Sequence record: KX828711
DNA from: Shigella phage SH7
Reading direction: 5' to 3' (one strand)
DNA: 64,000 nucleotides
A model generated the notes under the pieces. That model worked only from the letters and a program-made list of their open reading frames with translations. It was not told the origin of the DNA and made no database searches. The translations under genes and the position numbers were made by a program. Positions 1 to 64,000 of the stretch are shown here, piece after piece (positions within the stretch are counted from its first letter, which is position 1; each line of letters begins with the position of its first letter).

Positions 1-318
1 AACGTAGCAGGCGATCGTACATTCGATGACTGGACTGTTACAGTAATGAACGATGAAGCTCATGATGCTCGCCAGAAGTTCGTTGATTGGCAAAGCATTG
101 CTGCGGGGCAAGGAAACGAAATTACTGGTGGAAAACCTGCAGAGTATAAAAAGAGCGCTATCGTTCGTCAATATGCTCGTGACGCTAAAACAGTAACAAA
201 AGAAATCGAAATTAAAGGTCTGTGGCCTACTAACGTGGGTGAACTTCAATTAGATTGGGATTCAAACAATGAAATCCAAACATTTGAAGTAACTCTTGCT
301 CTCGATTATTGGGAATAA
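1..318 (+). CDS. 19: tail tube protein gp19, 3' partial (gene begins upstream of window)
   Basis: Frame open from position 1 to stop at 316-318; sits immediately upstream of the portal gene as in T4-type order. Confidence 0.6.
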   Translation, partial: NVAGDRTFDDWTVTVMNDEAHDARQKFVDWQSIAAGQGNEITGGKPAEYKKSAIVRQYARDAKTVTKEIEIKGLWPTNVGELQLDWDSNNEIQTFEVTLALDYWE

Positions 319-350
319 AATGAATGGGGAGAAATCCCCATCCTGCTTAA

Positions 351-1975
<1,625 letters not shown>

Positions 1976-1976
<1 letters not shown>

Positions 1977-2233
1977 TGGAAGGTTTAATTGAAGCTATTA
2001 AATCAAACGACCTCGTAGCCGCTCGTAAATTCTTTGCTGAAGCCATGGCTGCAAGAACGATTGATTTAATTAAAGAAGAAAAAATCGCTATCGCTCGCAA
2101 TTTCTTAATCGAAGGTGAAGAACCCGATGATGAGGATGATGACGAAGACGAGGATGATGAAGATAGCGATGATAAAGACGACAAAAAAGACAAAGACTCT
2201 GACGAAGATGACGAAGACGAGGATGATGAATAA
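1976..2233 (+). CDS. 67: prohead core protein gp67 with poly-acidic C-terminal tail
   Basis: 85 aa ORF, TAATG overlap with gene 20 stop; D/E-rich tail; position between 20 and 68. Confidence 0.8.
2116..2232 (+). repeat. GAT/GAA/GAC codon low-complexity tract encoding poly-acidic tail of gp67
   Basis: Near-continuous D/E codons. Confidence 0.7.
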
Positions 2234-2658
2234 TGCTTCTGATCCCTGAAACTCATGAATTAGTTCTCGAGAATGTCGAAGCACTTATTCCTGAAGCACA
2301 GGGTCGCTTTGACGAATTGTCTTCTGCTTTAAATAAAGACGATATAAATACAATTGTCGAGAATATGCTTGATGATGAAACTGATTTAGCGGTTGCATTA
2401 GCTTCTATTAATGAAAATATGCCGTTAAATGAATTCATCGTTAAACATGTTTCTGCCCGTGGTGAAATTACTCGCACTAAAGATCGCAAAACCCGCGAAC
2501 GAAATGCATTTCAAACCACTGGGTTGTCTAAAGCAAAACGTAGACAAATTGCTCGTAAAGCTACCAAAACGAAGATTGCCAATCCAGCAGGTCAATCTCG
2601 TGCTCAGCGTAAGCGTAAAAAAGCTCTTAAACGCCGTAAAGCATTAGGATTAAGCTAA
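2233..2658 (+). CDS. 68: prohead core protein gp68
   Basis: 141 aa ORF, TAATG coupling to gp67; basic C-terminus; position before protease gene. Confidence 0.8.
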
Positions 2659-3296
2659 TGAATGAACCCCAATTACTAATTGAAACTTGGGGTCAACCTG
2701 GCGAAATTATTGATGGCGTACCAATGCTTGAATCTCATGATGGAAAAGACTTAGGTTTAAAACCTGGTTTATACATCGAAGGAATATTCATGCAAGCGGA
2801 AGTCGTCAATAGAAATAAACGTCTTTATCCAAAACGTATATTAGAAAAAGCGGTAAAAGACTATATTAATGAGCAAGTTTTAACTAAACAAGCTCTCGGA
2901 GAATTAAATCATCCTCCACGCGCTAATGTTGACCCGATGCAAGCCGCTATCATTATAGAAGATATGTGGTGGAAAGGAAATGACGTATACGGACGAGCTC
3001 GTGTTATTGAAGGTGACCATGGTCCTGGAGATAAATTAGCAGCTAATATTCGTGCCGGATGGATTCCAGGAGTTTCTTCTCGTGGATTAGGTTCATTGAC
3101 TGACACAAATAAAGGTTATCGTATAGTAAACGAAGGATTCAAATTAACTGTAGGTGTTGATGCAGTATGGGGCCCAAGTGCTCCAGATGCATGGGTAACT
3201 CCTAAGGAAATTACCGAATCACAGACGGCGGAAGCCGATACAAGTGCCGATGACGCCTATATGGCTCTCGCAGAGGCCATGAAAAAAGCGTTATAA
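2658..3296 (+). CDS. 21: prohead core protease gp21
   Basis: 212 aa ORF, same length as T4 gp21; TAATG coupling; position. Confidence 0.9.
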   Translation: MNEPQLLIETWGQPGEIIDGVPMLESHDGKDLGLKPGLYIEGIFMQAEVVNRNKRLYPKRILEKAVKDYINEQVLTKQALGELNHPPRANVDPMQAAIIIEDMWWKGNDVYGRARVIEGDHGPGDKLAANIRAGWIPGVSSRGLGSLTDTNKGYRIVNEGFKLTVGVDAVWGPSAPDAWVTPKEITESQTAEADTSADDAYMALAEAMKKAL

Positions 3297-3300
3297 ATAT
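3293..3300 (+). promoter_or_regulatory. late promoter TATAAATA for gene 22
   Basis: Exact TATAAATA 27 nt upstream of gene 22 ATG. Confidence 0.6.
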
Positions 3301-3326
3301 TATTATCTAAACAACAGGACTACAAA

Positions 3327-4136
3327 ATGCTTAAAGAACAACTGATTGCCGAAGCGCAGAAAATTGATGCTTCTGTTGCTCTTGATAGTATTTTCGAATC
3401 AGTTAATATTTCTCCGGAAGCAAAAGAAACTTTCGGCACTGTATTCGAAGCTACCGTCAAGCAGCACGCCGTTAAATTAGCTGAATCTCATATCGCTAAA
3501 ATTGCTGAAAAAGCAGAAGAAGAAGTAGAAAAAAATAAAGAAGAAGCCGAAGAAAAAGCTGAGAAGAAAATCGCTGAGCAAGCTTCTAAATTCATTGACC
3601 ATCTTGCAAAAGAATGGCTCGCTGAAAATAAATTAGCAGTTGATAAAGGCATCAAAGCTGAACTGTTTGAATCCATGCTTGGTGGATTAAAAGAGCTCTT
3701 TGTTGAACACAACGTTGTTGTTCCAGAAGAATCAGTTGATGTTGTAGCTGAAATGGAAGAAGAGTTGCAAGAACATAAAGAAGAATCAGCTCGTCTGTTC
3801 GAAGAACTCAATATGCGCGACGCATATATCAATTATGTGCAGCGTGAAGTGGCATTGAGCGAAAGTACTAAAGATCTGACTGAGTCTCAAAAAGAAAAAG
3901 TCTCTGCTCTGGTCGAAGGTATGGATTATTCAGATGCATTCTCAAGTAAATTGAGTGCCATCGTAGAAATGGTGAAGAAGTCTAATAAAGATGAAAGCAC
4001 TATTACTGAGGGTATAAATACTCCTGATACTGAAGCAGCCGGACTGAATTTCGTCACTGAAGCTGTAGAAGATAAAGCTGCACAGGGTGCAGAAGATATT
4101 GTAAGTGTATATGCGAAAGTCGCATCTCGTTTCTAA
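3327..4136 (+). CDS. 22: prohead core scaffold protein gp22
   Basis: 269 aa, E/K-rich coiled-coil-like sequence; position before major capsid gene. Confidence 0.9.
   Translation: MLKEQLIAEAQKIDASVALDSIFESVNISPEAKETFGTVFEATVKQHAVKLAESHIAKIAEKAEEEVEKNKEEAEEKAEKKIAEQASKFIDHLAKEWLAENKLAVDKGIKAELFESMLGGLKELFVEHNVVVPEESVDVVAEMEEELQEHKEESARLFEELNMRDAYINYVQREVALSESTKDLTESQKEKVSALVEGMDYSDAFSSKLSAIVEMVKKSNKDESTITEGINTPDTEAAGLNFVTEAVEDKAAQGAEDIVSVYAKVASRF
4013..4020 (+). promoter_or_regulatory. late promoter TATAAATA for gene 23, inside 3' end of gene 22
   Basis: Exact TATAAATA about 135 nt upstream of gene 23 ATG. Confidence 0.55.
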
Positions 4137-4154
4137 TTTTAAAGGTTAACACAA

Positions 4155-5720
4155 ATGACTATCAAAACTAAAGCTGAACTTTTGAACAAATGGAAGCCAT
4201 TACTGGAAGGTGAAGGTTTACCGGAAATTGCTAATAGCAAACAAGCGATTATCGCTAAAATCTTTGAAAACCAGGAAAAAGATTTCCAGACAGCTCCGGA
4301 ATATAAAGACGAAAAAATTGCTCAGGCATTCGGTTCTTTCTTAACAGAAGCTGAAATCGGTGGTGACCACGGTTACAATGCTACTAACATCGCTGCAGGT
4401 CAGACTTCTGGCGCAGTAACTCAGATTGGCCCAGCTGTTATGGGTATGGTACGTCGTGCTATTCCTAACCTGATTGCTTTCGATATTTGTGGTGTTCAGC
4501 CGATGAACAGCCCGACCGGTCAGGTATTCGCACTGCGTGCAGTATACGGTAAAGACCCAATCGCTGCCGGTGCTAAAGAAGCATTCCACCCAATGTATGG
4601 TCCAGATGCAATGTTCTCTGGTCAGGGTGCTGCTAAGAAATTCACAGCTCTGGCTGCTAGCACACAAACCACAGTAGGTGATATCTATACTCACTTCTTC
4701 CAGGACACTGGTACTGTGTATCTGCAGGCTTCTGCTCAAGTAACAATTAGTTCTACTGCAGATGATGCAGCTAAATTAGATGCTGAAATTAAGAAACAAA
4801 TGGAAGCTGGTGCACTGGTAGAAATCGCTGAAGGTATGGCTACTTCTATCGCTGAACTTCAGGAAAGTTTCAACGGTTCCACCGATAACCCATGGAATGA
4901 AATGGGCTTCCGTATCGATAAGCAAGTTATTGAAGCTAAATCTCGCCAGCTGAAAGCTGCTTACTCTATCGAATTAGCACAGGACCTCCGCGCTGTTCAC
5001 GGTATGGATGCTGATGCTGAACTGTCTGGTATTCTGGCTACCGAAATCATGCTGGAAATCAACCGTGAAGTTGTTGATTGGATTAACTACTCAGCTCAGG
5101 TTGGTAAATCTGGTATGACCCTGACTCCGGGTTCTAAAGCTGGTGTATTTGACTTCCAGGATCCGATTGATATTCGTGGTGCTCGCTGGGCGGGTGAATC
5201 CTTTAAAGCTCTGTTGTTCCAGATTGACAAAGAAGCAGTTGAAATTGCTCGTCAGACCGGTCGTGGTGAAGGTAACTTCATTATCGCTTCCCGTAACGTA
5301 GTTAACGTTCTGGCTTCAGTTGATACCGGCATTTCTTATGCTGCACAAGGTCTGGCTACCGGCTTTAACACTGATACTACCAAGTCAGTATTTGCTGGTG
5401 TTCTGGGTGGTAAATACCGTGTATATATCGACCAGTATGCTAAACAGGATTATTTCACTGTAGGTTATAAAGGTCCGAACGAAATGGATGCTGGTATTTA
5501 CTATGCTCCATATGTAGCTCTGACTCCGCTGCGTGGTTCCGATCCGAAGAACTTCCAACCGGTAATGGGGTTCAAAACTCGTTACGGTATCGGTATCAAC
5601 CCATTTGCAGAATCCGCTGCTCAGGCTCCGGCTTCTCGCATCCAGAGCGGTATGCCTTCTATTCTGAATAGCCTTGGTAAAAACGCTTACTTCCGCCGTG
5701 TATATGTTAAAGGTATCTAA
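4155..5720 (+). CDS. 23: major capsid protein gp23
   Basis: 521 aa ORF, T4 gp23 length; strong codon bias typical of highly expressed late gene. Confidence 0.96.
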   Translation: MTIKTKAELLNKWKPLLEGEGLPEIANSKQAIIAKIFENQEKDFQTAPEYKDEKIAQAFGSFLTEAEIGGDHGYNATNIAAGQTSGAVTQIGPAVMGMVRRAIPNLIAFDICGVQPMNSPTGQVFALRAVYGKDPIAAGAKEAFHPMYGPDAMFSGQGAAKKFTALAASTQTTVGDIYTHFFQDTGTVYLQASAQVTISSTADDAAKLDAEIKKQMEAGALVEIAEGMATSIAELQESFNGSTDNPWNEMGFRIDKQVIEAKSRQLKAAYSIELAQDLRAVHGMDADAELSGILATEIMLEINREVVDWINYSAQVGKSGMTLTPGSKAGVFDFQDPIDIRGARWAGESFKALLFQIDKEAVEIARQTGRGEGNFIIASRNVVNVLASVDTGISYAAQGLATGFNTDTTKSVFAGVLGGKYRVYIDQYAKQDYFTVGYKGPNEMDAGIYYAPYVALTPLRGSDPKNFQPVMGFKTRYGIGINPFAESAAQAPASRIQSGMPSILNSLGKNAYFRRVYVKGI

Positions 5721-5735
5721 TCTTTGACGATTTAA

Positions 5736-5751
5736 GGGACCTTCGGGTCCC
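5736..5751 (+). terminator. GC hairpin (gggacc-UUCG-ggtccc) followed by T-run; terminator after gene 23
   Basis: Perfect 6 bp stem with UUCG tetraloop then tttagttgttttt. Confidence 0.75.
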
Positions 5752-5768
5752 TTTAGTTGTTTTTATGG

Positions 5769-5776
5769 TATAAATA
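5769..5776 (+). promoter_or_regulatory. late promoter TATAAATA for gene 24
   Basis: Exact TATAAATA about 28 nt upstream of gene 24 ATG. Confidence 0.6.
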
Positions 5777-5803
5777 AATCATATAAACCAAAAGGAAAGC
5801 GCA

Positions 5804-7087
5804 ATGGCTAAAATCAACGAACTTCTGCGCGAATCAACCACAACGAATAGCAACTCAATCGGTCGCCCAAATCTCGTTGCTTTGACTCGCGCTACCACTA
5901 AATTAATATATTCTGACATTGTAGCAACGCAAAGAACTAATCAACCTGTTGCTGCTTTTTATGGTATCAAATACCTTAACCCAGACAATGAATTTACATT
6001 TAAAACTGGTGCTACTTATGCTGGCGAAGCTGGATATGTAGACCGAGAACAAATCACAGAATTAACAGAAGAGTCTAAATTAACTCTCAATAAAGGCGAT
6101 TTATTCAAATATAATAATATCGTTTATAAAGTATTAGAAGATACACCATTTGCTACCATTGAAGAAAGCGATTTAGAATTAGCTCTTCAGATTGCAATTG
6201 TTCTTTTAAAGGTTCGTCTATTTTCTGACGCAGCGTCAACGAGCAAATTTGAAAGCTCTGATAGCGAAATTGCGGATGCTAGATTCCAGATTAATAAATG
6301 GCAAACCGCAGTTAAATCTCGTAAACTTAAAACTGGCATCACAGTTGAATTAGCACAAGATTTAGAAGCAAATGGATTCGATGCTCCTAATTTCTTGGAA
6401 GATTTGCTTGCAACTGAAATGGCAGATGAAATCAATAAAGATATTCTGCAGTCTTTGATTACAGTATCAAAACGTTATAAAGTTACAGGAATTACTGATA
6501 CTGGATTCATTGATTTGAGTTATGCATCTGCACCTGAAGCTGGTCGTTCATTATACCGAATGGTGTGTGAAATGGTTTCACATATCCAGAAAGAATCAAC
6601 TTATACAGCAACGTTCTGTGTTGCTTCAGCTCGTGCTGCTGCGATTCTTGCTGCATCAGGTTGGTTAAAACATAAACCAGAAGATGACAAATATCTTTCA
6701 CAAAATGCCTACGGGTTCTTAGCTAATGGTTTACCGCTTTATTGCGATACTAACAGCCCATTAGATTATGTAATCGTTGGTGTAGTAGAAAATATCGGTG
6801 AAAAAGAAATTGTCGGATCAATTTTCTATGCTCCGTATACAGAAGGTCTTGACTTAGATGACCCTGAACATGTAGGTGCATTTAAAGTTGTAGTTGACCC
6901 AGAAAGCTTACAACCATCTATCGGTTTATTGGTTAGATATGCTTTATCTGCAAATCCTTACACTGTAGCAAAAGATGAAAAAGAAGCAAGAATAATTGAT
7001 GGTGGAGACATGGATAAAATGGCTGGTCGTTCAGATTTGTCTGTTTTATTAGGTGTTAAGCTACCAAAAATTATTGTTGATGAATAA
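5804..7087 (+). CDS. 24: capsid vertex protein gp24
   Basis: 427 aa ORF (T4 gp24 length); gp23-like fold region; position. Confidence 0.93.
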   Translation: MAKINELLRESTTTNSNSIGRPNLVALTRATTKLIYSDIVATQRTNQPVAAFYGIKYLNPDNEFTFKTGATYAGEAGYVDREQITELTEESKLTLNKGDLFKYNNIVYKVLEDTPFATIEESDLELALQIAIVLLKVRLFSDAASTSKFESSDSEIADARFQINKWQTAVKSRKLKTGITVELAQDLEANGFDAPNFLEDLLATEMADEINKDILQSLITVSKRYKVTGITDTGFIDLSYASAPEAGRSLYRMVCEMVSHIQKESTYTATFCVASARAAAILAASGWLKHKPEDDKYLSQNAYGFLANGLPLYCDTNSPLDYVIVGVVENIGEKEIVGSIFYAPYTEGLDLDDPEHVGAFKVVVDPESLQPSIGLLVRYALSANPYTVAKDEKEARIIDGGDMDKMAGRSDLSVLLGVKLPKIIVDE

Positions 7088-7093
7088 AACAAA

Positions 7094-7109
7094 GGGACCG
7101 AAAGGTCCC
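7094..7109. terminator. bidirectional hairpin terminator (gggacc-GAAA-ggtccc) between convergent genes 24 and rnlB
   Basis: Perfect stem with GNRA loop flanked by A-run and T-run. Confidence 0.7.
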
Positions 7110-7119
7110 CTTTGTTTAT

Positions 7120-8124
7120 TTAGCTCACCAACTCAATCCAAGCTGGACGAAGTACATCTTGTACCATTTTAACTAATTCCTTCTTAATCAAAGAAGGATT
7201 ATCCGCTTGAGTTAGAGTAATACCTTCACGAGAAGTTTCTTCCAAAATATCTTGAACAGTTAGTCCCATCACCTTTCCAAAATCTTTAGGACCAATTTCA
7301 CCAATTTTAGAAATAACGTTATTTACTCGGTTCAGTGTAACGTAACAAGCTAAAATTCCTACCAATTTGTTATCAGCTTCTGATAGTTCAACTTTAACTT
7401 TAATAGGCTTATCAGACTTTTTCTTTTCACTAAATTTGGAATTCTTGCATTTAATTGCTACACGATTGCCATTAGGCATCCAAGAAGGATAACAAGGTTT
7501 CAATACATATCCTTCAGCGGTAAATACTTCGCCTTTTGCTTCGGCATTCCAAACGCATTTATTTGCATCAACTAATCCAGCATGGTCTACTGTAAAATTA
7601 TAATCTTGGACGACAGAATCTAAATCATTTGGCAATTTAATAAGCTCTTCAAATTTACCGCGACCTAAAAGTGGAGCAATTTTAAATTTAAATGTATTGC
7701 AGAATGATTCCATCATATAATCATCGACATAAGTCACGTCACCACTTTCCATAGTAACAATAATGTCAAATACATAGAAATCTTTATCACCATAATCAAC
7801 ATTCTTCTGAATGCCAGGCCCAGCGAATTCACCAAAGACTTGATAAGATACAACTGCTGAAGTTTCCATAATATCTTGTACTGCTTTAATGGAATCATCG
7901 TAATTCTTTAGAATAATTTCATACCCAAAGAAATCTTCAGCAGGAAGAATCGGTCCAGTACGTTTAGCGCAAGTTACTTTATCACGCTCGATAATTAGTG
8001 AAAAGTTTGTGCCGTGAATCTTTTCACGAGCTACCCACTCCCCACCAGTCAATCCCAGGCTATAAAGTTTTTCAATAAATTTAGAGTTGTAATGATTTTC
8101 AAGACTGCTATACTTTTTAAACAT
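7120..8124 (-). CDS. rnlB: RNA ligase 2 (Rnl2)
   Basis: 334 aa; N-terminus [16 protein letters not shown] and nucleotidyltransferase lysine motif EKIHGTN. Confidence 0.9.
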
Positions 8125-8133
8125 AATTAATCC

Positions 8134-8412
8134 TCAAAATGTAATTTCTAACCAATCACCATCACGCTGATCACTATTGACTTTAAAGCTGAATCCTTCT
8201 TTTCTCAGCCAATCACCAATTTCTTCAGTAATCAATTTATCACGAGCAATACAATAATAATTAAAATGTGTTTTACCTTGTTCAGCTGCTTTATTAGCAA
8301 GTTCCGAAAAATCTTTAATAAAACACTCTAGTTTAAACTGTTTACTTTTAAGTGCTTTTTCGCGCAATTGATTAGCAAAAGATTCATTTTCATAAAGATC
8401 ATACTGTTCCAT
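8134..8412 (-). CDS. hypothetical protein (position of T4 24.2)
   Basis: 92 aa ORF with start overlapping neighbour. Confidence 0.55.
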   Translation of the reverse strand: MEQYDLYENESFANQLREKALKSKQFKLECFIKDFSELANKAAEQGKTHFNYYCIARDKLITEEIGDWLRKEGFSFKVNSDQRDGDWLEITF

Positions 8413-8614
8413 TTTTCACCTTTTTATTGATATGTCTTTTTCTATAGACAACTTTTTCTCGAGTTTCAAATTTATTCTTAGCAGTCATAGCTCGAGCCCA
8501 TAATACAGCCACTTCTTTTGCCTGTAAGTTTAATTCACGAGCAATTTCAATGAATGACTTTCCAGACTCATGAAGAGTAAACACCACAACCTCAGTTCTC
8601 ATAATCAATCTCAT
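8399..8614 (-). CDS. small putative helix-turn-helix protein (position of T4 24.3)
   Basis: 71 aa ORF; segment GKSFIEIARELNLQAKEV resembles an HTH. Confidence 0.45.
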   Translation of the reverse strand: MRLIMRTEVVVFTLHESGKSFIEIARELNLQAKEVAVLWARAMTAKNKFETREKVVYRKRHINKKVKNGTV

Positions 8615-8683
8615 GTTATCGAGTTGATGCCATTATATACATCGTTTTCTGATTGTGTTTTGTGTGCTTTCAAAATGAAGAAA

Positions 8684-8697
8684 GGGGCCGAAGCCCC
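8684..8697. terminator. GC hairpin (ggggc-CGAA-gcccc) downstream of hoc
   Basis: Perfect 5 bp stem with CGAA loop. Confidence 0.55.
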
Positions 8698-8702
8698 TGA
8701 GA

Positions 8703-9833
8703 TTATGGATAAGTATAGATGATACCAGTTTCTAAAGCAGTTTTATGAATGATGTATCCATTACGTGATTCTTGAACATCAACTTCTGGATAGTCTTTCA
8801 TCATTTTCTGAAGAGTGTAACGGTGCAAGTAGTACTTACTATCTGGGTCGTCAGTTTTCCAATCTTTACCTTCTTCAGTCATTTTTTGGATTTCATCCAT
8901 AACCCACCAACCGCACCAGATATAAGCTGAAGTACGATGTGGAAGAGGATGAACATAAGGCAATTCACCTTTTGGTTCCGTAGCAACTTTATCAGTTACC
9001 TGAACTTGACCTGTTGTTTTAACTGTTTTGCTATCATAGTCAGTTGCTGTAACGACAGCAGTAACTTCAATAGTTTGACTTCCAACAGATGAGGTATCAA
9101 CAGTATATACGTTAGTTGACCCTTCTACAGGAGAAGAATCTTTCTTCCATGAATAAGTAATTTGCGCTTCTTCTGGAGCATCAGTGACATTAGCAGTAAA
9201 TGTAGCCGAAGCATCTTGCTGAACATTAATAGAAGGAGGAGTCAATGTAACCTGTGGATTCATTGTCTTTTTATTAACCGTCAGTGACACTTCATTAGAA
9301 GTAACGCTCAGTGCATCATAATCTGTCGCAGTTACTTGAGCTATGCACTTGATTTTTTTAACTCCGCTTGTGTCAGGAGTGTAATTGAATGTAGCAGAAG
9401 TTGCTTCGCCCACAGGAGAACCGTCAACGTACCATTGATACGTAGCAGATGCACCTGATGGCTGCGAAGCCAAAGCAGCGGTAAATTCAATAGCTGTTCC
9501 GATTACTCCAGCGTCAGGGCTATTAGGAGTTACAGCTAAGGTGGTCGTTTGTGTCTTATTTTGAACTGTGATAGTTGTTGTCGCTTCAGCCGTTTCCGGG
9601 CCTCCTTCAGAAAGTGTATTTGTTGCAACTACTTTAATAGTCTTTTGACCGGCAGGTCCTTTTAGTACATAACTAAAAGTTGCTTCAGCTCCATCTTGTG
9701 GAGCATCATCTACAGTCCAAGCATATGTAATAGTTCCGCCTCCAGTTTCACCACTGGGTGTAGCAGTAAACTGCTGAGTCTGATCTATAACTCCAGTAGG
9801 TGTTTTAGGAGTTATATCAACTGTAAAAGTCAT
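8703..9833 (-). CDS. hoc: highly immunogenic outer capsid protein Hoc (Ig-like domains)
   Basis: 376 aa (T4 Hoc length); repeated T/S-rich Ig-like segments; position. Confidence 0.88.
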   Translation of the reverse strand: MTFTVDITPKTPTGVIDQTQQFTATPSGETGGGTITYAWTVDDAPQDGAEATFSYVLKGPAGQKTIKVVATNTLSEGGPETAEATTTITVQNKTQTTTLAVTPNSPDAGVIGTAIEFTAALASQPSGASATYQWYVDGSPVGEATSATFNYTPDTSGVKKIKCIAQVTATDYDALSVTSNEVSLTVNKKTMNPQVTLTPPSINVQQDASATFTANVTDAPEEAQITYSWKKDSSPVEGSTNVYTVDTSSVGSQTIEVTAVVTATDYDSKTVKTTGQVQVTDKVATEPKGELPYVHPLPHRTSAYIWCGWWVMDEIQKMTEEGKDWKTDDPDSKYYLHRYTLQKMMKDYPEVDVQESRNGYIIHKTALETGIIYTYP

Positions 9834-9842
9834 AAGTTATCC

Positions 9843-10523
9843 TTATTTTAATGTTACGAAAGAAGAATTGCGTGTTTCACGAATTAAAACTGATCCATCG
9901 CGATTAATGTAATAAATTAAGCTAAATAAAGTTTGGTGCGCTGACGCATGTTCAAAACTAGTTGGGTGAGATTTCCAATCCGGAGTTTCAGCAATCCATT
10001 GATAAATCCACCAAGGAACAGTACAGAATCCTGGATTTTTTCCAATCAGCTGAAGATTCGGACTAAAGTTTTCTGGAAGAGTAAATACAGACGGCTTTTC
10101 AGATTCAATAATCTCAGCTACAGCCTGTTCAAACTTTTCTTCAACAAAGGGAGTATCTTCAATCAAAACATAGGTATTTTCAGGAATTTTATCCGTTTCT
10201 ACTACTTCAATTTTAATGTCAGATTTAACTGGAGAATCAATCAGAAGTGCTGCTTCTGGATTGACTTCTTCATCGTCATATTTTAATCCCTCTGCGGCAT
10301 CAGCAGCATCAATTAAGTCTTTAATAGATAACCCATCAGTCTCTGGCATAGGTTCACTAGCGAGCTTCTGGAGGGCTTCTTCAATATCAGCAACGATATT
10401 ATCAAAAGATTTATTCTTTTTGACCTTTATACCAAACTGTTCAGCATATTCAGCTAATTTAGCTTTAGCTTCTTTGTTATCATCAAGAGCCTTCAGCTCT
10501 GCAATATAATCTTTATCTATCAT
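9843..10523 (-). CDS. inh: Inh, inhibitor of prohead protease
   Basis: 226 aa ORF between hoc and uvsW. Confidence 0.75.
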   Translation of the reverse strand: MIDKDYIAELKALDDNKEAKAKLAEYAEQFGIKVKKNKSFDNIVADIEEALQKLASEPMPETDGLSIKDLIDAADAAEGLKYDDEEVNPEAALLIDSPVKSDIKIEVVETDKIPENTYVLIEDTPFVEEKFEQAVAEIIESEKPSVFTLPENFSPNLQLIGKNPGFCTVPWWIYQWIAETPDWKSHPTSFEHASAHQTLFSLIYYINRDGSVLIRETRNSSFVTLK

Positions 10524-10537
10524 AATATTTCCTCAGT

Positions 10538-10545
10538 ATAAATAT
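10538..10545 (+). promoter_or_regulatory. late promoter TATAAATA for uvsW
   Basis: Exact TATAAATA 28 nt upstream of uvsW ATG. Confidence 0.6.
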
Positions 10546-10573
10546 AGATATATTTATTACATGGTATTTAGAC

Positions 10574-12085
10574 ATGACTGACATTAAAGTACATTTTTAT
10601 GATTTTAGTCACGTGAGAATTGATTGTGAAGAAAGTACATTTCATGAACTCCGTGATTTCTTTAGCTTTGAAGCTGATGGGTATCGTTTTAATCCGAAAT
10701 ACAAATATGGCCACTGGGATGGACGAATCCGTCTTTTAGATTATAATCGCCTTCTTCCATTCGGCTTAGTCGGGCAAATTAAAAAGTTCTGTGATAACTT
10801 TGGCTATAAAGCCTGGATTGACCCACAAATTAACGAAAAAGAAGAATTATCAAGAAAAGATTTTGATGAATGGCTTTCTAAATTAGAAATCTATTCAGGA
10901 AATAAAAGAATTGAACCACACTGGTATCAAAAAGATGCAGTGTTCGAAGGATTAGTTAATCGTCGTAGAATTCTTAATCTTCCAACATCCGCCGGTAAAT
11001 CTTTAATTCAAGCTTTGCTTGCACGTTATTATTTGGAAAATTATGAAGGTAAAATTCTTATCATTGTTCCAACAACTGCTTTAACAACTCAGATGGCTGA
11101 TGACTTCGTTGACTATCGTTTATTCAGTCATGCAATGATAAAGAAAATCGGTGGAGGAGCATCAAAAGATGATAAATATAAAAATGATGCACCAGTCGTT
11201 GTTGGTACATGGCAAACTGTAGTAAAACAACCAAAAGAATGGTTCTCACAGTTTGGAATGATGATGAATGATGAATGCCATCTTGCTACAGGAAAAAGTA
11301 TTTCATCTATCATATCAGGTTTAAATAACTGCATGTTCAAATTTGGTCTATCTGGTTCATTACGTGATGGCAAAGCCAATATCATGCAGTATGTTGGAAT
11401 GTTTGGTGAAATATTTAAGCCAGTAACGACTTCTAAGTTAATGGAAGATGGACAAGTAACTGAGCTAAAAATTAATAGTATTTTTCTTCGCTATCCCGAT
11501 GAGTTCACTACTAAATTAAAGGGAAAAACTTATCAAGAAGAAATAAAAATTATTACGGGGCTTAGTAAAAGAAATAAATGGATCGCTAAATTAGCTATTA
11601 AGCTTGCGCAAAAAGATGAAAACGCTTTTGTCATGTTTAAACATGTATCGCATGGTAAAGCTATTTTCGATTTAATTAAAAATGAATACGATAAAGTTTA
11701 TTACGTATCAGGAGAAGTTGATACCGAAACCCGCAATATAATGAAAACCTTAGCTGAAAATGGTAAAGGAATAATTATAGTAGCTAGTTATGGTGTATTT
11801 TCTACTGGTATTTCAGTTAAAAATCTGCATCACGTTGTTTTAGCGCACGGTGTTAAATCTAAAATTATTGTATTGCAAACAATCGGTCGTGTATTACGTA
11901 AGCATGGTTCTAAGACAATAGCAACAGTCTGGGACCTCATAGATGATTGTGGCGTTAAGCCAAAATCTGCTAATACGAAAAAGAAATATGTTCATTTGAA
12001 CTATCTTTTAAAACACGGCATTGATCGTATTCAGCGCTACGCAGATGAAAAATTTAATTACGTAATGAAAACAGTTAATTTATAA
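10574..12085 (+). CDS. uvsW: UvsW SF2 DNA helicase
   Basis: 503 aa; Walker A LPTSAGKS, DECH box MMMNDECH. Confidence 0.95.
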   Translation: MTDIKVHFYDFSHVRIDCEESTFHELRDFFSFEADGYRFNPKYKYGHWDGRIRLLDYNRLLPFGLVGQIKKFCDNFGYKAWIDPQINEKEELSRKDFDEWLSKLEIYSGNKRIEPHWYQKDAVFEGLVNRRRILNLPTSAGKSLIQALLARYYLENYEGKILIIVPTTALTTQMADDFVDYRLFSHAMIKKIGGGASKDDKYKNDAPVVVGTWQTVVKQPKEWFSQFGMMMNDECHLATGKSISSIISGLNNCMFKFGLSGSLRDGKANIMQYVGMFGEIFKPVTTSKLMEDGQVTELKINSIFLRYPDEFTTKLKGKTYQEEIKIITGLSKRNKWIAKLAIKLAQKDENAFVMFKHVSHGKAIFDLIKNEYDKVYYVSGEVDTETRNIMKTLAENGKGIIIVASYGVFSTGISVKNLHHVVLAHGVKSKIIVLQTIGRVLRKHGSKTIATVWDLIDDCGVKPKSANTKKKYVHLNYLLKHGIDRIQRYADEKFNYVMKTVNL

Positions 12086-12097
12086 GGGCTTCGGCCC
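12086..12097 (+). promoter_or_regulatory. GC hairpin (gggc-UUCG-gccc) immediately upstream of uvsW.1 Shine-Dalgarno
   Basis: Hairpin abuts GGAG at 12101-12104. Confidence 0.5.
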
Positions 12098-12110
12098 TTT
12101 GGAGAAAAAG

Positions 12111-12341
12111 ATGTTACTAGAATTTAAACAATTTCTTTATGAAGCTTCTATTGATGAATTTATGGGTAAAATTGCCTCTTGTCAAACATTAGAAGGTTTA
12201 GAAGAACTTGAAGCTTATTATAAGAAAAGAGTTAAAGAAACTGAATTAAAAGATACTGATGACATCTCTGTGAGAGATGCTTTGGCAGGAAAAAGAGCTG
12301 AATTAGAAGATTCAGACGATGAAGTAGAAGAAAGCTTTTAA
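12111..12341 (+). CDS. uvsW.1: UvsW.1 small acidic protein
   Basis: Track start is TTG 12099; ATG 12111 with GGAG 7 nt upstream gives 76 aa. Confidence 0.8.
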   Translation: MLLEFKQFLYEASIDEFMGKIASCQTLEGLEELEAYYKKRVKETELKDTDDISVRDALAGKRAELEDSDDEVEESF

Positions 12342-12350
12342 ATTAAAAAA

Positions 12351-12373
12351 GGCCCAACCAAAAAGGAAGGGCC
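12351..12373. terminator. hairpin between convergent uvsW.1 and small minus-strand ORF
   Basis: ggccc ... gggcc stem with 13 nt loop, A/T-rich flanks. Confidence 0.35.
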
Positions 12374-12396
12374 AAAACTATAGACTAAAGGTCACA

Positions 12397-12564
12397 CTAT
12401 AGCAAAAGTTGTGTTTCATTTAATTGTTCTTCCGAACTTTCTGAAACTGGTAGTTCTTTAATGTAATTATAGCAAGGCCCAGGATGTACAGGACCTTTGT
12501 CTGTTTCAACAACCAATGCAGAATCGATTGGAGTTTTACAGACAACACAAATCTTATCTGACAT
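12397..12564 (-). CDS. small Cys-containing protein, 55 aa (below track threshold; position of T4 uvsY.-2)
   Basis: ATG at 12564 preceded by GAGGAG; MSDKICVVCKTPIDS...HPGPC; stop TAG 12397-12399. Confidence 0.5.
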   Translation of the reverse strand: MSDKICVVCKTPIDSALVVETDKGPVHPGPCYNYIKELPVSESSEEQLNETQLLL

Positions 12565-12589
12565 GATTGTCTCCTCTGAATTATATATC

Positions 12590-12597
12590 TATTTATA
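12590..12597 (-). promoter_or_regulatory. late promoter TATAAATA (minus strand) upstream of the 55 aa ORF
   Basis: Plus-strand tatttata = minus TATAAATA, 26 nt upstream of ATG. Confidence 0.5.
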
Positions 12598-12687
12598 ACC
12601 CCATCTTAAAACGCATTTCTTGTACACGCTTTAAACATGCTTCCATTTCTGCTAAAAGTCTAAATACTTCTTTATAATTTGTCATAT

Positions 12688-12915
12688 TTACCCCATATCT
12701 CTCATATGCATATCAATGCCCATATCTTTAGAATAAAAATATTCATCAAGATATCCGGCAAATTTTCCTTTAATATAAAGGACATCTTCACCACATGGGT
12801 GATCGGCCAGGATACGAATATCCTGACGCTTAAGATTATGCTTTTTCATTAAGAATTGAATTTCCGTTTCAAATTCTTCTTCATAATTAAAAGCATCATC
12901 AATGCTATATCTCAT
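12688..12915 (-). CDS. hypothetical protein (position of T4 uvsY.-1)
   Basis: 75 aa ORF ending where uvsY begins. Confidence 0.55.
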   Translation of the reverse strand: MRYSIDDAFNYEEEFETEIQFLMKKHNLKRQDIRILADHPCGEDVLYIKGKFAGYLDEYFYSKDMGIDMHMRDMG

Positions 12916-13328
12916 TATTTTCCAGCCTCAAATGCTCGCATGTCTTGAATATGCTTAATAGCAAATCCGCGTGATTTGATAGCATCAAGAGCTCCGCTAC
13001 AGAAATCCAATAAAATTCCCCAATATTGTAATGAAGTATCAACTTTTAAAACATCCTTATCAGCTGATAGAACTGTCTTCATTTCTGATTTCTCATAGCG
13101 GTCCATACTAAATTCATCACCATCTCCTCGTCCCGAGTAGTAGTCTAATTTAGCTTTAAGAGCAACTTTTTTCTGTGCATCAATTCTAAGCATTTCCTTT
13201 TTAATACTTGAATGCTTATTAAGCCATTTACTATATAACATCACATTATTAGCTGCTTCATACTGTAATTTAGTCGAATCTATAAACACATCTTTCTTCA
13301 ATTCTTCTTGAAGATCTTCTAATCTCAT
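12915..13328 (-). CDS. uvsY: UvsY recombination mediator protein
   Basis: 137 aa (T4 UvsY length); position before gene 25. Confidence 0.88.
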   Translation of the reverse strand: MRLEDLQEELKKDVFIDSTKLQYEAANNVMLYSKWLNKHSSIKKEMLRIDAQKKVALKAKLDYYSGRGDGDEFSMDRYEKSEMKTVLSADKDVLKVDTSLQYWGILLDFCSGALDAIKSRGFAIKHIQDMRAFEAGK

Positions 13329-13368
13329 ATTGTTCTCTATTCAATTGTTATTGGATGGACTTAGATTC

Positions 13369-13394
13369 ATTATACCACGTTTATACGTGAAGCA
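13369..13394 (-). promoter_or_regulatory. candidate MotA-dependent middle promoter for uvsY
   Basis: Minus strand reads TGCTTCA, 13 nt spacer, TATAAT. Confidence 0.5.
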
Positions 13395-13793
13395 TTATAC
13401 TCTATTACTGGAAGCCAGCTGCAGTTTTATCTGCTCAATATCATCAGGATTATCGATGACCGAAAAGCGTATTTCTACTATCAGAGTATAATCATCATAA
13501 ACTGGTATCACATTAACTGATAATTTATCAATACGTGGCTCATAGTTTCTTACTGCGCTTTCGATATTGCGCTCAACTGTGTCAGCAGTAAGAGGAGTCA
13601 TATTTTCAAAAAGTTGGTCTGATAAATCACATCCAAATTCAGGGTCAAACGGTCTTGAACCTTTTCTTGTTGTAATAATTCCCAAAAGGCTATTTTTAAT
13701 TGACCTTAATCCAAGGGATCTAGAAACGTCTTTGTCCCAATCCATTTTCATTTCTGGGTCGATGTCAGAATAAAGCTTATTAATATTTGCCAT
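13395..13793 (-). CDS. 25: baseplate wedge protein gp25
   Basis: 132 aa (T4 gp25 length); position. Confidence 0.88.
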   Translation of the reverse strand: MANINKLYSDIDPEMKMDWDKDVSRSLGLRSIKNSLLGIITTRKGSRPFDPEFGCDLSDQLFENMTPLTADTVERNIESAVRNYEPRIDKLSVNVIPVYDDYTLIVEIRFSVIDNPDDIEQIKLQLASSNRV

Positions 13794-14419
13794 TATAGTA
13801 ACTCAAAGAACTCTTTGAGGCCTCTTATTACATGAGCATGGGTTTTTCCACACTCTGGACATTTAATTGGAACAGCCAAATAAACGGTAGGCTTTAAAAG
13901 CATATCTTTTATAGCCACAATATCTGACTCTGTGATGATAGAATATAAATCTTCTAGTTCCTTTTCATTTAAGTCTTCAACTGGAATGCTTTCCCCGTTA
14001 GCATGAATCGTTTCTATGCATGATACTATCATGTGGGCTATATTTTTATCATCAAAAATTTTAGGGTATCGGAATTTAATTTTAATGTCACCCAGTGTAT
14101 ACCAGAGGTCTTCTGGTGCATCTATTTGTGTATGTAATAGATTTATATGGGTCGGTATTTCAGTTCCACAGGTGCACTTCCAGGAGTTTTCGTGATTAAC
14201 TTCGCCGAGAGAATGTGCCCATAAATGAATCAACAATAGTTCTGATTCTTGGCGGTTTAAATCTTTTGCATTTGTGCAGTCTTTGATTAGCTTTTTAACA
14301 ATTACTTCTACAGAACCATTATTTTTGGCAGTAATAAGTTCTAGATATTCTTTAAGCGTGAATGCGCGACAATTGATTATTTTAGAACCAACTCTCACAT
14401 CAAATTTGTATTCATACAT
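13793..14419 (-). CDS. 26: baseplate hub protein gp26
   Basis: 208 aa; position. Confidence 0.85.
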
Positions 14420-14432
14420 ATTTAGCTCCTTT

Positions 14433-14444
14433 ATTTATCATATT
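14433..14444. promoter_or_regulatory. overlapping divergent late promoters (palindrome TATTTATAAATA) for gene 26 (minus) and gene 51 (plus)
   Basis: tatttata 14433-14440 and tataaata 14437-14444. Confidence 0.55.
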
Positions 14445-14469
14445 TATAAATAGAATAAAAGGAGCATCT

Positions 14470-15219
14470 ATGGCAAACATTATTCGTTGTAAATTACCAG
14501 ATGGTGTTCATCGTTTTAAACCATTTACGGTAGAAGATTATCGAGATTTTTTGTTAGTTCGAAACGATATAGAACATCGGTCACCACAAGAACAAAAAGA
14601 AGTAATTGCTGATTTAATTGCTGATTATTTTGGAGACTATCCAAAGACTTGGCAACCATTTATATTTTTGCAGGTATTTGTAGGGTCAATAGGTAAAACT
14701 AAAGTACCAGTCACATTTGTATGTCCAAAATGTAAAAAAGAAAAGACAGTTCCATTTGAAATATACCAAAAAGAATTAAAGGAGCCTGTTTTTGATGTAG
14801 CTAATGTTAAAATTAAATTAAAGTTTCCTTCTGAGTTTTATGAAAATAAAGCAAAGATGATTACTGAAAATATTCATTCTGTTCAAGTAGATGAAATATG
14901 GTATGATTGGAAGGAAATTAGTGAATCAAGCCAAATAGAACTTGTTGATGCCATCGAGATAGAAACATTAGAAAAAATTCTCGATGCAATGAATCCTATT
15001 AATTTAACATTGCATATGTCCTGCTGTGATAAGTATGTAAAAAAATACACTGATATAGTAGATGTGTTTAAGCTATTAGTTAACCCAGATGAGATATTTA
15101 CTTTTTATCAAATTAATCACACACTCGTAAAAAGTAATTATAGCTTAAATTCAATAATGAAAATGATTCCTGCCGAGCGCGGATTCGTATTAAAACTGAT
15201 TGAGAAGGATAAACAATAA
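14470..15219 (+). CDS. 51: baseplate hub assembly catalyst gp51
   Basis: 249 aa; position. Confidence 0.85.
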
Positions 15220-16394
15220 TGAGTATGTTGCAACGCCCCGGATATCCAAATCTCAGCGTTAAATTATTTGATAGCTACGACGCTTGGAGTAATAATAGAT
15301 TTGTTGAATTAGCTGCTACTATTACCACATTAACTATGCGTGACTCTCTTTATGGTCGAAATGAAGGAATGCTACAATTTTATGATTCTAAAAACATTCA
15401 TACAAAAATGGATGGAAATGAAATAATTCAGATTTCTGTAGCTAATGCAAATGATATTAATAATGTTAAAACACGAATTTATGGATGTAAGCATTTTTCC
15501 GTGTCAGTAGATTCAAAAGGTGATAACATCATTGCTATTGAATTGGGAACTATTCATTCTATAGAAAATCTTAAATTTGGTAGACCGTTTTTCCCTGATG
15601 CAGGTGAATCTATAAAAGAAATGCTTGGTGTCATTTATCAGGATCGCACATTATTAACTCCAGCAATAAATGCTATAAATGCTTATGTTCCTGATATTCC
15701 ATGGACTAGCACATTTGAAAACTATTTGTCCTATGTAAGAGAAGTTGCTCTAGCTGTAGGAAGTGACAAATTTGTATTTGTATGGCAAGACATCATGGGA
15801 GTTAACATGATGGACTATGATATGATGATAAATCAAGAACCATATCCAATGATTGTCGGCGAGCCATCTTTAATAGGTCAATTCATCCAAGAATTAAAAT
15901 ACCCATTAGCATATGATTTCGTTTGGTTGACTAAATCGAATCCTCACAAACGTGACCCAATGAAAAATGCTACTATCTATGCGCATTCATTTTTAGATTC
16001 TTCATTGCCAATGATTACTACAGGAAAGGGTGAAAACTCTATTGTAGTGTCAAGGTCAGGTGCTTATTCTGAAATGACTTATAGGAATGGATATGAAGAA
16101 GCTATTCGTCTTCAAACTATGGCGCAATATGATGGCTATGCTAAATGTTCTACTGTCGGTAATTTTAACTTGACTCCTGGTGTTAAAATTATTTTTAATG
16201 ATAGTAAAAACCAATTTAAAACAGAATTTTACGTTGATGAAGTTATCCATGAATTATCCAATAATAATTCAATAACTCATCTATATATGTTCACTAATGC
16301 AACGAAACTGGAAACAATAGACCCAGTTAAGGTTAAAAATGAATTTAAATCTGATACTACCACTGAAGAAAGTAGTTCTTCCAATAAGCAATAA
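15219..16394 (+). CDS. 27: baseplate hub protein gp27
   Basis: 391 aa (T4 gp27 length). Confidence 0.9.
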
Positions 16395-16872
16395 AGAAGT
16401 TTCTATTCCTAAAATGGGTCTTAAACATTATAACATTTTAAAAGATGTTAAAGGTCCTGATGAAAATTTAAAACTTCTTATTGATTCTATTTGTCCGAAT
16501 TTATCACCGGCAGAAGTTGATTTCGTTTCTATTCATTTATTGGAATTTAATGGAAAGATTAAATCTCGTAAAGAAATAGATGGTTATACTTATGACATTA
16601 ATGATGTTTATGTGTGCCAAAGATTAGAATTTCAATACCAAGGAAATACATTTTATTTTAGACCTCCTGGAAAATTTGAACAATTTTTAACGGTGAGCGA
16701 TATGTTATCCAAATGCTTGCTTAAGGTCAATGATGAAGTTAAAGAAATTAATTTTCTTGAGATGCCAGCATTCGTTTTAAAATGGGCAAATGATATTTTT
16801 ACAACTTTAGCAATTCCTGGCCCTAATGGTCCAATAACCGGAATTGGCAATATTATTGGATTATTTGAATGA
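16339..16872 (+). CDS. 28: baseplate hub distal subunit gp28
   Basis: 177 aa ORF overlapping end of gene 27; true start may be internal. Confidence 0.75.
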
Positions 16873-18641
16873 AAAAGCCACAAGAAATGCAAACGATGCG
16901 TAGAAAAGTTATTTCAGATAATAAACCGACACAGGAAGCGGCTAAATCCGCTTCCAACACTTTATCTGGGCTTAATGACATTTCTACAAAATTGGATGAT
17001 GCTCAAGCTGCTTCTGAATTAATTGCTCAAACTGTCGAAGAAAAATCGAATGAAATAGTTGGAGCAATTGACAACGTAGAAAACGCAGTGAGTGATACTA
17101 CTGCTGGTTCTGAGTTAATTGCCGAGACCGTTGAAATTGGCAATAATATCAATAAAGAAATAGGCGAATCACTCGGAAGCAAATTAGATAAATTAACGAG
17201 TTTATTAGAACAAAAAATTCAGACAGCTGGAATTCAACAAACAGGAACCAGTTTAGCTACGGTTGAAAGTGCTATTCCTGTTAAAGTTGTTGAGGATGAT
17301 ACAGCTGAATCTGTGGGTCCTTTATTACCGGCTCCTGAAGCAGTTAATAATGATCCTGATGCTGATTTTTTCCCTACCCCTCAGCCAGTTGAACCCAAAC
17401 AAGAATCACCAGAAGAAAAACAGAAAAAAGACGCATTTAACTTAAAATTATCTCAAGCTTTAGATAAATTAACGAAGACTGTTGATTTTGGATTTAAGAA
17501 ATCCATTTCAATTACTGATAAAATATCAAGCATGCTATTTAAGTATACTGTCAGTGCTGCTATTGAAGCCGCTAAAATGACTGCAATGATATTGGCTGTT
17601 GTTGTTGGAATAGACTTGTTGATGGTTCACTTTAAATACTGGTCAGATAAATTTTCGCAAGCCTGGGACTTGTTTAGTACTAACTTTACTAAATTCTCTA
17701 GCGAAACCGGAACATGGGGTCCTTTATTACAGAGCATCTTTGATTCTATTGATAAAATTAAACAGCTTTGGGAAGCTGGAGATTGGGGTGGATTGACAGC
17801 AGCTATTGTTGAAGGACTCGGAAGTGTTCTTTTTAATTTAGGTGAACTTATTCAATTAGGTATGGCTAAATTATCTGCAGCAATTCTTCGAGTCATTCCT
17901 GGCATGAAGGATACTGCTGATGAAGTAGAAGGAAGAGCACTAGAAAATTTCCAAAATTCTACTGGAGCATCTCTCAATAAAGAAGACCAGGAAAAAGTTG
18001 CAAATTATCAAGATAAAAGAATGAATGGAGACCTTGGTCCGATAGCAAAAGGATTAGACAAGATTGCGAACTGGAAAACTCGCGCATCTAACTGGATTCG
18101 TGGTGTTGATAATAAAGAAGCACTAACTACCGACGAAGAACGTGCAGCAGAAGAAGAAAAATTAAAGCAACTTTCTCCTGAAGAAAGAAAAAATGCTTTA
18201 ATGAAGGCTAATGAAGCTCGAGCCGCGATGATTCGTTTTGAAAAATATGCTGATTCAGCTGATATGAGTAAAGACTCAACGGTTAAATCAGTTGAATCTG
18301 CCTACGAAGACCTTAAAAAACGGATGGATGACCCGGATTTAAATAATTCACCGGCAGTTAAAAAAGAACTTGCTGCTAGATTTTCTAAAATTGATGCTAC
18401 TTATCAAGAGCTCAAGAAAAATCAGCCTAATGCCAAACCTGAAACTTCTGCTAAATCACCAGAAGCAAAACAAGTCCAGGTAATAGAAAAGAACAAAGCA
18501 CAACAAGCTCCTGTTCAACAAGCATCTCCTTCGATCAATAATACTAATAATGTTATTAAGAAAAATACTGTCGTTCATAATATGACACCTGTCACAAGCA
18601 CAACTGCTCCTGGTGTATTTGATGCGACTGGAGTTAATTAA
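16869..18641 (+). CDS. 29: baseplate hub / tail tube length determinator gp29
   Basis: 590 aa (T4 gp29 length). Confidence 0.9.
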   Translation: MKKPQEMQTMRRKVISDNKPTQEAAKSASNTLSGLNDISTKLDDAQAASELIAQTVEEKSNEIVGAIDNVENAVSDTTAGSELIAETVEIGNNINKEIGESLGSKLDKLTSLLEQKIQTAGIQQTGTSLATVESAIPVKVVEDDTAESVGPLLPAPEAVNNDPDADFFPTPQPVEPKQESPEEKQKKDAFNLKLSQALDKLTKTVDFGFKKSISITDKISSMLFKYTVSAAIEAAKMTAMILAVVVGIDLLMVHFKYWSDKFSQAWDLFSTNFTKFSSETGTWGPLLQSIFDSIDKIKQLWEAGDWGGLTAAIVEGLGSVLFNLGELIQLGMAKLSAAILRVIPGMKDTADEVEGRALENFQNSTGASLNKEDQEKVANYQDKRMNGDLGPIAKGLDKIANWKTRASNWIRGVDNKEALTTDEERAAEEEKLKQLSPEERKNALMKANEARAAMIRFEKYADSADMSKDSTVKSVESAYEDLKKRMDDPDLNNSPAVKKELAARFSKIDATYQELKKNQPNAKPETSAKSPEAKQVQVIEKNKAQQAPVQQASPSINNTNNVIKKNTVVHNMTPVTSTTAPGVFDATGVN

Positions 18642-18649
18642 GGAATAAT

Positions 18650-19744
18650 ATGGCAATTGTTAAAGAAATAACTACTGATTTAATTAAAAAGTCCGGTGAG
18701 AAAATTTCAGCTGGACAGAGCACTAAATCAGAAGTAGTAACTAAAACATACACTGCCCAGTTTCCAACTGGGCGTGCTAGTGGTAATGACACTACAGGGG
18801 ACTTCCAGGTAACAGATCTATATAAGAATGGATTATTATTTACTGCATACAATATGTCATCTAGGGATTCTGGAAGTCTTAGATCGATGAGATCTAACTA
18901 CTCTTCTTCATCTTCGAGTATTTTACGTACAGCCAGAAACACTATTAGTAGTACAGTATCAAAACTATCAAATGGATTAATATCAAATAATAATTCAGGA
19001 ACAATAAGTAAAGCTCCTGTCGCAAACATTCTTTTACCGAGATCTAAATCTGATGTTGACACATCATCGCATAGATTTAACGATGTTCAAGAAAGCCTTA
19101 TCAGTAGAGGCGGAGGTACTGCTACTGGTGTGCTAAGTAATATTGCTTCAACTGCAGTATTTGGTGCACTGGAAAGTATAACACAAGGTATAATGGCTGA
19201 TAATAATGAACAGATTTATACGACAGCCAGAAGTATGTACGGCGGTGCTGAAAATAGAACTAAAGTGTTTACATGGGATTTGACTCCACGTTCAACAGAA
19301 GATTTAATGGCTATTATTAATATCTATCAGTATTTTAACTATTTTTCTTATGGTGAAACAGGTAAATCTCAATATGCTGCTGAAATAAAGGGGTATTTAG
19401 ATGATTGGTATCGTTCTACATTAATTGAACCTTTATCTCCGGAAGACGCAGCTAAAAATAAAACACTATTTGAGAAAATGACAGCAAGTTTAACGAACGT
19501 TCTTGTAGTTTCAAACCCGACAATTTGGATGGTGAAAAACTTTGGTGCAACATCTAAGTTTGATGGAAAAACGGAAATATTTGGTCCATGCCAAATACAA
19601 AGCATCAGATTTGATAAAACGCCTAATGGTAACTTTAACGGATTAGCTATTGCTCCAAACCTCCCTAGTACATTTACTCTCGAGATTACTATGAGAGAAA
19701 TTATCACGTTAAACCGTGCTTCTTTATATGCGGGGACTTTTTAA
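18650..19744 (+). CDS. 48: baseplate-tail tube junction protein gp48
   Basis: 364 aa (T4 gp48 length). Confidence 0.9.
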   Translation: MAIVKEITTDLIKKSGEKISAGQSTKSEVVTKTYTAQFPTGRASGNDTTGDFQVTDLYKNGLLFTAYNMSSRDSGSLRSMRSNYSSSSSSILRTARNTISSTVSKLSNGLISNNNSGTISKAPVANILLPRSKSDVDTSSHRFNDVQESLISRGGGTATGVLSNIASTAVFGALESITQGIMADNNEQIYTTARSMYGGAENRTKVFTWDLTPRSTEDLMAIINIYQYFNYFSYGETGKSQYAAEIKGYLDDWYRSTLIEPLSPEDAAKNKTLFEKMTASLTNVLVVSNPTIWMVKNFGATSKFDGKTEIFGPCQIQSIRFDKTPNGNFNGLAIAPNLPSTFTLEITMREIITLNRASLYAGTF

Positions 19745-20709
19745 TGTATTCTTTAGAGGAATTTAATAATCAAGCAATAAACGCAGATTTCCAACGTAAT
19801 AATATGTTTAGCTGCGTTTTTGCGACAACTCCATCAACTAAAAGCTCATCGTTGATAAGTTCAATTAGCAATTTTTCTTATAATAACTTGGGTCTAAATT
19901 CAGATTGGTTAGGATTGTCTCAAGGCGATATTAATCAGGGAATTACAACGTTAATTACAGCTGGCACACAAAAACTAATAAGAAAATCAGGAGTCAGTAA
20001 ATATCTTATTGGTGCCATGAGTCAACGTACTGTCCAGAGTTTATTAGGCTCATTTACAGTTGGTACATATTTAATTGACTTCTTTAACATGGCATATAAC
20101 TCATCTGGATTGATGATATACTCTGTAAAAATGCCAGAGAATAGATTATCCTATGAAACTGACTGGAACTATAATTCTCCTAATATTCGTATAACTGGAA
20201 GAGAATTAGACCCTTTGGTTATTTCATTTAGAATGGATTCAGAAGCTTGTAACTATCGTGCAATGCAAGACTGGGTTAACGCTGTTCAAGACCCAGTAAC
20301 TGGATTGCGTGCTTTACCGCAAGATGTCGAGGCAGATATTCAGGTCAATCTTCATTCTCGCAATGGATTACCACATACTGCGGTGATGTTCACTGGCTGT
20401 ATTCCAATATCTGTGAGTGCTCCTGAGTTATCATATGATGGAGATAACCAAATAACTACATTTGATGTTACTTTCGCTTATAGAGTCATGCAGGCTGGAG
20501 CAGTTGATAGACAAGCTGCCCTTGAATGGCTTGAATCTGCTACTATAAATGGTATTCAAAGCGTTCTCGGAAATAGTGGAGGTGTTACTGGACTATCTAA
20601 TTCGCTTTCACGACTTAGTAGATTAGGGGGAACTGCAGGAAGCATTTCAAATATTAATACTATGACAGGAATTGTCAATTCGCAAAGTAAAATATTAGGA
20701 GCAATATAA
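19744..20709 (+). CDS. 54: baseplate-tail tube initiator gp54
   Basis: 321 aa; TAATG coupling to gene 48. Confidence 0.9.
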   Translation: MYSLEEFNNQAINADFQRNNMFSCVFATTPSTKSSSLISSISNFSYNNLGLNSDWLGLSQGDINQGITTLITAGTQKLIRKSGVSKYLIGAMSQRTVQSLLGSFTVGTYLIDFFNMAYNSSGLMIYSVKMPENRLSYETDWNYNSPNIRITGRELDPLVISFRMDSEACNYRAMQDWVNAVQDPVTGLRALPQDVEADIQVNLHSRNGLPHTAVMFTGCIPISVSAPELSYDGDNQITTFDVTFAYRVMQAGAVDRQAALEWLESATINGIQSVLGNSGGVTGLSNSLSRLSRLGGTAGSISNINTMTGIVNSQSKILGAI

Positions 20710-20713
20710 CAAT

Positions 20714-20731
20714 GGGGACCGAAAGGTCCCC
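20714..20731. terminator. bidirectional hairpin terminator (ggggacc-GAAA-ggtcccc)
   Basis: Perfect 7 bp stem, T-run follows; between convergent genes. Confidence 0.7.
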
Positions 20732-20737
20732 ATATTT

Positions 20738-21028
20738 TTATTTACGGAATGAAATAAAGGCAGCAACTGAAGCAACAGAGGTTTCTTCAATATAAACCTC
20801 AATTTTTACCGGAGCTTCTGACTCAAATTTACCTGTTACTACACCTTGGAAAATACTTTCAGTCTGTTCTGGCTTTGAAAAATTTTCAGAAGGAAAAATT
20901 CCAAACTTTTTATCGGTTCCGAAAATTTTAATAAATTCATCGTAAACTGCTTCATTAAAAGCATTATCAGCAGGAATAACGCCTTCAACTACAAGTTCTT
21001 GACCTAAAAAGCGCAAAGAAGATTTCAT
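20738..21028 (-). CDS. hypothetical protein (position of T4 alt.-3)
   Basis: 96 aa ORF with GAGGA RBS. Confidence 0.6.
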   Translation of the reverse strand: MKSSLRFLGQELVVEGVIPADNAFNEAVYDEFIKIFGTDKKFGIFPSENFSKPEQTESIFQGVVTGKFESEAPVKIEVYIEETSVASVAAFISFRK

Positions 21029-21036
21029 TTTGTGTT

Positions 21037-21090
21037 CCTCATGTTATGTCAGTAAGACTACTATAACACAACACGAGGGACTTGTAAACT
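21037..21090 (-). promoter_or_regulatory. early promoter cassette (GTTTAC -35, TATAGT -10) plus leader; copy 1 of a 54 bp repeat
   Basis: Near-identical to 36806-36859 (1 mismatch). Confidence 0.55.
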
Positions 21091-23146
21091 ACATTTTGAA
21101 CTTTTTAGACATTCCGTTAATGTTAACCAAAGAAGCTAAGATTTGAGAAACTTCGTTTTCCTCTTCTTTTGATTCTTCTACAAGGAATTGATTAAATCCA
21201 GCCATTGGACGAACTTCACCAGTTTCCATTAGATGGTCGCCATCATATACTGATTCTTCTAATTGTTCAGAAGGAGGAACGATTGTACCTTCGATTAGAT
21301 ACTTGTTATAAGCAGTTTCTTTCATAAAGTAAGTACTTACTTTATTAATCTTCAGTAAAATTCCACGTGGTAGAATAACTTCAGCTTCTGATGGAAATCC
21401 TGATAAATGACCCGGAACGATAACTTTAACTCGTTCAGCTCCTTTAATTACCATACCCACGCTAGTTTCAGCATCTTCATTAGCATATGTAGAATGACTA
21501 CCCATATGCATCAAATCTTCTGCATCAACGGAACCTTCTCCTTCACCAGAAAATACTGCTCCGGAATCATCTAAGGCCATATAATTTTTACCATACTCAC
21601 CAAAGATATTTGGTTTAAGTGATGTAGATACGAAGTTCTTGAAATAGAACATTTTATTTTCAATGTTATGACGCAAAGTTTTAAAAGTAACTTCTTGTCC
21701 ACGGTAAAGTGTAGTTCCTGGAGGAAGAACTGAACCTTTAGCAAACGCAGAATCCATAGTCTCGATGTGCTTAATAGCGCGCTCCATGTATTCTTCACGT
21801 GTAGAATCAGGTTTACCTAAAAGGAATGAGTTCATTTCAACATACGAATCTGCACAATAATCTTCAATTACATCAGATTCAGCCTGAGTCAATCCTTTTG
21901 GAGTTACTTCAGTGCTTGCATATTCATACGCCTGAGCAGCGGATTCATCAATTAATTTATAAATGCCATTCATGACAAATTGAATAATAGCTGTCTTTTC
22001 ATCTGGCGTAGCTTTAGAACCTTTAACTAAATCATTGACAATTTTCTTAATAACATCAAAGCTATTAGAAATATTAATGTCAGCAAGATCGCTTAAAATT
22101 TTATCAGTTTTATAATCAAAAAATTCTTTATTCTTTAAATATTCTTGAGAACTTTGATATGTTATATCGCTCTGCAACTTGATAGATGGATCACGTAAAC
22201 GTGCATGGGCTAATGCAATATGACTTCGGAAGCTTTCTAGTTCATAATCACTAGATTTAAAACGAGAAGCACTCCTCATATCACCGATAGCTCCTTTGCC
22301 GAAGTTTGAACCAATCTGAATAACGCCAGAGTTCATTGGTCCTTCTGCTTTATATACCGGAACTTTAGATTCAAACTCTTGATATTTCTTAGCAGCAAAG
22401 CTATCACCCTGAAGTGAAGCATCAACAGTAGAATATTGAGCTTGTGCTGCTAATCGACGACTAATTTTAGTTTTCTGAATAACAGCTTGATCCGTACGCT
22501 TATCATTTTCTAAAGCAATAGAAGCAGCAACTGCGACAGCTTTAGGAACAGCATTACCTGTTTTAACGTCTACATAAACATCACCGACTTTCGATTCAAC
22601 TTTTGTGAATAACTCAGTTGAAATAGGAGGTACACCTGGAATGTCTTCTAAATTGGCATTTTTACGGTAAACCATAATATATGCATATTTCTTATCATAG
22701 TCCCAGATTTCCTTTAAAAGAACATATCGACCTGCTCCTTTAGTACGTACTAAACGGTCAGCAATAACTTGCATTTGACGAGCAGCGCCATTTGTTTTAC
22801 TTTTTAGTACGCGGAATAGGCATGCATCAATTTTATACTGTTTCATTGTTTGAAGAGCAGTATCAAAAACAGCATTAATGACGCCAATTGGATTTCCACC
22901 CAAGTTTTTAAGCTTAACTAATGATAATTTTTCATTAACACCTATCATTACGATATGCATCATTTTGTCGCCTGGCTTAACGTTTTTATTCGTATCACCG
23001 CCAGAGGTGTATGTACAAAATCTAAATCCAGGAAGCACGCTTTCTTCACCGGCTTGAATAGCAAAAATTTGTGGTATTTTATGCTTAGGATTTAAGTTAA
23101 CAACCGGCGCCGAAGCGCCGTCAAATAATTCTGTAATAAGTTCCAT
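21089..23146 (-). CDS. Alt-family ADP-ribosyltransferase paralog (occupies alt.-1/alt.-2 position)
   Basis: 685 aa; N-terminus MELITELFD shared with neighbour; C-terminal ART motifs LYRGQ, STS, EAEVILPRG. Confidence 0.85.
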   Translation of the reverse strand: MELITELFDGASAPVVNLNPKHKIPQIFAIQAGEESVLPGFRFCTYTSGGDTNKNVKPGDKMMHIVMIGVNEKLSLVKLKNLGGNPIGVINAVFDTALQTMKQYKIDACLFRVLKSKTNGAARQMQVIADRLVRTKGAGRYVLLKEIWDYDKKYAYIMVYRKNANLEDIPGVPPISTELFTKVESKVGDVYVDVKTGNAVPKAVAVAASIALENDKRTDQAVIQKTKISRRLAAQAQYSTVDASLQGDSFAAKKYQEFESKVPVYKAEGPMNSGVIQIGSNFGKGAIGDMRSASRFKSSDYELESFRSHIALAHARLRDPSIKLQSDITYQSSQEYLKNKEFFDYKTDKILSDLADINISNSFDVIKKIVNDLVKGSKATPDEKTAIIQFVMNGIYKLIDESAAQAYEYASTEVTPKGLTQAESDVIEDYCADSYVEMNSFLLGKPDSTREEYMERAIKHIETMDSAFAKGSVLPPGTTLYRGQEVTFKTLRHNIENKMFYFKNFVSTSLKPNIFGEYGKNYMALDDSGAVFSGEGEGSVDAEDLMHMGSHSTYANEDAETSVGMVIKGAERVKVIVPGHLSGFPSEAEVILPRGILLKINKVSTYFMKETAYNKYLIEGTIVPPSEQLEESVYDGDHLMETGEVRPMAGFNQFLVEESKEEENEVSQILASLVNINGMSKKFKM

Positions 23147-23149
23147 GAT

Positions 23150-25210
23150 TTATCCTTGAACGAACTTGTAAGGCATGTTTGTAATATCTATGCAAGACGC
23201 AATAATTCCAAGAGATGATTCTACTTTCTGTTTAACATTTGATGAAACAAATGATGCAAAGTCAACTCTGTCTTCTATTTCAATATCACCTGTCATTGCA
23301 ACCAATTCACCAGTTTCCATTAGACGGTCACCGTCATAAATGACTGATTCGGTGAGTTCTTCCGTAGTCATAACTTCAGCTTGAATAAGCTTGTTGTTAG
23401 TTTTGACTGTTCCATCATTGTAAGATGCATCAGTTATTTTATTAACTTTGACCATTAATCCACGTGGCAAAATGACTTCCATTTCATTTGAAGGCGCTAA
23501 ACTTCCGCCTGGTAAAACAACATTGACTTTATCAGCCCCAGTAATAACCCATCCAATTCCGACTAAATTATCGCTAGAATTAACAAGCCCTTCATCATTT
23601 TTATCGATAGAAATGTTTAGACGCTTTTCATCTGGTAAAACACCAACAGCTGAATCAGTCATCCAAGTACCAAAAATGTTTGGATATAATGATGTTGATA
23701 CAAAATTTCTAAAATAAAAAACTCGATTTTTTACCAATGCTTCATATATTGAAGGTAACATTCGCTGTGAACGATATAAAGTAATACCCTTTGGCAATCG
23801 ATCACCATTTTTAAAGGCTGAATCTAAATTATCGATGGCTTGTTCTATTTCAGGTGCTGTTAAAATACTTGTACGCTCATCTGGATTATATAATCCCAAA
23901 AGAGCATTATTCATGTCTACATATCCTGAACCTACATATTCACGAATTCCGCGTTTTTGCGCTGGCGTGTATTTAGATGAATCTTTATTTTCGACTATAG
24001 AATGCAATGACCATCCAACAGTAAGAGCATATCCACGTAATTCTCTTCGAATAATCTTTGTTTTTATTGCATTCCAAGAATTTTGCACTAACTCATTATT
24101 CGCAGTGTCTTGATTTAAATGCGAATGCTTGTTAATATTTCTTTCTAACCAAGCACCTTTATATTTTTCTAAAGTATCATCGACTATAGAAGCAATAGTT
24201 TCTAAAGTTTTTATTGAAGTAATAGATTCTTTTCGTAATCTTTCTAAAGCTTTATTTTTTATTTCTGTATTAACATCAGATTCTTTATCTTCAGGAATTA
24301 TAGAAGCTTCTCTGAATGCCATTCCAGCTGTAACACTATTAAGAGCATTCTCTAATGCAAATCCTGAAGTAGAAATAACAGTTAATTCATTAGCATCAGA
24401 AATTAAAGGAGCGTCAGCGGGTTTATTTAATTCTGCTGCTGAAGCCTCAAATTTTTGAAACATCGGCGTTTCAAATCTAGAAGATTCCAACGACTGACTT
24501 TGTGCAATTGCTCTACGGGAAATTTTAACTTTAACGATTACAGCTTGGTCAGAACGTTTATCATTTTCTTGTGCAATAGATGCTGCAATTGCCTCATTTT
24601 TAGTTACTTGGGCTCCAGTATCTTTATTGATATAAACATCACCGACCTTCGATTCAACTTTAGTAAAGAGCTCGGTACTAATTTCCGGAACTCCTGGAAT
24701 GTCTTCTAGTGATACATTTTTGCGATGTATAAGAATATATGCATACTTTTTATCATAATCCCAGAGTTCCTTAAGAAGGACGTATCTGCCACCTGAACGA
24801 CTACGGATAAGTCTATCAGCAATAACTTGAATTTGTCGAGCTTGGCCAGCAGTTTTAGACTTAAGAATACGAAGCATACAAGCATCAATTTTATACTGAC
24901 GCATCGTTTGCATTGCAACAGTAAAAACTGAATTGATATAATTAATTGGGCTTGGACCAAGACCTTTTAATTTAGCAATTGAACCTTTAGCAGTTAATGT
25001 AAAAGGAACAATATGCATCATTTTATCGCCCATTTTTAAATCGCGATTAGTATCACCTCCAGATGTATAGGTACATAAACGAAAGCCTGGTTGTTCAATT
25101 GCGTCATCGACATGAACTGAAAAAATTTGTGGTATCTTCTTCTTTGGATTTAAGTTTGTAATCGGAAGAGTAGTATCTTCGTCAAATAATTCTGTAATAA
25201 GTTCCATCAT
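23150..25210 (-). CDS. alt: Alt ADP-ribosyltransferase (packaged, injected with DNA)
   Basis: 686 aa; ART motifs LYRSQ, STS, EMEVILPRG. Confidence 0.85.
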   Translation of the reverse strand: MMELITELFDEDTTLPITNLNPKKKIPQIFSVHVDDAIEQPGFRLCTYTSGGDTNRDLKMGDKMMHIVPFTLTAKGSIAKLKGLGPSPINYINSVFTVAMQTMRQYKIDACMLRILKSKTAGQARQIQVIADRLIRSRSGGRYVLLKELWDYDKKYAYILIHRKNVSLEDIPGVPEISTELFTKVESKVGDVYINKDTGAQVTKNEAIAASIAQENDKRSDQAVIVKVKISRRAIAQSQSLESSRFETPMFQKFEASAAELNKPADAPLISDANELTVISTSGFALENALNSVTAGMAFREASIIPEDKESDVNTEIKNKALERLRKESITSIKTLETIASIVDDTLEKYKGAWLERNINKHSHLNQDTANNELVQNSWNAIKTKIIRRELRGYALTVGWSLHSIVENKDSSKYTPAQKRGIREYVGSGYVDMNNALLGLYNPDERTSILTAPEIEQAIDNLDSAFKNGDRLPKGITLYRSQRMLPSIYEALVKNRVFYFRNFVSTSLYPNIFGTWMTDSAVGVLPDEKRLNISIDKNDEGLVNSSDNLVGIGWVITGADKVNVVLPGGSLAPSNEMEVILPRGLMVKVNKITDASYNDGTVKTNNKLIQAEVMTTEELTESVIYDGDRLMETGELVAMTGDIEIEDRVDFASFVSSNVKQKVESSLGIIASCIDITNMPYKFVQG

Positions 25211-25230
25211 ATCCTCTCTAGTGTTTATTC

Positions 25231-25238
25231 TATTTATA
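25231..25238 (-). promoter_or_regulatory. late promoter TATAAATA (minus) upstream of alt
   Basis: Plus tatttata = minus TATAAATA about 20 nt upstream of alt ATG. Confidence 0.55.
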
Positions 25239-25243
25239 AAATT

Positions 25244-25261
25244 AAAGGCCCGAAGGCCTTT
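25244..25261 (-). terminator. hairpin (aaaggcc-CGAA-ggccttt) overlapping stop of upstream ORF
   Basis: Perfect stem with CGAA loop. Confidence 0.5.
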
Positions 25262-25448
25262 AGTAATCTAGTGGTAAGAGAGTACGATATATTTCAAACT
25301 TTGGTCCTTTTTCATAGGCATCAAATGTTTCTGTAAATTTATTGTAAGCGTATGCATCTACAAATTCGAGAATGACTTGTGATACAGAAGTAGAAACATC
25401 TCCACCTTCTTTTTGAGCAATGACAATTGTTTCTAAGTAAGCTTTCAT
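25260..25448 (-). CDS. hypothetical protein (position of T4 alt.1)
   Basis: 62 aa ORF overlapping ligase stop. Confidence 0.5.
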   Translation of the reverse strand: MKAYLETIVIAQKEGGDVSTSVSQVILEFVDAYAYNKFTETFDAYEKGPKFEIYRTLLPLDY

Positions 25449-26908
25449 AAACCAGTTACCTCATGAAAATCACCAAATACATCCTCGAATGTATTAGCTT
25501 TAGTTTTATCTTCACGTAAACGAATCGCAATCGGAAGAAATAATTTAACGTAATCGGTGCGGCCATCAGATTTTAACCAACCGTTGCATTCGCACTCTAG
25601 AATTTTTCCAATATAATAATTTTGGTTTTCCATAATGCGAGTACGGTCAAGTTCATGCGATTTTACACCGGCTTTATCTTTTAAGCCTGAACCAGCATTT
25701 ACTTTAATTTTTCCACACTCTGACTCAAGAATAAATCCACCAGCTTTAGTAGGGTCTTTACGGTGAGGATAAATTCCTACAATTTTTAAATCAACATCAA
25801 TTACTTCTTTAAATTTATAAAGATTTTTTGAACGAGCATTTTCCCATAATCCATCGGTATTTTTGAGAATAATACCTTCAAGACCTTGGTCAATATACTT
25901 TTTGTAAATTACCTTAGCTTCATCTAGGTTATTTACTAGCTGGTTTTCAATTAAAATTACTTTATCATAGCCTGATGTCATTTGTTCTAGTTTAGAAAAA
26001 CGTACATCATACTTTAAACGAAATGCAGGAAGACCATATATTTCTACTAATGGAACATAGTCCCAGACCTGAAACTTCATGCATTGAGCTTCTTTTTCTG
26101 AAATAGTTCCCTTTAAAGATTTATTAGCGATTCCATTAGAAGCAGTACGTGATTCAGCTACTTCGGCGAATTCTTTAGCTTTACTAATTTCAGGATAAGC
26201 ATCAAAAAGAAAATCTAGGCCTTCTGGCTCCTTTTTAACTTGCTCATGGTATACCAATTCGCCATCAATTAACACACCTTCTGGATGAATCTGGCGAGCT
26301 TCTGCAGTCATTTTAATTAACTCTTCCTTAAGAAGATCTAATCCTAGATATTCATTACCAGCTCGTGATAAAAGACGAACATCATCTAATTCATCACCTC
26401 TGACTTCAGCAAAGCACCGAGCTCCATCAGCTTTTAATTGGGCAAAGGCTGGAAATTTGATATTCTTATTAATGCCTTTTTCATCATAAGAACTTGCCAG
26501 CATTTGAGGTTGTTCAGGAATTAAACCTGGCCAAACTTTGTTTGCAATAGATACTGAAGCACCGCATTCAAGGTCTCGCATCATCACCCGACGCAAAACT
26601 TCAACATCATCTTTTTTACCGTCAGTAATATATCCAGTTAATTCCTCAATTGCCGCATTTCCGGTCAATTTCCGAGTAGCTAACGTGAATTCAATGAAGT
26701 CAAGCATATCGGTAAGAGTTAACATTCCAAAACTCTGGGTAGCAATACCCGGTTTAGGCCATTTCTTGATATAATACTGTAACCCACGAGAATAAGTCAG
26801 ACGATATACTCGTTTAAGCAATTCATTATCTTTATTCTTTTCAAGAATTGCTTGCTTCTGTTTAGTTGAACCAATAGATGCTATTTCATTCAGAATTTTA
26901 AGAATCAT
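25445..26908 (-). CDS. 30: ATP-dependent DNA ligase gp30
   Basis: 487 aa (T4 ligase length); adenylation motif KADGAR. Confidence 0.96.
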   Translation of the reverse strand: MILKILNEIASIGSTKQKQAILEKNKDNELLKRVYRLTYSRGLQYYIKKWPKPGIATQSFGMLTLTDMLDFIEFTLATRKLTGNAAIEELTGYITDGKKDDVEVLRRVMMRDLECGASVSIANKVWPGLIPEQPQMLASSYDEKGINKNIKFPAFAQLKADGARCFAEVRGDELDDVRLLSRAGNEYLGLDLLKEELIKMTAEARQIHPEGVLIDGELVYHEQVKKEPEGLDFLFDAYPEISKAKEFAEVAESRTASNGIANKSLKGTISEKEAQCMKFQVWDYVPLVEIYGLPAFRLKYDVRFSKLEQMTSGYDKVILIENQLVNNLDEAKVIYKKYIDQGLEGIILKNTDGLWENARSKNLYKFKEVIDVDLKIVGIYPHRKDPTKAGGFILESECGKIKVNAGSGLKDKAGVKSHELDRTRIMENQNYYIGKILECECNGWLKSDGRTDYVKLFLPIAIRLREDKTKANTFEDVFGDFHEVTGL

Positions 26909-27174
26909 TGTTCATCCTTTAGAGTTTGGTTTACAGCTCTATTATAAATCAATTCATCATTAAGCTCAGGCAAAGACCTATGATATGTAGTTCTAACTTT
27001 ATTTCCTTGCATCCAGTGCTTGACGTAAATGAAACCTTGCTCTACACATTTTTTAAAAATTCGTTCGTCTTTTTGAGCTCGAAATTCTGGATTGCATCTA
27101 AAAAATTGATTTACGTGACCGTAATCACGTGTAGTATTACCTTCATTTTCATAAATAGTGTGAACAACAAACAT
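26905..27174 (-). CDS. hypothetical protein (position of T4 30.1)
   Basis: 89 aa ORF. Confidence 0.55.
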   Translation of the reverse strand: MFVVHTIYENEGNTTRDYGHVNQFFRCNPEFRAQKDERIFKKCVEQGFIYVKHWMQGNKVRTTYHRSLPELNDELIYNRAVNQTLKDEQ

Positions 27175-28013
27175 TAGAATGCTCCTTGGAAAATATTATC
27201 ACCACCAGTAGGTCTATTATACAAATACTCTATGCCACCAGGTTTAATATAGTTCCATGTCTGAAACGGATGTGTCTGATATGGATGATATAGATGATTA
27301 TAAGGATTAAATCCAGGAGTTCTCCAGGTAGTGTTCCAAGGAAAAGAATCGTTTTTAACCATCTTCTCAATTAAATCTTTTATAGCTTTTTCACTATCAA
27401 AACTTTCTTTATTTTCCTTCGATGGAAAAAGCTTATTCTCTACATCATTCCATGTATAAACTCGCTGCGCAGTTTTTGGAATACTGTCACGCTCCCCTCG
27501 AGCCATCCAATAAACAGGAACATTTAATATTTCACTCGCGTGATCGCAGTGGTGAGCGAGATCGTCAATATAACAAATTACGTTATATTTCTCTTTTGCC
27601 TTTTTGAACAACTCTTCTTTTGAAGAATCATGACCACACATCAATACTTCTGAGAAGGCACCAGGAAAAAGAGCATTCAAATTAAATTGACGATTTAGCA
27701 GAGCGTCAATAGAATCACCCAATGCTGTAACAGCTACAAAATTATAATCTTCTTTTAATTTGTTAATTACACACAGGGCATCTTTATACGGAGACAAGTA
27801 ACGAATAAAATCTGAACGATTGTATTTTTCAATTAACTTGACACCAAGTTCTTCATCGCAATTAAAGAGCTTACCAGGAGAAATAAATTTTTCGTCCTGA
27901 ATCATTTTTAAAATATGTTCCAACGGAAGATTATATTTTTGGGCAAAATAAGGAAGACCTGATTGCCAGCTTAAACATACACCATCAATATCAGTTAAAA
28001 TAGTAGGCTTCAT
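27174..28013 (-). CDS. HAD-superfamily hydrolase, deoxyribonucleotidase-like N-domain with aromatic-rich C-terminal extension
   Basis: HAD motif I ILTDIDGV; motif II VAVTALGD; motif IV YIDD. Confidence 0.65.
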   Translation of the reverse strand: MKPTILTDIDGVCLSWQSGLPYFAQKYNLPLEHILKMIQDEKFISPGKLFNCDEELGVKLIEKYNRSDFIRYLSPYKDALCVINKLKEDYNFVAVTALGDSIDALLNRQFNLNALFPGAFSEVLMCGHDSSKEELFKKAKEKYNVICYIDDLAHHCDHASEILNVPVYWMARGERDSIPKTAQRVYTWNDVENKLFPSKENKESFDSEKAIKDLIEKMVKNDSFPWNTTWRTPGFNPYNHLYHPYQTHPFQTWNYIKPGGIEYLYNRPTGGDNIFQGAF

Positions 28014-28474
28014 AGAGAGTCTCTTAATAGGTTTAACACATCAATAAATTCAGCTTCAGTTAGTATTGTATCATCTTTTGTTAGACCACTAGCCATGCTG
28101 TGCTTCAAAACTTTTCCTTTCGAGGCTTGTAATGCATCACGAAAGCCCTTGTTTTGGATCGCTGCCTCAAAATACGCATTTGTGTATAATTCTTTCCAGG
28201 CTGGGGAGTATCTTGAAAACGGAACTCCAAGCCAGAAGAGGGTCCCACGGTCCTGAGCTCTAGTATAAGACCTTCCAGCTTGTTGGGCGGCAAGCCCGGA
28301 TAACCCAAATATACGTCTTTGTTGTTCAACATTTTTCACCTTACATCCTTGGAGGAATCCTTCGAGACCTCCAAATTGAATGCCATCCATAACGAAAGGC
28401 CAATAGGCGAAATTACTTAATGCACATGATGGCCACCTAAAATTACTTCTAATCTCTAACTCAGACATTTTCAA
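28010..28474 (-). CDS. NADAR/YbiA-like (DUF1768) protein
   Basis: LSNFAYWPFVMDG...EGFLQGCK pattern resembles YbiA FSNFAAWPI...EHYFQAQK. Confidence 0.6.
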   Translation of the reverse strand: MKMSELEIRSNFRWPSCALSNFAYWPFVMDGIQFGGLEGFLQGCKVKNVEQQRRIFGLSGLAAQQAGRSYTRAQDRGTLFWLGVPFSRYSPAWKELYTNAYFEAAIQNKGFRDALQASKGKVLKHSMASGLTKDDTILTEAEFIDVLNLLRDSL

Positions 28475-28667
28475 TGCTTATAATTTCAACATCAGCCCAA
28501 TGACCATAGTTTGGTAGACGAAATTCAACTGGCCAGTCACTGCCTTTTTCTAATATAATAGACTTAACTTGCGGTTCTTCATGTTCATCAGTATATGGAT
28601 TTTTATCTGTTACTTTATATGTGACCTTAATGTACTGAATTCCAAAAATCTTATTAATTATATTCAT
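28461..28667 (-). CDS. hypothetical protein
   Basis: 68 aa ORF in overlapping-gene series. Confidence 0.5.
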   Translation of the reverse strand: MNIINKIFGIQYIKVTYKVTDKNPYTDEHEEPQVKSIILEKGSDWPVEFRLPNYGHWADVEIISIENV

Positions 28668-28861
28668 ACTAATTCCTTTAATCCGTAAATAGGAGATAAT
28701 TCATCACCCATACGAAGGTCTTCATTTCCATCTACCCAGGAAACAATATAAGCCTCTTTTATTTGAACACCACTCCATTTAAATGGAGGTAGAACCTTAG
28801 AAATTAATCCAGGTATACCAACTCCCTTTAATTCAACAGTTTGACCTAAAAAGAATTTCAT
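28664..28861 (-). CDS. hypothetical protein
   Basis: 65 aa ORF. Confidence 0.5.
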   Translation of the reverse strand: MKFFLGQTVELKGVGIPGLISKVLPPFKWSGVQIKEAYIVSWVDGNEDLRMGDELSPIYGLKELV

Positions 28862-29148
28862 CAGAACCTCATCTGAAAGCCGTGTGATTTAACATTACCG
28901 CCGCCAATATCAGAAATATTAATTTCACGCGCAATTGAAGGGTCAATGTCAATTTCACGATTAAGTTTAGCGATAGCTAAAGTATCACGCCCATTTACTG
29001 TACGGAATTCTAAAGGACAAACCACATCAACATAATTTTTAATCGATTCACTGGTAGGTTGCAAATGAGCAGGAAGGTCTTTAGGCGCCTTAGAGAAAAC
29101 AACTTCACAGAAATTTTTGCGGGTATCAAAATAAGTAGTCATAAACAT
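28861..29148 (-). CDS. hypothetical protein
   Basis: Likely start ATG 29148 (MFMTTYF) after GAGGAAAA; track N-extension runs through a hairpin. Confidence 0.5.
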   Translation of the reverse strand: MFMTTYFDTRKNFCEVVFSKAPKDLPAHLQPTSESIKNYVDVVCPLEFRTVNGRDTLAIAKLNREIDIDPSIAREINISDIGGGNVKSHGFQMRF

Positions 29149-29165
29149 AGTATTTTCCTCAGTAA

Positions 29166-29179
29166 GGGGCCGAAGCCCC
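29166..29179. promoter_or_regulatory. intergenic GC hairpin (ggggc-CGAA-gcccc)
   Basis: Same hairpin sequence as 8684-8697. Confidence 0.45.
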
Positions 29180-29188
29180 TGTTTTATT

Positions 29189-29554
29189 TTAAATATCAAA
29201 TTCGTTAAGAACTACATCAAAGATTGCTTCAAGATGCTCAGGTTTAGCTCTGTTACTCAGAATATGACGAATCCAAGTTTTAACCAGAAGCTTACGATTA
29301 ACGCCATTCCAGCAAGGATGAGTCCCTAAATCACGTTGACGAAAATCATCATCCAAAGCGATTTTGAAGTTGGAGCCTTCCATTGTGATTGAAACCGTGA
29401 TGCCATTTTCAAATCGCATATAAACGTAGTTAGGAGTCATATACTGTTCAATTTCGCATACTGATCCATTTTGATGTTTCCAAAGGCAGATAGTATCAAT
29501 AGAACCTGCAATACCATTAGAAACATATTTACGTTCAAAGTTGATGTAGTTCAT
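29189..29554 (-). CDS. hypothetical protein
   Basis: 121 aa ORF. Confidence 0.55.
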   Translation of the reverse strand: MNYINFERKYVSNGIAGSIDTICLWKHQNGSVCEIEQYMTPNYVYMRFENGITVSITMEGSNFKIALDDDFRQRDLGTHPCWNGVNRKLLVKTWIRHILSNRAKPEHLEAIFDVVLNEFDI

Positions 29555-29622
29555 TTTTATTCTCCGAGATGTTTAATTGCGGTACAGGTATATAATATCA
29601 TATCCTGTACCAAAGTAAACAA

Positions 29623-29955
29623 TTATTTTACTACTTTCCAATGCTTCATATCAAGTTTACCAACTTTTTTCATCTTCTCAATTAAGCGTTCGGCACGTTG
29701 GCGAGCTGTAACATAATACCATTCACCTAATTCATTTTGTTCAATTTTTCCAACGATTACTGTATTCAATTCATAAATCCAACCAGTAAAGAAATTATGA
29801 ACTTGAATTGTAAAGGTGAAATCTGTTCCCATACCTTCTGTTGTTTCTACTTCAATAATATCACCTTCAACTGCCATTAAGAACCACATAGTTTCATCAT
29901 ATTTACCAGTGAAGCATTTAGTTTTAACTGCAGCGTTCAGATTAATCGTTTTCAT
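29623..29955 (-). CDS. hypothetical protein
   Basis: 110 aa ORF. Confidence 0.55.
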   Translation of the reverse strand: MKTINLNAAVKTKCFTGKYDETMWFLMAVEGDIIEVETTEGMGTDFTFTIQVHNFFTGWIYELNTVIVGKIEQNELGEWYYVTARQRAERLIEKMKKVGKLDMKHWKVVK

Positions 29956-30042
29956 TTTATTCTCCTTTGTTTGTGTAAGATAATACTATCACAAAGGAAC
30001 CATACTGTAAACAACTTTATGCAATCTTTGGAAAATAAAAAA

Positions 30043-30060
30043 GGACTCCCGAAGGAGTCC
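30043..30060 (-). terminator. hairpin (ggactcc-CGAA-ggagtcc) downstream of small basic ORF
   Basis: Perfect 7 bp stem. Confidence 0.5.
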
Positions 30061-30065
30061 TCAAC

Positions 30066-30242
30066 TTATGCTTTCTGCTTACCAAAACGAGAAGCATCAT
30101 CTCGAAGAACCGCACGTGCTCGACGCATGATCTTCTCAACAGTTTGATTGATACGAGAGTTCGACCCACGCTTGTAGCCAGCGCGTTTAGAATCACCAAC
30201 TTTCTTTTCAACTGCTTTCTTTGCTTTAACTTGTTTTGCCAT
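30066..30242 (-). CDS. small highly basic protein, 58 aa
   Basis: Likely start MAKQVKAKK; K/R-rich throughout. Confidence 0.5.
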   Translation of the reverse strand: MAKQVKAKKAVEKKVGDSKRAGYKRGSNSRINQTVEKIMRRARAVLRDDASRFGKQKA

Positions 30243-30488
30243 TATAAATTCTCTTTTAAATGAAAATGCAGGACTTATTGGCATTGCCTGCGCAAGCCCT
30301 CAAGGGGAACATAGGTTTTTTGGATATTTAACGACCAGGATAACCATAAACCCGTCATCATTCACATTCAAGAGGTACACCGTAAAACTGCCGGGGTCTT
30401 AAAACTATAATGATTCGCAAATCATTAATCAGACAGTTCGACGGCTCCTCGATTTTAGCTCACGCTAATGCAGTGAATCTCCAATAAA

Positions 30489-30737
30489 TTACTTCAATGT
30501 TACCACAAAGTGACGAACTGCTTTTCGTGCAGCAGAAGCCAAAGGCTTAGCATATTTAAGTTCATCTTTTTCCTGAAGCTCAGCAGCTAATGCAGTTTGA
30601 GCAGGATTCAGATGTTTGAAATAACGCAGGATTTCAAGAGCTTCGGCTTCAACATCAATAGATGCACCATAGTTTTCGTGACCATTATTCCATGCGTTTC
30701 GTTGCAGTTCAAGAGCGTGTTGTAATTGTTTAATCAT
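30489..30737 (-). CDS. rIII: rIII lysis-inhibition accessory protein
   Basis: 82 aa (T4 rIII length); position next to gene 31. Confidence 0.75.
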   Translation of the reverse strand: MIKQLQHALELQRNAWNNGHENYGASIDVEAEALEILRYFKHLNPAQTALAAELQEKDELKYAKPLASAARKAVRHFVVTLK

Positions 30738-30876
30738 TTAAAAATTCTCGTTAGAGATTAAAACTCGGTAGTCACGTTCTTCTGAATTTCATCTTCTTTC
30801 GACAGATCTCTCAGTTGTAGACTACCACGTAGAATTGTTCGGTTAACTTATTATTCCGACACCCAATTCATATTAT

Positions 30877-30884
30877 TATTTATA
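30877..30884 (-). promoter_or_regulatory. late promoter TATAAATA (minus) at 3' end of gene 31
   Basis: Plus tatttata; about 140 nt leader to rIII containing an inverted repeat. Confidence 0.45.
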
Positions 30885-31220
30885 TCACTTATAAAGACAT
30901 GGAATAGCTTTATAGTGACAAGTAACGAATTTTTGTTTAATTTCTTTTGGCTGCTTAAGACCCAGAGCTACAAAAGGATGCGGAACATTTCGAATTTGAC
31001 CAACTGGAAGAGAAGTCAAATCACCAACTTCGCAGAAACCTTCAGGAACATCAGGACCGACAGAGTGAACTACACACAGTTCAGGAACTTCACCTTGAAC
31101 ACGTTTACCGATAATAAGTCCTGATTCTGTAACTTCTTCATCACCGGCTTGTGCAGGTTCAGAAACTAAAATAACATATTCACCGACAGCACGAATTGGT
31201 AGCTGTTGTACTTCAGACAT
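30885..31220 (-). CDS. 31: gp31 GroES-like co-chaperonin for capsid folding
   Basis: 111 aa (T4 gp31 length); position. Confidence 0.88.
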
Positions 31221-31276
31221 CGTTTTTCCTTTTTGTTAACAGATGAATTAATAATAACAAATAATTCTTAAAGCAT

Positions 31277-31585
31277 TTATTTACCAATAAATTGAAGCAA
31301 ATGCTCAACTTTCATACCATTAACAGAAATCAATTTGTCAATAGAAAAACCTCGCCATGCACCAAGTTCAACATCAAATACTGGAATCATATCCGTAGAT
31401 TCTTTCCGAGTAGATTCAGTCAATTTACCAGTTTGCATGGTTGGCATAAAATCTGCATCACGAGTACCTTCCATAGTACGAATAGTACCATCAGACTTTT
31501 CAAAAACTACGTTTGAAACACCCATGGACAGTTTAGTTTTCAAAATTTCACGAATTGCTACTTTCTGCTCAGTTGTCAGTTTCAT
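31277..31585 (-). CDS. hypothetical protein (position of 31.1)
   Basis: 102 aa ORF. Confidence 0.55.
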   Translation of the reverse strand: MKLTTEQKVAIREILKTKLSMGVSNVVFEKSDGTIRTMEGTRDADFMPTMQTGKLTESTRKESTDMIPVFDVELGAWRGFSIDKLISVNGMKVEHLLQFIGK

Positions 31586-31822
31586 TTATTTACCTATTAC
31601 AGTTTTAATATGAGTTGTTCCACGTTCTTTAAGAGTGGAAAGCAATTTTTGGCATTTTTCTAAATCAGATTTCCAACTATACGGACTATCAATACAAACC
31701 CAGTTTGACTTATAATACTGCTTCCATTTAGAGAAAAAATACTTCTTATACTCTACAGCAAATGAAATATTCTCGTTGGAATAAGAACTAATTGCTGTGA
31801 GTTGTACCAAACGAAATTTCAT
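31586..31822 (-). CDS. hypothetical protein (position of 31.2)
   Basis: 78 aa ORF. Confidence 0.55.
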   Translation of the reverse strand: MKFRLVQLTAISSYSNENISFAVEYKKYFFSKWKQYYKSNWVCIDSPYSWKSDLEKCQKLLSTLKERGTTHIKTVIGK

Positions 31823-32403
31823 TATTCACCACAGAATTCGTTGATATTTTCCCAATTTAACTTATTCAAGTTTTTCTTAGGAACATTAAACACTTCAATA
31901 CCCGCATTTCGCAGAATATCATCCCAGCCAGGTTTATTTTTATCGTATGTTTCACAATAAACCAACTTTTTAATACCAGATTGAGCTATCGCTTTTGCAC
32001 AATCTGGACAAGGAGAAAGTGTTACATACATAGTAGCACCTTCAATAGAAGAACCATTTCGTGCAGCAAACAAAATTGCATTTAGTTCAGCATGAATTTC
32101 ATTTTTAGACGACCATTCAGAGTGAGCGCTACGGTGTTCTTTCGCCAAGACAAAACGATCAGTTGAACCAAATGATACACATTCAGGCTTATGACCTTGA
32201 ATGATAGTATGTTTAGGCTTATTCAGCAACCAACCTTGCTCGGCAGCATAATCACAGCAATTCACACCGCCTGCAGGCGAACCGTTATATCCAGTAGAAA
32301 TAATACGTCCATTCTTTTCAATTACTGCTCCTACCTTCCAGGAGCAACATTTGGATTCTTGTGATACTAAATATGCAATTTGAAGTACTGTACTCGCTTT
32401 CAT
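31822..32403 (-). CDS. cd: dCMP deaminase
   Basis: 193 aa; zinc motifs HAELNA and SPCPDCAK. Confidence 0.95.
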   Translation of the reverse strand: MKASTVLQIAYLVSQESKCCSWKVGAVIEKNGRIISTGYNGSPAGGVNCCDYAAEQGWLLNKPKHTIIQGHKPECVSFGSTDRFVLAKEHRSAHSEWSSKNEIHAELNAILFAARNGSSIEGATMYVTLSPCPDCAKAIAQSGIKKLVYCETYDKNKPGWDDILRNAGIEVFNVPKKNLNKLNWENINEFCGE

Positions 32404-32738
32404 TTCATAATCACCAGATAAGCAGATTTAGCAGTTTCAACACGATAAATTTCGTGACGAAGTTTAGTTATACTTTTAATAACAGAACTAATTATATTCT
32501 GCCCGTCTTTAAAGCGGTTTTTCTTATCAATAAAAACTGCGCCAACCATCTTTTTGTGAAGCTCAACTGGATACTTCGTCACAATAATAGCATCATACAC
32601 AGAAGGATGAATACTATTCACCAGAGTATCATTCATTAAAGTTATTCTAATGAACTGTGCTGTTTCAGAATCAAGCGCTCTATGATCGCCAGTATCATTT
32701 TCAAGACAATTATCAATTATATCAGTTAAATTCATCAT
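32400..32738 (-). CDS. hypothetical protein (cd.1 position)
   Basis: 112 aa ORF. Confidence 0.55.
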   Translation of the reverse strand: MMNLTDIIDNCLENDTGDHRALDSETAQFIRITLMNDTLVNSIHPSVYDAIIVTKYPVELHKKMVGAVFIDKKNRFKDGQNIISSVIKSITKLRHEIYRVETAKSAYLVIMK

Positions 32739-32974
32739 AGTACGCCATACACCCTTTGTGCTTCAACTAATCCATCAAAATCCAGTTTAAGATGCGATAT
32801 TTGATCGCCATCACCTGGATTCACAATTACTAATACTGAACGAGGAGTTTCGGTAATAACACGAACCGATGTTTCAGGAAATCGTTCAGAAACCTTATTT
32901 ACTAATTCCTGGGCAAATAGTTTAACTTTTTCTTGGAATTCTTTAACAGTAATTGGTTTTTCACTTAGCAGCAT
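32735..32974 (-). CDS. hypothetical protein (cd.2 position)
   Basis: 79 aa ORF with AAGGAG RBS. Confidence 0.55.
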   Translation of the reverse strand: MLLSEKPITVKEFQEKVKLFAQELVNKVSERFPETSVRVITETPRSVLVIVNPGDGDQISHLKLDFDGLVEAQRVYGVL

Positions 32975-33216
32975 GTTGATCCCAGCTCCTTACTTTCAAC
33001 ATTTTTAACTAATTTGACAGAAACTAATTCAGCATCTTGGGTAATCATTACCGGACCTTCTTCATACTCTTCAAGATATTCTAGAGCTTTCTTTTTAGCT
33101 TCTTCCTTCGTATCAGTTTGAGCATAGATATAGAACATACAACCAGTAATACCTACTACTTTCCACTTAATTTCTTTATCAGTTTTAATTTCAAATTTAC
33201 TTACAGAATCATCTTT

Positions 33217-33495
33217 TCAAACTTCTTCGAAAAAAGAATATTCTAACATATAAGCAATTGAAAATAACGGGCTAACTTTATAGGATTCACCCATTACATC
33301 AACAGCTTTATACCAACAATCATCAATTTCGCGTTTAATGCTAATAACATTTTTCGCAGGATCTATTTTTACTTTAAATGAATTTTCTCCAATAAACTGA
33401 GCAATTCGTTTATTAGCCCCGCAAGTTTCATTAAAAATATCTTTATATCCAGCTTTAAAGCGATAAACCTTATCTTCTTCAAACCATTCGCTCAT
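33217..33495 (-). CDS. hypothetical protein; in-frame open continuation beyond its TGA stop (see findings)
   Basis: 92 aa ORF; 80 further sense codons follow the TGA in the same frame. Confidence 0.5.
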   Translation of the reverse strand: MSEWFEEDKVYRFKAGYKDIFNETCGANKRIAQFIGENSFKVKIDPAKNVISIKREIDDCWYKAVDVMGESYKVSPLFSIAYMLEYSFFEEV

Positions 33496-33557
33496 TTCAA
33501 TTTCCTCGTTTGTTTTGGTAGAGCTATAATATCACAACTCTACCGTAAAGTAAACTA

Positions 33558-33833
33558 TTAAATTGCTTTGAATTCTGCTGTCTGCGATTCAAAACGAATA
33601 TCGCCTTTGATAACTAGCTCAGCATCAAGACCGAATACAACAATGATATGCGCGGAACCTGGATACAACGTAATGGCAATAGAATCCACCTGATCTGGAA
33701 GCAAAGTATTCAATACATGAGTCACTTGAGCATGAATTCGAAGCTCAGCTGCGTTATCAAGTTTTTCAAACATATTATTAGCGATAATTTGGCTAAACAC
33801 TACTTCTACGATTTTAGAGTAAGTCGGAAACAT
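33558..33833 (-). CDS. hypothetical protein
   Basis: 91 aa ORF. Confidence 0.5.
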   Translation of the reverse strand: MFPTYSKIVEVVFSQIIANNMFEKLDNAAELRIHAQVTHVLNTLLPDQVDSIAITLYPGSAHIIVVFGLDAELVIKGDIRFESQTAEFKAI

Positions 33834-33835
33834 AT

Positions 33836-34028
33836 TTACCTCACATAATTTTCTTCAAGCCAATCAATAACATCCAAAGCGTTATCAAAAGTTGAACCAT
33901 CTACTCTGTCTTCTGTTTCATAATCAAGAACATCTAAGCCTACTCTTCCATCAACAATAGGCCATAAACAAAATAGATATTTCTTTTCTTTTTCAATTTT
34001 ATCACAAAGATGATAAATCTTTTCTAGG

Positions 34029-34036
<8 letters not shown>
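33836..34036 (-). CDS. hypothetical protein
   Basis: 66 aa ORF. Confidence 0.5.
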
Positions 34037-35426
<1,390 letters not shown>

Positions 35427-35430
<4 letters not shown>

Positions 35431-35657
35431 TTATTTTTCTCAACTAATGATTGAATATAATCATGCAGGTCTTTAGATGCTTTACCCCACTTATTTTGGT
35501 ATTCATTTTTAAGATTAGCACGTGATTGAGCTAATAAAACATCATTAGTTGGAGGTAAAGATTCTAACCGCTGAATCTGACGTCCATAAATCATTGCAGC
35601 CATCTCGGATTCATAAATCAATCCTTTGAGATGTTCAAATTGATGACATGAAATCAT
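35427..35657 (-). CDS. hypothetical protein
   Basis: 76 aa ORF. Confidence 0.5.
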
Positions 35658-35953
35658 TTACATTTATCCTCTTTTAGCTCTTGACGATAATAACATATCA
35701 TAGTTTTCTGATCATGTACATATCGTTTTACATCATTAAGCCAAATACGAAATTCCTGAGAATCTTCAAATGGCATACCGACCCAAGCTTTACCATCGAT
35801 AACTTTAACTTGCCAAGATAATTTAGCTTCGTCATATGACTTTATTTGTACAGGCCAATTAGGATGAACTGTTTCTTTCTTTACTTCTAGAGGCTTTGTC
35901 GAACAACCAGCTAGAAGACCAATGGATAATATTACTGCTGATAGTTTAATCAT
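35654..35953 (-). CDS. outer-membrane lipoprotein, probable o-spanin
   Basis: Signal peptide with lipobox LLAGC; C-terminal cysteines; adjacent to TM/coiled-coil partner. Confidence 0.65.
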   Translation of the reverse strand: MIKLSAVILSIGLLAGCSTKPLEVKKETVHPNWPVQIKSYDEAKLSWQVKVIDGKAWVGMPFEDSQEFRIWLNDVKRYVHDQKTMICYYRQELKEDKCK

Positions 35954-36303
35954 TTAGAAAGGTCCTGGATGTCTTCTGCGAACTTGTTGAAGGAGTTGTT
36001 GATTTGTTTTTCAACCAATCCTGGCTTATGAGCCACCACATCCGCCTTCTTTGCGTCTTTGCGCAGCTTTTCATTTTCACGCTCAATAGCAGCAATTGCC
36101 TCACGATTTTTAGTATTCATCGCATCAATATAATTATACTGAATTCGCAAATTATTTAATGCTAAAGCGTTTTCATTGGCCGTTTTTGTAATTTCTACAA
36201 CAGACGTTTCTAATCTTTCTACCTTATTTTTTAAAATAATAGATGTTCCGCCCAATGCTATTACAATTAATAGCAAACCTGCTGTCGTATTACTTAATTG
36301 CAT
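35950..36303 (-). CDS. N-terminal TM helix plus coiled-coil protein, probable i-spanin
   Basis: AGLLLIVIALGGTSIIL hydrophobic segment then K/E-rich helical region. Confidence 0.65.
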   Translation of the reverse strand: MQLSNTTAGLLLIVIALGGTSIILKNKVERLETSVVEITKTANENALALNNLRIQYNYIDAMNTKNREAIAAIERENEKLRKDAKKADVVAHKPGLVEKQINNSFNKFAEDIQDLSK

Positions 36304-36800
36304 AAAGTTTTAATAACCTCTACAATATCGTCTTGAGAAAGACCGTTAATTAAAATATGATGTTCAGCCGGAGATTTAGAAATTTTAAAGCATGCCTCAA
36401 CATCTTCTGCCATATCCGATGCGCTACGATTTGGATTACTAATTCCAAGGCGGTGTTTTCCCGTCAAAGGATTAACAATAATGTAGCATTTACAGCTATT
36501 GATATGAACATTAGGCTGAGTCTGATTAATGAATACTTCACAATCGTATTTCGCAAGCTGATTTTCTAAAAAGACTTTCATCTCCTCAACTGCATCAGGA
36601 AGCATATCACGGGCTTGCTCAAGACGACGATTTCGATATTCTTTAATGGTCGTTTTCCGCTTGACTTGCTTTGCTAAATCTTTCTTAAGATCAGTGATAT
36701 ATCCAACTCGACGATTTCCTTTGAATACAGAAATCCCATCTGTAGTATCACCGTATGCTTCAACGACCATTTCAGTAGTAATAAGCTGTAAATCCATCAT
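36294..36800 (-). CDS. alc: Alc (host transcription unfolding/termination on dC-DNA), by position
   Basis: 168 aa ORF between spanin genes and rnlA. Confidence 0.65.
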   Translation of the reverse strand: MMDLQLITTEMVVEAYGDTTDGISVFKGNRRVGYITDLKKDLAKQVKRKTTIKEYRNRRLEQARDMLPDAVEEMKVFLENQLAKYDCEVFINQTQPNVHINSCKCYIIVNPLTGKHRLGISNPNRSASDMAEDVEACFKISKSPAEHHILINGLSQDDIVEVIKTLCN

Positions 36801-36805
36801 AAAGT

Positions 36806-36859
36806 CCTCATGTTATGTCAGTAAGACTACTATAACACAACATGAGGGACTTGTAAACA
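36806..36859 (-). promoter_or_regulatory. early promoter cassette, copy 2 of the 54 bp repeat
   Basis: Identical to 21037-21090 except one base. Confidence 0.55.
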
Positions 36860-36861
36860 GC

Positions 36862-38449
<1,588 letters not shown>

Positions 38450-38476
38450 AATAAAATGGGCCTTACGGCCCACTCC

Positions 38477-39655
38477 TTAAAAATATTTTTTAAAACTCAT
38501 CATAACTTTATCATCAACATCATTATCAATCTGTGCAACAAGGTAAGATGACAGTTCTACTTCTTGTGGCGCGGATTGAACATTATCAGAATTAAGATAT
38601 TCACGAATCCAAGGATATGGATGTTTAACCGGAGCATCGGTAATTGGGCATGGAAGACCACACTGTTTCATACGAGATACAGTTAAGTAATCAATAAAGC
38701 TCCACATGCTATTTGTATTTAATCCAGGAACATCGCCATCTTTAAATAAATGAACTGCCCAATCTTTTTCTTGGCGGTTAACTTCCATGAAAATATCAAC
38801 TGCTTCTTGTTCACACTCTTGAGCAATTTTAACCCATTCATCACCATCAGTACCGGATTGAAGTTGACGAATAATATATTGAGTGCCTTTAAGGTGAAGC
38901 TGCTCATCACGTGCAATGAACTTCATAATCTTGGCATTACCTTCCATGATTTCCATGTTCTTATGGAAGTTAAAGGTACATGCGAAAGATACATAAAAAC
39001 GAATAGCTTCTAGGGCATTAATAACGTGCAAACAGAGGTAAAGAGAACGCATTAGTTCGTATTTGCATTCTTCTACATGCATAAGGCTATTTGAATATGC
39101 GTCCAAATCATATTCATTCTCTGAAAAACACCTAAAAATTTCTTTTGCGTTTTCCCATTCACGAGTTTTCTCAATAACATCATCATAATAACGACCAATA
39201 GATTCAGCACGTTTCATGATAGCTTTATCTAATACAATCTCATCAAATACCTTCGATGGATCAGTATAAAGATTTCGCATGATATGTGTATATGAACGGC
39301 TGTGAATAGTTTCACTAAAAGTCCACGTAGCAACCCATGTATCAAGGCTCGGGTCTGAAATTAATGACATAAGTACAGCAGACGGTGCACGACCCTGAAT
39401 GCTATCCAAAAGTGATTGATACTTCAGGTTATTAGTAAAAATATTTTGCTGATACTGAGGAAGCTTATTAAACTGTGCAGCATCCATCATTAAGTTTACT
39501 TCTTCAGGACGCCAGAAAAATGATAATTGCTTTTCGGTCAAATCTTCAAAAACTTTATGGCGTTGAATATCATAACGCGCAATACCAAGACCTGAACCGA
39601 AGAACATAGGTTCTTTTAAAACATCAACTGGATTTGTATTAAAAACTGTAGACAT
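38477..39655 (-). CDS. nrdB: ribonucleotide reductase small subunit NrdB (intronless)
   Basis: Continuous ORF; start MSTVFNTNPVD with GAGGAAAA RBS; TAATG overlap with upstream HNH gene. Confidence 0.93.
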   Translation of the reverse strand: MSTVFNTNPVDVLKEPMFFGSGLGIARYDIQRHKVFEDLTEKQLSFFWRPEEVNLMMDAAQFNKLPQYQQNIFTNNLKYQSLLDSIQGRAPSAVLMSLISDPSLDTWVATWTFSETIHSRSYTHIMRNLYTDPSKVFDEIVLDKAIMKRAESIGRYYDDVIEKTREWENAKEIFRCFSENEYDLDAYSNSLMHVEECKYELMRSLYLCLHVINALEAIRFYVSFACTFNFHKNMEIMEGNAKIMKFIARDEQLHLKGTQYIIRQLQSGTDGDEWVKIAQECEQEAVDIFMEVNRQEKDWAVHLFKDGDVPGLNTNSMWSFIDYLTVSRMKQCGLPCPITDAPVKHPYPWIREYLNSDNVQSAPQEVELSSYLVAQIDNDVDDKVMMSFKKYF

Positions 39656-40386
39656 TAATTTTTCCTCTTTAAAATTCTGCCGTGTTTCCAACCTGGCGGT
39701 ATAATATCATCTTTACCTATAAGCGTGCATTCACTTCCATTATTAATCCATTTCTTACCGCGGATTCCTTTATAATCTCTTGGTTTTATTTTGTCAAACT
39801 TTGCATCAAGTTGATATGACCATCTAAATCCATAAGCATATTGAAATTTACCCTCGGCACAATATTTGATATTTGACCCGTTTCCATTAACTGACCGGGA
39901 CGCTGCCGCAATAGAGTGAAAGGTTTCTATGAAATCCCCATCTAATGAGAATTTATGTATTTCTACAGATGGGCACGCATATCTATTCACGTTAGATACA
40001 TGCTGTTTAGTTTCGTTTTTATGATGCTTGCCTAGCATCCCTTTAGGATGAGGATTATTTTTCCAATATTTCTTAAAGAACTCAGAATTAGCTTTAGCAA
40101 ATAATTTTCTGTGTAAGCTGTACAATCTGTTATTAATTCTATTGCCAGCTTTATCTGTTGCCATTAACGTTAACGCAGAGGCAAGACCAAAATGACCTTC
40201 ATTTATCTTACATAGTAATAGATGAGCTATAAAATGTTCTCTGGCTGTTAATTCAACTAAATTTTCCTTATCATCAGAACCTCCCATACATTTAGGGATT
40301 ATATGATGTGTCTCTTTATATTCTAGTAAAGATTCCCGAGCCTGAGCTCGGGAAATTAGGTCGTTATAGATTTTTTGATAATTCAT
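39655..40386 (-). mobile_element. free-standing HNH homing endonuclease (mobE-like) between nrdA and nrdB
   Basis: 243 aa; HNH motif HHIIPKCMGGSDDKENLVELTAREHFIAH; C-terminal CAEGK...YGFRW DNA-binding-type motif. Confidence 0.85.
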
Positions 40387-42650
40387 TACAATTTACACGC
40401 TGCGCAATCATCGGCTTTTGGAGTTTCTATTTCATAATCATCAGTACCGGAACCATCACGAGTATTATGATAATAGAAGTTTTTAATGCCATAATACCAT
40501 CCGTATAGCATGTCATCAATCATTACAGACATTGGAACCTTTCCTTTTGGAAAAATCTGCGGGTCATAATATGTATTCGCTGAAGCTGATTGACATACCC
40601 ATTTAAGCATAATAGCTACCTGCGTAAGATAAGGTTTATTACCTTTCTTAGCTAATTTCCACGTATAATCATATAGGTCTATGTTATGCTCAATATTGGG
40701 CACGACTTGATTAAAGGAACCCTCTTTTGATTCTTTAACAGAGACTGGTCCACGTGGAGGCTCGATACCGTTTGTACTGTTAGAAACTTGGGAAGATGAC
40801 TCACATGGCATAAGTGCTGATAATGTGCTATTACGGATGCCAAAGAGCTTAAGGTCTTCCCGCAGCGACGACCAGTCACAAACGTATTTTGGAGCTGCGA
40901 TTTGGTCAATCTTTTTATTGTACCAGTCGATAGGTAATTCGCCTCGAGACCAACGAGTGTCTGAATAATATTCGCAAGGTCCTTTTTCTTTGGCGAGCTT
41001 AATGGATGCTTTAATGAGTCCATACTGTAGTCTCTCAAATAGTTCATGTGTTAAATCGTTAGCATCTTCATAAGAAGCAAAATTACTTGCCAGCCAAGCT
41101 GCATAGTTAGTAACACCTACGCCAAGGTTTCGACGCTTTTTAGCTTTTTCTGCTTCAGGAACTGGATATCCTTGGTAGTCCAAAAGATTATCAAGAGCAC
41201 GAACTTGGACTTCTGCTAATTCATTAATTTTATCTTGGTCTTGCCAATCGAAGTTATCCAACACAAATGCAGATAACGTGCACAATCCAATTTCAGCATC
41301 AGGACTATTCACATCATTTGTTGGAATAGCAATTTCACAACACAAGTTACTCTGGCGAATAGGTGCCTTTTCGCGAATAAACGGAGTATAGTTATTCGTA
41401 TTATCAATGAACTGCACATAAATCCTTGCTGTTCCTGAGCGTTCAGTCATGAGTAATTCAAACAGTTCACGGGCTTTAATACGCTTTTTACGAATATTAG
41501 GGTCTTTTTCTGCGGCTTCGTATAATTCGCGGAAACGGTCTTGGTCTTTAAAATAAGAATAATAAAGTTCGCCACCCATTTCATGTGGACTGAACAAAGT
41601 AATGTAATCATTCTTTCCGAATCGTTCCATCATCAAATCATTCAGTTGAACGCCATAATCCATATGACGGATACGGTTTTCTTCTACGCCTTTGTTATTT
41701 TTCAAAACGAGAAGATTTTCAACTTCCAAATGCCAAATAGGATAATAAGCAGTAGCAGCGCCGCCACGAATTCCGCCCTGTGAGCATGATTTAACAGCAG
41801 TCTGAAAATGTTTCCAAAAAGGAATAACACCGGTATGGCGTACTTCACCTGTGCCAATCTTAGAACCTTCAGCACGAATCATACCAACGTTAATACCAAT
41901 TCCAGCACGTTTGGAGATATATTCAACAATCGAAGCGGAAGCCTTATTGATAGACTTTAATGAATCACCTGCCTCAATAACAACGCATGAACTAAACTGC
42001 CGAGTTGGAGTACGGCAACCAGCCATAATAGGGGTTGGCAGTGAAATCTGTCGAGTAGATACTGCTTCATAAAAACGAATAACATGTTTTAATCTATCAA
42101 CAGGTTCATCTTGATGCAATGCCATTCCAATAGTCATAAATGCAAACTGTGGAGTTTCATAAATTTGACCAGTGGTTTTATCTTTAACTAGATATTTTTC
42201 TTTTAATTGCATCGCCCCGGAATAAGTAAATTCCATATCCCGTTCATGCTTAATTTTTGATTCTAAAAATGTAATTTCTTCTGCTGAATATTTTGACAAC
42301 AATTCAGGGTCATATTTACCTTCATTTACGCAGTAAGAAATATGGTCAATAAATGAACGTGGTTCATACTGTCCATAAACATGCTTACGAAGAGCGAACA
42401 TTAAACAGCGTGCAGCTACGTATTGATAATCAGGCTCTTCAACTGAAATAGAATTCGCAGCAGCCTTAATTACAATGGTTTGAATGTCATCAGTTGTCAT
42501 TCCATCACGGAGATATGATTTAATATTTTCATATAATTCATAAGGATCTACAGATGTTCCTTCAGCTGCCCAAGATAAAACTTTAATAATTTTTTGTGGG
42601 TCAAAGCTCTGAGAAACACCACTACTTTTGATAACATTAATTAATTGCAT
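40386..42650 (-). CDS. nrdA: ribonucleotide reductase large subunit NrdA
   Basis: 754 aa (T4 NrdA length); ATP-cone N-terminus. Confidence 0.96.
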   Translation of the reverse strand: MQLINVIKSSGVSQSFDPQKIIKVLSWAAEGTSVDPYELYENIKSYLRDGMTTDDIQTIVIKAAANSISVEEPDYQYVAARCLMFALRKHVYGQYEPRSFIDHISYCVNEGKYDPELLSKYSAEEITFLESKIKHERDMEFTYSGAMQLKEKYLVKDKTTGQIYETPQFAFMTIGMALHQDEPVDRLKHVIRFYEAVSTRQISLPTPIMAGCRTPTRQFSSCVVIEAGDSLKSINKASASIVEYISKRAGIGINVGMIRAEGSKIGTGEVRHTGVIPFWKHFQTAVKSCSQGGIRGGAATAYYPIWHLEVENLLVLKNNKGVEENRIRHMDYGVQLNDLMMERFGKNDYITLFSPHEMGGELYYSYFKDQDRFRELYEAAEKDPNIRKKRIKARELFELLMTERSGTARIYVQFIDNTNNYTPFIREKAPIRQSNLCCEIAIPTNDVNSPDAEIGLCTLSAFVLDNFDWQDQDKINELAEVQVRALDNLLDYQGYPVPEAEKAKKRRNLGVGVTNYAAWLASNFASYEDANDLTHELFERLQYGLIKASIKLAKEKGPCEYYSDTRWSRGELPIDWYNKKIDQIAAPKYVCDWSSLREDLKLFGIRNSTLSALMPCESSSQVSNSTNGIEPPRGPVSVKESKEGSFNQVVPNIEHNIDLYDYTWKLAKKGNKPYLTQVAIMLKWVCQSASANTYYDPQIFPKGKVPMSVMIDDMLYGWYYGIKNFYYHNTRDGSGTDDYEIETPKADDCAACKL

Positions 42651-42967
42651 AAGTCCTCAACTTGAAAATCGTCTTTAAACAATCGGTTAACTATATGAGC
42701 TATTATATCACCATGACACGGCTTCGGTTTACATGTGCATCCTAGCCTCATTCCACGTAAAGGCTCTAAATGTGCTTTAGTTATTTCTCCGGATTTAATT
42801 CGACGTATAAAATCTTTTTTGAATAATTCAATGGCAGCCTCCCGGCTGCCAGCATCTTTACCGACGTAATTTCCCCAAAATGTACCACGGTGAATATTAA
42901 CATCAAAGTCGGATTTATATTTATTCACTACCTGGCATAGACGGCCCGCGCGGTGATAATTCGTCAT
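42641..42967 (-). CDS. hypothetical protein with CxC/CH cysteine cluster (nrdA.1 position)
   Basis: 108 aa; [13 protein letters not shown] motif. Confidence 0.55.
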
Positions 42968-43196
42968 ATTGTTGTTCCGTTAAAACAGTAATATCATAAT
43001 AACAATCAGAAGAAGTTTTAACTGTGGAAATTTTATTATCAAAATACTCACGGGTCATTTTATGAGTATAATATTTTTTGCCATAAATGATAATAGGCTG
43101 ATTTGGTCCTGGAACTTCTAACTCACTTGGATTAGGAAGTGTAAAAAGAACGACACCAGAAGTATCTTTAAATCGTAAAATCATATATCCTCGCAA
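42921..43196 (-). CDS. hypothetical protein (nrdA.2 position)
   Basis: 91 aa ORF; start uncertain. Confidence 0.5.
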
Positions 43197-43207
43197 TTAA
43201 ATTAAAA

Positions 43208-44068
43208 TTACACCGCCATCTTTCCTTTAATTGGCGGGTGAGATACATAGTTTTTAAGAACAAAATCATGTGGCTTTGCGAATTGACTCAACCAAAATAC
43301 CTGCGATTCTGTGTTCCATTCATCAAATTCATCTGGAAATTTTAATTGTAATTCGCATAAATCCATAGGTTCACGACGCAAAATTTCTTTACATTGTTCT
43401 ACGTGATTCATATAGATATGAGTATTACCACCAGAAAATATCAAATCTCCTGGAATAAGATTACACATCTTAGCTACAATATGAACTAACGTAGCATATG
43501 ATGCAATATTAAATGGAAGACCGAGGAAAACATCTACCGAACGTTGATACCACTGCAAATCCAAATAGCCATTACGCACATTAAACTGATAGAACATATG
43601 ACAAGGTGGTAATGCCATATATTTAAGTTCAGCTGGATTCCATGCAGAAACAATTTGACGCCTATCATTTGGTAGTTTTTTAATACGATCAACAACTTCT
43701 ATAATTTGGTCTACACCACCAAAATCGCGCCATTGTTTTCCATAAATTGGACCAAGTTCACCACTATGGTATCCTAAATCTTTTGCTTGATTTTCGTAAT
43801 TTTCATCCCAGACTGTTTTGCCTTGAATTAATGAATCATGTTGAATTAATCGCAAATCATTGACATTTGTGCTTCCCGATAAAAACCATATTAGCTCAGC
43901 AATGCAAGCTTTCCAGGCGAGCTTCTTAGTCGTTACTGCAGGAAAACCTTTAGTTAAATCCCAGCGCAATTTAGTACCGAACAAAGCAATTGTTCCTGTG
44001 CCTGTTCGGTCATCGGTTTCATAGCCATTTTCCAGGATATCTTTAATTAAAAATTGGTATTGTTTCAT
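43208..44068 (-). CDS. td: thymidylate synthase (intronless)
   Basis: Track start is TTG 44080; ATG 44068 gives MKQYQ...; continuous 286 aa ORF. Confidence 0.95.
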   Translation of the reverse strand: MKQYQFLIKDILENGYETDDRTGTGTIALFGTKLRWDLTKGFPAVTTKKLAWKACIAELIWFLSGSTNVNDLRLIQHDSLIQGKTVWDENYENQAKDLGYHSGELGPIYGKQWRDFGGVDQIIEVVDRIKKLPNDRRQIVSAWNPAELKYMALPPCHMFYQFNVRNGYLDLQWYQRSVDVFLGLPFNIASYATLVHIVAKMCNLIPGDLIFSGGNTHIYMNHVEQCKEILRREPMDLCELQLKFPDEFDEWNTESQVFWLSQFAKPHDFVLKNYVSHPPIKGKMAV

Positions 44069-45097
<1,029 letters not shown>

Positions 45098-45113
<16 letters not shown>

Positions 45114-45457
45114 TGAAAAGGGTCATGAGCATATCCGCTAGCGTCAATCATTTTAACTAAAGTTACCATTCCTCTGTTAACTGCTTGTGCGATTTCATCA
45201 AAAACTTCGTCACTATCGTCGTAAAGGTCATTAAAAAGTTCTAATACGTTCTTCTGAACTTTTAATTTACGGCCGACAATTTCGCCTACAGTAAATTCGT
45301 TTCCGCCAAATCCAGTGTAAAATGTAATTACACCCATTAACTGGCTTTCACGGGAATCTATGTCGTGTGATAAATTAATAAAAGCCGTCCCAGGCGCGGT
45401 TTTAAGTTGGCAACGAATTTTTACTTGGGTAATTCCAGTTATATGAATGTTAGACAT
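45098..45457 (-). CDS. hypothetical protein
   Basis: 119 aa ORF. Confidence 0.5.
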
Positions 45458-45467
45458 AATATTTTTC

Positions 45468-45710
45468 TCAAACAGACTTTTTCACAATTTTCCAATCAGC
45501 TTTAAACTGTTCAACGTCAGAATGGTAAATCCAGAATCCTGCGCTTTCTCCATCCTCATAAAGAGGGCATCCATCACATTCATCTTCCCATCCCATATCA
45601 CGCAAAAGACGTTCAGCTTTTTCAACAAGTTCAGAATCTTTACCGATGATATTAAAATACCATTTACCTCTAACTTCTGAATCTTTAATGCTCTGACGTT
45701 GTAATCTCAT
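45468..45710 (-). CDS. hypothetical protein
   Basis: 80 aa ORF. Confidence 0.5.
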   Translation of the reverse strand: MRLQRQSIKDSEVRGKWYFNIIGKDSELVEKAERLLRDMGWEDECDGCPLYEDGESAGFWIYHSDVEQFKADWKIVKKSV

Positions 45711-45764
45711 TTTATTCTCCTTAGTTAATAAGGCTATAGTATCACTACTATAGCCTGTTGTAAA

Positions 45765-46130
45765 CTACTTTTTGAAAGTTTTTCGCAAAATTTCAATGAT
45801 TTCATCTACATTGTTTTCGTCAACAATGCAGTGAATTTTCGTTACGCCAGAAACCTTGTCTTTAACTTCATCTTCTTCAGAAGTTGGTTCTTTATACTCA
45901 CGAAAACAATGAAATTCATCTTCGCAGACGTTAAAGTAAAAATGCTTTCCATTTGCGCATTCAATGTGTTTTATTACTTTAAATCCGTCAGCAAAGAAAG
46001 ATTCTTTAACTTCAAACCATCCGCCATTTTCTTGAATAATTTTAACTATTGATGAATTAGAACGTGGGCGATAACTAATAAATGTATCAATAAGTCTTGG
46101 AACAAGCTCATACTTTTTGCCATTATACAT
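45765..46130 (-). CDS. hypothetical Cys/His-containing protein
   Basis: 121 aa; HIECANGKHFYFNVCEDEFHC. Confidence 0.5.
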   Translation of the reverse strand: MYNGKKYELVPRLIDTFISYRPRSNSSIVKIIQENGGWFEVKESFFADGFKVIKHIECANGKHFYFNVCEDEFHCFREYKEPTSEEDEVKDKVSGVTKIHCIVDENNVDEIIEILRKTFKK

Positions 46131-46174
46131 TACGTTTTCCTCATTTTAATAGGGGCTATAAAGCCCCTTGATAA

Positions 46175-46402
46175 TTATTGTTCAATCAGTCCCATGTAAA
46201 ATTCTGCGTCTTCGGAATCCATACCATCACAATATTCATTAGCCATAAAACGAGTGAGGTCTTCAAGAGGACCTTCAATAACGATTTGAATACTCCAAAA
46301 ATTAGAATCTTGTACGCTTGTGATACTAAGTTCAGGATAACGATTACGAATAACTTCTTCAATATATTCAAAATCAACGATGTCAATATCAACTTTAGCC
46401 AT
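46175..46402 (-). CDS. hypothetical acidic protein
   Basis: Likely start MAKVDIDIV after AAAGAGGAAAA. Confidence 0.5.
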
Positions 46403-46436
46403 ATTATTTTCCTCTTTAATCATCAGCAGTATTGCC

Positions 46437-46500
46437 GATAGTTGTATAGTACCACAGTCCTTGTGGTATGTAAACCGTTTTGTGAAAAAATTTTTGAAAT
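46437..46500 (-). promoter_or_regulatory. early promoter element (GTTTAC -35, TACTAT -10), copy 1 of a repeated intergenic cassette
   Basis: Two blocks of 22 and 37 nt identical to 63131-63199. Confidence 0.5.
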
Positions 46501-46506
46501 AAAAAA

Positions 46507-46525
46507 GGGGACCTCTAGGGTCCCC
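46507..46525 (-). terminator. hairpin terminator downstream of gene 32
   Basis: ggggacc / ggtcccc stem, 5 nt loop, U-run follows on minus strand. Confidence 0.65.
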
Positions 46526-46547
46526 AATTAATTAGTAATATAATCTA

Positions 46548-47456
46548 TTAAAGGTCATTCAAAAGGTCATCCAGGTCCGTGTCATCAACACTAGATGAAC
46601 TGCCAGAGCTTGAGCTCATAAAATCATCTTCAGTTTTTGTATTGAAGTCATCAACATTGAATGCATCCAAATCATCAGCAACTTTATCAGCTTTCTTAGC
46701 GGCAGTCGCTGCGGCACCGCCCATAGCAGCAGTTCCCATAACTTGACTGAATTTAGTGCTCAGTTCTTCAAACGATTTGAATTTATCTTTAGAAGTCATT
46801 TCAGAAAGGTCAACCATTTGTTCGAACAGTTCTTTCTGGAAAGATTCATCATCAATGTTTGGAATCGCAGATTGATTCAGGAATTTAGATTCGTCGTAGT
46901 TACTAAAACCAGAAACTTGTTTAACTTTCAGTACAAAGTTAGCACCTTCCCACGGACAAGTTACATCAACCGGAGTTTCACCCATTTCAACATCAACTGC
47001 AATCATTGCATTGATTTTATCCCAGATTTTCTTACCGAAGCGGTATTTAAATACTTTACCTTCATTTTCTGGAGCAGCCGGGTCTTTTACTACAAGAATG
47101 TTAGCCCAGTAAGAAGTTTTACGTTTAACAAGACCGTACTCTTTATTGTCAGTGTTATACAAATCATTTTTACTGATGTACTGACATACTGGACAAGAAT
47201 CGTAATCACCGTGGGTAGATGAACAGTTTTCAATATACCATTTACCATTTTTCTTGAAACCGTGATTTACAAGAATTGCAAATGGTGCTTGTTCATCATT
47301 TTTAGACGGAAGAAAACGAATTACTGCTTGACCGTTACCCGCATTATCGAGTTTCAGTTTCCACTCGCCTTTATCTTCAGAAGAAAAACCACCTTTATTT
47401 CCAGCCAGTTTAGCCATTTGTGCAGCGAGTTCAGCAGTAGATTTACGTTTAAACAT
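46548..47456 (-). CDS. 32: single-stranded DNA-binding protein gp32
   Basis: 302 aa; zinc site residues in [10 protein letters not shown]; acidic C-tail. Confidence 0.96.
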
Positions 47457-47536
47457 TTTTATTTCCTTTTTAATTTAATTAACAGTTGGTGCTATGACGA
47501 TGTATGACCTCATAGCTGGTCAGTGAGATAATTATA
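47457..47536 (-). promoter_or_regulatory. gene 32 leader: A/U-rich translational operator, upstream stem-loop, and late promoter TATAAATA
   Basis: Minus strand UUAAUUAAAUUAAAAAGGAAAUAAAAAUG; inverted repeat GCTATGA...TCATAGC; tatttata at 47529-47536. Confidence 0.6.
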
Positions 47537-47555
47537 ATCTATTTATAATAAGCAA

Positions 47556-48209
47556 TTAATACTTGCAAGATTTCACAGTTTCAATGAAAACACTTTTAGC
47601 TTTCTGCGAATCAATATTTAAAATTTTTCTATAAGCCTTTAACTTTATAGAATAATTATTCCAGACTAAATTATCAGTCTGTTCATCATGTTTATCAATT
47701 ATATTTAAAAACGAATCAAGCAAGATAAACGTCTCAAACGAAATTATATTCGATTGAAGTAGTTTAAAAATATAACTTGATTGAACTTTTGGATTATACT
47801 CAAAGATTTCTTTAAAAGCAGAAACTTCAACTTTTTTACTAAAATAATAAATGTTGCGAATATCTTCTTCAAACTTAAATTTAATTTGCTTTAAGCGTCC
47901 GATATATTCACGATAAAACACAAGTGCATCAGCGTCAGAGATGTCACCAATCCAAGCATCTTGGTTAGCAACCAGATTGCTTATAAAGATTAAAGCAAGT
48001 TCCTTTAATTTATATTTTTCTGATAACTTCTGGAAAAAATACTTATCCCTTCGCTTTTGATAAGCGGCATCAGACACCCGCATGCACCAATTATACTTAA
48101 TTACATCATACTTTCCATTCATATGCTGTTTTATCATTAAGTATAATTTATAAACTGATTTACCATCAATATATCTTTCACCACCAGCAGGCATGCGGAG
48201 TTTAATCAT
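47556..48209 (-). CDS. 59: gp59 helicase loader
   Basis: 217 aa (T4 gp59 length). Confidence 0.88.
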   Translation of the reverse strand: MIKLRMPAGGERYIDGKSVYKLYLMIKQHMNGKYDVIKYNWCMRVSDAAYQKRRDKYFFQKLSEKYKLKELALIFISNLVANQDAWIGDISDADALVFYREYIGRLKQIKFKFEEDIRNIYYFSKKVEVSAFKEIFEYNPKVQSSYIFKLLQSNIISFETFILLDSFLNIIDKHDEQTDNLVWNNYSIKLKAYRKILNIDSQKAKSVFIETVKSCKY

Positions 48210-48544
48210 AGTAGAAAATCTAATGTATTAGTTTTTTCACAACGAACAACAGAAGGACGTAAAAGATTTTCGTCAATAGCTTCTGACTGAATTTTTTCAA
48301 TTATACCCGAAGGAATAAATTTAGCAAATTGAGTTTCAGGAATAGAATTTTCTTCTAAGAATGCTGTTGTAGCTTCAAGATAACTCATTCCAAACTCTTC
48401 TACCATTTTTTCAATAATAAATCCATTTTCTTGGCGGTCAAGAAGCTTTGCAATTTCATCCTTTTCTTTCTTAATTGAAAGTTCTTTTTCTGAAAGACCG
48501 GTCTCATCGACCGGACGAATATCATTTAGAGAAAACTGTGTCAT
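48206..48544 (-). CDS. 33: gp33 late transcription co-activator
   Basis: Likely start MTQFSLNDIRP (112 aa). Confidence 0.8.
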   Translation of the reverse strand: MTQFSLNDIRPVDETGLSEKELSIKKEKDEIAKLLDRQENGFIIEKMVEEFGMSYLEATTAFLEENSIPETQFAKFIPSGIIEKIQSEAIDENLLRPSVVRCEKTNTLDFLL

Positions 48545-48791
48545 AAAGTTCAACTACCTCTTCAGTTTCAGCTTCAAACACATCACGGTTATCTTTATGA
48601 TACAAAGCTAACAGACGATTAAACATCTTACCATCAACGCCAAGTTCATCTTTGGCACGAATTCGAATATCTTTAATCAATTCATTATAACCAGAAATTT
48701 TCAGTTTATGATCAGATGCTTCTTTAATAAATTTAGCCAAATCTTCGCCATGGATAGCTTCATCAAATTCAACCATTTCTTTTTTAGCCAT
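48522..48791 (-). CDS. dsbA: DsbA double-stranded DNA-binding protein
   Basis: 89 aa; position. Confidence 0.75.
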   Translation of the reverse strand: MAKKEMVEFDEAIHGEDLAKFIKEASDHKLKISGYNELIKDIRIRAKDELGVDGKMFNRLLALYHKDNRDVFEAETEEVVELYDTVFSK

Positions 48792-48799
48792 TATTCACC

Positions 48800-49717
48800 T
48801 CAAAATTCATTAATGCTATTAGTTAATTTAGAAAGACCCGCTTTTACAAAATATGAATAAATTTTGCCACGTGGTGGTAATTTATATGAATTATAGTAAT
48901 TCACGATGTTTGAAGCAATATTATCAGGAATATAATCAAAATCAATTAGAACTAAATTTTCTTTATAACGATTATATTCAGATTCAGTGAGAAGCACCTT
49001 AGCTTGCTCGCGGTCATTAGCAATAGCTTCGACAATAGATGTTTTCATTGAAGGAGTTCGTTCACCTTCAACTCTGGTAAACCAAAAGTCAGATCGTACT
49101 TTAACTGAAGCAACGTTATCCTTTTTGTCACCTTTAAGGATTTTAGTCATACAGTCAATTTCAGCAGAACCGCTTTTAATTTTAACCCATTTCTTGTGCA
49201 TCGGTGACCATTGCTTAACATTTGGGTATTTGTGAAGTTGAGTAAAGTCACCGTCCGATGAAATGATTAAAATCTTATGTCCTTCTAAAGAGAACTTTTT
49301 AACAAGAATAGCAATATGGTCATCTGCTTCATACTTATCAATATCCATAACGATGTATGGCATATAAGCTTTCAGTTCATCTATAACTTTATGACTGGAT
49401 TCAAAATAACCTTCCCAATCCCAAGTAGATTCTTCTCGTGCTTTTCCACGGTTTTTCTTATAATAATAAGCAAAATCACGACGCCAGTATCCAGATTTCG
49501 CGTTATCAATACACAGTACAATTTTAGTGTATCCAAGAGTTTTTGCTTTTTTGACATTAAACTTAATTGAGTTCAATATCAAATAACGAACCATTGATAA
49601 ATTAATTTTTTCTTTATCTGGAAAGTTTACCAAAGCAGTTGAAAGCGCAATCTGACTAAAGTCAATTAAGCAGATTCCTTCTTTGTAATCTTCATCCAGC
49701 ATCATTTCTAAATCCAT
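48800..49717 (-). CDS. rnh: RNase H (5'-3' exonuclease)
   Basis: Likely start MDLEMMLDEDYKEG; acidic metal-binding residues. Confidence 0.88.
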   Translation of the reverse strand: MDLEMMLDEDYKEGICLIDFSQIALSTALVNFPDKEKINLSMVRYLILNSIKFNVKKAKTLGYTKIVLCIDNAKSGYWRRDFAYYYKKNRGKAREESTWDWEGYFESSHKVIDELKAYMPYIVMDIDKYEADDHIAILVKKFSLEGHKILIISSDGDFTQLHKYPNVKQWSPMHKKWVKIKSGSAEIDCMTKILKGDKKDNVASVKVRSDFWFTRVEGERTPSMKTSIVEAIANDREQAKVLLTESEYNRYKENLVLIDFDYIPDNIASNIVNYYNSYKLPPRGKIYSYFVKAGLSKLTNSINEF

Positions 49718-49769
49718 ATGAACCTCGTTCAATTAGTGAGATTTCTATTATATACTATCCAAATCTTAA

Positions 49770-49777
49770 AGTAAACA
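49770..49777 (+). promoter_or_regulatory. late promoter TATAAATA for gene 34
   Basis: Exact TATAAATA 45 nt upstream of gene 34 ATG. Confidence 0.6.
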
Positions 49778-49821
49778 AGTATAAATACTTATTATTGAAA
49801 ACACAATAGGAGCCCGGGAGA

Positions 49822-52800
49822 ATGGCCGAGATTAAAAGAAAGTTCAGAGCAGAAGATGGTCTGGACGCAGGTGGCGATAAAATAATCAACGTAGCTTTAG
49901 CTGATCGTGCCGTAGGAACTGACGGTGTTAACGTTGATTACCTAATTCAAGAAAACACAGTTCAACAATACGATCCAACTCGTGGATATTTAAAAGATTT
50001 TGTAATCATTTATGATAACCGTTTTTGGGCTGCTATAAATGATATTCCAAAACCAGCGGGAGCTTTTAATAGCGTACGCTGGAGAGCATTACGTACTGAT
50101 GCTAATTGGACAACTGTTTCATCAGGACCTTATCAATTAAAGTCAGGTGAATCAATTTCAGTTAATACTGCAGCAGGAAATGATATCACATTTACTTTGC
50201 CAACTTCTCCAATTGATGGAGATACTATCGTTCTTCAAGATATTGGTGGAAAACCCGGAGTTAACCAAGTTTTAATTGTAGCTCCAGTGCAAAGTATTGT
50301 AAACTTTAGAGGCGAACAAGTACGATCAGTACTAATGACCCATCCAAAATCACAGATAGTTTTAATTTTTAGTAATCGTCTGTGGCAAATGTATGTGGCT
50401 GATTATAGCAGAGAAGCGGTAGTTGTGACGCCAGCAAGTCTCTACCAGGCGCAGTCAAACGATTTTATCGTGCGCAGATTTACTTCTGCTGCACCGATAA
50501 ATATTAAACTTCCGAGATTTGCTAATCATGGCGATATTATTAATTTCGTTGATTTAGATAAATTAAATCCTCTTTATCATACAATTGTTACTACATATGA
50601 TGAAACTACATCAGTACAAGAAGATGGAACTCATTCCATTGAAGGCCGTACATCTATTGATGGTTTCTTGATGTATGATGATAATGAGAAATTATGGAGA
50701 TTATTTGACGGGGATAGTAAAGCACGTTTACGTGTTATAACAACTAATTCTAATATTCGTCCAAACGAAGAAGTTATGGTATTTGGTGCGAATAATGGAA
50801 CAACTCAAACAATTGAACTTCAGCTTCCGACCGATATTTCCATTGGCGATACTGTTAAAATTTCCATGAATTACATGAGAAAAGGCCAAACAGTTAAAAT
50901 CAAAGCTGCCGGTGAAGATAAAATTGCTTCTTCAGTTCAATTGCTGCAATTCCCAAAACGTTCAGAATATCCGCCTGAGGCTGAATGGGTGACTGTTCAA
51001 GAATTAGTTTTTAACGGTGAAACTAATTATGTTCCAGTTTTACAACTTGCTTATATAGAAGATTCTGACGGAAAATACTGGGTTGTACAGCAAAACGTTC
51101 CAACAGTTGAAAGAGTCGATTCTTTAAATAATTCTACTAGAGCAAGATTAGGCGTAATTGCTTTAGCTACACAAGCTCAAGCTAACGTCGATTTAGAAAA
51201 TTCTCCACAAAAAGAATTAGCAATTACCCCAGAAACATTAGCTAACCGTACTGCTACAGAAACTCGTAGAGGTATCGCAAGAATAGCAACTACCGCCCAA
51301 GTGAATCAGGATACTACATTCTCTTTTGCTGACGATATTATCATCACTCCTAAAAAGCTGAATGAAAGAACTGCTACAGAAACTCGTAGAGGTGTTGCTG
51401 AAATTGCTACGCAACAAGAAACTAATACAGGTACTGATGATACTACGATCATCACTCCTAAAAAGCTTCAAGCTCGTCAGGGTTCTGAATCATTATCTGG
51501 TATTGTAACTTTTGTATCTACTGCAGGTGCTACTCCAGCTTCTAGCCGTGAATTAAATGGTACGAATGTTTATAATAAAAACACTAATAATTTAGTTGTT
51601 TCACCTAAAGCTTTGGATCAGTATAAAGCTACTCCAACACAACAAGGTGCGGTAATTTTAGCAGTTGAAAGTGAAGTAATTGCTGGACAAAGTCAGGAAG
51701 GATGGGCAAATGCGGTTGTAACACCAGAAACGTTACATAAAAAGACATCAACTGATGGAAGAATTGGTTTAATTGAAATTGCTACGCAAAGTGAAGTTAA
51801 TACAGGAACTGATTATACCCGTGCAGTCACTCCTAAAACTTTAAATGACCGTAGAGCAACTGAAAGTTTAAGTGGTATAGCTGAAATTGCTACACAGGTT
51901 GAATTCGACGCAGGCGTCGACGATACTCGTATCTCTACACCATTAAAAATTAAAACCAGATTTAATAGTACTGATCGTACTTCTGTTGTTGCTCTATCTG
52001 GATTAGTTGAATCAGGAACTCTCTGGGACCATTATACCCTTAATATTCTTGAAGCAAATGAGACACAGCGTGGTACACTTCGTGTAGCTACACAGGTCGA
52101 AGCTGCTGCAGGAACATTAGATAATGTTTTAATAACTCCTAAAAAGCTTTTAGGTACTAAATCTACTGAAGCACAGGAAGGTGTTATTAAAGTTGCAACT
52201 CAGTCTGAAACTGTGACTGGAACATCAGCAAATACTGCTGTATCTCCAAAAAATTTAAAATGGATTGTGCAGAGCGAACCTACCTGGGCAGCTACTACTG
52301 CGATAAGGGGATTTGTTAAAACTTCATCTGGTTCAATTACGTTCGTTGGTAATGATACAGTCGGTTCTACTCAAGATTTAGAACTGTATGAGAAAAATAG
52401 CTATGCAGTATCACCATATGAATTAAACCGTGTATTAGCAAATTATTTGCCATTAAAAGCAAAAGCTGTAGATAGTAATTTATTGGATGGTCTAGATTCA
52501 TCTCAGTTCATTCGTAGGGATATTGCGCAGACAGTTAATGGTTCACTAACCTTAACCCAACAAACGAATCTGAGTGCCCCTCTTGTATCATCTAGTACTG
52601 CTACGTTTGGTGGTTCAGTTTCGGCAAATAGTACATTGTCTATTTCTAACACTGGAACGACTTCTTCTCGATTTACATTTGAGAAAGGTCCTGCTTCTGG
52701 TAGTAATGCTGATTCTGCATTGCATGTTCGTGTATGGGGTAATAAGTACAGCGGCGGTTCTGATGTAACTCGCGCAACGATTATAGAATTCTATGATGCT

Positions 52801-53694
52801 TCCGGCACTCATTTCTATTCTCAAAGAGATACGTCAAATAATGTGTTGTTCAACATTTCAGGTACGATGCAATCAGTCCATGCTAGCGTTCGTGGTGTTC
52901 TGAACGTTACAGGTGTCTCAACGTTTAATAGTTCAGTTACAGCCAATGGTGAATTCATTAGCAAGTCTGCAAATGCATTTAGAGCAATTAGTGGTGATTA
53001 TGGATTCTTTATCAGGAATGATGGTGGCAGCACATATTTTATGCTTACTGCATCAGGCGATCAGACTGGCGGATTTAATGGATTACGTCCTTTAGCTATT
53101 AATAATGCATCCGGTCAAGTAACGATTGGTGAAAGCTTAATCATTGCCAAAGGTGCTACTATAAATTCAGATGGTTTGACTGTTAACTCGAGAATTCGTT
53201 CTCAAGGTGTTAAAACATCTGACTTATATACCCGTGCGCCAACATCTGATACTGTAGGATTCTGGTCAATCGATATTAATGATTCAGCCACTTATAACCA
53301 GTTCCCGGGTTATTTTGAAATGGTTGAAAAAACTAATGAAGTGACTGGGCTTCCATACTTAGAACGTGGCGAAGAGGTTAAATCTCCTGGTACATTGACT
53401 CAGTTTGGTAACACACTCGATTCACTTTACCAAGATTGGATTACTTATCCAACGACTCCAGAAGCACGTACCACTCGCTGGACGCGTACATGGCAGAAAA
53501 CCAAAAACTCTTGGTCAAGTTTTGTTCAGGTATTTGATGGAGGTAACCCTCCTCAGCCATCTGATATCGGTGCTTTACCATCTGATAATGCTATAATGGG
53601 GAATCTTACTATTCGTGATTTCTTACGAATTGGTAATGTTCGCATTATTCCTGACCCAGTGAATAAAACGGTTAAATTTGAATGGGTTGAATAA
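49822..53694 (+). CDS. 34: long tail fibre proximal subunit gp34
   Basis: 1290 aa; tandem peptide repeats (ITPKKL...ATETRRG...IAT). Confidence 0.93.
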   Translation: MAEIKRKFRAEDGLDAGGDKIINVALADRAVGTDGVNVDYLIQENTVQQYDPTRGYLKDFVIIYDNRFWAAINDIPKPAGAFNSVRWRALRTDANWTTVSSGPYQLKSGESISVNTAAGNDITFTLPTSPIDGDTIVLQDIGGKPGVNQVLIVAPVQSIVNFRGEQVRSVLMTHPKSQIVLIFSNRLWQMYVADYSREAVVVTPASLYQAQSNDFIVRRFTSAAPINIKLPRFANHGDIINFVDLDKLNPLYHTIVTTYDETTSVQEDGTHSIEGRTSIDGFLMYDDNEKLWRLFDGDSKARLRVITTNSNIRPNEEVMVFGANNGTTQTIELQLPTDISIGDTVKISMNYMRKGQTVKIKAAGEDKIASSVQLLQFPKRSEYPPEAEWVTVQELVFNGETNYVPVLQLAYIEDSDGKYWVVQQNVPTVERVDSLNNSTRARLGVIALATQAQANVDLENSPQKELAITPETLANRTATETRRGIARIATTAQVNQDTTFSFADDIIITPKKLNERTATETRRGVAEIATQQETNTGTDDTTIITPKKLQARQGSESLSGIVTFVSTAGATPASSRELNGTNVYNKNTNNLVVSPKALDQYKATPTQQGAVILAVESEVIAGQSQEGWANAVVTPETLHKKTSTDGRIGLIEIATQSEVNTGTDYTRAVTPKTLNDRRATESLSGIAEIATQVEFDAGVDDTRISTPLKIKTRFNSTDRTSVVALSGLVESGTLWDHYTLNILEANETQRGTLRVATQVEAAAGTLDNVLITPKKLLGTKSTEAQEGVIKVATQSETVTGTSANTAVSPKNLKWIVQSEPTWAATTAIRGFVKTSSGSITFVGNDTVGSTQDLELYEKNSYAVSPYELNRVLANYLPLKAKAVDSNLLDGLDSSQFIRRDIAQTVNGSLTLTQQTNLSAPLVSSSTATFGGSVSANSTLSISNTGTTSSRFTFEKGPASGSNADSALHVRVWGNKYSGGSDVTRATIIEFYDASGTHFYSQRDTSNNVLFNISGTMQSVHASVRGVLNVTGVSTFNSSVTANGEFISKSANAFRAISGDYGFFIRNDGGSTYFMLTASGDQTGGFNGLRPLAINNASGQVTIGESLIIAKGATINSDGLTVNSRIRSQGVKTSDLYTRAPTSDTVGFWSIDINDSATYNQFPGYFEMVEKTNEVTGLPYLERGEEVKSPGTLTQFGNTLDSLYQDWITYPTTPEARTTRWTRTWQKTKNSWSSFVQVFDGGNPPQPSDIGALPSDNAIMGNLTIRDFLRIGNVRIIPDPVNKTVKFEWVE

Positions 53695-53702
53695 GAGGTA
53701 TT

Positions 53703-54818
53703 ATGGAAAAATTTATGGCAGAGTTTGGACAAGGATATGTCCAAACGCCATTTTTATCGGAAAGTAATTCAGTAAGATATAAAATAAGTATAGCGGGTTC
53801 TTGCCCGCTTTCTACAGCAGGACCATATGTTAAATTTCAGGATAATCTTGTCGGAAGTCAAACATTTAGCGCAGGTCTTCATTTAAGAGTTTTTGACCCT
53901 TTCACTGGAGCATTAGTTGATAGTAAGTCATATGCTTTTTCGACTTCAAATGATACTACATCAGCTGCTTTTGTTAGTTTCATGAATTCTTTTTCAAACA
54001 ATAGACTTGTTGCTATATTAACTAGCGGAAAGGTTAATTTTCCTCCTGAAGTAGTATCTTGGTTAAGAGCAGCAGGAACATCTGCTTTTCCATCTGATTC
54101 TTTATTGTCAAGATTTGACGTATCATATGCTGCCTTTTACACTTCTTCTAAAAGAGCTATCGCACTAGAGCATGTTAAACTGAGTAACAGAAAAAGCACA
54201 GATGACTATCAAACTATATTAGATGTAGTATTTGATAGTTTAGAAGATGTTGGAGCGACAGGATTTCCTAAAAGAACATATGAAAGCGTTGAGCAATTTA
54301 TGTCAGCAGTCGGTGGAACTAATAACGAAATTGCACGTCTACCTACAGCATCTGCAATAAGTAAACTTTCTGACTATAATTTAATTCCTGGAGATGTTCT
54401 TTATCTTAAAGCACAACTATATGCTGATGCTGATTTATTAGCGTTGGGAACTACTAATATTTCAATTCGTTTTTATAATGCGTCGAATGGATATATTTCC
54501 TCGACACAAGCTGAGTTTACCGGACAAGCTGGGTCTTGGGAATTAAAAGAAGATTATGTAGTTGTTCCAGAAAATGCAGTTGGATTTACGATATACGCAC
54601 AGAGAACTGCACAAGCGGGTCAAGGCGGTATGAGAAATTTAAGCTTTTCTGAAGTGTCAAGAAATGGTGGCATTTCAAAACCTGCTGAGTTTGGCGTCAA
54701 TGGTATTCGAGTTAATTATATCTGTGAATCTGCTTCACCTCCGGATATAATGGTACTTCCTACGCAAGCATCGTCTAAAACTGGTAAAGTGTTTGGACAG
54801 GAATTTAGAGAAGTTTAA
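53703..54818 (+). CDS. 35: long tail fibre hinge protein gp35
   Basis: 371 aa; position. Confidence 0.88.
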   Translation: MEKFMAEFGQGYVQTPFLSESNSVRYKISIAGSCPLSTAGPYVKFQDNLVGSQTFSAGLHLRVFDPFTGALVDSKSYAFSTSNDTTSAAFVSFMNSFSNNRLVAILTSGKVNFPPEVVSWLRAAGTSAFPSDSLLSRFDVSYAAFYTSSKRAIALEHVKLSNRKSTDDYQTILDVVFDSLEDVGATGFPKRTYESVEQFMSAVGGTNNEIARLPTASAISKLSDYNLIPGDVLYLKAQLYADADLLALGTTNISIRFYNASNGYISSTQAEFTGQAGSWELKEDYVVVPENAVGFTIYAQRTAQAGQGGMRNLSFSEVSRNGGISKPAEFGVNGIRVNYICESASPPDIMVLPTQASSKTGKVFGQEFREV

Positions 54819-54823
54819 ATTGA

Positions 54824-54841
54824 GGGAGCCTTCGGGTTCCC
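54824..54841 (+). terminator. hairpin (gggagcc-UUCG-gggttcc) plus T-run after gene 35
   Basis: Stem with G-U pairs, followed by ctttttcttt. Confidence 0.65.
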
Positions 54842-54849
54842 TTTTTCTT

Positions 54850-54857
54850 TATAAATA
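54850..54857 (+). promoter_or_regulatory. late promoter TATAAATA for genes 36-37-38
   Basis: Exact TATAAATA about 24 nt upstream of gene 36 ATG. Confidence 0.6.
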
Positions 54858-54880
54858 CTATTAAAATAAAGGGGCATACA

Positions 54881-55537
54881 ATGGCTGATTTAAAAGTAGG
54901 TTCAACAACTGGAGGCTCTGTCATTTGGCATCAAGGAAATTTTCCATTGAATCCAGCCGGTGACGATGTACTCTATAAATCATTTAAAATATATTCAGAA
55001 TATAATAAACCACAAGCTGCTGATAACGATTTCGTTTCTAAAGCTAATGGTGGTACATATTTAAATAAAGTAATTTTTAATAAAGGAATGACTGTTCCTG
55101 GTGCTGGGTCAGGTGACAACGGTATTTTTGCCGGTCCTGGTGATAATGCTACATATGATACTACAAATATGGATATTGTTTCATGGTATGGTATCGGCTT
55201 TAAATCATCACAAGGGGCAGCAGGTAGAACTGTAGTAATTAACACACGAAACGGAGATATTAGCTCAAAGGGTGTAATTGAAGCATCACAAATACGCGCA
55301 ACTTCGTTATCACCAGTAAATAATTATGACCTTACGAGAAAAGATTATGTTGATGGAGCAATAAATATTGTTACAACAAATGCAAACTCTAGAGTATTAC
55401 GCTCTGGAGACACTATGACAGGAAATTTAACTGCGCCAAACCTTTTTTCACAGAATCCTGCATCTCAACCCTCGCATGTTCCGCGATTTGACCAAATCGT
55501 AATTAAGGATTCTGTTCAAGATTTCGGCTATTATTAA
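54881..55537 (+). CDS. 36: long tail fibre distal connector gp36
   Basis: 218 aa; position. Confidence 0.88.
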   Translation: MADLKVGSTTGGSVIWHQGNFPLNPAGDDVLYKSFKIYSEYNKPQAADNDFVSKANGGTYLNKVIFNKGMTVPGAGSGDNGIFAGPGDNATYDTTNMDIVSWYGIGFKSSQGAAGRTVVINTRNGDISSKGVIEASQIRATSLSPVNNYDLTRKDYVDGAINIVTTNANSRVLRSGDTMTGNLTAPNLFSQNPASQPSHVPRFDQIVIKDSVQDFGYY

Positions 55538-55545
55538 GAGGACTT

Positions 55546-58500
55546 ATGGCTACTTTAAAACAAATACAATTTAAAAGAAGCAAAACGGCAGGTCAACGTC
55601 CAGCTGCTTCAGTATTAGCCGAAGGTGAATTGGCTATAAACTTAAAAGATCGTGTACTTTTTACTAAAGATGATCAAGGAAATATTATTGACTTAGGTTT
55701 TGCTAAAGGCGGTAGTATTGACGGGAATGTTATTCATAAAGGCAATTATAACCAAACTGGCGATTATACTTTAAACGGTACATTCACCCAGACTGGTAAT
55801 TTTAATTTAACCGGTATTGCTCGAGTAACTCGTGATATTATTGCTGCTGGGCAGATTATGACTGAAGGCGGAGAACTTATTACAAAAAGTTCAGGAACGG
55901 CACACGTTCGTTTTCATGATTCCGCCGACCGTGAACGCGGTATTATTTTTTCTCCTGCTAATGACGGTTTAACTACACAGGTAGTTAACATCAGAGTTCA
56001 AGATTACAAAGCTGGTTCAGAAAGCACTTTCGCTTTTAATGGAAATGGTTTGTTTTCTTCACCAGAAGTTTTTGGGTGGAAATCTGTATCAACTCCGGTA
56101 ATTTATACCAATAAAGTTATCACCAATAAAAAAGTTAAAGATGATTATGACATCTATTCGACGGCAGACAATGTTCCATTGTCTGAAAGCACTACTGCTA
56201 TTAATCATCTTCGTGTTATGCGTAATGCAGTTGGTTCTGGTATTTTCCATGAAGTTAAAGATAATGATGGAATAACATGGTATAGTGGAGATGGATTAGA
56301 CGTTTATCTTTGGTCATTTACTTGGAGCGGCGGAATTAAATCAAGTCACTCAATTTCCATCGGTTTAACACCCGGACCTAAGGATTACTCAATATTAGGA
56401 CCGTCTAGTATCGCTTTAGGAGATAATGATACTGGATTTAAATGGCATCAAGACGGATATTATTTCAGTGTTAACAATGGCACAAAAACGTTTTTATTTA
56501 GTCCCAGCGAAACAACTAGCCTAAGAAAATTTGTAGCTGGATATTCTACTAACGGAACCGATTTAACTACTCCTCCAACTGAAAATTATGCTCTTGCTAC
56601 TGTAGTGACATACCATGATAATAACGCGTTTGGGGATGGTCAGACTCTTTTAGGATATTATCAAGGCGGTAACTATCATCACTATTTCCGCGGTAAAGGT
56701 ACCACAAACATTAATACTCACGGTGGTTTGTTAGTTACTCCTGGTAATATTGATGTTATTGGCGGTTCTGTTAATATCGATGGTAGAAATAATGCTTCTA
56801 CAGCGATGTTTAAAGGTAACACAACAGGTAGTAGTTCTGTGGATAACATGACAATTTCCGTTTGGGGCAATACGTTTACTAATCCTAGTGTAGGTAATCG
56901 TAAAAACGTCATGGAAATTTCTGATGCAACTAGCTGGATGAGTTATATTCAAAGACTTACAACAGGTGAAGTAGAAATGAACGTTAACGGTTCATTTGAA
57001 TCATCTGGTGTTACTGCTGGAAATAGAGGAGTTCACACAACGGGCGAAATTTCATCTGGGGCTGTGAATGCGCTTCGTATTTGGAACGCAGATTATGGAG
57101 CTATTTTTAGACGTTCAGAAGGCAGTCTTCATATTATTCCAACTGCTTACGGTGAAGGTAAATATGGCGATATCGGTCCACTTCGCCCGTTTAGTATGGC
57201 TTTAGATACCGGTAAAGTTACTATTCCAGATTTACAATCAAGTTACAATACGTTTGCTGCTAACGGTTATATTAAATTTGTTGGTCATGGAGCGGGTGCC
57301 GGCGGTTATGACATTCAATATGCTCAAGCGGCTCCTATTTTCCAGGAAATTGATGATGATGCTGTAAGCAAATATTATCCTATTGTTAAACAGAAGTTTT
57401 TAAATGGTAAAGCTGTTTGGTCTTTAGGTACTGAAATTAGTTCAGGTACATTCGTTATTCATCATCTGAAAGAAGATGGTTCACAAGGCCATACGTCTCG
57501 TTTTAATCAAGACGGTACTGTTAACTTCCCAGATAACGTTTCTGTCGGCGGCGGTGAAGCTACTATTGCTCGCAATGGTAATATCTGGTCTGATATCTGG
57601 AAAACGTTTACTTCAGCAGGCGACGTAACTAATATTCGCGATGCAATAGCTACTCGTGTTGCTAAAGAAGGTGATACGATGACCGGTAGGTTGACTTTAT
57701 CTGCTGGAAATGATGCCCTTGTTTTAACTGCAGGCGCGGGTGCTTCATCGCACATCCGTAGTGATGTAGGTGGTACAGGTAACTGGTATATAGGCAAAGG
57801 CGGCGGCGACAATGGTCTAAGTTTTTACAGTTACATTACACAAGCCGGTGTGAACATAACAAATAACGGCGAAATAGCGCTTTCTCCTCAAGGACAAGGA
57901 GCGTTTAATTTTAATAGAGACCGCCTTCATATAAACGGTACACAATGGGTTGCGCATAAATCTGGCGCCTTTGGTGACCAATGGAGTTTAGAAGCTCCGA
58001 TATTTATAGATTTTGGTAGTGTCAGTAATGACTGCTATTATCCTATTATTAAAGGAAAATCTGCTATTACTAATGAAGGATACATATCTGGTGTTGATTT
58101 TGGTATGCGTCGTATCACTAATAACTGGGCGCAAGGTATTATTCGTGTAGGTAACCAGGAAAACGGTTCTGACCCACAAGCTGTATATGAATTTCACCAT
58201 AACGGAACTCTGTATGTTCCTAACATGGTTAAAACTGGAGCAAGATTATCAGCTGGCGGCGGCGACCCGGTGTGGACTGGGCCATGTCTTGTTATTGGTG
58301 ATAATGATACTGGTTTAGTCCATGGCGGTGATGGCCGAATCAATATGGTTGCCAATGGTGTTCATATTGCTTCATGGTCATCTGCTTATCATCTCCATGA
58401 AGGTCTTTGGGATACTACTGGTGCTTTGTGGACTGAGCAAGGAAGAGCTATTATTTCTTTTGGTCATTTAATCCAACAGAGTGATGCCTATTCTACATTT

Positions 58501-58857
58501 GTCCGTGATGTTTATGTCCGTTCTGATATTCGCGTTAAAAAAGACCTCGTTAAATTTGAAAATGCTTCTCAGAAGCTTTCTAAAATTAACGGTTACACTT
58601 ATATGCAGAAGCGAGGCCTGGATGAGGAAGGTAATCAGAAATGGGAACCTAACGCTGGTTTAATTGCTCAAGAAGTTCAAGCTATTTTACCAGAATTAGT
58701 TGAAGGCGACCCTGATGGTGAAGCTTTACTTCGTTTGAACTATAACGGTGTAATTGGTTTAAATACAGCTGCAATCAATGAGCATACTGCAGAAATTGCG
58801 GAACTTAAATCAGAAATTGAAGAACTTAAAGCATTAGTTAAATCATTGTTAAAATAA
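55546..58857 (+). CDS. 37: long tail fibre distal subunit gp37 with C-terminal intramolecular-chaperone-like domain
   Basis: 1103 aa; C-terminal SDIRVKKDL...[15 protein letters not shown]...coiled coil. Confidence 0.9.
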
Positions 58858-58862
58858 TAAGA

Positions 58863-58876
58863 GGGGCTTCGGCCCC
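58863..58876 (+). promoter_or_regulatory. hairpin (ggggc-UUCG-gcccc) abutting gene 38 Shine-Dalgarno
   Basis: Hairpin followed directly by ttGGAGG and ATG 58889. Confidence 0.5.
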
Positions 58877-58888
58877 TTGGAGGTTTAT

Positions 58889-59683
58889 ATGGCAGTAACA
58901 GGACCGTGGGTAGGATCGTCTGCAGTAGTTAATACAGGACAAAATTGGATGGGCGGCGCGGCCCAACGATTAAGAATGGGTGCTCCATTTTGGATGAGTA
59001 ATATGATAGGTCGATCTGTTGAAATAATTCACACGCTTGGAGCAGACCATAACTTCAATGGTCAATGGTTCCGAGATAGATGTTTTGAGGCAGGTAGTGC
59101 ACCTATAGTGTTTAATATCACCGGAAATTTGGTATCATATTCCAGAGACGTTCCTTTATTCTTCATGTACGGAGATACACCTAATGAATATGTTCAATTA
59201 AATATTGGTGCTGGAGCTCATATGTGGGGTAGAGGTGGACAAGGTGGATGGACTCATTCTGGTGGAGATGGTAATGGTCAACAGGGTGGACATTGTATTC
59301 AAAATGACATTGGTGGTCGATTAAGAATTAATAACGGCGGAGTAATTTGTGGCGGTGGTGGCGGTGGTGGCGGTATCGCTTATCGTCCTCACTCTGGTGC
59401 AAACTGGCAGGATATTGGTGGCGGTGGAGGAAGACCATTTGGCCCAGGAGGTGGCGGTGGTTATTCAGGAGGTGCTGCTTCTTATGACGGCCCAGGAGGT
59501 GGTTATAATTATGGTAATGCTCATTCTGGCCAGGGCGGTGATGCTGGCGCAAATGGACAAAATGCCTGGCATGATGGCGGTAAAGTACTAAAAGTCGGTG
59601 CTGGCGGGGCCGCAGGTTATGCTGTCATAGGGTCTGCTCCAACATGGCAAAATGTTGGAATAATATATGGTCCAAGAGTATAA
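58889..59683 (+). CDS. 38: gp38 receptor-recognising adhesin, T2-type with glycine-rich motifs
   Basis: Start MAVTGPW; several poly-Gly blocks ([18 protein letters not shown]) separating variable segments. Confidence 0.85.
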
Positions 59684-59713
59684 TTTGAATAAATATCCTT
59701 AAAAGGAGGGTCT

Positions 59714-60370
59714 ATGGCAGCACCTAGAATATCATTTTCGCCCTCTGATATTCTGTTTGGTGTTCTAGATCGCTTGTTCAAAGATAACGCTACCGGGAAA
59801 GTTCTTGCTTCCAGGGTAGCTGTCGTAATTCTTTTGTTTATAATGGCGATTGTTTGGTATAGGGGAGATAGTTTCTTTGAGTACTATAAGCAATCAAAGT
59901 ATGAAACATACAGTGAAATTATTGAAAAGGAAAGAAATGCACGCTTTGAATCTGTCGCCCTGGAACAACTCCAGATAGTTCATATATCATCTGAGGCAGA
60001 CTTTAGTGCGGTGTATTCTTTCCGCCCTAAAAACTTAAACTATTTTGTTGATATTATAGCATATGAAGGAAAATTACCTTCAACAATAAGTGAAAAATCA
60101 CTTGGAGGATATCCTGTTGATAAAACTATGGATGAATATGCAGTTCATTTAAATGGACGTCATTATTATTCCAACTCAAAATTTGCTTTTTTACCAACTA
60201 AAAAGCCTACTCCCGAAATAAATTACATGTACAGTTGTCCATATTTTAATTTGGATAATATCTATGCTGGAACAATAACTATGTACTGGTATAGAAATGA
60301 TCATATAAGTAATGACCGCCTTGAATCAATATGTGCTCAGGCGGCCAGAATATTAGGAAGGGCTAAATAA
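59714..60370 (+). CDS. t: holin T
   Basis: 218 aa; single N-terminal TM segment VAVVILLFIMAIVWY; large periplasmic domain. Confidence 0.93.
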   Translation: MAAPRISFSPSDILFGVLDRLFKDNATGKVLASRVAVVILLFIMAIVWYRGDSFFEYYKQSKYETYSEIIEKERNARFESVALEQLQIVHISSEADFSAVYSFRPKNLNYFVDIIAYEGKLPSTISEKSLGGYPVDKTMDEYAVHLNGRHYYSNSKFAFLPTKKPTPEINYMYSCPYFNLDNIYAGTITMYWYRNDHISNDRLESICAQAARILGRAK

Positions 60371-60643
60371 TTATTTGTTTGTATACATCTCTAGATATCG
60401 ATATACACCCTCAAAACCCTCGTTGAATTCGTCGATGAGGGTTTTCTTATCTTCTTGAGTTAATTCAGAAACAATTTTACGGAATGAATTCTGATTTAAT
60501 TTTCTACCTTCATGCGTTACTCCAATCTCATTCAGAAATGCAATAAAATTAGCACGATTTTCAACAATATCTTCTCTGGAAAATTTAATTAAAATAGACG
60601 CAACAGTAATAATTTCACGAACTGTATCAATATTTTTATTCAT
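60371..60643 (-). CDS. asiA: AsiA anti-sigma70 factor
   Basis: 90 aa; MNKNIDTVREIITVASILIKFSREDIV. Confidence 0.95.
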   Translation of the reverse strand: MNKNIDTVREIITVASILIKFSREDIVENRANFIAFLNEIGVTHEGRKLNQNSFRKIVSELTQEDKKTLIDEFNEGFEGVYRYLEMYTNK

Positions 60644-60655
60644 TAACTATACCAC

Positions 60656-60808
60656 TCAATTAGTTGACTTTGTTATAATATCATCAGACGCTTGATTTGT
60701 AAACTGGTCTGTGTTATTTTCTTCAAAAATTTTTTCTACGAATTCCTTGAACGACTCGCGTTCCTGAGCTACATTATGCTCGATTACTTTTTCAAGATTA
60801 TGACTCAT
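60656..60808 (-). CDS. small acidic protein, 50 aa (below track threshold; asiA.1 position)
   Basis: ATGA overlap with arn stop; MSHNLEKVIEHNVAQERE... Confidence 0.45.
   Translation of the reverse strand: MSHNLEKVIEHNVAQERESFKEFVEKIFEENNTDQFTNQASDDIITKSTN
60675..60704 (-). promoter_or_regulatory. early promoter for asiA (GTTTAC -35, TATTAT -10)
   Basis: Minus strand GTTTAC, 18 nt spacer, TATTAT; about 30 nt upstream of asiA ATG. Confidence 0.5.
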
Positions 60809-61083
60809 TCGAAATAATCTTCAATTTCATAATCATGGACATAAATCATTATAGTTTTTAATACATCATCAATACTTTTTCCTGGAGCTGGAATTACGTA
60901 AAAATATCCTGCTTTTGAGAGGTCTTTATAAGTTCCAATCAAGAAATCATTATTCTCAAGATGCAGTTCTTCAACTAATTCATTAACAATTGAGTGGTAT
61001 AAATTTGGTAAAAACTTATATAGCTTTTCTAGAATATCAATTTTGATTGTGTATTGAACCACAGACTGAGAATCAATAATCAT
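60805..61083 (-). CDS. arn: Arn anti-restriction (McrBC inhibitor) protein
   Basis: 92 aa acidic protein; position after asiA. Confidence 0.75.
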   Translation of the reverse strand: MIIDSQSVVQYTIKIDILEKLYKFLPNLYHSIVNELVEELHLENNDFLIGTYKDLSKAGYFYVIPAPGKSIDDVLKTIMIYVHDYEIEDYFE

Positions 61084-61166
61084 AGACCTTCCCCTTATGT
61101 TTCTGTTTGCGATTAGATTCTTTAAACGCTTTCTTCTTATCCTTATGGACAGAAGCTTTATTAAAA

Positions 61167-61385
61167 TTATGTTTTGCGACTAAATTGTTCATAGTGCTGA
61201 ATTACCTCTCTCAAACATTTGCATGTGAATGAAAACTTTTTAGCTACACCACATTCAAATATATGTTCTCTTAAATCACGTGTGTCAGTATATCCCATCT
61301 CAACAATAAAATGTCGTATTAAATTTTTATCTTTATCATTGAGAGAATTAAAATAATCGGATTTTGAATTAATTTCCCTGGCCAA
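61167..61385 (-). CDS. hypothetical protein
   Basis: 72 aa ORF. Confidence 0.5.
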   Translation of the reverse strand: MAREINSKSDYFNSLNDKDKNLIRHFIVEMGYTDTRDLREHIFECGVAKKFSFTCKCLREVIQHYEQFSRKT

Positions 61386-61665
61386 ATTGAATCACCTTCA
61401 GTTGACGTTTTAGCTCTTTTATCATTTCTTCGTTCATCGCAATATAAAGATCGCGTAAAGCAGGTTTTAGCATTCCATTTATTGGGGAACTAAATGGACA
61501 TACATAATCTTTTCCTACGAGCTTTTTAGTGAATTCAATATTACAGAACTGAAATGCCGGCTCATTGGTATAAATTCCCCAATTAGTTGACATCATTTTA
61601 TTGGCATATTCCAGTGCCTGGATTTGATTCATAATTCCATCAATTTGAAACTGTTTAATATTCAT
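61369..61665 (-). CDS. hypothetical protein
   Basis: 98 aa ORF. Confidence 0.5.
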   Translation of the reverse strand: MNIKQFQIDGIMNQIQALEYANKMMSTNWGIYTNEPAFQFCNIEFTKKLVGKDYVCPFSSPINGMLKPALRDLYIAMNEEMIKELKRQLKVIQFGQGN

Positions 61666-62126
61666 TAGTAAAGGTCCTCAGAGTAAAGTTCTTTTTCACT
61701 ACCACCACGTTCAATACGTACTTGTCCAGCGTAAGTTGCAATAATCATTGCTTCTTCACGTGTCCAATAATTACTGTATTGGTCAATAAACCCTTGGTCA
61801 TCATCACAAACTTGTTGAGTAACTAATTGAGGTTTAACTACATCTAAAACTTCTGCCATATCTTTAGAATAATGACGAGCACCTGGAATAATAAGAGTTC
61901 GTCCATCTTTTAATTTAAAACGGTTGGCTGCGCAAACAATTCGTCGTTGATACTTTTGATTTTCGTCCCAATATGCAGACTGCCAACAGATTTCAGGAAC
62001 TTCTTTCAGAATATCTTCTTCTGTGCATTTATAACCATGTGCTTTAAATTTTTCAACAAGACTTTCTGGAGTTTCACGAGATAAAGGCACATTCAGCATT
62101 TTTAAACGATTAATAAATGGGTTCAT
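61665..62126 (-). CDS. hypothetical protein
   Basis: 153 aa ORF. Confidence 0.5.
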
Positions 62127-62452
62127 TTAAACCATCCTTTAATACGCTGCCACAAAGTTTTCTGTTGAGCTTTGTTAACACCAATTGAGCGAATAACTGG
62201 TTGAGATTCCTGGAATTCTTTATAATCAGCAAGGTAAATTTCGTAAGCTGCATCCGTAAATGAACTTATCGCCGCCATAAAATTATTGCGAATACCTACT
62301 GGAGCATCTTTACTTTCACGAATAATCATGTATTTACCAGTCTTAATCTTTACGATAGTTCCAAGATAAGCTCCATGATACCAGATGTCCCACCCCTCTT
62401 GAGTGGGTTCTGCACAACGACGAAGTTCATTGACAATTTCTAACTTGTTCAT
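62123..62452 (-). CDS. hypothetical protein
   Basis: 109 aa ORF. Confidence 0.5.
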
Positions 62453-62462
62453 TATTTATTCC

Positions 62463-63098
62463 TCACAGTTCAGATGCTACAGTGATTACAGCTTCAATGT
62501 TTTCTGCCGAGCGTTTAATGTCAAGATACACATTACCGTTTTTAGCGATTTTACATGACATTCCGATATCAGTAAATTTCTGAATATGATGTTCCATCAT
62601 TTTGTATCCAAAAATTCGCATATTTCCATTGTTGTTAATTTCAAAATTACGAATTCCGTGAGTGCGTTTTTCTAAAATAGCGAGATAATTACTACGATAA
62701 GTTTCAACCTTTTTAAGAACAAATCCATTTTCATCTAAAAGTTTTAACATGAGGTCTTTATCTTCTTCCATATCGGAAGTAATCTCGCGAGCTTTACGAG
62801 TTGCTCGTTTTTTCAGCAGTTCCGGAGCATTTTCCTGTGCATATAAAGTTGCTGCATTTGAAATAATATCCTGAGCTTCACCAGTAATGATTAATCCATC
62901 ACCAGATTTCTCCACCAGGCCTTTTTTAATCAATACCCCAATATTACTATTAACTACTGCGTTACCTAAATCTGGATGCACCTCACGAACTTCTGCAGCT
63001 GTAATGAAATCTTTCTTAGCAATGGTAATTAAAATCGTAGCAGTTTTTTCATTCAGAACATCGTTAGAAGCTTTGATGATGTAAGTTACTTTAGACAT
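62463..63098 (-). CDS. motA: MotA middle-transcription activator
   Basis: 211 aa (T4 MotA length); N-terminus MSKVTYIIKASNDVLNEKTATILITIAKK. Confidence 0.95.
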   Translation of the reverse strand: MSKVTYIIKASNDVLNEKTATILITIAKKDFITAAEVREVHPDLGNAVVNSNIGVLIKKGLVEKSGDGLIITGEAQDIISNAATLYAQENAPELLKKRATRKAREITSDMEEDKDLMLKLLDENGFVLKKVETYRSNYLAILEKRTHGIRNFEINNNGNMRIFGYKMMEHHIQKFTDIGMSCKIAKNGNVYLDIKRSAENIEAVITVASEL

Positions 63099-63130
63099 TT
63101 TCTAATCTCCGTAATTCTGTATCAGTAGTT

Positions 63131-63219
63131 GATAGTTGTATAGTACCACAGTATGCTTTGGTTGTAAACCGTTTTGTGAAAAAATTTTTGAAATAAAAAG
63201 GGAGAGCCAAGGCTCTCCC
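63131..63219 (-). promoter_or_regulatory. terminator hairpin plus early promoter cassette upstream of motA (copy 2)
   Basis: gggagagcc-aa-ggctctccc hairpin 63200-63219; GTTTAC, 17 nt spacer, TACTAT. Confidence 0.55.
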
Positions 63220-63224
63220 TAAAA

Positions 63225-63374
63225 TTACTGCATGACTGTGATAACTGTCATGATAACACGTTGAATTCCGAATGCAAGAAGACCTCCTGCTACGGCTGGA
63301 ACAACACCTAAACCCGCCAGTAAAATGCTACCAGATACTAATGCAGTGCTTGTAATACCTATGAATGGACTCAT
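63225..63374 (-). CDS. small hydrophobic membrane protein, 49 aa (below track threshold)
   Basis: ATGA overlap with gene 52 stop; MSPFIGITSTALVSGSILLAGLGVVPAVAGGLLAFGIQRVIMTVITVMQ. Confidence 0.45.
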   Translation of the reverse strand: MSPFIGITSTALVSGSILLAGLGVVPAVAGGLLAFGIQRVIMTVITVMQ

Positions 63375-64000
63375 TTGATTTCCTCTAAATCTTTAGTGTA
63401 TTCAGTAACTACATCAGTAGTTTTCCAATATTCGTTTTCTTCTTTTTTAGCTTTAGCTTCTTCAGCAAGTTTCTTCGCTTCATCGGAAGTCATATGAAAA
63501 ATATTCATTCCAACTAGTTTATCAACATAAGAAGAATACATATCGATTTTCGAAAGTTCTTCGGTCAGTTCTTTACGAGTTTTACCCTGTACAACAATTT
63601 CACCTGAAATTACTTTCTTAATGAAATGTGCCTTGGCAAAGGCTAAACGAAATGCTGATTCAGTTTCTTTAATTTTGTTATCAATTCGTTTTTGGACATA
63701 AGTTTTACGAACTTCAACGAAGTCTTCAATTAAATCGACTACGTTATCGTAAACTTGTAGTTTTCCTTTCTCATTAATAACCGTAATATTCTGAGAACGA
63801 CGCTCAATCAACCCGAAGTCTTTCATAATTTTTGCATGGCGTTCTTCTTCGTTATCGCTCAAAGAATATTCTTTACGGAATTTAACTTTAAAGCCAAAAC
63901 CATGCTCACCACAAGCATCATCCCATGTAATGAAGCCTTTATCTTCAAGCGGGTCTAAGATTTTACTCACATAAGTTTCACGATCATACTTATACGGAAT
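63371..64000 (-). CDS. 52: DNA topoisomerase II medium subunit gp52, 3' partial (gene continues beyond window end)
   Basis: Frame open to position 64000; assigned by position after motA. Confidence 0.7.
   Translation of the reverse strand: MPYKYDRETYVSKILDPLEDKGFITWDDACGEHGFGFKVKFRKEYSLSDNEEERHAKIMKDFGLIERRSQNITVINEKGKLQVYDNVVDLIEDFVEVRKTYVQKRIDNKIKETESAFRLAFAKAHFIKKVISGEIVVQGKTRKELTEELSKIDMYSSYVDKLVGMNIFHMTSDEAKKLAEEAKAKKEENEYWKTTDVVTEYTKDLEEIK

Follow-up and report, generated by a model that had tools for sequence, protein, structure and literature searches.

Two adjacent full-length Alt-type ADP-ribosyltransferase genes at the alt locus of Shigella phage SH7, with probably different host targets

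Organization of the alt locus

The DNA analyzed (hereafter, the window) is a 64,000-nucleotide stretch from Shigella phage SH7 (sequence record KX828711), and its source is a Tequatrovirus (T4-like phage) in which both slots of the alt locus are filled. The gene order is ligase, alt.1, altA, altB, alt.-3, and gene 54, with T4 alt sitting likewise, and the nearest neighbors of the altA/altB pair are alt.1, alt.-3, and baseplate genes. An original prediction had placed two minus-strand ORFs side by side here, and this is borne out by the ORF listing, with adjoining ORFs at 21089–23146 (685 amino acids) and 23150–25210 (686 amino acids). The predicted lengths hold for the mechanical ORFs, but altA most likely also comprises 685 residues and starts at 25207, since T4 shares the ATGATGG sequence and has the second ATG as its annotated start, and since a GAGG Shine–Dalgarno sequence lies only 2–3 nt from the first ATG.

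23150–25207, minus strand: altA, the slot-1 gene (T4-type, A1), Alt ADP-ribosyltransferase of 685 amino acids from the second ATG (mechanical ORF to 25210)
21089–23146, minus strand: altB, the slot-2 paralog, intact Alt-like ADP-ribosyltransferase ORF of 685 amino acids
25231–25238, minus strand: match to the T4 late-promoter consensus TATAAATA (consensus match only), located 23 nt before altA begins
25243–25262, minus strand: terminator hairpin (UUCG loop) where alt.1 ends, directly before the late promoter
23147–23160, minus strand: altA–altB junction, with an AAGGA Shine–Dalgarno sequence in the altA end, TAA, a 3-nt spacer, and the altB ATG

The hairpin at the end of alt.1 has a fold energy of −12 kcal/mol (z −3.1). 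The TATAAATA sequence is unique on its strand from 14 to 30 kb, and its late-promoter context is identical in T4 and T2; as the sole such site in this interval, it probably serves both altA and altB. The layout of the junction, with AAGGA inside the altA end and a gap of 3 nt, fits co-transcription and coupled translation. Most likely, the two genes would be expressed as one late transcript from this single predicted promoter, with the translation of altB being coupled to the end of altA.

Domain organization, catalytic motifs, and processing sites

By BLASTP, altA and altB are 42% identical over 722 columns (E = 2e-158), a similarity far beyond chance. Both proteins match PF03496 (ADPrib_exo_Tox) above the Pfam gathering cut-off of 23.4 bits (altA, E = 4e-34, 118.1 bits; altB, E = 8e-20, 71.5 bits), and PHROG 802, "Alt-like RNA polymerase ADP-ribosyltransferase", matches the full length of each (E = 2e-263 and 4e-256, respectively). 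PF26846 (Tevenvirinae_ADPRT) was not reported in the Pfam search of altA and altB themselves; it is a precomputed match on a 98%-identical homologue, on other close homologues, and on the fusion genes described below. NCBIfam and PADLOC gave no match for either protein. Judged by their ART domain, N-domain, locus, and cleavage motifs, altA and altB are members of the T4 Alt family (phrog_802). Each protein consists of four modules, namely a 6-residue N-propeptide followed by a conserved domain of ~230 residues, a helical middle, an ART domain, and a predicted C-propeptide of ~55–65 residues.

24494–25207, minus strand: altA N-propeptide MELITE and N-domain (residues 7–238), cut after E6 in T4
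22433–23146, minus strand: altB N-propeptide MELITE and N-domain (residues 7–238), 68% identical to that of altA
23963–24493, minus strand: altA middle region (residues 239–415), with no sequence relationship to the altB middle
21902–22432, minus strand: altB all-helical middle domain (residues 239–415), 16–18% identical to altA
23348–23962, minus strand: altA ART domain (residues 416–620), with R479 at 23771–23773, S504-T-S506, and E575-M-E577 at 23477–23485
21254–21901, minus strand: altB ART domain (residues 416–631), with R482 at 21701–21703, S507-T-S509 from 21626, and E587-A-E589 at 21380–21388
23153–23347, minus strand: altA predicted C-terminal propeptide, 65 amino acids after L-T-E620, with invariant YDGDxLMETGE
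21092–21253, minus strand: altB predicted C-terminal propeptide, 54 amino acids after L-E-E631, also with YDGDxLMETGE

Between altA and altB, identity is 68% over residues 1–238, 16–18% over residues 239–415 (effectively unalignable), 34–36% over the ART domain (416–625), and ~44% over the C-terminal tail. The common N-terminal strings described earlier (MELITELFD and NLNPK.KIPQIF) are present and aligned in both proteins, as are the conserved block (KIDAC, RQ.QVIADRL, and GRYVLLKE.WDYDKKYAY) and the C-terminal ART motifs (LYRSQ/LYRGQ, FVSTSL, and E.EVILPRG). The predicted divergence of the central regions is likewise seen, but it is not confined to the center, with the ART domains also being only ~35% identical. 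The altB middle domain is 44% identical to that of the Dhakavirus slot-2 protein, with no other relatives detectable. A search of this domain against 1.84 billion representative proteins returned 0 matches, its own cluster included, a result pointing to the lack of a distant family but silent on close relatives, since the cluster representative presumably has a different middle.

The R-S-E triad, whose completeness in each copy had been set beforehand as a test of the original prediction, is intact, with R, S-T-S, and E-x-E present in both proteins. A 20-sequence alignment shows no variation at R482, S507, S509, E587, and E589 of altB. Profile matches to the PDB align Y-R and E-x-E to catalytic positions of C3cer and BECa; the C3-like and binary-toxin ARTs were reached only by profile, with a PDB search using altB as a single sequence returning nothing. 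With the AlphaFold model of altB, Foldseek retrieved Vis, C3bot, VIP2, CDTa, and Iota (E = 5e-7 to 3e-4). Both proteins thus appear to be arginine-type (R-S-ExE) mono-ADP-ribosyltransferases of the Alt/VIP2/C3 kind, with altB predicted to be active. In the ARTT-loop region, altB has GHLSGFPSEAE and altA has GGSLAPSNEME.

T4 Alt is cut by gp21 at ITE-6 and LTE-619, giving a protein of 68.2 kDa (Alt processing; PMC5694885). The ITE-6 and L-x-E motifs occur at aligned positions in altA and altB (L-x-E at 620 and 631, respectively), and the earlier suggestion of a protease-processed N-terminus agrees, by analogy, with the published T4 data (PMC5694885), ITE-6 being kept in both proteins. Under the T4 cleavage rule, the calculated masses are 68.2 kDa for T4 Alt, 68.4 kDa for altA, and 69.2 kDa for altB. 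Both E6 and E631 are invariant among 20 homologues, and the invariant residues of the altB C-propeptide are E631, Y634, D635, G636, D637, E641, G643, and E644.

Relation to T4, distribution, and evolution

altA is orthologous to T4 Alt (gpAlt, 682 amino acids), the two proteins sharing 96% amino acid identity. altB resembles T4 Alt in its four-module architecture, genomic position, R-S-ExE residues, both gp21 motifs, and assignment to phrog_802, but is only 41% identical to it, differs in the ARTT loop, and has a middle domain unrelated to that of T4 Alt. The counterpart of altB in T4 is a remnant: T4 alt.-1/alt.-2 match altB over its first 348 nt with 96% nucleotide identity, and their proteins are 95–98% identical to altB versus 56–62% to Alt. 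Although their annotation calls them a duplication of the first part of alt, alt.-1/alt.-2 are no partial duplication but what a frameshift and a deletion have left of a full-length altB. The deletion spans ~1.69 kb between two 9-bp repeats (CTAAAAAGT), and the frameshifted, internally deleted remnant is found in 91 records (T4 and 90 others). T4 alt is non-essential, and since T4 also lacks altB, altB would be dispensable, at least in laboratory hosts.

altB is encoded in ~400 of roughly 500 Tequatrovirus records, and an intact copy at least 90% identical to it occurs in ~400 phage records, the usual annotation being "Alt-like RNA polymerase ADP-ribosyltransferase (x2)". The two-gene arrangement is therefore already known at the annotation level, being common in the genus and annotated in hundreds of genomes, and altA and altB as found here are ordinary members of a well-annotated family. 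Slot 1 also occurs as a second class of allele, of the T2 type (A2), whose body in T2 is ~51% identical across the middle plus ART regions. A figure of 369 records with at least 80% coverage was set aside as a count of the exact A1+B combination, because A2+B genomes lie close to that 80% cut-off.

Strong purifying selection acts on altB (dN/dS of 0.048 against T2, with dS of 0.18). The altA and altB lineages have been distinct since before the Tequatrovirus–Dhakavirus split, and altB appears to be an ancient, not a recent, paralog that is still functional. In some phages, namely ECML-134 and three metagenomic contigs, a single A::B fusion gene is found, and the altB body is the sole ART body remaining at the locus. 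An assembly artefact is unlikely for the ECML-134 chimera, as the same single-gene junction occurs in two separately deposited complete genomes; the three contigs, for which an artefact of Logan/metagenome assembly was considered, are less certain. The natural A(N)::B fusions preserve the frame at four different crossover points, suggesting that the N-domains are interchangeable. Within one genome, altA-type and altB-type N-domains are 64–67% identical, versus only 42–47% for the N-domains of slot orthologues across genera; contrary to the N-domains, the middle and ART bodies are orthologous slot by slot. These comparisons indicate concerted evolution of the altA and altB N-domains inside a genus, and they favor the view of the N-domain as a capsid-specific module.

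Proposed roles of altA and altB

Alt is the textbook example of a head-packed phage enzyme that is injected with the DNA and reprograms the host. To our knowledge, studies of Alt, including all functional work, have been confined to T4. Approximately 40 copies of T4 Alt are carried in the head and injected together with the DNA (PMC9026906), and the enzyme modifies host proteins by ADP-ribosylation, E. coli RNA polymerase alpha among them (PMC9503650). By analogy with T4 Alt, both altA and altB would enter the prohead core via their conserved ends, be trimmed by gp21 at I-T-E6 and L-x-E to proteins of ~68–69 kDa, and be injected with the DNA in a few dozen copies, with host proteins being ADP-ribosylated ahead of all phage gene expression. 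Since altA and altB differ in their middle domain and in the ARTT loop, the latter being the substrate-recognition loop, they probably modify different host targets. The purifying selection, the ARTT loop, and the unrelated middle all agree in this respect and are consistent with two injected enzymes of different specificity. We infer, with good foundation, that altB is packaged and injected and that its targets differ from those of altA; altB would also be cleaved and enzymatically active. The joint reading, in which altA is the T4 Alt orthologue and altB is a functional, co-expressed, packaged, processed, and injected paralog with probably different targets, is considered probable.

An alternative that we regard as unlikely is one of dosage, in which a packaged, active altB would act on the very targets of altA (RNA polymerase alpha and others) and simply provide more enzyme. 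Such redundancy would accord with the common architecture, operon, and E-x-E catalytic type (indicative of arginine specificity), and with the loss of either body in nature, as in the T4 deletion and the A::B fusions; however, the ART domains are only ~35% identical and the middles unalignable, the two lineages have been kept distinct since before the Tequatrovirus/Dhakavirus split, and the strong purifying selection on each is unexpected under simple redundancy. There is a still smaller chance that altB is enzymatically active without being packaged or injected, acting late in the producing cell, or that it has a non-enzymatic role. T4 ModA and ModB provide a precedent for phage ARTs acting without packaging (PMC9503650), and no proteomic evidence for altB in virions was found in the literature, in which no virion proteomics, activity assay, target list, or biochemistry for a second Alt paralog was found either. 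Against an unpackaged altB stand the identical MELITE N-propeptide, the N-domain 68% identical to that of altA, the conservation of the L-x-E site and the C-propeptide motif, the interchangeability of N-domains implied by in-frame A(N)::B fusions at four crossovers, and an expression that appears to be late and coupled to that of altA. That altB is a decaying duplicate heading toward a pseudogene, as the frameshifted, internally deleted remnant kept by T4 and 90 other records might suggest, has next to no probability, being effectively refuted here by the intact 685-codon ORF with complete catalytic residues, the dN/dS of 0.048, and the ~400 records at 90% identity or more.

Beyond the preferred reading of altA and altB as two injected enzymes, it is proposed tentatively, with somewhat less than even confidence, that the alt locus of T-even phages is a two-slot polymorphic effector locus with constant ends, swapped bodies, and body-specific host targets. 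The genus-specific packaging N-domain and the C-propeptide would be the constant parts, with the N-domains being homogenized between both genes, and the "middle + ART" bodies A1, A2, and B would be swapped, fused, or deleted via recombination. Each body would act on a different set of host proteins, possibly with defence factors among them.

A second, strongly conserved Alt-type enzyme is encoded by about four in five sequenced T4 relatives and has been lost by T4. If altB has host targets of its own, what is known of the opening seconds of T-even infection is incomplete, and if the locus does hold two polymorphic slots, T4, having lost altB, under-represents what T-even phages inject.

Comparison with known systems

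The annotated tandem alt pairs of T2, AR1, RB51 ("alt.-2"), SP18 (alta/altb), dhabil, and 44RR (ORF187c) occupy the same two-slot locus, flanked by alt.1 and alt.-3. Other Tevenvirinae pairs differ in slot contents, as in T2 with its A2-type slot 1, and the Gaprivervirus pair is more divergent than altA/altB. The alt paralogs were already remarked on (Nolan et al., 2006; PMC1524935), and the virion of a Klebsiella T4-like phage contains that phage's single Alt homologue (PMC13119998).

C3bot, Vis, VIP2, Iota Ia, CDTa, and BECa share with altA and altB the catalytic fold and the R, STS, and (E/Q)xE motifs, but the sequence match of the C3-like and binary-toxin ARTs to the Alt proteins is limited to the ART domain. 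Unlike T4 Alt, which comes from the phage head, these toxins are secreted or rely on a B component for their delivery. Having only the catalytic domain in common with them, altA and altB are not classed as such toxins.

T4 ModA and ModB are small early proteins that are unpackaged and have neither the N-domain nor the propeptides, and no Mod-named family was found among the PHROG matches of altA and altB. Like the Alt proteins, they are phage-encoded ARTs of the R-S-E clade (classification, PMC9503650). No N-terminal MuF (Phage_Mu_F) domain was found in altA or altB. In working terms, the alt locus resembles the MuF-fused head-packaged ARTs and polymorphic-toxin-like modular effectors in combining a conserved delivery module with swappable enzymatic cassettes that recombination reshuffles (concept, PMC9503650).

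Gene organization of the alt locus

The genes altA and altB, occupying the first and second of two gene places (slots 1 and 2), lie in the T4 alt locus of a phage assigned to Tequatrovirus, with DNA ligase, alt.1, altA, altB, and alt.-3 following one another on the minus strand, and genes 54 and 48 then on the plus strand. Many isolates in the collection compared are approximately 96% identical to the window, and no record within it is identical.

Features of the locus
25445-26908, minus: DNA ligase
25260-25448, minus: alt.1 (PF24647)
25243-25262, minus: UUCG-loop hairpin directly after the alt.1 stop (-12 kcal/mol, z -3.1)
25231-25238, minus: T4 late-promoter consensus TATAAATA (consensus match only), downstream of the alt.1 hairpin
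23150-25210, minus: upstream ORF (altA), 686 aa
23153-23347, minus: predicted C-terminal propeptide of altA
21089-23146, minus: downstream ORF (altB), 685 aa
21092-21253, minus: predicted C-terminal propeptide of altB
21060-21088, minus: early-type promoter-like site of alt.-3 (TTTACA-17-TATAGT)
20738-21028, minus: alt.-3, 96 aa (DUF5498)
20712-20733: bidirectional terminator at alt.-3

The ORF listing confirmed the two adjacent minus-strand ORFs of the original prediction, and no third Alt-like sequence was found in the window. The true start of altA is probably the second ATG, at 25207, giving 685 aa, because T4, with the same ATGATGG, is annotated from the second ATG. The TATAAATA element is the sole copy on its strand for many kilobases, in surroundings identical in T4 and T2. 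The altA stop and altB start are separated by 3 nt, an AAGGA Shine-Dalgarno sequence serves altB, and neither a promoter nor a terminator was found at this junction. Mutations producing a C-terminal extension of T4 alt.-3 have been reported to allow escape from CmdTAC defence, with CmdA stabilised (bioRxiv 10.1101/2024.02.24.581662). In the window, alt.-3 keeps its normal length. Elsewhere, the tail-fibre region (55546-59683, plus strand) contains ORFs of 1103 and 268 aa at the expected place of genes 37/38, sizes that, judged by ORF lengths alone, we take to be nearer the T2-type gp37/gp38 adhesin arrangement than that of T4.

Two conserved ADP-ribosyltransferases

Aligned end to end, altA and altB are 42% identical (E 2e-158), and both match PF03496, well over threshold, and, along their entire length, PHROG 802 ("Alt-like RNA polymerase ADP-ribosyltransferase"). 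Region-by-region alignment upheld the predicted shared N-terminus, diverged centre, and C-terminal ART domain, with identities of 68% in the N-terminal region (altB residues 1-238), 16-18% in the effectively unalignable middle region (239-415), 34-36% in the ART domain (416-625), and about 44% in the C-terminal tail. The predicted fold of the N-domain is confident (pLDDT 84), and a structural search with it returned no informative neighbour.

In an alignment of 20 homologues from both lineages, R482, S507, S509, E587, and E589 (altB numbering) are invariant, their altA counterparts being R479, S504-T-S506, and E575-M-E577. A profile of this alignment reached PDB entries for C3cer, BECa, Certhrax, Vis, and CDTa, with Y-R and E-x-E falling on the catalytic positions, and Foldseek matched the altB AlphaFold model (mean pLDDT 71; ART core mostly 70-89) to Vis, C3bot, VIP2, CDTa, and Iota Ia. 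The invariant residues, profile, and fold matches thus indicate that both copies keep the R-S-E triad, the loss of which in one had been named as a refutation. Against its T2 orthologue, altB shows dN 0.009 and dS 0.18 (dN/dS 0.048), with every domain constrained, including the middle domain (dN/dS 0.14), and full-length altB is found at at least 90% identity in about 400 phage records; on these grounds, a pseudogene was rejected.

Processing and proposed function

T4 Alt is a prohead-core protein (~40 copies/head) that is processed by gp21 and injected with the DNA (PMC9026906), and mass spectrometry placed its cleavages at ITE-6 and LTE-619, yielding 68.2 kDa (PMC5694885). Both gp21 cleavage motifs likewise occur at aligned positions in altA and altB: each starts with MELITE, and the C-terminal position reads L-T-E620 in altA and L-E-E631 in altB, with E6 and E631 invariant in 20/20 homologues. 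Recomputing the T4 cleavage rule gave 68.2 kDa for T4 Alt and predicted masses of 68.4 kDa for altA and 69.2 kDa for altB. Both predicted propeptides carry the motif S-x-(x)-YDGD-x-LMETGE, of which YDGDxLMETGE is invariant in the 20-homologue alignment. Because MELITE, the L-x-E site, E6/E631, and the propeptide motif are all kept, altB is likely packaged and processed. The propeptide motif might serve in targeting, tethering, or auto-inhibition, and the LME inside it also matches the gp21 L-x-E motif.

The best-supported reading is that altA and altB would both be expressed late, packaged in the head, trimmed by gp21, and injected as arginine-specific mono-ADP-ribosyltransferases. Differing substrate ranges are suggested by sequence comparison, since the helical middle domains, which are unrelated, the ARTT-loop region just before E-x-E (GHLSGFPSEAE in altB vs GGSLAPSNEME in altA), and the insertion separating S-T-S from E-x-E (variable and of low confidence) all differ. 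The altB middle domain (21902-22432, minus strand) gave 0 matches in 1.84 billion representative proteins, relatives beyond the Alt family thus being undetected in this search; even its own cluster's representative was missed, presumably because that protein has another middle domain.

Loss, fusion, and replacement at the locus

The T4 annotation describes alt.-1/alt.-2 as "a duplication of the first part of alt." When T4 was compared as originally proposed, alt corresponded to altA (96% identity), and alt.-1/alt.-2 (NC_000866 excerpt 5053-5470, against window 21089-23146) to a remnant of altB: identity is 95-98% with the first 116 residues of altB vs 56-62% with Alt, and partial duplication of alt was rejected accordingly. 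After the altB-like start, the T4 DNA skips to the final ~85 nt of the altB region, the junction lying inside a direct repeat of 9 bp, CTAAAAAGT, whose two copies fall at altB nt ~340 and ~2031; a frameshift is also present. From this start, jump, and junctional repeat, alt.-1/alt.-2 derive from a full-length altB by frameshift and a deletion of ~1.69 kb between the CTAAAAAGT repeats. The junction occurs in 91 phage records.

In the complete genomes of ECML-134 (excerpt 2742-4802) and vB_EcoM_SCS4, a single 686-aa gene lies between alt.1 and alt.-3, and three metagenomic contigs (excerpts 5001-7055, 5001-7061, and 6001-8061) likewise carry one gene fusing an A-type N-terminus to an altB-type body (middle plus ART domain). 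Site-by-site typing revealed one clean A-to-B switch per gene, at four different points along the conserved 5'-terminal 700 nt (~nt 150, 460, 550, and 655), marking unequal crossovers that deleted the altA body. Chimeric assembly is conceivable for the three metagenomic cases, but ECML-134 and SCS4 come from isolates with complete genomes. These natural fusions show that one N-domain can stand in for the other and that a phage can have altB as its sole Alt enzyme.

The T4-type slot-1 body (A1) occurs in 173 records; among the other matches listed, many carry the T2-type body (A2), about 51% identical to A1. The T2 slot-1 protein (PV648363 excerpt 1404-3497, compared with window 23150-25207) is identical to altA in residues 1-250 and the C-terminal tail, but identity falls to 18-40% across the middle and to about 67% within the ART domain, which looks like cassette replacement by recombination.

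Comparison with related phages

Tequatrovirus and Dhakavirus bodies are orthologous by slot (altB vs Dhakavirus slot 2: middle 44%, ART 58%; A2 vs slot 1: middle 64%, ART 83%), so the duplication is older than the split of the genera compared. The N-domains instead group by genus, at 64-67% within a genome vs 42-47% between genera in any slot pairing (window, dhabil, SP18)—a signature of concerted evolution or shared capsid-docking constraint, and these domains evolve together, whether by gene conversion, under the constraint of a common partner in the capsid, or by the two combined.

The original prediction is real and correctly interpreted, but the arrangement is common and already annotated, as "Alt-like RNA polymerase ADP-ribosyltransferase (x2)" or "alt_1/alt_2" in hundreds of records, with "alt.-2" used in RB51. 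What remains of interest is the second Alt enzyme, absent from T4, for which no experimental characterisation was found in the literature searched. Paralogs of alt, one full-length in 44RR, were described by Nolan et al. 2006 (PMC1524935). Both alt genes are present in T2, and the same tandem layout is seen in Dhakavirus dhabil (excerpt 701-4888) and Gaprivervirus SP18 (excerpt 867-4811; annotated alta/altb). The tandem Alt pair is thus an already known arrangement, to which T4 is the exception.

Follow-up and report, generated by a model that had tools for sequence, protein, structure and literature searches.

Genes 30.2 and 30.3 lie side by side on the minus strand of a 64,000-nucleotide stretch of Shigella phage SH7 DNA (sequence record KX828711), the whole of which is here called the window. 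By its sequence the stretch is that of a Tequatrovirus, a T4-like phage; its nucleotide identity to Tequatrovirus genomes is 97–99%, and there the same open reading frames are annotated 30.2 and 30.3. Gene 30.2 (27174..28013, minus strand) encodes a predicted HAD-superfamily phosphatase of 279 residues, with a C1 cap, a likeness to NT5C and a disordered C-terminal tail. Gene 30.3, or adfN (28010..28468, minus strand), encodes a putative NADAR-fold DNA (guanine) ADP-ribosylglycohydrolase of 152 residues, counted from its ATG. Both frames exist on the strand and at the positions originally proposed for them. The original prediction gave 30.3 a length of 154 residues, a version that begins at an in-frame TTG at 28474 and so carries two added N-terminal codons. 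The ATG at 28468 yields the 152-residue protein of the T4 annotation and overlaps the 30.4 stop by 8 nt; on the sequence, it is almost certainly the true start. With tblastn matches in 1438 phage records for 30.2 and in 1509 for 30.3, the two are real genes and not chance open reading frames.

How are these genes placed with respect to their neighbours? The original prediction put them downstream of DNA ligase. Because the minus strand is transcribed in the order 30.4, 30.3, 30.2, 30.1, 30, they are instead upstream of the ligase gene, gene 30. The stop of 30.3 and the start of 30.2 overlap in an ATGA, read from the sequence at 28010..28013 (minus strand). Such an overlap is not peculiar to this pair, for overlapping junctions are common to the whole cluster from 30.4 to ligase: 8 nt at 30.4/30.3, TAATG at 30.2/30.1 and ATGA at 30.1/30. 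A promoter and terminator scan of the region from 25.2 to 30.6 kb found no terminator-like site on the minus strand between 30041 and 25262; the number of promoters that it returned equalled the expectation from shuffled sequence and is hence uninformative. The transcription unit that holds 30.2 and 30.3 would run from 30.8 through alt.1 on the minus strand.

What does gene 30.3 encode? The gp30.3 of T4 is AdfN, described by Johannesman et al. (2025, Nat Commun; PMC11825919) and in Toxins (2024; PMC11125620); it removes guanine-linked ADP-ribose from DNA and counters DarTG1, in vitro as well as in vivo. The phage function of the NADAR protein, offered originally as an inference, had thus already been tested experimentally for T4 AdfN. 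The window protein is 97.4% identical to T4 AdfN, with few substitutions; its gene likewise lies between 30.4 and 30.2, and the product started at the ATG is without material difference. As judged from these sequences, window 30.3 is the orthologue of T4 adfN. The predicted NADAR membership proved correct. Pfam PF08010 (Phage_30_3) matches gp30.3 at E = 3e-69, scoring 231.6 bits where the cut-off is 36, and the protein has the alpha+beta fold of the NADAR family. The general Pfam NADAR model gave no match at E ≤ 1, and in a search of the PDB with the gp30.3 profile YbiA ranked first, yet merely at E = 0.05.

The residues that matter in AdfN are all found in the window copy. LSNFAYWPF and EGFLQGCK are both present in the 154-residue frame, as originally noted, and EGFLQGCK, the catalytic segment, is encoded at 28340..28363 (minus strand), the codons of its Glu (28361–28363) and Lys (28340–28342) having been checked. 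These are E36 and K43 of T4, or E38 and K45 of the 154-residue frame, and they are invariant in our gp30.3 alignment, A2; the E36A and K43A mutants of T4 AdfN are impaired (PMC11825919). Equally invariant in A2 is the His of LKHSM (28100..28102, minus strand), H125 in the 154-residue numbering, which lies in a predicted strand at 122–125. It is a His in this last strand that sets the phage gp30.3 clade apart among the NADARs, DarG1 having an Asp and YbiA a Glu there (PMC11125620). The C-terminus is full length, ending in ...EFIDVLNLLRDSL, with a helix predicted at 140–153. AdfN needs this C-terminal helix, which is lost in the inactive RB69 allele (PMC11825919).

AdfN is an N-glycosidase of NADAR fold that uses Glu36 and Lys43 (T4 numbering) together with the clade-specific His. 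The host toxin DarT1 modifies guanines on phage DNA, and AdfN cleaves the ADP-ribose off, restoring replication, as experiments on the T4 protein, 97% identical to that of the window, have shown. Since the window AdfN is full length and has every key residue, we predict that this phage resists DarTG1. The phage protein differs from YbiA and from the NADAR antitoxins of the DarG1 and BC4488 types in being an orphan, with no linked DarT and with a Pfam family of its own, PF08010; unlike the DarG1-type antitoxins, AdfN is unable to neutralize DarT1 in uninfected cells (PMC11825919).

If 30.3 encodes AdfN, what is gp30.2? Its residues 1–222 (27348..28013, minus strand) are predicted to form a Rossmann-like HAD core with an all-helical C1 cap at about residues 16–90 and a C-terminal helix. 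The predicted cap helices, 16–26, 32–40, 46–49, 54–65, 68–72 and 77–86, fall between strands 4–7 and 91–96. The three motifs originally picked out are present and in order: ILTDIDGV at residues 5–12, VAVTALGD at 93–100 and YIDD at 148–151. Motif I, DIDGV, lies at 27978..27992 (minus strand, as are those that follow), with D8 the predicted nucleophile and D10 the predicted general acid/base. Motif II is Thr96 (27726..27728) of VAVTALG, replaced by Ser in some members. Lys132 (27618..27620) supplies motif III, and D150–D151 of YIDD (27561..27566) motif IV, its two aspartates being predicted Mg2+ ligands. The codons of motifs I, II and IV were verified. In an alignment of 58 sequences, A1, D8, D10 and K132 are invariant, and T96, D150 and D151 are conserved in at least 90%; in the more distant alignment A3, of 143 sequences (142 profile-detected relatives and window gp30.2), D8, D10, K132 and D151 are conserved in at least 90%. 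Catalytic residues are thus kept on alignment in both proteins of the locus, and the HAD assignment made originally holds at the level of fold and motifs.

Direct searches with gp30.2 were nevertheless poor. No HAD or NT5C model of Pfam or NCBIfam matched it at E ≤ 1, those libraries returning noise alone (thiamine pyrophosphokinase, E = 0.09 and 0.015), and a single-sequence search of the PDB gave E = 1. A significant profile match was therefore obtained directly for 30.3, through PF08010, and for 30.2 only through its relatives and the family profile: 25 of the 143 sequences of A3 match Pfam HAD_2 and 24 match Hydrolase. Taking alignment and predicted structure together, gp30.2 appears clearly to be a C1-capped HAD phosphatase. 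It would act as a Mg2+-dependent phosphomonoesterase, D8 forming an aspartyl-phosphate intermediate, D10 serving as the general acid/base, T96 and K132 gripping the phosphate and D150 and D151 binding Mg2+, while the helical cap, with its invariant W16, S18, Y64, S67 and D78, would shut over a small substrate. The DxD form of HAD motif I belongs to phosphotransferases and not to dehalogenases; the second Asp of its motif I rules out gp30.2 as a dehalogenase, and the conservation of four motifs out of four rules it out as a pseudoenzyme. In the literature searched by text, 'gp30.2' is not named.

Which small substrate might this be? Motif I had originally been linked to the 5'(3')-deoxyribonucleotidases, a link that shows only in family profiles and in no direct Pfam match. 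NT5C (PF06941) is matched by 44 of the 143 sequences of A3, with a best E of 4.2e-10, but not by the window protein itself. The S. epidermidis structure 3bwv, putatively a 5'(3')-deoxyribonucleotidase, is matched over its full length at E = 6e-7 by a profile of the wider family; the matches of that profile to the characterized human mitochondrial and cytosolic enzymes, at E = 0.04–0.09, are below threshold. The close-family profile has a sole PDB match, the cytosolic 5'(3')-deoxyribonucleotidase 2jao (E = 0.11), in an alignment that spans DvDGVlvkWqSgL / NMDGVLADFESGL. Here DIDGVCLSW of gp30.2 aligns with NMDGVLADF of 2jao, and W16, invariant in A1 and conserved in at least 90% of A3, stands opposite the Phe of DMDGVLADF in the nucleotidases, so that a motif I extension of the DxDGVLxxF type, aromatic included, is present. 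In 5'(3')-deoxyribonucleotidases this aromatic stacks over the base pocket. The named viral structural neighbours of gp30.2 are mostly '5' nucleotidase', and the specific sequence signals also include SSM1/Sdt1 and XMP phosphatase. Because its nearest relatives are 5'(3')-nucleotidases of the NT5C type, we infer, at roughly even odds, that the most likely substrate of gp30.2 is a nucleoside or deoxynucleoside monophosphate. It counts against this that a phage which salvages dNMPs from its host would seem to work against itself by encoding a dNMP phosphatase. An active HAD phosphatase directed at a small metabolite other than a nucleotide (phosphoglycolate, for example, or the phosphate of a sugar or cofactor) seems unlikely to us when the best specific signals are all nucleotidases (NT5C, 3bwv, SSM1/Sdt1, XMP phosphatase and the deoxyribonucleotidases) and W16 aligns as it does with their Phe.

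From the human cdN and mdN and from 3bwv, gp30.2 further differs by an added C-terminal helix and a disordered tail of 57 residues, 223–279 (27177..27347, minus strand; pLDDT 42–54). This tail is rich in aromatic residues, Pro, Gly and Asn. The aromatic-rich extension of the original prediction is thereby confirmed, F, W and Y making up 25% of these last 57 residues and 11% of the core. Across lineages the tail varies and from many homologues it is missing, 57 of 100 homologues having at least 240 residues; its alignment reveals no conservation except in terminal motifs. One of these, the short linear motif GIEYLYNRPT (27207..27236, minus strand), lies near the C-terminus and is a candidate docking peptide: about 16 tailed homologues, with cores that are only about 48% identical, share the pattern G-I-E-Y-L-x-x-(Q/R)-P-T. 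In another lineage the terminal peptide of the tail is DYVLL. Through this tail and its conserved peptide, gp30.2 probably attaches itself to a partner protein.

Might that partner be the sliding clamp? The C-terminal ends of gp55, gp33 and gp43, of the form ...LDFL(L/F/Y), bind the clamp (PMC2988020), and a variable disordered linker leading to an acidic and hydrophobic IEYLY mirrors them. Among the open reading frames of the window, a C-terminal match to [LIVM][DE][FYW]L[FYWL] occurs in 30.2 and in gp33 (TLDFLL) only. However, by a rough estimate about 0.4 such matches would be expected in the window by chance, and in gp30.2, unlike gp33, 10 further residues follow GIEYLYNRPT. By analogy with the gp33, gp55 and gp43 ends, recruitment of gp30.2, as a nucleotide phosphatase, to the replisome through the gp45 clamp is conceivable but improbable. 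We give about as little credence to a related proposal, in which gp30.2 would clear nicks of their 3'- (or 5'-) phosphates and so let gp30 seal them, its tail tethering it to gp45 or to another replication protein. The ligase gene is by far the most conserved neighbour of 30.2, lying no more than 700 nt downstream in 35 of 43 lineage clusters, but this may be plain core-genome synteny. Weak matches link gp30.2 to viral PNK/phosphatase structures and, at E = 0.004, to PHROG 415, a family of polynucleotide kinase phosphatases. T4 itself has an enzyme for 3'-phosphate ends, Pnk (PseT), whose phosphatase is a capless DxDGT enzyme that acts on nucleic-acid ends; HAD phosphatases acting on macromolecules are typically capless. 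The PseT phosphatase domain thus resembles gp30.2 as a DxD phosphatase of the HAD superfamily from the same phage, weakly matched in profile and structure, but gp30.2 has a full C1 cap, suited to small substrates.

Do the two proteins work together? The original prediction joined them in one nucleotide-salvage or anti-ADP-ribosylation module. Gp30.2 might then dephosphorylate the ADP-ribose products released by the NADAR enzyme, or might be the further T-even factor on which AdfN-T4 seems to depend: AdfN-T4 is fully active solely during T-even infection, and an additional phage factor has been proposed, although purified AdfN by itself strips ADP-ribose off DNA in vitro (PMC11825919). The genes are co-transcribed and share the ATGA overlap, a kind of junction that is general in the cluster from 30.4 to ligase, and their phyletic spread is similar. 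Wherever 30.3 is near 30.2 it is upstream and on the same strand, directly or closely so in 17 of the 43 clusters. Within the flank examined around 30.2, of 3–6 kb, it adjoins 30.2 in 12 clusters, is nearby in 5 and is absent in 24, more than half; in the Aeromonas phages 44RR2.8t and 25 both genes are present but about 60 kb apart. Published T4 transposon sequencing on a DarTG1 host speaks more directly. Insertions in 30.3 are lost (log2FC -7.25, q = 0), whereas those in 30.2, at 71 sites, are not (log2FC -0.12, p = 0.61, q = 1), a result on which we reject gp30.2 as the missing AdfN cofactor. In minimal versus rich medium the log2FC of 30.2 was -0.10, and no phenotype of 30.2 is known under any tested condition; redundancy could hide its contribution in such experiments. 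No link to 30.2 was found in the PUA-Cal-HAD m6-dAMP defence paper, the NARP3 paper or the Iyer/Aravind NAD-ADPr survey.

Since adjacency is not conserved and 30.2 transposon mutants are fit on the DarTG1 host, a joint module of HAD and NADAR proteins is not supported, and we consider a two-enzyme pathway of this kind very improbable indeed. The two genes may still be loosely related in function, because of their upstream, same-strand arrangement and their presence in about 1450 records each. Gp30.2 would be dispensable for the anti-DarT function of AdfN, and 30.2 and 30.3 would form no obligate module but be separate genes, neighbours by chance within a single T4 transcription unit whose genes are closely packed. 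We are fairly confident of the account as a whole: separate genes, of which 30.3 is AdfN and 30.2 a HAD phosphomonoesterase, in a non-obligate pair.

Much of this locus is already known. Phage NADAR proteins that reverse the ADP-ribosylation of DNA by DarT were published in 2023–2025, and to these the window adds another allele. A single lead remains, the candidate docking motif conserved in the gp30.2 tail. Were tethering to gp45 true, it would place a nucleotide-clearing or DNA-end-cleaning activity beside ligase at the fork, and would make gp30.2 a new T4 clamp client and, tethered to the replisome, a HAD enzyme of a new kind. Gp30.2 is a confidently predicted HAD phosphatase in more than 1400 T4-like genomes, almost always beside the DNA ligase gene. 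Learning what it does would close a gap in the T4 gene map that is among the more widely conserved, and could reveal a nucleotide-pool or counter-defence activity.

What do the two flagged ORFs encode, and do they belong together? They lie in a series of minus-strand ORFs at 27174-28013 (279 aa) and 28010-28474 (154 aa from TTG), with Alt, ligase gp30, gp31 and dCMP deaminase in the flanks, and all the motifs quoted in the original prediction are present in them. A 2.1-kb query around the pair is 97-99% identical to Tequatrovirus genomes (4E10, EC121, RB14, RB51), where the same ORFs are named 30.2 and 30.3 and are flanked by 30.4 and 30.1/DNA ligase. The T4 annotation gives 30.3 a length of 459 nt and an 8-nt overlap with 30.4. 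Since the window shares the T4-annotated ATG at 28468, the true 30.3 product is almost certainly the 152-aa protein of 28010-28468 (minus strand). Within 30.3, in another frame, is a 75-aa ORF (28105-28332, minus strand), probably the 30.3' entry of some T4 records.

Gene 30.3 is AdfN, and its function is already known from the literature. T-even resistance to DarTG1, a host defence whose toxin DarT1 ADP-ribosylates DNA, was traced to 30.3, renamed adfN (Johannesman et al. 2025, PMC11825919). Purified AdfN strips ADP-ribose from DarT1-modified DNA, and impairment is seen in the E36A and K43A variants and in the allele that RB69 carries naturally, which is truncated at its C-terminus (PMC11825919); a separate study found the same guanine-specific activity in vitro (PMC11125620). 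As the literature shows, AdfN hydrolyses the guanine-ADP-ribose N-glycosidic bond on phage DNA and so lifts the DarT1 replication block. The window protein shares 97.4% identity with its T4 counterpart, its C-terminal helix is intact, and E38, K45 and H125 (154-aa numbering) are invariant in a 10-sequence alignment; an AF2 model, with a pLDDT of 81, reproduces the structural result. The assignment of this ORF to the NADAR family of ADP-ribose-processing enzymes was correct at the level of the fold, and its function is already published; its Pfam match, PF08010 Phage_30_3, has E = 3.1e-69. The best PDB match of the 30.3 profile is the NADAR protein YbiA, but at only E = 0.05, in an alignment covering exactly the LSNFA-WP...E-FQ-K segment first noticed. 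Phage gp30.3 NADARs have His at the position occupied by Glu in YbiA and by Asp in DarT-linked NADARs (PMC11125620).

Do 30.2 and 30.3 then form a module? Regions surrounding 30.2 homologues were taken from IMG/VR (79 loci) and GenBank (6 loci) and searched with gp30.2 and gp30.3 profiles and the ligase sequence; grouping gp30.2 at 90% identity left 43 clusters. In 12 of the 43, 30.3 lies immediately upstream of 30.2; in five it lies 0.15-1.3 kb upstream, and in 24 there is none within the 3-6 kb flank. A ligase gene follows within 700 nt downstream of 30.2 in 35 of the 43. Salmonella phage S16 and Edwardsiella phage PEi20 have the order 30.5-30.2-ligase, 30.3 not being between, and in Aeromonas phages 44RR2.8t and 25 the two genes are far apart (30.3 near 62-65 kb, 30.2 near 122-130 kb). 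Each occurs in about 1450 phage records (30.2 in 1438, 30.3 in 1509). Their shared presence reflects two common accessory or core genes of T4-like phages rather than a linked pair.

T4 transposon sequencing (HIDEN-SEQ preprint, 10.1101/2025.11.20.689424) bears on the same question. On a DarTG1 host 30.3 is strongly depleted (log2FC -7.25, q = 0) and 30.2 is neutral (log2FC -0.12, p = 0.61, 71 TA sites); 30.2 is also non-essential on K-12, with 72/72 sites hit, and neutral in M9 versus LB. Between its neutrality on DarTG1 and its adjacency to 30.3 in only 12/43 clusters, the proposed joint HAD and NADAR module is left unsupported. An extra T-even factor has been proposed for AdfN (PMC11825919); the neutral 30.2 result rules out gp30.2 in that role, barring redundancy.

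The 30.3 stop and the 30.2 start share an ATGA overlap. Junctions also overlap or nearly overlap at 30.4/30.3 (8 nt), 30.2/30.1 (TAATG) and 30.1/30 (ATGA), so that tight coupling is general to the whole cluster and not special to the pair. Two minus-strand terminator-like sites, each a GC-rich hairpin with a T-run (25243-25262 and 30041-30062), enclose the 30.8-to-alt.1 gene string; our scan found none on that strand between 30041 and 25262. This arrangement suggests a single transcription unit. A promoter scan around the cluster gave a result not above chance.

Gene 30.4 (28461-28667, minus strand, 68 aa) overlaps the adfN start by 8 nt and is also depleted on DarTG1 (log2FC -1.79, q = 0.014; HIDEN-SEQ preprint, 10.1101/2025.11.20.689424), which could mean that its insertions act on adfN through polarity or that 30.4 itself contributes. 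Among the loci examined it is confined to close T4 relatives, overlaps 30.3 every time, and evolves far faster (41-47% identity where 30.3 has 85%).

What, then, is gp30.2? Direct searches returned nothing meaningful in Pfam or NCBIfam, and PHROGs places it in family 420, 'unknown function'. Yet the HAD call was right at the level of the fold. Across 58 homologues the motif I residues D8 and D10 and the motif III residue K132 never vary, and neither do W16, S18, Y64, S67, D78, R108 and N111; conservation is 90% or higher at T96 in motif II and at D150/D151 in motif IV. The second Asp of HAD motif I marks a phosphoryl-transfer enzyme, not a dehalogenase. The AF2 model, confident over 191 residues with pLDDT above 90, combines a Rossmann-like core with a C1 cap, made up entirely of helices and inserted between motif I and motif II. 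The protein has a HAD phosphatase's fold and catalytic residues, and would be expected to act through an aspartyl-phosphate on a small phosphomonoester enclosed by the cap.

Which phosphomonoester might this be? For the single sequence (E = 1) and the close-family profile (E = 0.11), the only or joint-best PDB match is 2jao, cytosolic 5'(3')-deoxyribonucleotidase, in an alignment that sets DvDGVlvkWqSgL opposite NMDGVLADFESGL. An exhaustive profile search gave 1321 relatives at E <= 1e-3. Within an aligned set of 143 (the window protein and 142 relatives), 44 match Pfam NT5C (best E = 4.2e-10), the window protein itself having no match, 25 match HAD_2 and 24 Hydrolase. The 143-sequence profile matches the putative 5'(3')-deoxyribonucleotidase 3bwv over its full length (E = 6e-7), then yeast nucleotidase SSM1/Sdt1 (1.5e-4) and XMP phosphatase (8e-3), and mitochondrial and cytosolic deoxyribonucleotidases only at 0.04-0.09. 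Viral structural neighbours that bear names are mostly called '5' nucleotidase'. From these indirect signals we place gp30.2 as a probable divergent phage clade allied to NT5C, below Pfam's own membership threshold. A nucleoside or deoxynucleoside monophosphate is our top candidate substrate, with roughly an even chance of being correct. Some other metabolite seems unlikely, DNA ends at the replisome improbable, and ADP-ribose-derived products, which would suit a partner of AdfN, very improbable.

One gp30.2-like sequence has other neighbours. Vibrio phage VH1_2019 (KVP40-like; locus L005, 4001-4573) has two gp30.2-matching places in its genome, one adjoining queE and queC (7-deazaguanine synthesis), not ligase. 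In Acinetobacter phage Konradin (locus L003, 413-937) the corresponding neighbourhood holds pseT, a nudE-like ADP-ribose pyrophosphatase, cd, 31, rIII, 30.3, 30.2, ligase and Alt; several ADP-ribose- and nucleotide-handling genes thus fall inside 6 kb, a grouping that may owe more to the usual gene order of T4-like phages than to any functional link.

The C-terminal tail of gp30.2 (residues 223-279) is predicted to be disordered, is 25% aromatic and is missing in 43/100 homologues. Tails vary by lineage and end in short lineage-specific motifs: G-I-E-Y-L-x-x-(Q/R)-P-T in T4-, Klebsiella- and Enterobacter-phage versions, and PDYVLLN...ANDS or DLRAYY / SLRA(S/T)F in other lineages. In the window the conserved peptide GIEYLYNRPT (residues 260-269; 27207-27236, minus strand) stands within the otherwise hypervariable tail. 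This layout, in which a hypervariable linker joins the folded domain to a conserved acidic/hydrophobic peptide, is that of the clamp-binding gp55, gp33 and gp43 ends (PMC2988020), and the peptide resembles the acidic and hydrophobic gp33 end TLDFLL. Besides 30.2, only gp33 (48206-48544, minus strand) matches the C-terminal pattern among the window ORFs. Since the pattern was composed with the sequence already in view, and about 0.4 chance matches are expected in the window by our own rough estimate, a docking tail is a lead only.

With the NADAR function already established, little here is new; the remaining interest lies in the substrate and candidate docking tail of gp30.2, a very widely conserved, predicted phage HAD enzyme.

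Follow-up and report, generated by a model that had tools for sequence, protein, structure and literature searches.

We show by comparative analysis that the 246-bp intergenic region between rIII and 30.9 of a T4-like phage carries a conserved, modular, and strand-specific RNA structure within the rIII–30.9 operon, which looks like a new RNA motif composed of hairpins and a pseudoknot rather than a spacer or a dead gene. The region occupies positions 30243-30488 of the window, the 64,000-nucleotide stretch of Shigella phage SH7 (KX828711) analyzed here. T4 is among the best-annotated viruses, yet this gap is unannotated and lacks a description in the searchable literature; a search of the literature on T4 small RNAs and transcriptome maps returned no description of the rIII–30.9 locus. 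A pseudoknot supported by covariation extends the T4 parts list by a new RNA motif, and the combination of T4 genetics with a 55-nt RNA makes it an experimentally easy handle, one that may bear on the expression of rIII (lysis inhibition, S1/RegB control) and of the basic protein gp30.9. The shuffling of RNA elements at a single locus, including a second structured RNA of about 140 nt in many relatives, is an unusual pattern and, if the modules do act in trans or are catalytic, they would represent a new class of phage accessory RNA. The structural evidence throughout is comparative and computational.

Comparison with T4, which the original prediction had proposed, identified the segment as the rIII–30.9 spacer: it is 98% identical to T4, and its counterpart (NC_000866 130,541-130,784) has no annotated feature in either T4 record. 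The phage itself is a T4-type myovirus. The flanking genes are those originally named, rIII upstream (30489-30737, minus strand) and a small basic-protein gene, 30.9, downstream (30066-30242, minus strand, start codon at 30240-30242); gp30.9 has no Pfam family and falls in a PHROG of unknown function. All neighboring ORFs, encoding gp31 co-chaperonin, rIII, gp30.9, gp30.8, and dCMP deaminase, lie on the minus strand, a consensus terminator scan finds a strong canonical terminator 3' of 30.9 (30041-30062), and an early promoter is annotated beyond this terminator in another T4-like record, so that rIII, the spacer, and 30.9 form one transcription unit. Transcription of rIII is driven from early, middle, and late promoters (PMC9409239).

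Several annotations touch this locus. A 72-codon ORF (30066-30284, minus strand) extends 30.9 upstream through the terminal hairpin of the spacer, with an ATG at 30284, and this longer form is annotated in some GenBank records (sutha, Ac3); the conserved Shine-Dalgarno sequence and ATG (30242), together with the RNA structure, point to the 58-codon form as the real gene. A sub-threshold Rfam match to Atu_C8, a Rhizobiales sRNA (30027-30110, minus strand; 31 bits against a gathering score of 50), is accounted for by the strong terminator hairpin GAGGACUCCUUCGGGAGUCCUUUUUU after 30.9. Three records (MZ502379, OR539218, and OR352950) label the spacer "1,4-alpha-glucan (glycogen) branching enzyme, GH-13-type", which looks like an automatic mis-annotation of non-coding sequence.

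The original prediction described the segment as ORF-free and GC-richer, and offered a structured non-coding RNA, a regulatory region, or a decayed gene as its explanation. No ORF of at least 60 codons lies wholly within 30243-30488 on either strand, the 72-codon upstream extension of 30.9 being the only long ORF that touches it, and 30285-30488 (204 bp), free of any ORF of at least 60 aa, is the fourth largest such stretch in the 64-kb window. Other stretches without an ORF of at least 60 codons on either strand lie at 12342-12687 (346 bp), 63099-63370 (272 bp), 32975-33216 (242 bp), and 44081-44271 (191 bp). The quoted sequences are all present on the plus strand (GCCTGCGCAAGCCCTCAAGGGG from 30286, CTGCCGGGG from 30388, and CGACGGCTCCTCG from 30439), and the AT-rich inverted repeat is found at 30408-30427, having been quoted in its minus-strand reading. 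The claim on GC content holds against the window mean (39.8% versus 36.1%) but not against the flanking genes, which are equal or higher (rIII 39.8%, 30.9 43.5%). With a standard deviation of 4.1% among 246-bp windows, the segment stands at the 84th percentile, and 16% of non-overlapping windows have at least its GC content; the cue is marginal and weakly true, and the segment would not stand out by GC alone. Nor does the whole region stand out by its single-sequence fold, whose stability is ordinary (z = -1.6 for the minus strand, -0.8 for the plus strand); the evidence that counts comes from comparison with relatives.

The segment matches 769 phage records, at one place in each. From GenBank phages, IMG/VR, and metagenomes, we collected the locus as 63 distinct rIII–30.9 spacers, ranging from 9 to 416 nt, which in the mRNA sense (minus strand) are mosaics of recurring modules, named F, G, D, E, A, and B, plus a terminal hairpin/U-rich tract (C in the window, where the order is F-G-A-B-C). 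In a module table built with regular expressions, which miss some copies, A is found in 62 of the 63 distinct spacers and B in 60, while E, G, and D have 31, 29, and 16 occurrences, respectively, and there are at least eight module orders, including A-F-E-B, E-A-B, B-E-A, B-A, and F-G-(D or E)-A-B. While F, G, D, and E are acquired, lost, and rearranged, B is rarely missing but moves, and the position directly upstream of the 30.9 ribosome-binding site is in every case taken by a GC-rich hairpin followed by a U-rich tract, whatever precedes it. Indels are concentrated at two discrete sites. Judged from these alignments, A is kept in essentially every T4-like phage with the rIII–30.9 arrangement, and the pseudoknot is kept across at least four Tevenvirinae genera (Tequatrovirus, Mosigvirus-like, Dhakavirus, and Gelderlandvirus); the identity of module A to distant clades, 56-88%, equals or exceeds that of rIII third codon positions (45-70%).

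Module A (30305-30359, minus strand) was delimited by a covariance model and covariation as an H-type pseudoknot. Its first helix, S1, pairs 30351-30357 (UGAC-GGG) with 30332-30339 (CCU(G)GUCG) in 7 bp with a bulge, closing an 11-nt loop that contains GGUU, and is followed by the conserved A-rich linker UUAAAUAUCCAAAA (L3, 30318-30331) and by AACC (30314-30317), which pairs with the loop GGUU (30342-30345) to form the loop-to-tail helix S2. This second helix varies from 4 to 9 bp across phages and differs in sequence by clade (GUUGGUU/AACCAAC, UUGUGAG/CUCACAA, AGUAGUU/AACUACU, CAAGGUU/AAUCUUG, GAUGG/CCAUC), being reduced in the T4 clade to GGUU/AACC only, 4 bp with -3.7 kcal/mol. The covariance model, built from 31 variants, recovers 67 instances across 80 sources and has a single match in the 64-kb window, its matches scoring 58-62 bits (E about 1e-12 to 1e-14).

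Among 38 distinct sequences, the covariation score of A is 0.306 against 0.135±0.015 in shuffles, with 0 of 500 reaching it, a statistic that overstates significance because the sequences are phylogenetically related; the shuffle control is blind to relatedness, and the more meaningful control, in which the structure is slid, gives scores that are all ≤0.163. In the same set, 78% of cells are paired compared with 67% after shuffling, two-sided changes number 70 compared with 34±4, and 8 of the 14 pairs change on both sides. Within S1, 18 sequences have A-U at pair 5-28, 17 have U-A, and 1 has G-C, and pair 6-27 is C-G in 25, G-C in 9, and U-A in 4. S2, which was left out of the model behind the scored alignment, changes in the same manner at pairs 13-50 (G-C 12, U-A 9, G-U 4, A-U 1, C-G 1), 14-49 (A-U 7, G-C 5, U-A 3), and 16-47 (G-C 28, A-U 5, G-U 4). 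Because the variable number of A residues in the linker blurs the S2 register, we also applied a register-free test of loop/tail duplex energy, in which cognate duplexes average -6.2 kcal/mol and non-cognate ones -3.5 kcal/mol (Mann-Whitney p about 1e-7, which for related sequences is no true probability). A second, S2-aware covariance model barely altered the alignment. By these comparative measures, both helices of the pseudoknot are supported by covariation.

Each module occurs once in the 64-kb window, and module A was not found elsewhere. A scan of IMG/VR with a 16-base pattern returned 35 loci, of which 5, all T4-like, were scored by the A model and the others were chance matches; A as a dispersed repeat was rejected, given the single locus in the window and the chance nature of the IMG/VR extras. 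A leader peptide starting from the conserved AUGAUG before S1 was also discarded, as the AUG is absent in several clades, has no Shine-Dalgarno sequence, and its frame shifts with the length of the A-run.

Two hairpins separate module A from rIII. Directly after the rIII stop lies F, a small hairpin (GGAGAUUCACUGCAUUAGCGUGAGCUAA, with GGAG; 30455-30482, minus strand) of predicted -6.6 kcal/mol, whose homologues are relocated in relatives, for instance 3' of A in L032 and L047. It is followed by G, an 88-nt irregular long hairpin (CGAGGAGCC...CCUCUUGAAUGU; 30364-30451, minus strand; -25.9 kcal/mol in the window fold), whose apical stem is the inverted repeat of the original prediction. In an RNAalifold consensus of 18 distinct variants, G has 24 pairs, 5 of them with compensatory changes, including GC/AU at 10-75, CG/UA at 16-69, and both AU/UG and UA/CG in the apical stem. 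This stem changes from UAAUGAUU/AAUCAUUA to UAUCGAUU/AAUCGGUA in L006 and L025, keeping the pairing, while the G of sutha and S16 consists of the basal stem only, without the 44-nt apical extension. G·U pairs occupy three positions of G, two of them in 18/18 sequences and one in 10/18, and U·G is present in 30 of 38 rows at pair 3-30 of A. In the opposite strand, these frequent G·U and U·G pairs would become A·C, which identifies the mRNA sense (minus) as the functional strand.

These pairings weigh on the possibility that the region has no RNA function and is a decayed gene, a neutral spacer, or a DNA-level element such as a promoter, a recombination hotspot, or a mobile-element scar, a reading that we find barely credible. 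It could draw on the small hypothetical ORFs annotated at the spacer in some GenBank records, on the clustering of indels at two discrete sites, which suggests recombination, and on T2, in which the 3' strand of G reads TTTACG-N17-TACTAT, like the T4-type early promoter of PeSL cassettes. The compensatory changes and strand-specific G·U pairs, however, show selection at the RNA level, and this covariation largely refutes a non-functional origin. The spacer ORFs are short, use TTG or GTG as start codons, and differ between relatives without conservation of frame; likewise, a protein-coding test found no conserved frame, the longest internal ORFs having 25-28 codons and the indels not being multiples of three. 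Close relatives have lengths of 241, 244, 245, and 246 nt, which together with the non-conserved small ORFs excludes a coding or recently decayed coding sequence, and substitutions track base-pairing, not codons. Module A was found only at the rIII–30.9 locus and so is no dispersed repeat, and no promoter-like site was found in 30243-30488 on either strand. Of the explanations originally offered, the decayed gene is not supported, whereas the structured non-coding RNA is borne out by conservation in 769 phage records, by helices kept through compensatory changes, and by G·U pairs confined to the minus strand; a regulatory role of this RNA is plausible.

Two promoter-like sequences were considered individually. 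A MotA-box reading of GGGCTTGCG was rejected as a poor match that is not conserved in S16. On the plus strand, TATAAATT (30243-30250) matches the T4 late promoter TATAAATA at 7/8 positions and is directed antisense into the spacer; the late-promoter reading was rejected as another poor match, without conservation in S16. The sequence also lies over the ribosome-binding spacer of 30.9, and the likeness is probably due to chance.

The 3' part of the RNA contains the elements closest to 30.9. B (GUUCCCCUUGAGGGCUUG; 30293-30310, minus strand) is a small hairpin motif with the consensus GUWCCC-loop-GGRCUUG and one match in the window, sitting before or after A depending on the phage. Its 3-bp stem shows no variation within the T4 and S16 clades, with one compensatory variant, GCC...GGC, in L090; across relatives, the sequence of B is strongly conserved, while its hairpin structure is weakly supported. 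C (30258-30291, minus strand) combines a terminal hairpin, GCAGG-14 nt-CCUGC (30268-30291; 5 bp, -6.9 kcal/mol), with the U-rich AUUUUCAUUU. In the S16 and L024 clade, an A-U pair of C becomes U-A and the stem is longer (GAACUGG/CCAGUUC), and other clades have at this position unrelated, stronger GC-rich hairpins (-9 to -17.6 kcal/mol) with U-rich tracts. The consensus terminator scan did not call C, placing terminators only after 30.9; with 5 bp and a 14-nt loop, C looks like a candidate weak terminator or attenuator. Finally, a candidate Shine-Dalgarno-sequestering helix (30249-30266, minus strand) adjoins the 30.9 start codon on its upstream side, in which UUUUC (30262-30266) is predicted to pair weakly with GAGAA (30249-30253) at -2.4 kcal/mol. 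Possible anti-Shine-Dalgarno pairing is seen in every clade with differing sequences, (U)CUCC with GGA(A)G(A) elsewhere, suggesting that the U/C-rich tract may pair with the 30.9 Shine-Dalgarno.

The best explanation of this organization, which we put forward tentatively and rate slightly below an even chance, is a cis-acting structured intercistronic RNA that sets the expression of the rIII mRNA and of 30.9. In such a mechanism, the RNA would act on the transcript that carries it: the pseudoknot and the hairpins upstream of it would shield the rIII message at its 3' end or serve its processing there, the final hairpin and U-tract would stop or pause part of transcription, and in read-through transcripts the U/C-rich tract would pair with the 30.9 Shine-Dalgarno, leading to low, controlled levels of gp30.9. 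The pseudoknot would then be bound by a protein or RNase controlling the balance. The distance from A to the 30.9 start is about 70 nt in T4 and more than 250 nt in L032, and A lies on either side of E; as this distance is not fixed, A cannot directly occlude the 30.9 ribosome-binding site. Further points against the cis-acting reading are the weakness of hairpin C, the unexceptional fold of the region as a whole, and an S2 of only 4 bp in T4-type sequences.

Another reading is a ligand-sensing riboswitch, in which the pseudoknot is an aptamer of the preQ1-I/SAM-II-like type controlling the terminator-like hairpin and 30.9. Like preQ1-I and SAM-II, A is compact (about 50 nt), with two helices in an H-type pseudoknot, a conserved A-rich third loop able to lie along the first helix, and conserved loop nucleotides; T4 has a terminator-like hairpin and a Shine-Dalgarno-sequestering helix downstream, and an alternative pairing between B and C reaches -12.4 kcal/mol compared with -9.6 kcal/mol for the separate hairpins. 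Nonetheless, a riboswitch appears very unlikely to us: no riboswitch class in Rfam (preQ1-I, SAM-II, or others) matches the region, the distance between aptamer and expression platform varies, with large modules inserted between them, and the neighbors are rIII and gp30.9, an uncharacterized basic protein without a metabolic link, so that no ligand pathway or metabolic gene is associated with the locus.

The modules present only in relatives extend the repertoire of this spacer. Element E, a conserved RNA of about 140 nt in 31/63 distinct spacers, is present neither in the 64-kb window nor in T4, with copies at L030:1757-1900 (plus strand) and L002:1129-1263 (minus strand) and also in L026, L028, L031-L038, and others; in G4500 and IME08-like phages, its insertion site coincides exactly with the window's GAA, between G and A. 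RNAalifold assigns it 44 pairs, 17 with compensatory changes, and Rfam searches of the relatives returned no match for it; from this alignment, E looks like an undescribed multi-helix phage RNA. Module D (AUGCGUCAGAAAAGKGUUAKCUGUSUAAG) is a hairpin between G and A in T2, EQ1, and IME08-like phages (L003, which is T2, 1001-1288, minus strand; L027:1750-1897), and L027 reuses the module as the interior of its terminal hairpin before 30.9, a different role.

A further arrangement is found in two independent IMG/VR contigs of 97 and 150 kb (L048:1290-1640 and L049), where the spacer block lies within a 12-tRNA cluster, between tRNA-Gly and tRNA-Gln and in the same orientation, without the 30.9 gene. 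The block comprises F-G-A-B-C with the Shine-Dalgarno sequence and ATG of 30.9, fused to the last 28 codons of rIII, and the 13-nt TTTATTGGAGATT is present at both of its ends, its last bases being the 5' end of tRNA-Gln. Judging by the near-identical sequences, this is a recent rearrangement that says little about selection. ARAGORN detects neither tRNA nor tmRNA in the region, and no tRNA genes in the window or in the intergenic regions of L002, L003, L027, L030, and L035, and a tRNA remnant was rejected on this negative result, only the first 13 nt (TTTATTGGAGATT) coinciding with the tRNA-Gln junction of L048.

The main rival to a cis-acting RNA, somewhat unlikely in our estimate, is that the modules encode one or several small stable RNAs, cut from the rIII transcript and acting in trans as a decoy, a sponge, or a protein-binding RNA, possibly against host defense. 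There is precedent in the T4 tRNAs and the species 1 and 2 RNAs, which are cut from a precursor. The modules behave autonomously, occurring in the orders A-E-B, E-A-B, B-E-A, and F-G-A-B and varying in presence as accessory genes do; a hairpin and U-tract close the block, as in 3'-UTR-derived sRNAs; and E, with its 17 compensatory pairs, is larger than a typical leader element. The placement of the whole block among the tRNAs of L048 and L049, lacking 30.9, is as compatible with a stable-RNA gene as with a leader, although the recency and near-identity of that arrangement make it little informative. Against trans-acting RNAs, no promoter was found inside the region, which also has no similarity to rnaC or rnaD and no tRNA-like gene.

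To place module A among known RNA families, all 4227 families of Rfam 15 were searched; none matches the region (E≤10), five relatives (E≤1), or the whole 64-kb window (gathering scores), and a 133-nt query from the window did not match pistol even at E≤10. The closest resemblance is to the pistol ribozyme (RF02679), whose RNAs are phage-associated and have a published consensus (PMC4604425). As in the pistol env25, A consists of a 5' hairpin, an A-rich linker, and a loop that pairs with a downstream strand, and the 9-nt linker string CGUUAAAUA of env25 (CGUGGUUAGGGCCACGUUAAAUAGUUGC... / CGUGGUUAGGGCCACGUUAAAUAGUUGCUUAAGCCCUAAGCG...; PMC6101554) is also found in A; the hairpin and the pseudoknot strand are similarly spaced in the two RNAs (about 15 nt versus 17). 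The loop-to-downstream-strand pseudoknot that characterizes pistol is present in A, where S1 and S2 both covary, and the same scaffold is shared by the pseudoknot hammerhead (PMC11300833). Moreover, B is always followed by CUUG and directly follows the pseudoknot strand or directly precedes P1, as would be expected for a circularly permuted P3-junction-P2b.

These likenesses raise the possibility that A combines with B into a pistol-like self-cleaving ribozyme, perhaps circularly permuted, that cuts the rIII–30.9 transcript, which we consider highly improbable. No covarying P2 helix was found in A: the only possible one is a 3-bp CAA/UUG, the CUUG flank of B is nearly invariant, and the changes in T2 and L092 (UUU) create mismatches. 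A has neither a conserved GU cleavage junction nor a conserved G after the pseudoknot strand, and its S1 has 7 bp with a bulge, compared with 5 bp for the pistol P1. Where P3 and the GU junction would be expected, T4-type regions have B after A, then CU instead of GU, and elsewhere the position of B is not fixed, as it precedes A, is absent (L066, L064), or lies about 220 nt away, with F and E between A and B (L032-type phages). Lacking a covarying P2, a GU junction, a fixed P3, and a model match, module A is not classed as a pistol ribozyme on the sequences compared. A broader proposal, distinctly unlikely but of wider reach, is that the spacer is a cassette site for catalytic or counter-defense RNAs, in which A and B would be a divergent, sometimes permuted relative of pistol or the pseudoknot hammerhead cleaving the transcript, or the modules, including E, would be released as decoys on host factors.

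With regard to modular phage elements, the spacer recalls PeSL cassettes, which consist of a terminator stem-loop and an early promoter (TTTACW-N17-TAYWAT in T4) and are dispersed in hyperplastic regions (PMC2839356, PMC4122927), as both are short non-coding modules tied to shuffling and indels between T4-like genomes. The rIII–30.9 region differs in having no promoter-like site and in that A is unique to one locus; a PeSL cassette was rejected on the lack of a sigma-70-like site in 30243-30488 on either strand, TTTACG-N17 in the window being followed by GAATGA. A comparison can likewise be drawn with the T4 species 1 and 2 RNAs (rnaC and rnaD), which are also structured phage RNAs of unknown function in a variable modular cluster, a setting that the L048 and L049 block resembles. 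Among T4 mRNAs, the leader pseudoknot of gene 32 is autoregulatory and serves as a protein nucleation site for translational control, holding a constant position at the operator's 5' end beside an unstructured A/U-rich tract. Although its sequence is unrelated to that of A, and A shifts relative to the start codon, both are pseudoknots of T4 mRNAs located upstream of a small gene of the nucleic-acid-binding type.

Follow-up and report, generated by a model that had tools for sequence, protein, structure and literature searches.

GoF of phage T4, Frd.2 and MotB.1 are early, dispensable proteins for which the prediction is an N-terminal domain with an LSm/SH3-like fold, a bent antiparallel beta-sheet of five strands, joined through a flexible linker to a C-terminal domain that differs among them (Kim et al. 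2025, PMC12152347). The N-terminal domain of GoF comprises residues 1-91, and RNA-related activity has been demonstrated for the GoF(D25Y) mutant only (PMC12152347). The gene described here is related to GoF at the profile level over its N-terminal 90-100 residues, and it too appears to be early and dispensable, but its C-terminal domain differs from those of GoF, of Frd.2 and of MotB.1 and shows only a weak, sub-threshold similarity to DUF4288. Its closest counterparts are RB32ORF214c, AR1_225 and the T6 homologue, which belong to phrog_3710. The copy in the window, by which we mean the whole 64-kb stretch of phage DNA that was analysed, resembles these genes in its position between cd.3 and cd.2, its promoter, its Shine-Dalgarno (SD) sequence and its overlap with cd.2. 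In the RB32ORF214c/AR1_225 group the gene has 175-176 uninterrupted codons, whereas the copy in the window is a disrupted allele that has been annotated as 92 aa.

Premature stops of this sort have well-known parallels. The classical amber and opal alleles of non-essential T4 genes likewise contain one premature stop and are tolerated through dispensability, and the opal ones leak to some degree in E. coli. The stop in the window differs from these alleles in that it involves two adjacent base changes and arose naturally or during isolation or propagation, with no mutagenesis. Phage Qbeta likewise has a UGA with a long in-frame extension open behind it, and read-through of the coat gene there produces A1. 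The Qbeta stop and extension are conserved and required, whereas the stop described here is private to one lineage and is replaced by Gln in the relatives.

The interrupted reading frame

The minus-strand ORF at 33495..33217 contains 92 sense codons (33220..33495) and closes with TGA at codon 93 (33219..33217), followed by A; the ORF list and the translation agree with the original prediction on all of these coordinates. In an exact sequence look-up the 92-aa product matched SH7_0209 from Shigella phage SH7, and the window is this phage or a very close twin. Past the TGA the same frame stays open, as had been noticed, although for 83 sense codons (KDDSV...GSTCC, codons 94-176, 32968..33216) and not for the 80 first counted. 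It is closed by TAA at 32967..32965, the original stop of the intact gene, which lies within cd.2, 7 nt after the cd.2 ATG (32974..32972), in the overlap ATGCTGCTAA; the closing stop does therefore overlap the start of the next gene, as predicted. Without the premature TGA the frame would encode 176 aa.

Given the base composition of the window (36% GC), the probability that a stop is followed by 83 or more codons free of stops is ~0.003, and in shuffled windows about 22 of 8866 stop-to-stop intervals were as long as 83 codons. The view that such a run is unlikely to be fortuitous was thus well founded, and the coding status of the 83-codon stretch is settled by the fact that it is coding sequence in relatives.

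Gene neighbourhood and expression signals

The minus strand carries here an early region of the T4 type, cd-pseT, in which pseT (301 aa), cd.5, cd.4 and cd.3 are followed by the interrupted ORF, cd.2, cd.1 and cd (193 aa). The ORF list and the annotation of relatives identify the upstream neighbour as a cd.3 homologue of 91 aa (33558..33833, minus strand) and the downstream neighbour as a cd.2 homologue of 79 aa (32735..32974, minus strand), the latter also by alignment with T4. Upstream of the interrupted ORF, a promoter scan found a sigma-70/T4-early-like promoter, TTTACT-17-TATTAT with a TG extension (33526..33554, minus strand). A 7-bp inverted repeat, GGTAGAG...CTCTACC (33517..33544, minus strand), holds the -10 hexamer in its loop and is identical in T4, and the SD sequence GAGG (33504..33507, minus strand), seen in the sequence and in the T4 alignment, is situated 8 nt 5' of the ATG. 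The whole promoter stretch is nearly identical in an alignment of the window with T4, and the T4 record places the early promoter Pe133295 there, between cd.2 and cd.3. A note in the T4 record on the inverted repeat region mentions a 14-nt stretch that had earlier been reported as its own inverted complement.

T4 lacks the interrupted ORF, and there a promoter, hairpin and SD sequence that are almost the same feed cd.2 directly. When positions 32972-33495 of the window are aligned with T4 (L011:2730-2870), the whole ORF appears as an exact ATG-to-ATG insertion or deletion. Since the T4 signals lead straight to cd.2, the extra ORF is an ATG-to-ATG cassette that is present in some relatives only. 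The cd.2 start normally overlaps the intact upstream gene, and in the window it is found 249 nt from the last translated codon; loss of this stop/start overlap is a possible side effect of the premature TGA. Initiation of cd.2 is probably retained, because the gene has its own SD sequence, AAGGAG (32991..32986), 11 nt upstream.

Orthologues and the difference at codon 93

One continuous CDS of 528-531 nt is annotated at this position in AR1 (AR1_225, 176 aa), RB32 (RB32ORF214c, 175 aa) and ESh31, and the T6 homologue BBF63635.1 is a single protein of 175 aa. Comparison of the orthologous region showed that the relatives have one intact gene of 175-176 aa with CAA at the stop codon, and not two separately conserved genes with a stop between them. 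CAA (Gln93) is present in every relative examined, namely AR1, RB32, ESh31, three IMG/VR contigs and two metagenome contigs, so that codon 93 of the window departs from its orthologues by a pair of neighbouring substitutions (CA>TG). Among 300 phage records, the closest match to a 161-nt query reached 98.8% identity, which corresponds to exactly the two codon-93 mismatches. Exact 63-mers with TGA, CGA or TAA at codon 93 were found in 0 of 299 phage records, and neither of the possible intermediate alleles, CGA and TAA, was found among the ~300 relatives. No repeat of at least 11 nt that might have served as template for the CA>TG change was found in the window. The new dinucleotide of this tandem change is the reverse complement of the old one.

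The protein encoded in the window is identical to AR1_225 and to its ESh31 counterpart at 175 of 176 residues, codon 93 being the sole difference, and tblastn showed 100% protein identity over codons 94-176 in more than 100 records. With AR1_225 matched at every other residue, the lesion is recent. A per-codon comparison revealed that the differences among relatives are overwhelmingly synonymous on both sides of the stop, indicating that purifying selection acts on the two halves as on a single protein. The more distant Dhakavirus homologue, QL01 gp219 (184 aa), occupies the same position in the gene order and aligns across the stop site into the C-terminal part with 30% identity. As the relatives encode one gene and the Dhakavirus homologue aligns across the stop, the single-ORF architecture is old and ancestral. 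Of the options considered in the original prediction, the one that agrees with the CAA codon and the single 175-176-aa CDS of the orthologues is a gene of some 173 aa hit by a nonsense mutation, with the length corrected to 176 aa.

The ORF is contained in 300 of the 497 phage records that match the cd.3-cd.2 region. The family is effectively confined to Tequatrovirus, and its Dhakavirus relatives were reached only via tblastn and profiles. A phmmer search of 1.84 billion representative proteins returned nothing beyond fragments of the same family, a word-indexed protein search returned one main cluster, and a literature search by locus tags gave no match.

Family assignment and domain layout

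AR1_225 matches phrog_3710 with an E value of 4.4e-55, the 92-aa part does so with 8.6e-41, and T4 GoF matches the same family with 8.1e-12. Weaker matches connect AR1_225 to phrog_622, the GoF/Frd.2 family (E 1.3e-4), and to the goF family phrog_2980 (E 4.6e-3), which is also matched by the Dhakavirus homologue (E 8.8e-7). Using hhalign, residues 2-101 of the family could be aligned with residues 2-99 of GoF (E 6.5e-5, probability 64%), and BLASTP of the Dhakavirus protein against GoF gave 2e-4. Direct hhalign comparisons of the family profile with Frd.2 and with MotB.1 showed no similarity; the family link, as far as it can be traced in sequence, runs via GoF and the shared PHROG profiles only. 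By these matches the gene is a paralogue of the GoF/Frd.2 family, with an N-terminal domain predicted to be LSm/SH3-like.

In a family alignment (A3), residues 1-92 are conserved, residues ~93-109 are not, and conservation resumes at the invariant K110-W111-K112-V113. An N-terminal domain, a linker and a variable C-terminal domain can thus be recognized in this family as in GoF, and these blocks, taken together with the 1-91 extent of the GoF domain, place the codon-93 stop at the boundary between domain and linker. AlphaFold2 modelling of the intact protein gave low confidence, with a pLDDT of 40 for the sequence alone and 50 with a 15-sequence alignment; the latter model contains strands at residues 9-13, 40-45, 50-55, 60-66 and 89-92, and is too unreliable to be trusted. 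A Pfam scan at E<=1 found only the sub-threshold DUF4288 similarity, and neither a profile search of PDB sequences nor a PADLOC scan gave anything significant.

The BASEL records MZ501096, MZ501113, MZ501050 and MZ501098 label the ORF 'putative homing endonuclease'. We rejected this label, as the Pfam scan (E<=1) and the PDB profile search revealed no nuclease domain, be it HNH, GIY-YIG, LAGLIDADG or similar, and the relationship found was instead to GoF.

Other disrupted alleles

The gene is absent from T4 and from about 40% of Tequatrovirus records, and where it is present it is not always intact. In the Logan/ENA proteins P0003 and P0023, a frameshift in a homopolymer T6 run at about codon 88, some 5 codons before the SH7 stop, leaves essentially the N-terminal domain alone; the outcome is like that in SH7, and the mechanism, a homopolymer frameshift, is different. 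Phage Bas45 PaulHMueller (bas45_0051, L013:1201-1458, 85 aa) and P0018 (86 aa) have an in-frame deletion of codons 15-104 (90 codons) that removes the N-terminal domain, so that mostly the C-terminal domain remains, and the Logan/ENA protein P0008 has lost 22 codons within the C-terminal domain. Bas45 and P0008 therefore differ from SH7 in carrying in-frame deletions and not a nonsense codon. The alleles of P0003/P0023, Bas45 and P0008 are independent disruptions of the same accessory gene. Taken together, its absence and its disruption elsewhere suggest that the gene is dispensable, presumably also in SH7 itself.

A probable recent nonsense allele

We consider it very likely that the TGA is a recent, lineage-private nonsense mutation (CAA>TGA) in the RB32ORF214c/AR1_225-type accessory early gene between cd.3 and cd.2. 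In the SH7 lineage, codon 93 would have changed from CAA (Gln) to TGA via two adjacent transitions, an event that is less common than a single substitution. Translation would begin from the gene's own early promoter and SD sequence and terminate at codon 93, and the predicted product would be the N-terminal domain alone, with a calculated mass of ~10.8 kDa. The linker and the C-terminal domain would be lost, and codons 94-176 would now be untranslated or translated in traces, save for passive near-cognate readthrough of the UGA by tRNA-Trp, at the percent level at most. Hosts other than K-12 are probably tighter on UGA readthrough. The 83 downstream codons would still be open because the mutation is too recent for decay, no further changes having followed yet, and the phage would tolerate the lesion because the gene is dispensable, as its absence from T4 and the frameshift and deletion alleles elsewhere suggest. 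As a nonsense allele of a dispensable phage accessory gene, it is ordinary, an instance of a well-known kind.

It is also conceivable, though in our opinion decidedly unlikely, that the change represents adaptive shedding of a domain and not neutral decay. The N-terminal-only GoF-like (LSm-like) protein would then be functional by itself, and either the loss of the C-terminal domain or the ~2% isoform would benefit SH7 on Shigella, for example through escape from a host factor that recognises the C-terminal domain. If this were true, the independent T-run frameshift allele, which likewise stops at the edge of the domain, would represent convergence.

Accuracy of the stop codon

A nonsense mutation, the reading we prefer, presupposes that the TGA is real, and the original prediction had named a sequencing error alongside a mutation in its first option. 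In that case the phage would truly have CAA and the gene would be intact. The uniqueness of the TGA among ~300 relatives speaks for such an error, and the sole other TGA is found in a contaminated draft assembly that may share its stock or its sequencing facility with SH7. Against this, SH7 was sequenced from Nextera XT libraries on an Illumina MiSeq with coverage averaging 1369x, and the genome was assembled de novo (PMC5238451). Consensus mistakes in data this deep are seldom dinucleotide substitutions outside homopolymers.

The second assembly is contig FACG01000098.1 (GCA_900013605.1; also an IMG/VR entry), an 8.4-kb T4-like contig that corresponds to positions 28250-36534 of the window. 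It has the same TGA and is 99.95% identical over 6.2 kb, and it was assembled separately and differs from the window at several other positions. This contig belongs to the WGS project of a Clostridioides difficile, and its 5' end is the untrimmed Nextera adapter GTCTCGTGGGCTCGGAGATGTGTATAAGAGACAG. For these two reasons we rejected it as an independent natural isolate and regard it as contaminating phage DNA, probably introduced in the laboratory or on the sequencer from SH7 or a sister phage stock. It supports the TGA base call, but not as an independent natural isolate.

As a control, 112 mechanical AR1 ORFs, each 70 aa or longer, were compared with the whole 64-kb window, AR1 being the closest relative. 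A mid-gene stop was found in one real gene only, at the SH7_0209 locus, and the other flagged ORFs were antisense pseudo-ORFs or over-extended AR1 start codons. AR1-annotated N-termini are interrupted in the window in gene 28, at codon 8 (~16297-16320, plus strand), and in frd, at codon 4 (~44870-44883, minus strand), which points to over-extended start annotation in AR1 and not to lesions in the window. Because only one real gene in the window has a mid-gene stop, a consensus error is improbable, and with the sequencing depth and the second TGA assembly taken into account, we judge an error decidedly unlikely.

Possible translation past the stop codon

Given a genuine TGA, the open frame behind it could be used by programmed readthrough; readthrough of the stop was another option of the original prediction. 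A short product and a C-terminally extended product would be made in a set ratio, as with Qbeta A1. The stop falls exactly at the boundary between domain and linker, and nothing interrupts the frame downstream. In E. coli UGA leaks more than the other stops, and a K-12 reporter showed readthrough of ~2-4% (a basal level of ~2% at 37 °C, rising to 4% at 25 °C, in the context of the reporter and not that of codon 93; PMC10570021). A programmed stop is contradicted by the comparison with relatives, none of which conserves it: all have CAA, and exact 63-mers with TGA were found in 0 of 299. The 106 nt around and after the TGA (33225..33120) are unstructured (z = 0.30 against shuffles), only the 3' A of a stimulatory context is present, and ARAGORN detected no tRNA in the window. 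The intact downstream frame, moreover, is fully explained by recency and by its 100% identity to intact orthologues elsewhere. Programmed readthrough thus has support neither from conservation of the TGA nor from RNA structure on its 3' side, and we regard it as very unlikely.

The downstream part could also be a gene in its own right, with the 92-aa ORF as one gene and a separately translated 57-aa protein, starting at Met120 or at some other restart, as the second. The 57-aa ORF that the original prediction had pointed out (MFYIYAQ..., 33138..32965, minus strand) does exist, an automatic gene caller has called it, in FACG01000098.1 only, and the natural Bas45 allele keeps mostly the C-terminal part. 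Its status as an independent gene is not borne out. The Met120 ATG lacks an SD-like sequence in the interval 5-12 nt upstream, Met120 aligns with Lys or Ile in the Dhakavirus homologues, and a protein starting there would miss the invariant K110-W111-K112-V113 that opens the C-terminal block. For a restart elsewhere, the stretch from the TGA to Met120 offers no ATG, GTG or TTG in frame, and a separate gene is annotated in no relative. We therefore judged the 57-aa ORF, which appears in the mechanical ORF list, to be a non-gene, and find the two-gene arrangement highly improbable.

That the TGA is read as a sense codon (Trp or Sec) in the phage-host system is effectively refuted, since nothing more than the single in-frame TGA speaks for it, while the standard code gives cd (193 aa) and pseT (301 aa) at their T4 sizes (582 and 906 nt), this is the sole in-frame stop among the real genes of the 64-kb window, no tRNA (ARAGORN) or SECIS-like structure is present, and the hosts are Shigella and E. 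coli.

Implications for annotation

The importance of the nonsense allele is slight beyond annotation. SH7_0209 is better described as a nonsense allele, the truncated 5' part of a gene of the RB32ORF214c/AR1_225 type, than as an ordinary gene for 92 aa, and the 57-aa ORF is best left out of the annotation. Two by-products may be of wider use. The natural alleles that retain only the N-terminal domain (SH7 and the frameshift) or mostly the C-terminal domain (Bas45) could help to dissect both domains, and a widespread accessory gene of the T-even phages becomes assignable to the GoF/Frd.2 family with its predicted LSm-like fold. A second GoF-family paralogue is present in the window, a Frd.2 homologue of 121 aa at 45765-46130 on the minus strand (phrog_622, E 7.9e-34).

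Follow-up and report, generated by a model that had tools for sequence, protein, structure and literature searches.

The open reading frame (ORF) lying between nrdA and nrdB in the DNA of Shigella phage SH7 (record KX828711; the whole 64,000-nucleotide stretch analyzed is referred to as the window) is very probably an RB3-type allele of mobE, that is, a free-standing HNH homing endonuclease gene, with the expression, homing action, and non-T4 target proposed below. The window belongs to a Tequatrovirus (T4-like phage), and mobE of such phages has previously been described, deposited, and annotated; the gene is thus a re-identification of a textbook selfish element. Functional data on MobE, namely, site-specific nicking and over-inheritance in mixed infection, come from the T4 allele (PMC2790892), with which the RB3-type allele has only the nuclease head in common, and the window carries no immunity at the T4 nick site; consequently, transfer of the annotation "cuts nrdB at nt 122–126" is unjustified.

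Organization of the nrdA–nrdB Locus and Identity of mobE

All genes of the locus are encoded by the complementary strand: nrdA at 40386–42650, mobE (243 aa, ATG start) at 39655–40386, and nrdB (392 aa) at 38477–39655. At the junction aaattgTAATGaattat, the nrdA stop codon TAA (40388–40386) and the mobE start codon ATG (40386–40384) have one base in common, forming a TAATG overlap (40384–40388) with no Shine–Dalgarno sequence upstream. At the junction aaaaatTAATGtctaca, the mobE stop codon TAA (39657–39655) and the nrdB start codon ATG (39655–39653) likewise have one base in common, forming a second TAATG (39653–39657). Thus, the interval 39653–40388 given in an earlier note on this DNA corresponds to the ORF together with both overlaps, and the description there of a 243-aa HNH gene with TAATG at each end agrees with the ORF and the junction letters. 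The note had also equated this position with that of T4 mobE, and both T4 and RB3 indeed have mobE exactly there.

The gene was 99.9–100% identical at the nucleotide level to the "homing endonuclease" genes of vB_EcoM_G50 and other Tequatrovirus phages (100% with one GenBank phage record and 99.9% with seven others, all eight being Tequatrovirus-like and annotated in this way). The mobE-family similarity on which the earlier note had made its assignment depend was evident in the comparison with RB3 mobE (95.9% nt and 97% aa identity over the full length). RB3 MobE (AY262130.2; RB3_226 in NC_025419) and the vB_EcoM_G50 protein (YP_010070056.1) are likewise 243 aa long, occupy the same slot, and have the same TAATG overlaps. 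The RB3 and T6 mobE sequences were reportedly deposited by Sandegren et al. 2005 (NAR 33:6203). A protein identical to that of the window was already present in the protein database (P0001), in which 862 homologues were found. The window protein matched PHROG_655 "homing endonuclease" (4.6 × 10−57), as did T4 MobE (6.5 × 10−52) and T4 NrdB.1 (1.6 × 10−8), and the dN/dS ratio of mobE relative to RB3 mobE was 0.09. On these sequence grounds (PHROG_655 match, database homologues, and dN/dS), a chance ORF is excluded.

Domain Structure of the MobE Protein

The HNH catalytic core, delimited by the Pfam HNH match and by conservation, comprised residues 27–55 (HHIIPKCMGGSDDKENLVELTAREHFIAH; 40222–40308, complementary strand). 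The Pfam HNH domain (PF01844) was matched by residues 22–44 with 19.7 bits, slightly under the curated cut-off of 21.4, whereas T6 MobE scored 24.4. Residues H27, H28, P31, G36, N42, E50, H51, and H55 were invariant in 48 homologues (identity down to 35%); these include the HNH catalytic residues (H27, H28, N42, H51, and H55) on whose presence the assignment had also been made to depend. In the AF2 model, strands 25–28 and 43–46 were followed by helix 48–61, and the H-N-H residues H28, N42, and H51 are accordingly predicted to lie in a beta-beta-alpha fold of the HNH/His-Me finger kind. In T4 MobE, deletion of residues 33–62 abolishes nicking (PMC2790892). In a search of PDB sequences, the sole match was marginal (E = 0.092) and involved the HNH module of a group II intron maturase; it supports only the HHIxPxxxGGxDxxxNLV motif.

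The alignment with T4 MobE proposed in the earlier note covered residues 1–105 only (62% identity): residues 1–60 were about 93% identical, residues 61–105 were weakly similar, and the remainder was unrelated. The HNH head was therefore matched, whereas full-length orthology was not found. At the nucleotide level, the segment common to T4/T6-type mobE comprised the first ~56 codons (40217–40386, complementary strand; ~92% identity), with T4 homology stopping at about 40217. T4 MobE (NP_049844) and the intact T6 MobE (213 aa, ABI48942) have the insertion site, UAAUG coupling, terminator, and HNH motif of the window allele; however, their tail contains NUMOD3, whereas that of window MobE contains NUMOD1 and a SegE-like C-terminal motif.

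The NUMOD1 DNA-binding motif (PF07453) was located at residues 147–177 (39856–39948, complementary strand) with 25.9 Pfam bits, exceeding the gathering cut-off of 22.8, and close homologues also had precomputed NUMOD1 matches. Residues 199–241 (39664–39792, complementary strand) formed a motif that also occurs in the C-terminal repeats of T4 SegE (phmmer, 2.2 × 10−5; BLASTP, 44% identity over 43 aa, 7 × 10−8), in which it spans about 40 residues (WxNNG...IPxGxxxGR). T4 SegE has a GIY-YIG catalytic domain, not HNH, and is located between inh and uvsW, a slot that is empty in the window; Pfam detected no GIY-YIG domain, the catalytic mark of Seg proteins, in the MobE ORF.

The AF2 model of MobE had a pLDDT of 90.6 and a beta-hairpin at residues 211–224, and its best PDB fold match was I-HmuI (1u3e, probability 0.97), an HNH nicking enzyme of Bacillus phage SPO1. 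Like MobE, I-HmuI has an extended HNH head, linker helices, and a helix-turn-helix-type module; however, the sequence identity was 12%, and I-HmuI is intron-encoded, whereas window mobE is free-standing between two genes. MobE is thus predicted to be built of an HNH (beta-beta-alpha-metal) head, a helical linker, a NUMOD1 helix-turn-helix-like module, and a SegE-like hairpin.

Expression Signals

The nrdB ribosome-binding site, which the earlier note had placed within the coding end of the endonuclease gene, was recovered there as a GAGG Shine–Dalgarno sequence (39667–39664, complementary strand) 8 nt ahead of the ATG. In the 5′ end of mobE, a terminator scan identified an intrinsic-terminator hairpin (40333–40354, complementary strand) with a 9-bp stem, a 4-nt loop, and a short U tract, situated about 27–30 nt past the AUG (predicted RNA folding energy −17.9 kcal/mol, z = −3.9). 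Its stem matches that of T4 at every base, and in T4 the same element was experimentally shown to be a weak terminator (PMC2790892); translational coupling was proposed for the UAAUGA at the nrdA/mobE junction of T4 (PMC2988022). By analogy with these T4 features, mobE, having no ribosome-binding site of its own, would be translated by ribosomes ending on nrdA through UAAUG coupling, and the weak terminator ~30 nt into the gene would lower the mobE transcript level. [quoted passage not shown] In T4, a middle promoter for nrdB is reported to lie downstream of mobE. A search for MotA-box middle promoters at the thresholds used gave none in the mobE 3′ end, the T2H junction, T4, or RB3; since T4 itself gave no match, the scan was probably too strict. 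A sigma-70 scan revealed nothing convincing near the nrdB start.

Distribution and Gene-Conversion Footprint

The RB3-type mobE ORF was intact and full-length in at least 53 records, and its combination with an intronless nrdB was the commonest arrangement (41 of the 53 carrier records). The distribution was patchy, with mobE found in about 7% of related records (53/795), and the gene was near-identical across backgrounds otherwise diverged by 5%. Wherever homologues of the RB3-type protein at 50–68% identity were found, their gene occupied the nrdA/nrdB slot; one such case was a Vibrio phage of 246 kb. Of the 34 nrdB loci obtained from IMG/VR, only a few were close.

Analysis of informative sites revealed that the window coincides with the mobE-carrying phages G50 and PSGBLB0006 from position −126 of nrdA to nt 402 of nrdB, at all sites except nt 54 and 57, whereas farther upstream in nrdA it matches the mobE-less Sf21 and L009. 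Thus, the last ~126 nt of nrdA resemble those of mobE-carrying relatives and not those of the mobE-less backbone. On the mismatch lists, the imported tract had seemed to stop within some 50 nt of the nrdB start, an end point that would rule out cutting at nt 122–126; this was rejected because the G50-like tract reaches nt 402.

Target of the RB3-Type Enzyme

During co-infection with a mobE-less relative, MobE would nick or cut the nrdA/nrdB region of that relative, as homology to T4 MobE suggests, and repair templated on the mobE-carrying genome would then move mobE together with flanking markers. T4 MobE, which is mobile, promoterless, and dependent on its HNH motif, nicks nrdB at nt 122–126, as mapped in T2 (PMC2790892; PMC2988022). 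Attempts to clone T4 mobE did not succeed (PMC2790892). Locus comparison located the equivalent of this site in the window at nrdB nt 114–131 (39525–39542, complementary strand), with the canonical sequence of the mobE-less type (GAAAAGCAATTA, encoding EKQL). Codons 42–44 of nrdB were altered (ERQI or EKSL) in all five T4/T6-type carriers examined, whereas EKQL was retained in 11 of 11 RB3-type carriers, the window included, and, with few exceptions, in the ~30 mobE-less loci. The protective substitutions in nt 114–131 are absent from the window and from all the RB3-type carriers, in which the coding sequence for EKQLSFFWRP is retained. Since, in addition, the DNA-binding tail differs from that of T4/T6 MobE, the target of the RB3-type enzyme is probably different from nrdB nt 122–126; it should be noted that the comparison is a correlation over about 45 loci that are phylogenetically non-independent.

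The slot would then be contested by two MobE forms with a common head, 5′ flank, and terminator but unrelated tails and hence different targets; carriers of the RB3 type could be cleaved by T4/T6-type MobE at nrdB codons 42–44, and the enzyme of the RB3 type would have its cut site elsewhere, the nrdA 3′ end or the junction being possible locations. We consider the chances of this scenario to be evenly balanced. If it is true, it would represent a natural homing endonuclease retargeted through tail swapping and homing of allele against allele. Target mapping of RB3-type MobE would inform how modular homing endonucleases change specificity.

A functional MobE that keeps the T4 target at nrdB nt 122–126, with its tail docking differently on the FFWRPEE-coding block and the carrier protected by subtle synonymous differences, is possible but rather doubtful. 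The slot, the catalytic head, and the terminator are all as in T4, the G50-like tract within nrdB (nt 1–402) includes nt 122–126, and Wilson & Edgell grouped both allele types as "mobE-containing" (PMC2790892). Immunity could hinge on single synonymous differences, for example at nrdB nt 117, which is G in five of five RB3-type Tequatrovirus and A in four of five mobE-less ones. However, between nrdB nt 100 and 150 the window differs from the experimentally nicked T2 by three synonymous differences only, and from the mobE-less L010 by a single base; non-synonymous changes at the site occur in every T4/T6-type carrier examined and in no RB3-type carrier, and the DNA-binding modules of the two MobE types are unrelated.

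It is very unlikely that mobE is a decaying or domesticated remnant, immobile and retained for the nrdB signals (ribosome-binding site and translational coupling), although the nrdB ribosome-binding site and start do lie in the mobE 3′ end, the corresponding signals in T4 mobE have been argued to select against its deletion (PMC2790892), and the T4 reference copy is annotated as two pieces, mobE (141 aa) and nrdB.1 (83 aa). The intact ORF in 53 records, the low dN/dS, and the catalytic residues invariant in distant homologues argue against decay, and the patchy presence combined with near-identity in diverged backgrounds is typical of recent horizontal spread. The least probable of the readings is that MobE serves chiefly as a phage–phage weapon or defence, cutting the ribonucleotide reductase genes of competitors to exclude them, and is not purely selfish. 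The T4 homing endonucleases do cause marker exclusion of T2 (PMC2790892), and the target would lie within an important nucleotide-metabolism operon; however, the sequence offers nothing that separates such a role from ordinary homing, the difference being one of consequence and not of mechanism.

For an RB3-type enzyme with a target of its own, the nrdA 3′ end and the intergenic junction, which are disrupted by the insertion, are a possible candidate target. The C-terminus of NrdA is DDCAACKL in mobE carriers, including the window, and EDCSSCKL in mobE-less Tequatrovirus. As a signature of the target site, this difference was set aside as a weak lead only: mobE-less phages of other genera carry DDCAACKL too, so that the pattern is compatible with simple hitch-hiking.

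Introns, seg Genes, and Other Endonucleases in the Window

The continuity of nrdB and td reported in the earlier note was upheld. NrdB gave a single continuous Ribonuc_red_sm match (1.1 × 10−36), and the product of td (43208–44068, complementary strand; 286 aa) gave a Thymidylat_synt match over its full length (2.8 × 10−94). The window is collinear with T4 except that ~600 nt at 38979/38982 (the position of the T4 nrdB intron) and ~1017 nt at 43519/43520 (that of the T4 td intron) are missing, and Rfam detected neither a group I intron nor any other family across the 64 kb. RB3 carries both introns, that of nrdB with an intact I-TevIII and that of td with I-TevI, whereas the window has neither. 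The statement that intron-borne endonucleases are lacking holds only for td and nrdB; the third intron host of T4, nrdD, lies beyond the window. As no Rfam family was found in the window and the mobE ORF adjoins two intact coding genes, mobE is not of the intron-encoded type (I-TevI, I-TevIII).

The reported absence of seg genes was also borne out, the slots of T4 segD, segE, and segG being shrunk to 61, 20, and 36 nt, respectively. A regular-expression search for GIY-YIG motifs missed even denA, and phmmer was used instead; with T4 SegD, SegE, and SegG, I-TevI, and RB3 I-TevIII as queries, no seg or I-Tev homologues were found among the stop-to-stop ORFs of at least 50 aa in the window. The adjacent denA (38039–38473), which has a GIY-YIG domain, is the orthologue of T4 endonuclease II (4.7 × 10−96) and not a seg gene. 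In the stretch matching T4 100.8–164.5 kb, there is thus one homing endonuclease in the window versus six in T4.

Gene Order and Identity of the mobE Gene

By its sequence, the source of the window is assigned to Tequatrovirus (T4-like phages): a 24-kb piece of it aligned to 479 phage records with coverage of 80% or more, for the most part with 90–99% identity, and the window was collinear with T4 from ~100.8 to 164.5 kb. On the minus strand, td (43208–44068), two small nrdA.2- and nrdA.1-like ORFs (DUF5496 and DUF4326) between td and nrdA, nrdA (40386–42650), the 243-aa mobE ORF (39655–40386), nrdB (38477–39655), denA (38039–38473), and rnlA (36862–38022) follow one another in this order, as identified by ORF and domain calls. 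TAATG was found at each end of the 243-aa ORF, with one base shared with the nrdA stop and one with the nrdB start, and the nrdB Shine–Dalgarno sequence GAGG was located 8 nt 5′ of the nrdB start, inside mobE. The coordinates, double overlap, and ribosome-binding site in the coding end described in the earlier note were exact when read from the sequence, and the position, given there as that of mobE in T4, was borne out, with T4, RB3, and G50 each containing a gene in the same slot.

The mobE feature has been described before and carries annotation in public records: at the nucleotide level, the ORF had 100% identity to a single GenBank phage record and 99.9% to a further seven (most of the eight annotated as "homing endonuclease"), the gene deposited as RB3 mobE had identities of 95.9% (nt) and 97% (aa), and the exact protein was present in the protein collection (P0001). 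Pfam returned NUMOD1 above the threshold and HNH just under it, and PHROGs gave a "homing endonuclease" match (4.6e-57). Residues H27, H28, P31, G36, N42, E50, H51, and H55, which correspond to the HNH signature, were invariant in an alignment of 48 homologues with identity down to 35%. The conserved catalytic residues, together with the domain and profile matches, uphold the earlier call of an HNH endonuclease; the observation is confirmed and its interpretation supported. The protein is under purifying selection, since dN/dS relative to the RB3 gene was 0.09. The AlphaFold model had a pLDDT of 90.6 and a pTM of 0.54, the latter as expected for a beads-on-a-string protein, and its nearest fold and best PDB match was the HNH nicking homing endonuclease I-HmuI (probability 0.97).

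T4 mobE is promoterless and co-transcribed with nrdA, and a weak terminator hairpin 27 nt past its AUG causes 30–50% termination (Wilson & Edgell, PMC2790892); translational coupling has been proposed for the UAAUGA overlap (review, PMC2988022). In the window, the overlap was identical to that of T4, and a hairpin with the same stem was located at 40354–40333 (−17.9 kcal/mol, z = −3.9). The scan for a MotA-type nrdB promoter gave no match in the 3′ end of the window mobE allele but was likewise blank on T4 and is therefore uninformative.

Two MobE Forms in One Slot

Between T4 and the window, DNA identity was ~92% across the nrdA end and as far as mobE codon ~56; from there to the nrdB start, the two could not be aligned. 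In the protein alignment with T4 MobE, residues 1–60 were ~93% identical, residues 61–105 were weakly similar, and the sequence beyond residue 105 was unrelated. The T4/T6-type allele combines HNH and NUMOD3, as in the 213-aa T6 MobE, whereas the RB3-type allele of the window combines HNH, NUMOD1, and a C-terminal motif; therefore, two allele classes occupy one slot. In the database search, full-length matches contained NUMOD1 and were ~241–248 aa long, and numerous NUMOD3 proteins of 213 aa covered only 41% of the query. In other genera, too, RB3-type homologues with 50–68% identity occupied the nrdA–nrdB slot; Salmonella phage Melville and a 246-kb Vibrio phage are examples.

In T4, the slot is annotated as mobE (141 aa) and nrdB.1 (83 aa) (6717–7417 of the compared locus; T4 139716–140416), whereas T6 has a single 213-aa MobE (230–871 of its locus). 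NrdB.1 was near-identical to T6 MobE residues 139–213 and extended the PHROG_655 profile from the point where T4 MobE stops. T4 mobE and nrdB.1 are thus two pieces of the T6 form: either the T4 gene used in the experiments carries a frameshift compared with T6, or the reference sequence contains an error.

The ~40-residue C-terminal motif WxNNG...IPxGxxxGR (MobE residues 199–241, window 39664–39792) is common with T4 SegE, in which it occurs twice (residues 117–196). SegE is a GIY-YIG endonuclease, whereas RB3-type MobE is an HNH endonuclease, and the motif illustrates how DNA-binding modules are shuffled from one nuclease family to another. In the Tequatrovirus-like IMG/VR contig L041, the slot (1409–3001) contained an ORF of 530 aa with no relation to MobE of either type; this ORF may correspond to Hef, an element reported in phage U5 (PMC2988022). 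Another compared locus, L033, also had a ~1.6-kb insert there.

Putative Target Site

[quoted passage not shown] Nucleotides 100–150 of nrdB were compared across about 45 loci. NrdB codons 41–45 encoded EKQLS in nearly all of the ~30 loci with an empty slot or a non-mobE occupant (e.g., T2H, Sf21, L009, L010, and L040; the exceptions were EKQLG in L033 and ERSLS in L041, with its Hef-like ORF), as well as in the 11 RB3-type loci (window, G50, PSGBLB0006, RB3, L011, L017, L020, L021, L045, L046, and L047). The five T4/T6-type loci had ERQIS (T4) or EKSLS (T6, L048, L049, and L050), changes that coincide exactly with the published nick site; L041 was altered at the same codons (ERSLSFFWRP). In the nick region, the window had three differences from the experimentally nicked T2, all synonymous. 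Because the canonical nick-site codons are kept and the DNA-binding tail is different, the RB3-type enzyme likely does not use the T4 site; the same pattern, a correlation among related genomes in both respects, suggests that the window phage would be a substrate for T4/T6-type MobE. Within Tequatrovirus, carriers and non-carriers showed fixed differences only at nrdB codon 2 and in the final 28 nt of nrdA, and the nrdA 3′-end difference was not carrier-specific in other genera.

Mosaic Structure around mobE

Informative sites were assessed against two pairs of references, carrier-like (G50 and PSGBLB0006) and empty-slot (Sf21 and L009). In nrdA upstream of −184, nearly all informative sites of the window agreed with the empty-slot references. 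Between −126 and nrdB nt 402, mobE included, all sites were of the carrier type apart from nt 54 and 57, and at nt 430–608, in a hypervariable nrdB patch (nt ~455–610, window 39047–39200), the window was again of the empty-slot type. Genomes whose mobE was 99.9–100% identical to that of the window differed by several percent in the adjoining nrdB. This mosaic is the pattern that gene conversion leaves on either side of a homing endonuclease gene, and it does not locate the cut position. The nrdB patch matched Sf21 and L009, had only ~65–75% identity to T4, T2H, RB3, and G50, and ended ~67 nt upstream of the T4/RB3 I-TevIII intron position; it resembles a short tract acquired by gene conversion from an nrdB that is more distant. 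Over ~6 kb, the only differences between the window and the IMG/VR contig L011 were 69 mismatches, which clustered in this patch. The 3′ part of td (43200–43400) had 94–97% identity to Sf21 and only 65–80% to T4, T2H, RB3, and G50, and is another short mosaic patch.

Introns, seg Genes, and Backbone

The nrdB intron with I-TevIII (~600 nt in T4) was missing at 38979/38982, and the td intron with I-TevI (~1017 nt in T4) at 43519/43520; Rfam detected no group I introns or RNA families of any other kind in the 64 kb. T4 segD, segE, and segG were missing from their slots (5731–5792, 10560–10580, and 47519–47555, respectively), and phmmer with the T4 Seg proteins, T4 I-TevI, and RB3 I-TevIII found no homologue among all window ORFs of at least 50 aa. 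Insertions specific to the window relative to T4 encoded no nuclease; their content was a second alt paralogue along with small hypothetical ORFs. The earlier statements that nrdB and td are intronless, that seg genes are absent, and that a single free-standing endonuclease is present without intron-borne ones therefore hold within the window (nrdD, host of the third T4 intron, lies outside). Among 53 records with this mobE allele, the nrdB intron, scored as a match split into two pieces spanning 2.5 kb, was present in 12 and absent in 41; thus, RB3-type mobE with intronless nrdB is the usual arrangement in this set.

In td (43490–43560), a CAACG motif, corresponding to the I-TevI cleavage motif, was kept 5′ of the site at which the intron inserts (tatCAACGttcggtagatgttttcctcggt/cttccattt, slash at this site), and for this reason the window phage is probably a recipient for the td intron. 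The frd–td spacer (44081–44271, ~190 nt) contained no intact ORF, only fragments of 21–33 aa. The corresponding interval contains td.1 (115 aa) in T2H, T6, RB3, and G50 and an ORF of 68 aa in Sf21, whereas the two genes overlap in T4; the window spacer probably represents td.1 in a decayed state.

The alt gene (ADP-ribosyltransferase) was present as two full-length paralogues in tandem, at 21089–23146 and 23150–25210 (685 and 686 aa), as in G50, whereas T4 has one alt and the remnants alt.-1 and alt.-2. The distal tail-fibre region (55712–59689; 3′ part of gene 37 and gene 38) did not align to T4, and the corresponding G50 genes are annotated as a T2/T6-like gp38 adhesin. At 32978–33493 and 35128–35430, two small insertions with respect to T4 each contained one hypothetical ORF (92 and 100 aa, respectively) with no significant Pfam match; an ORF at the latter position was also present in RB3 and Sf21.
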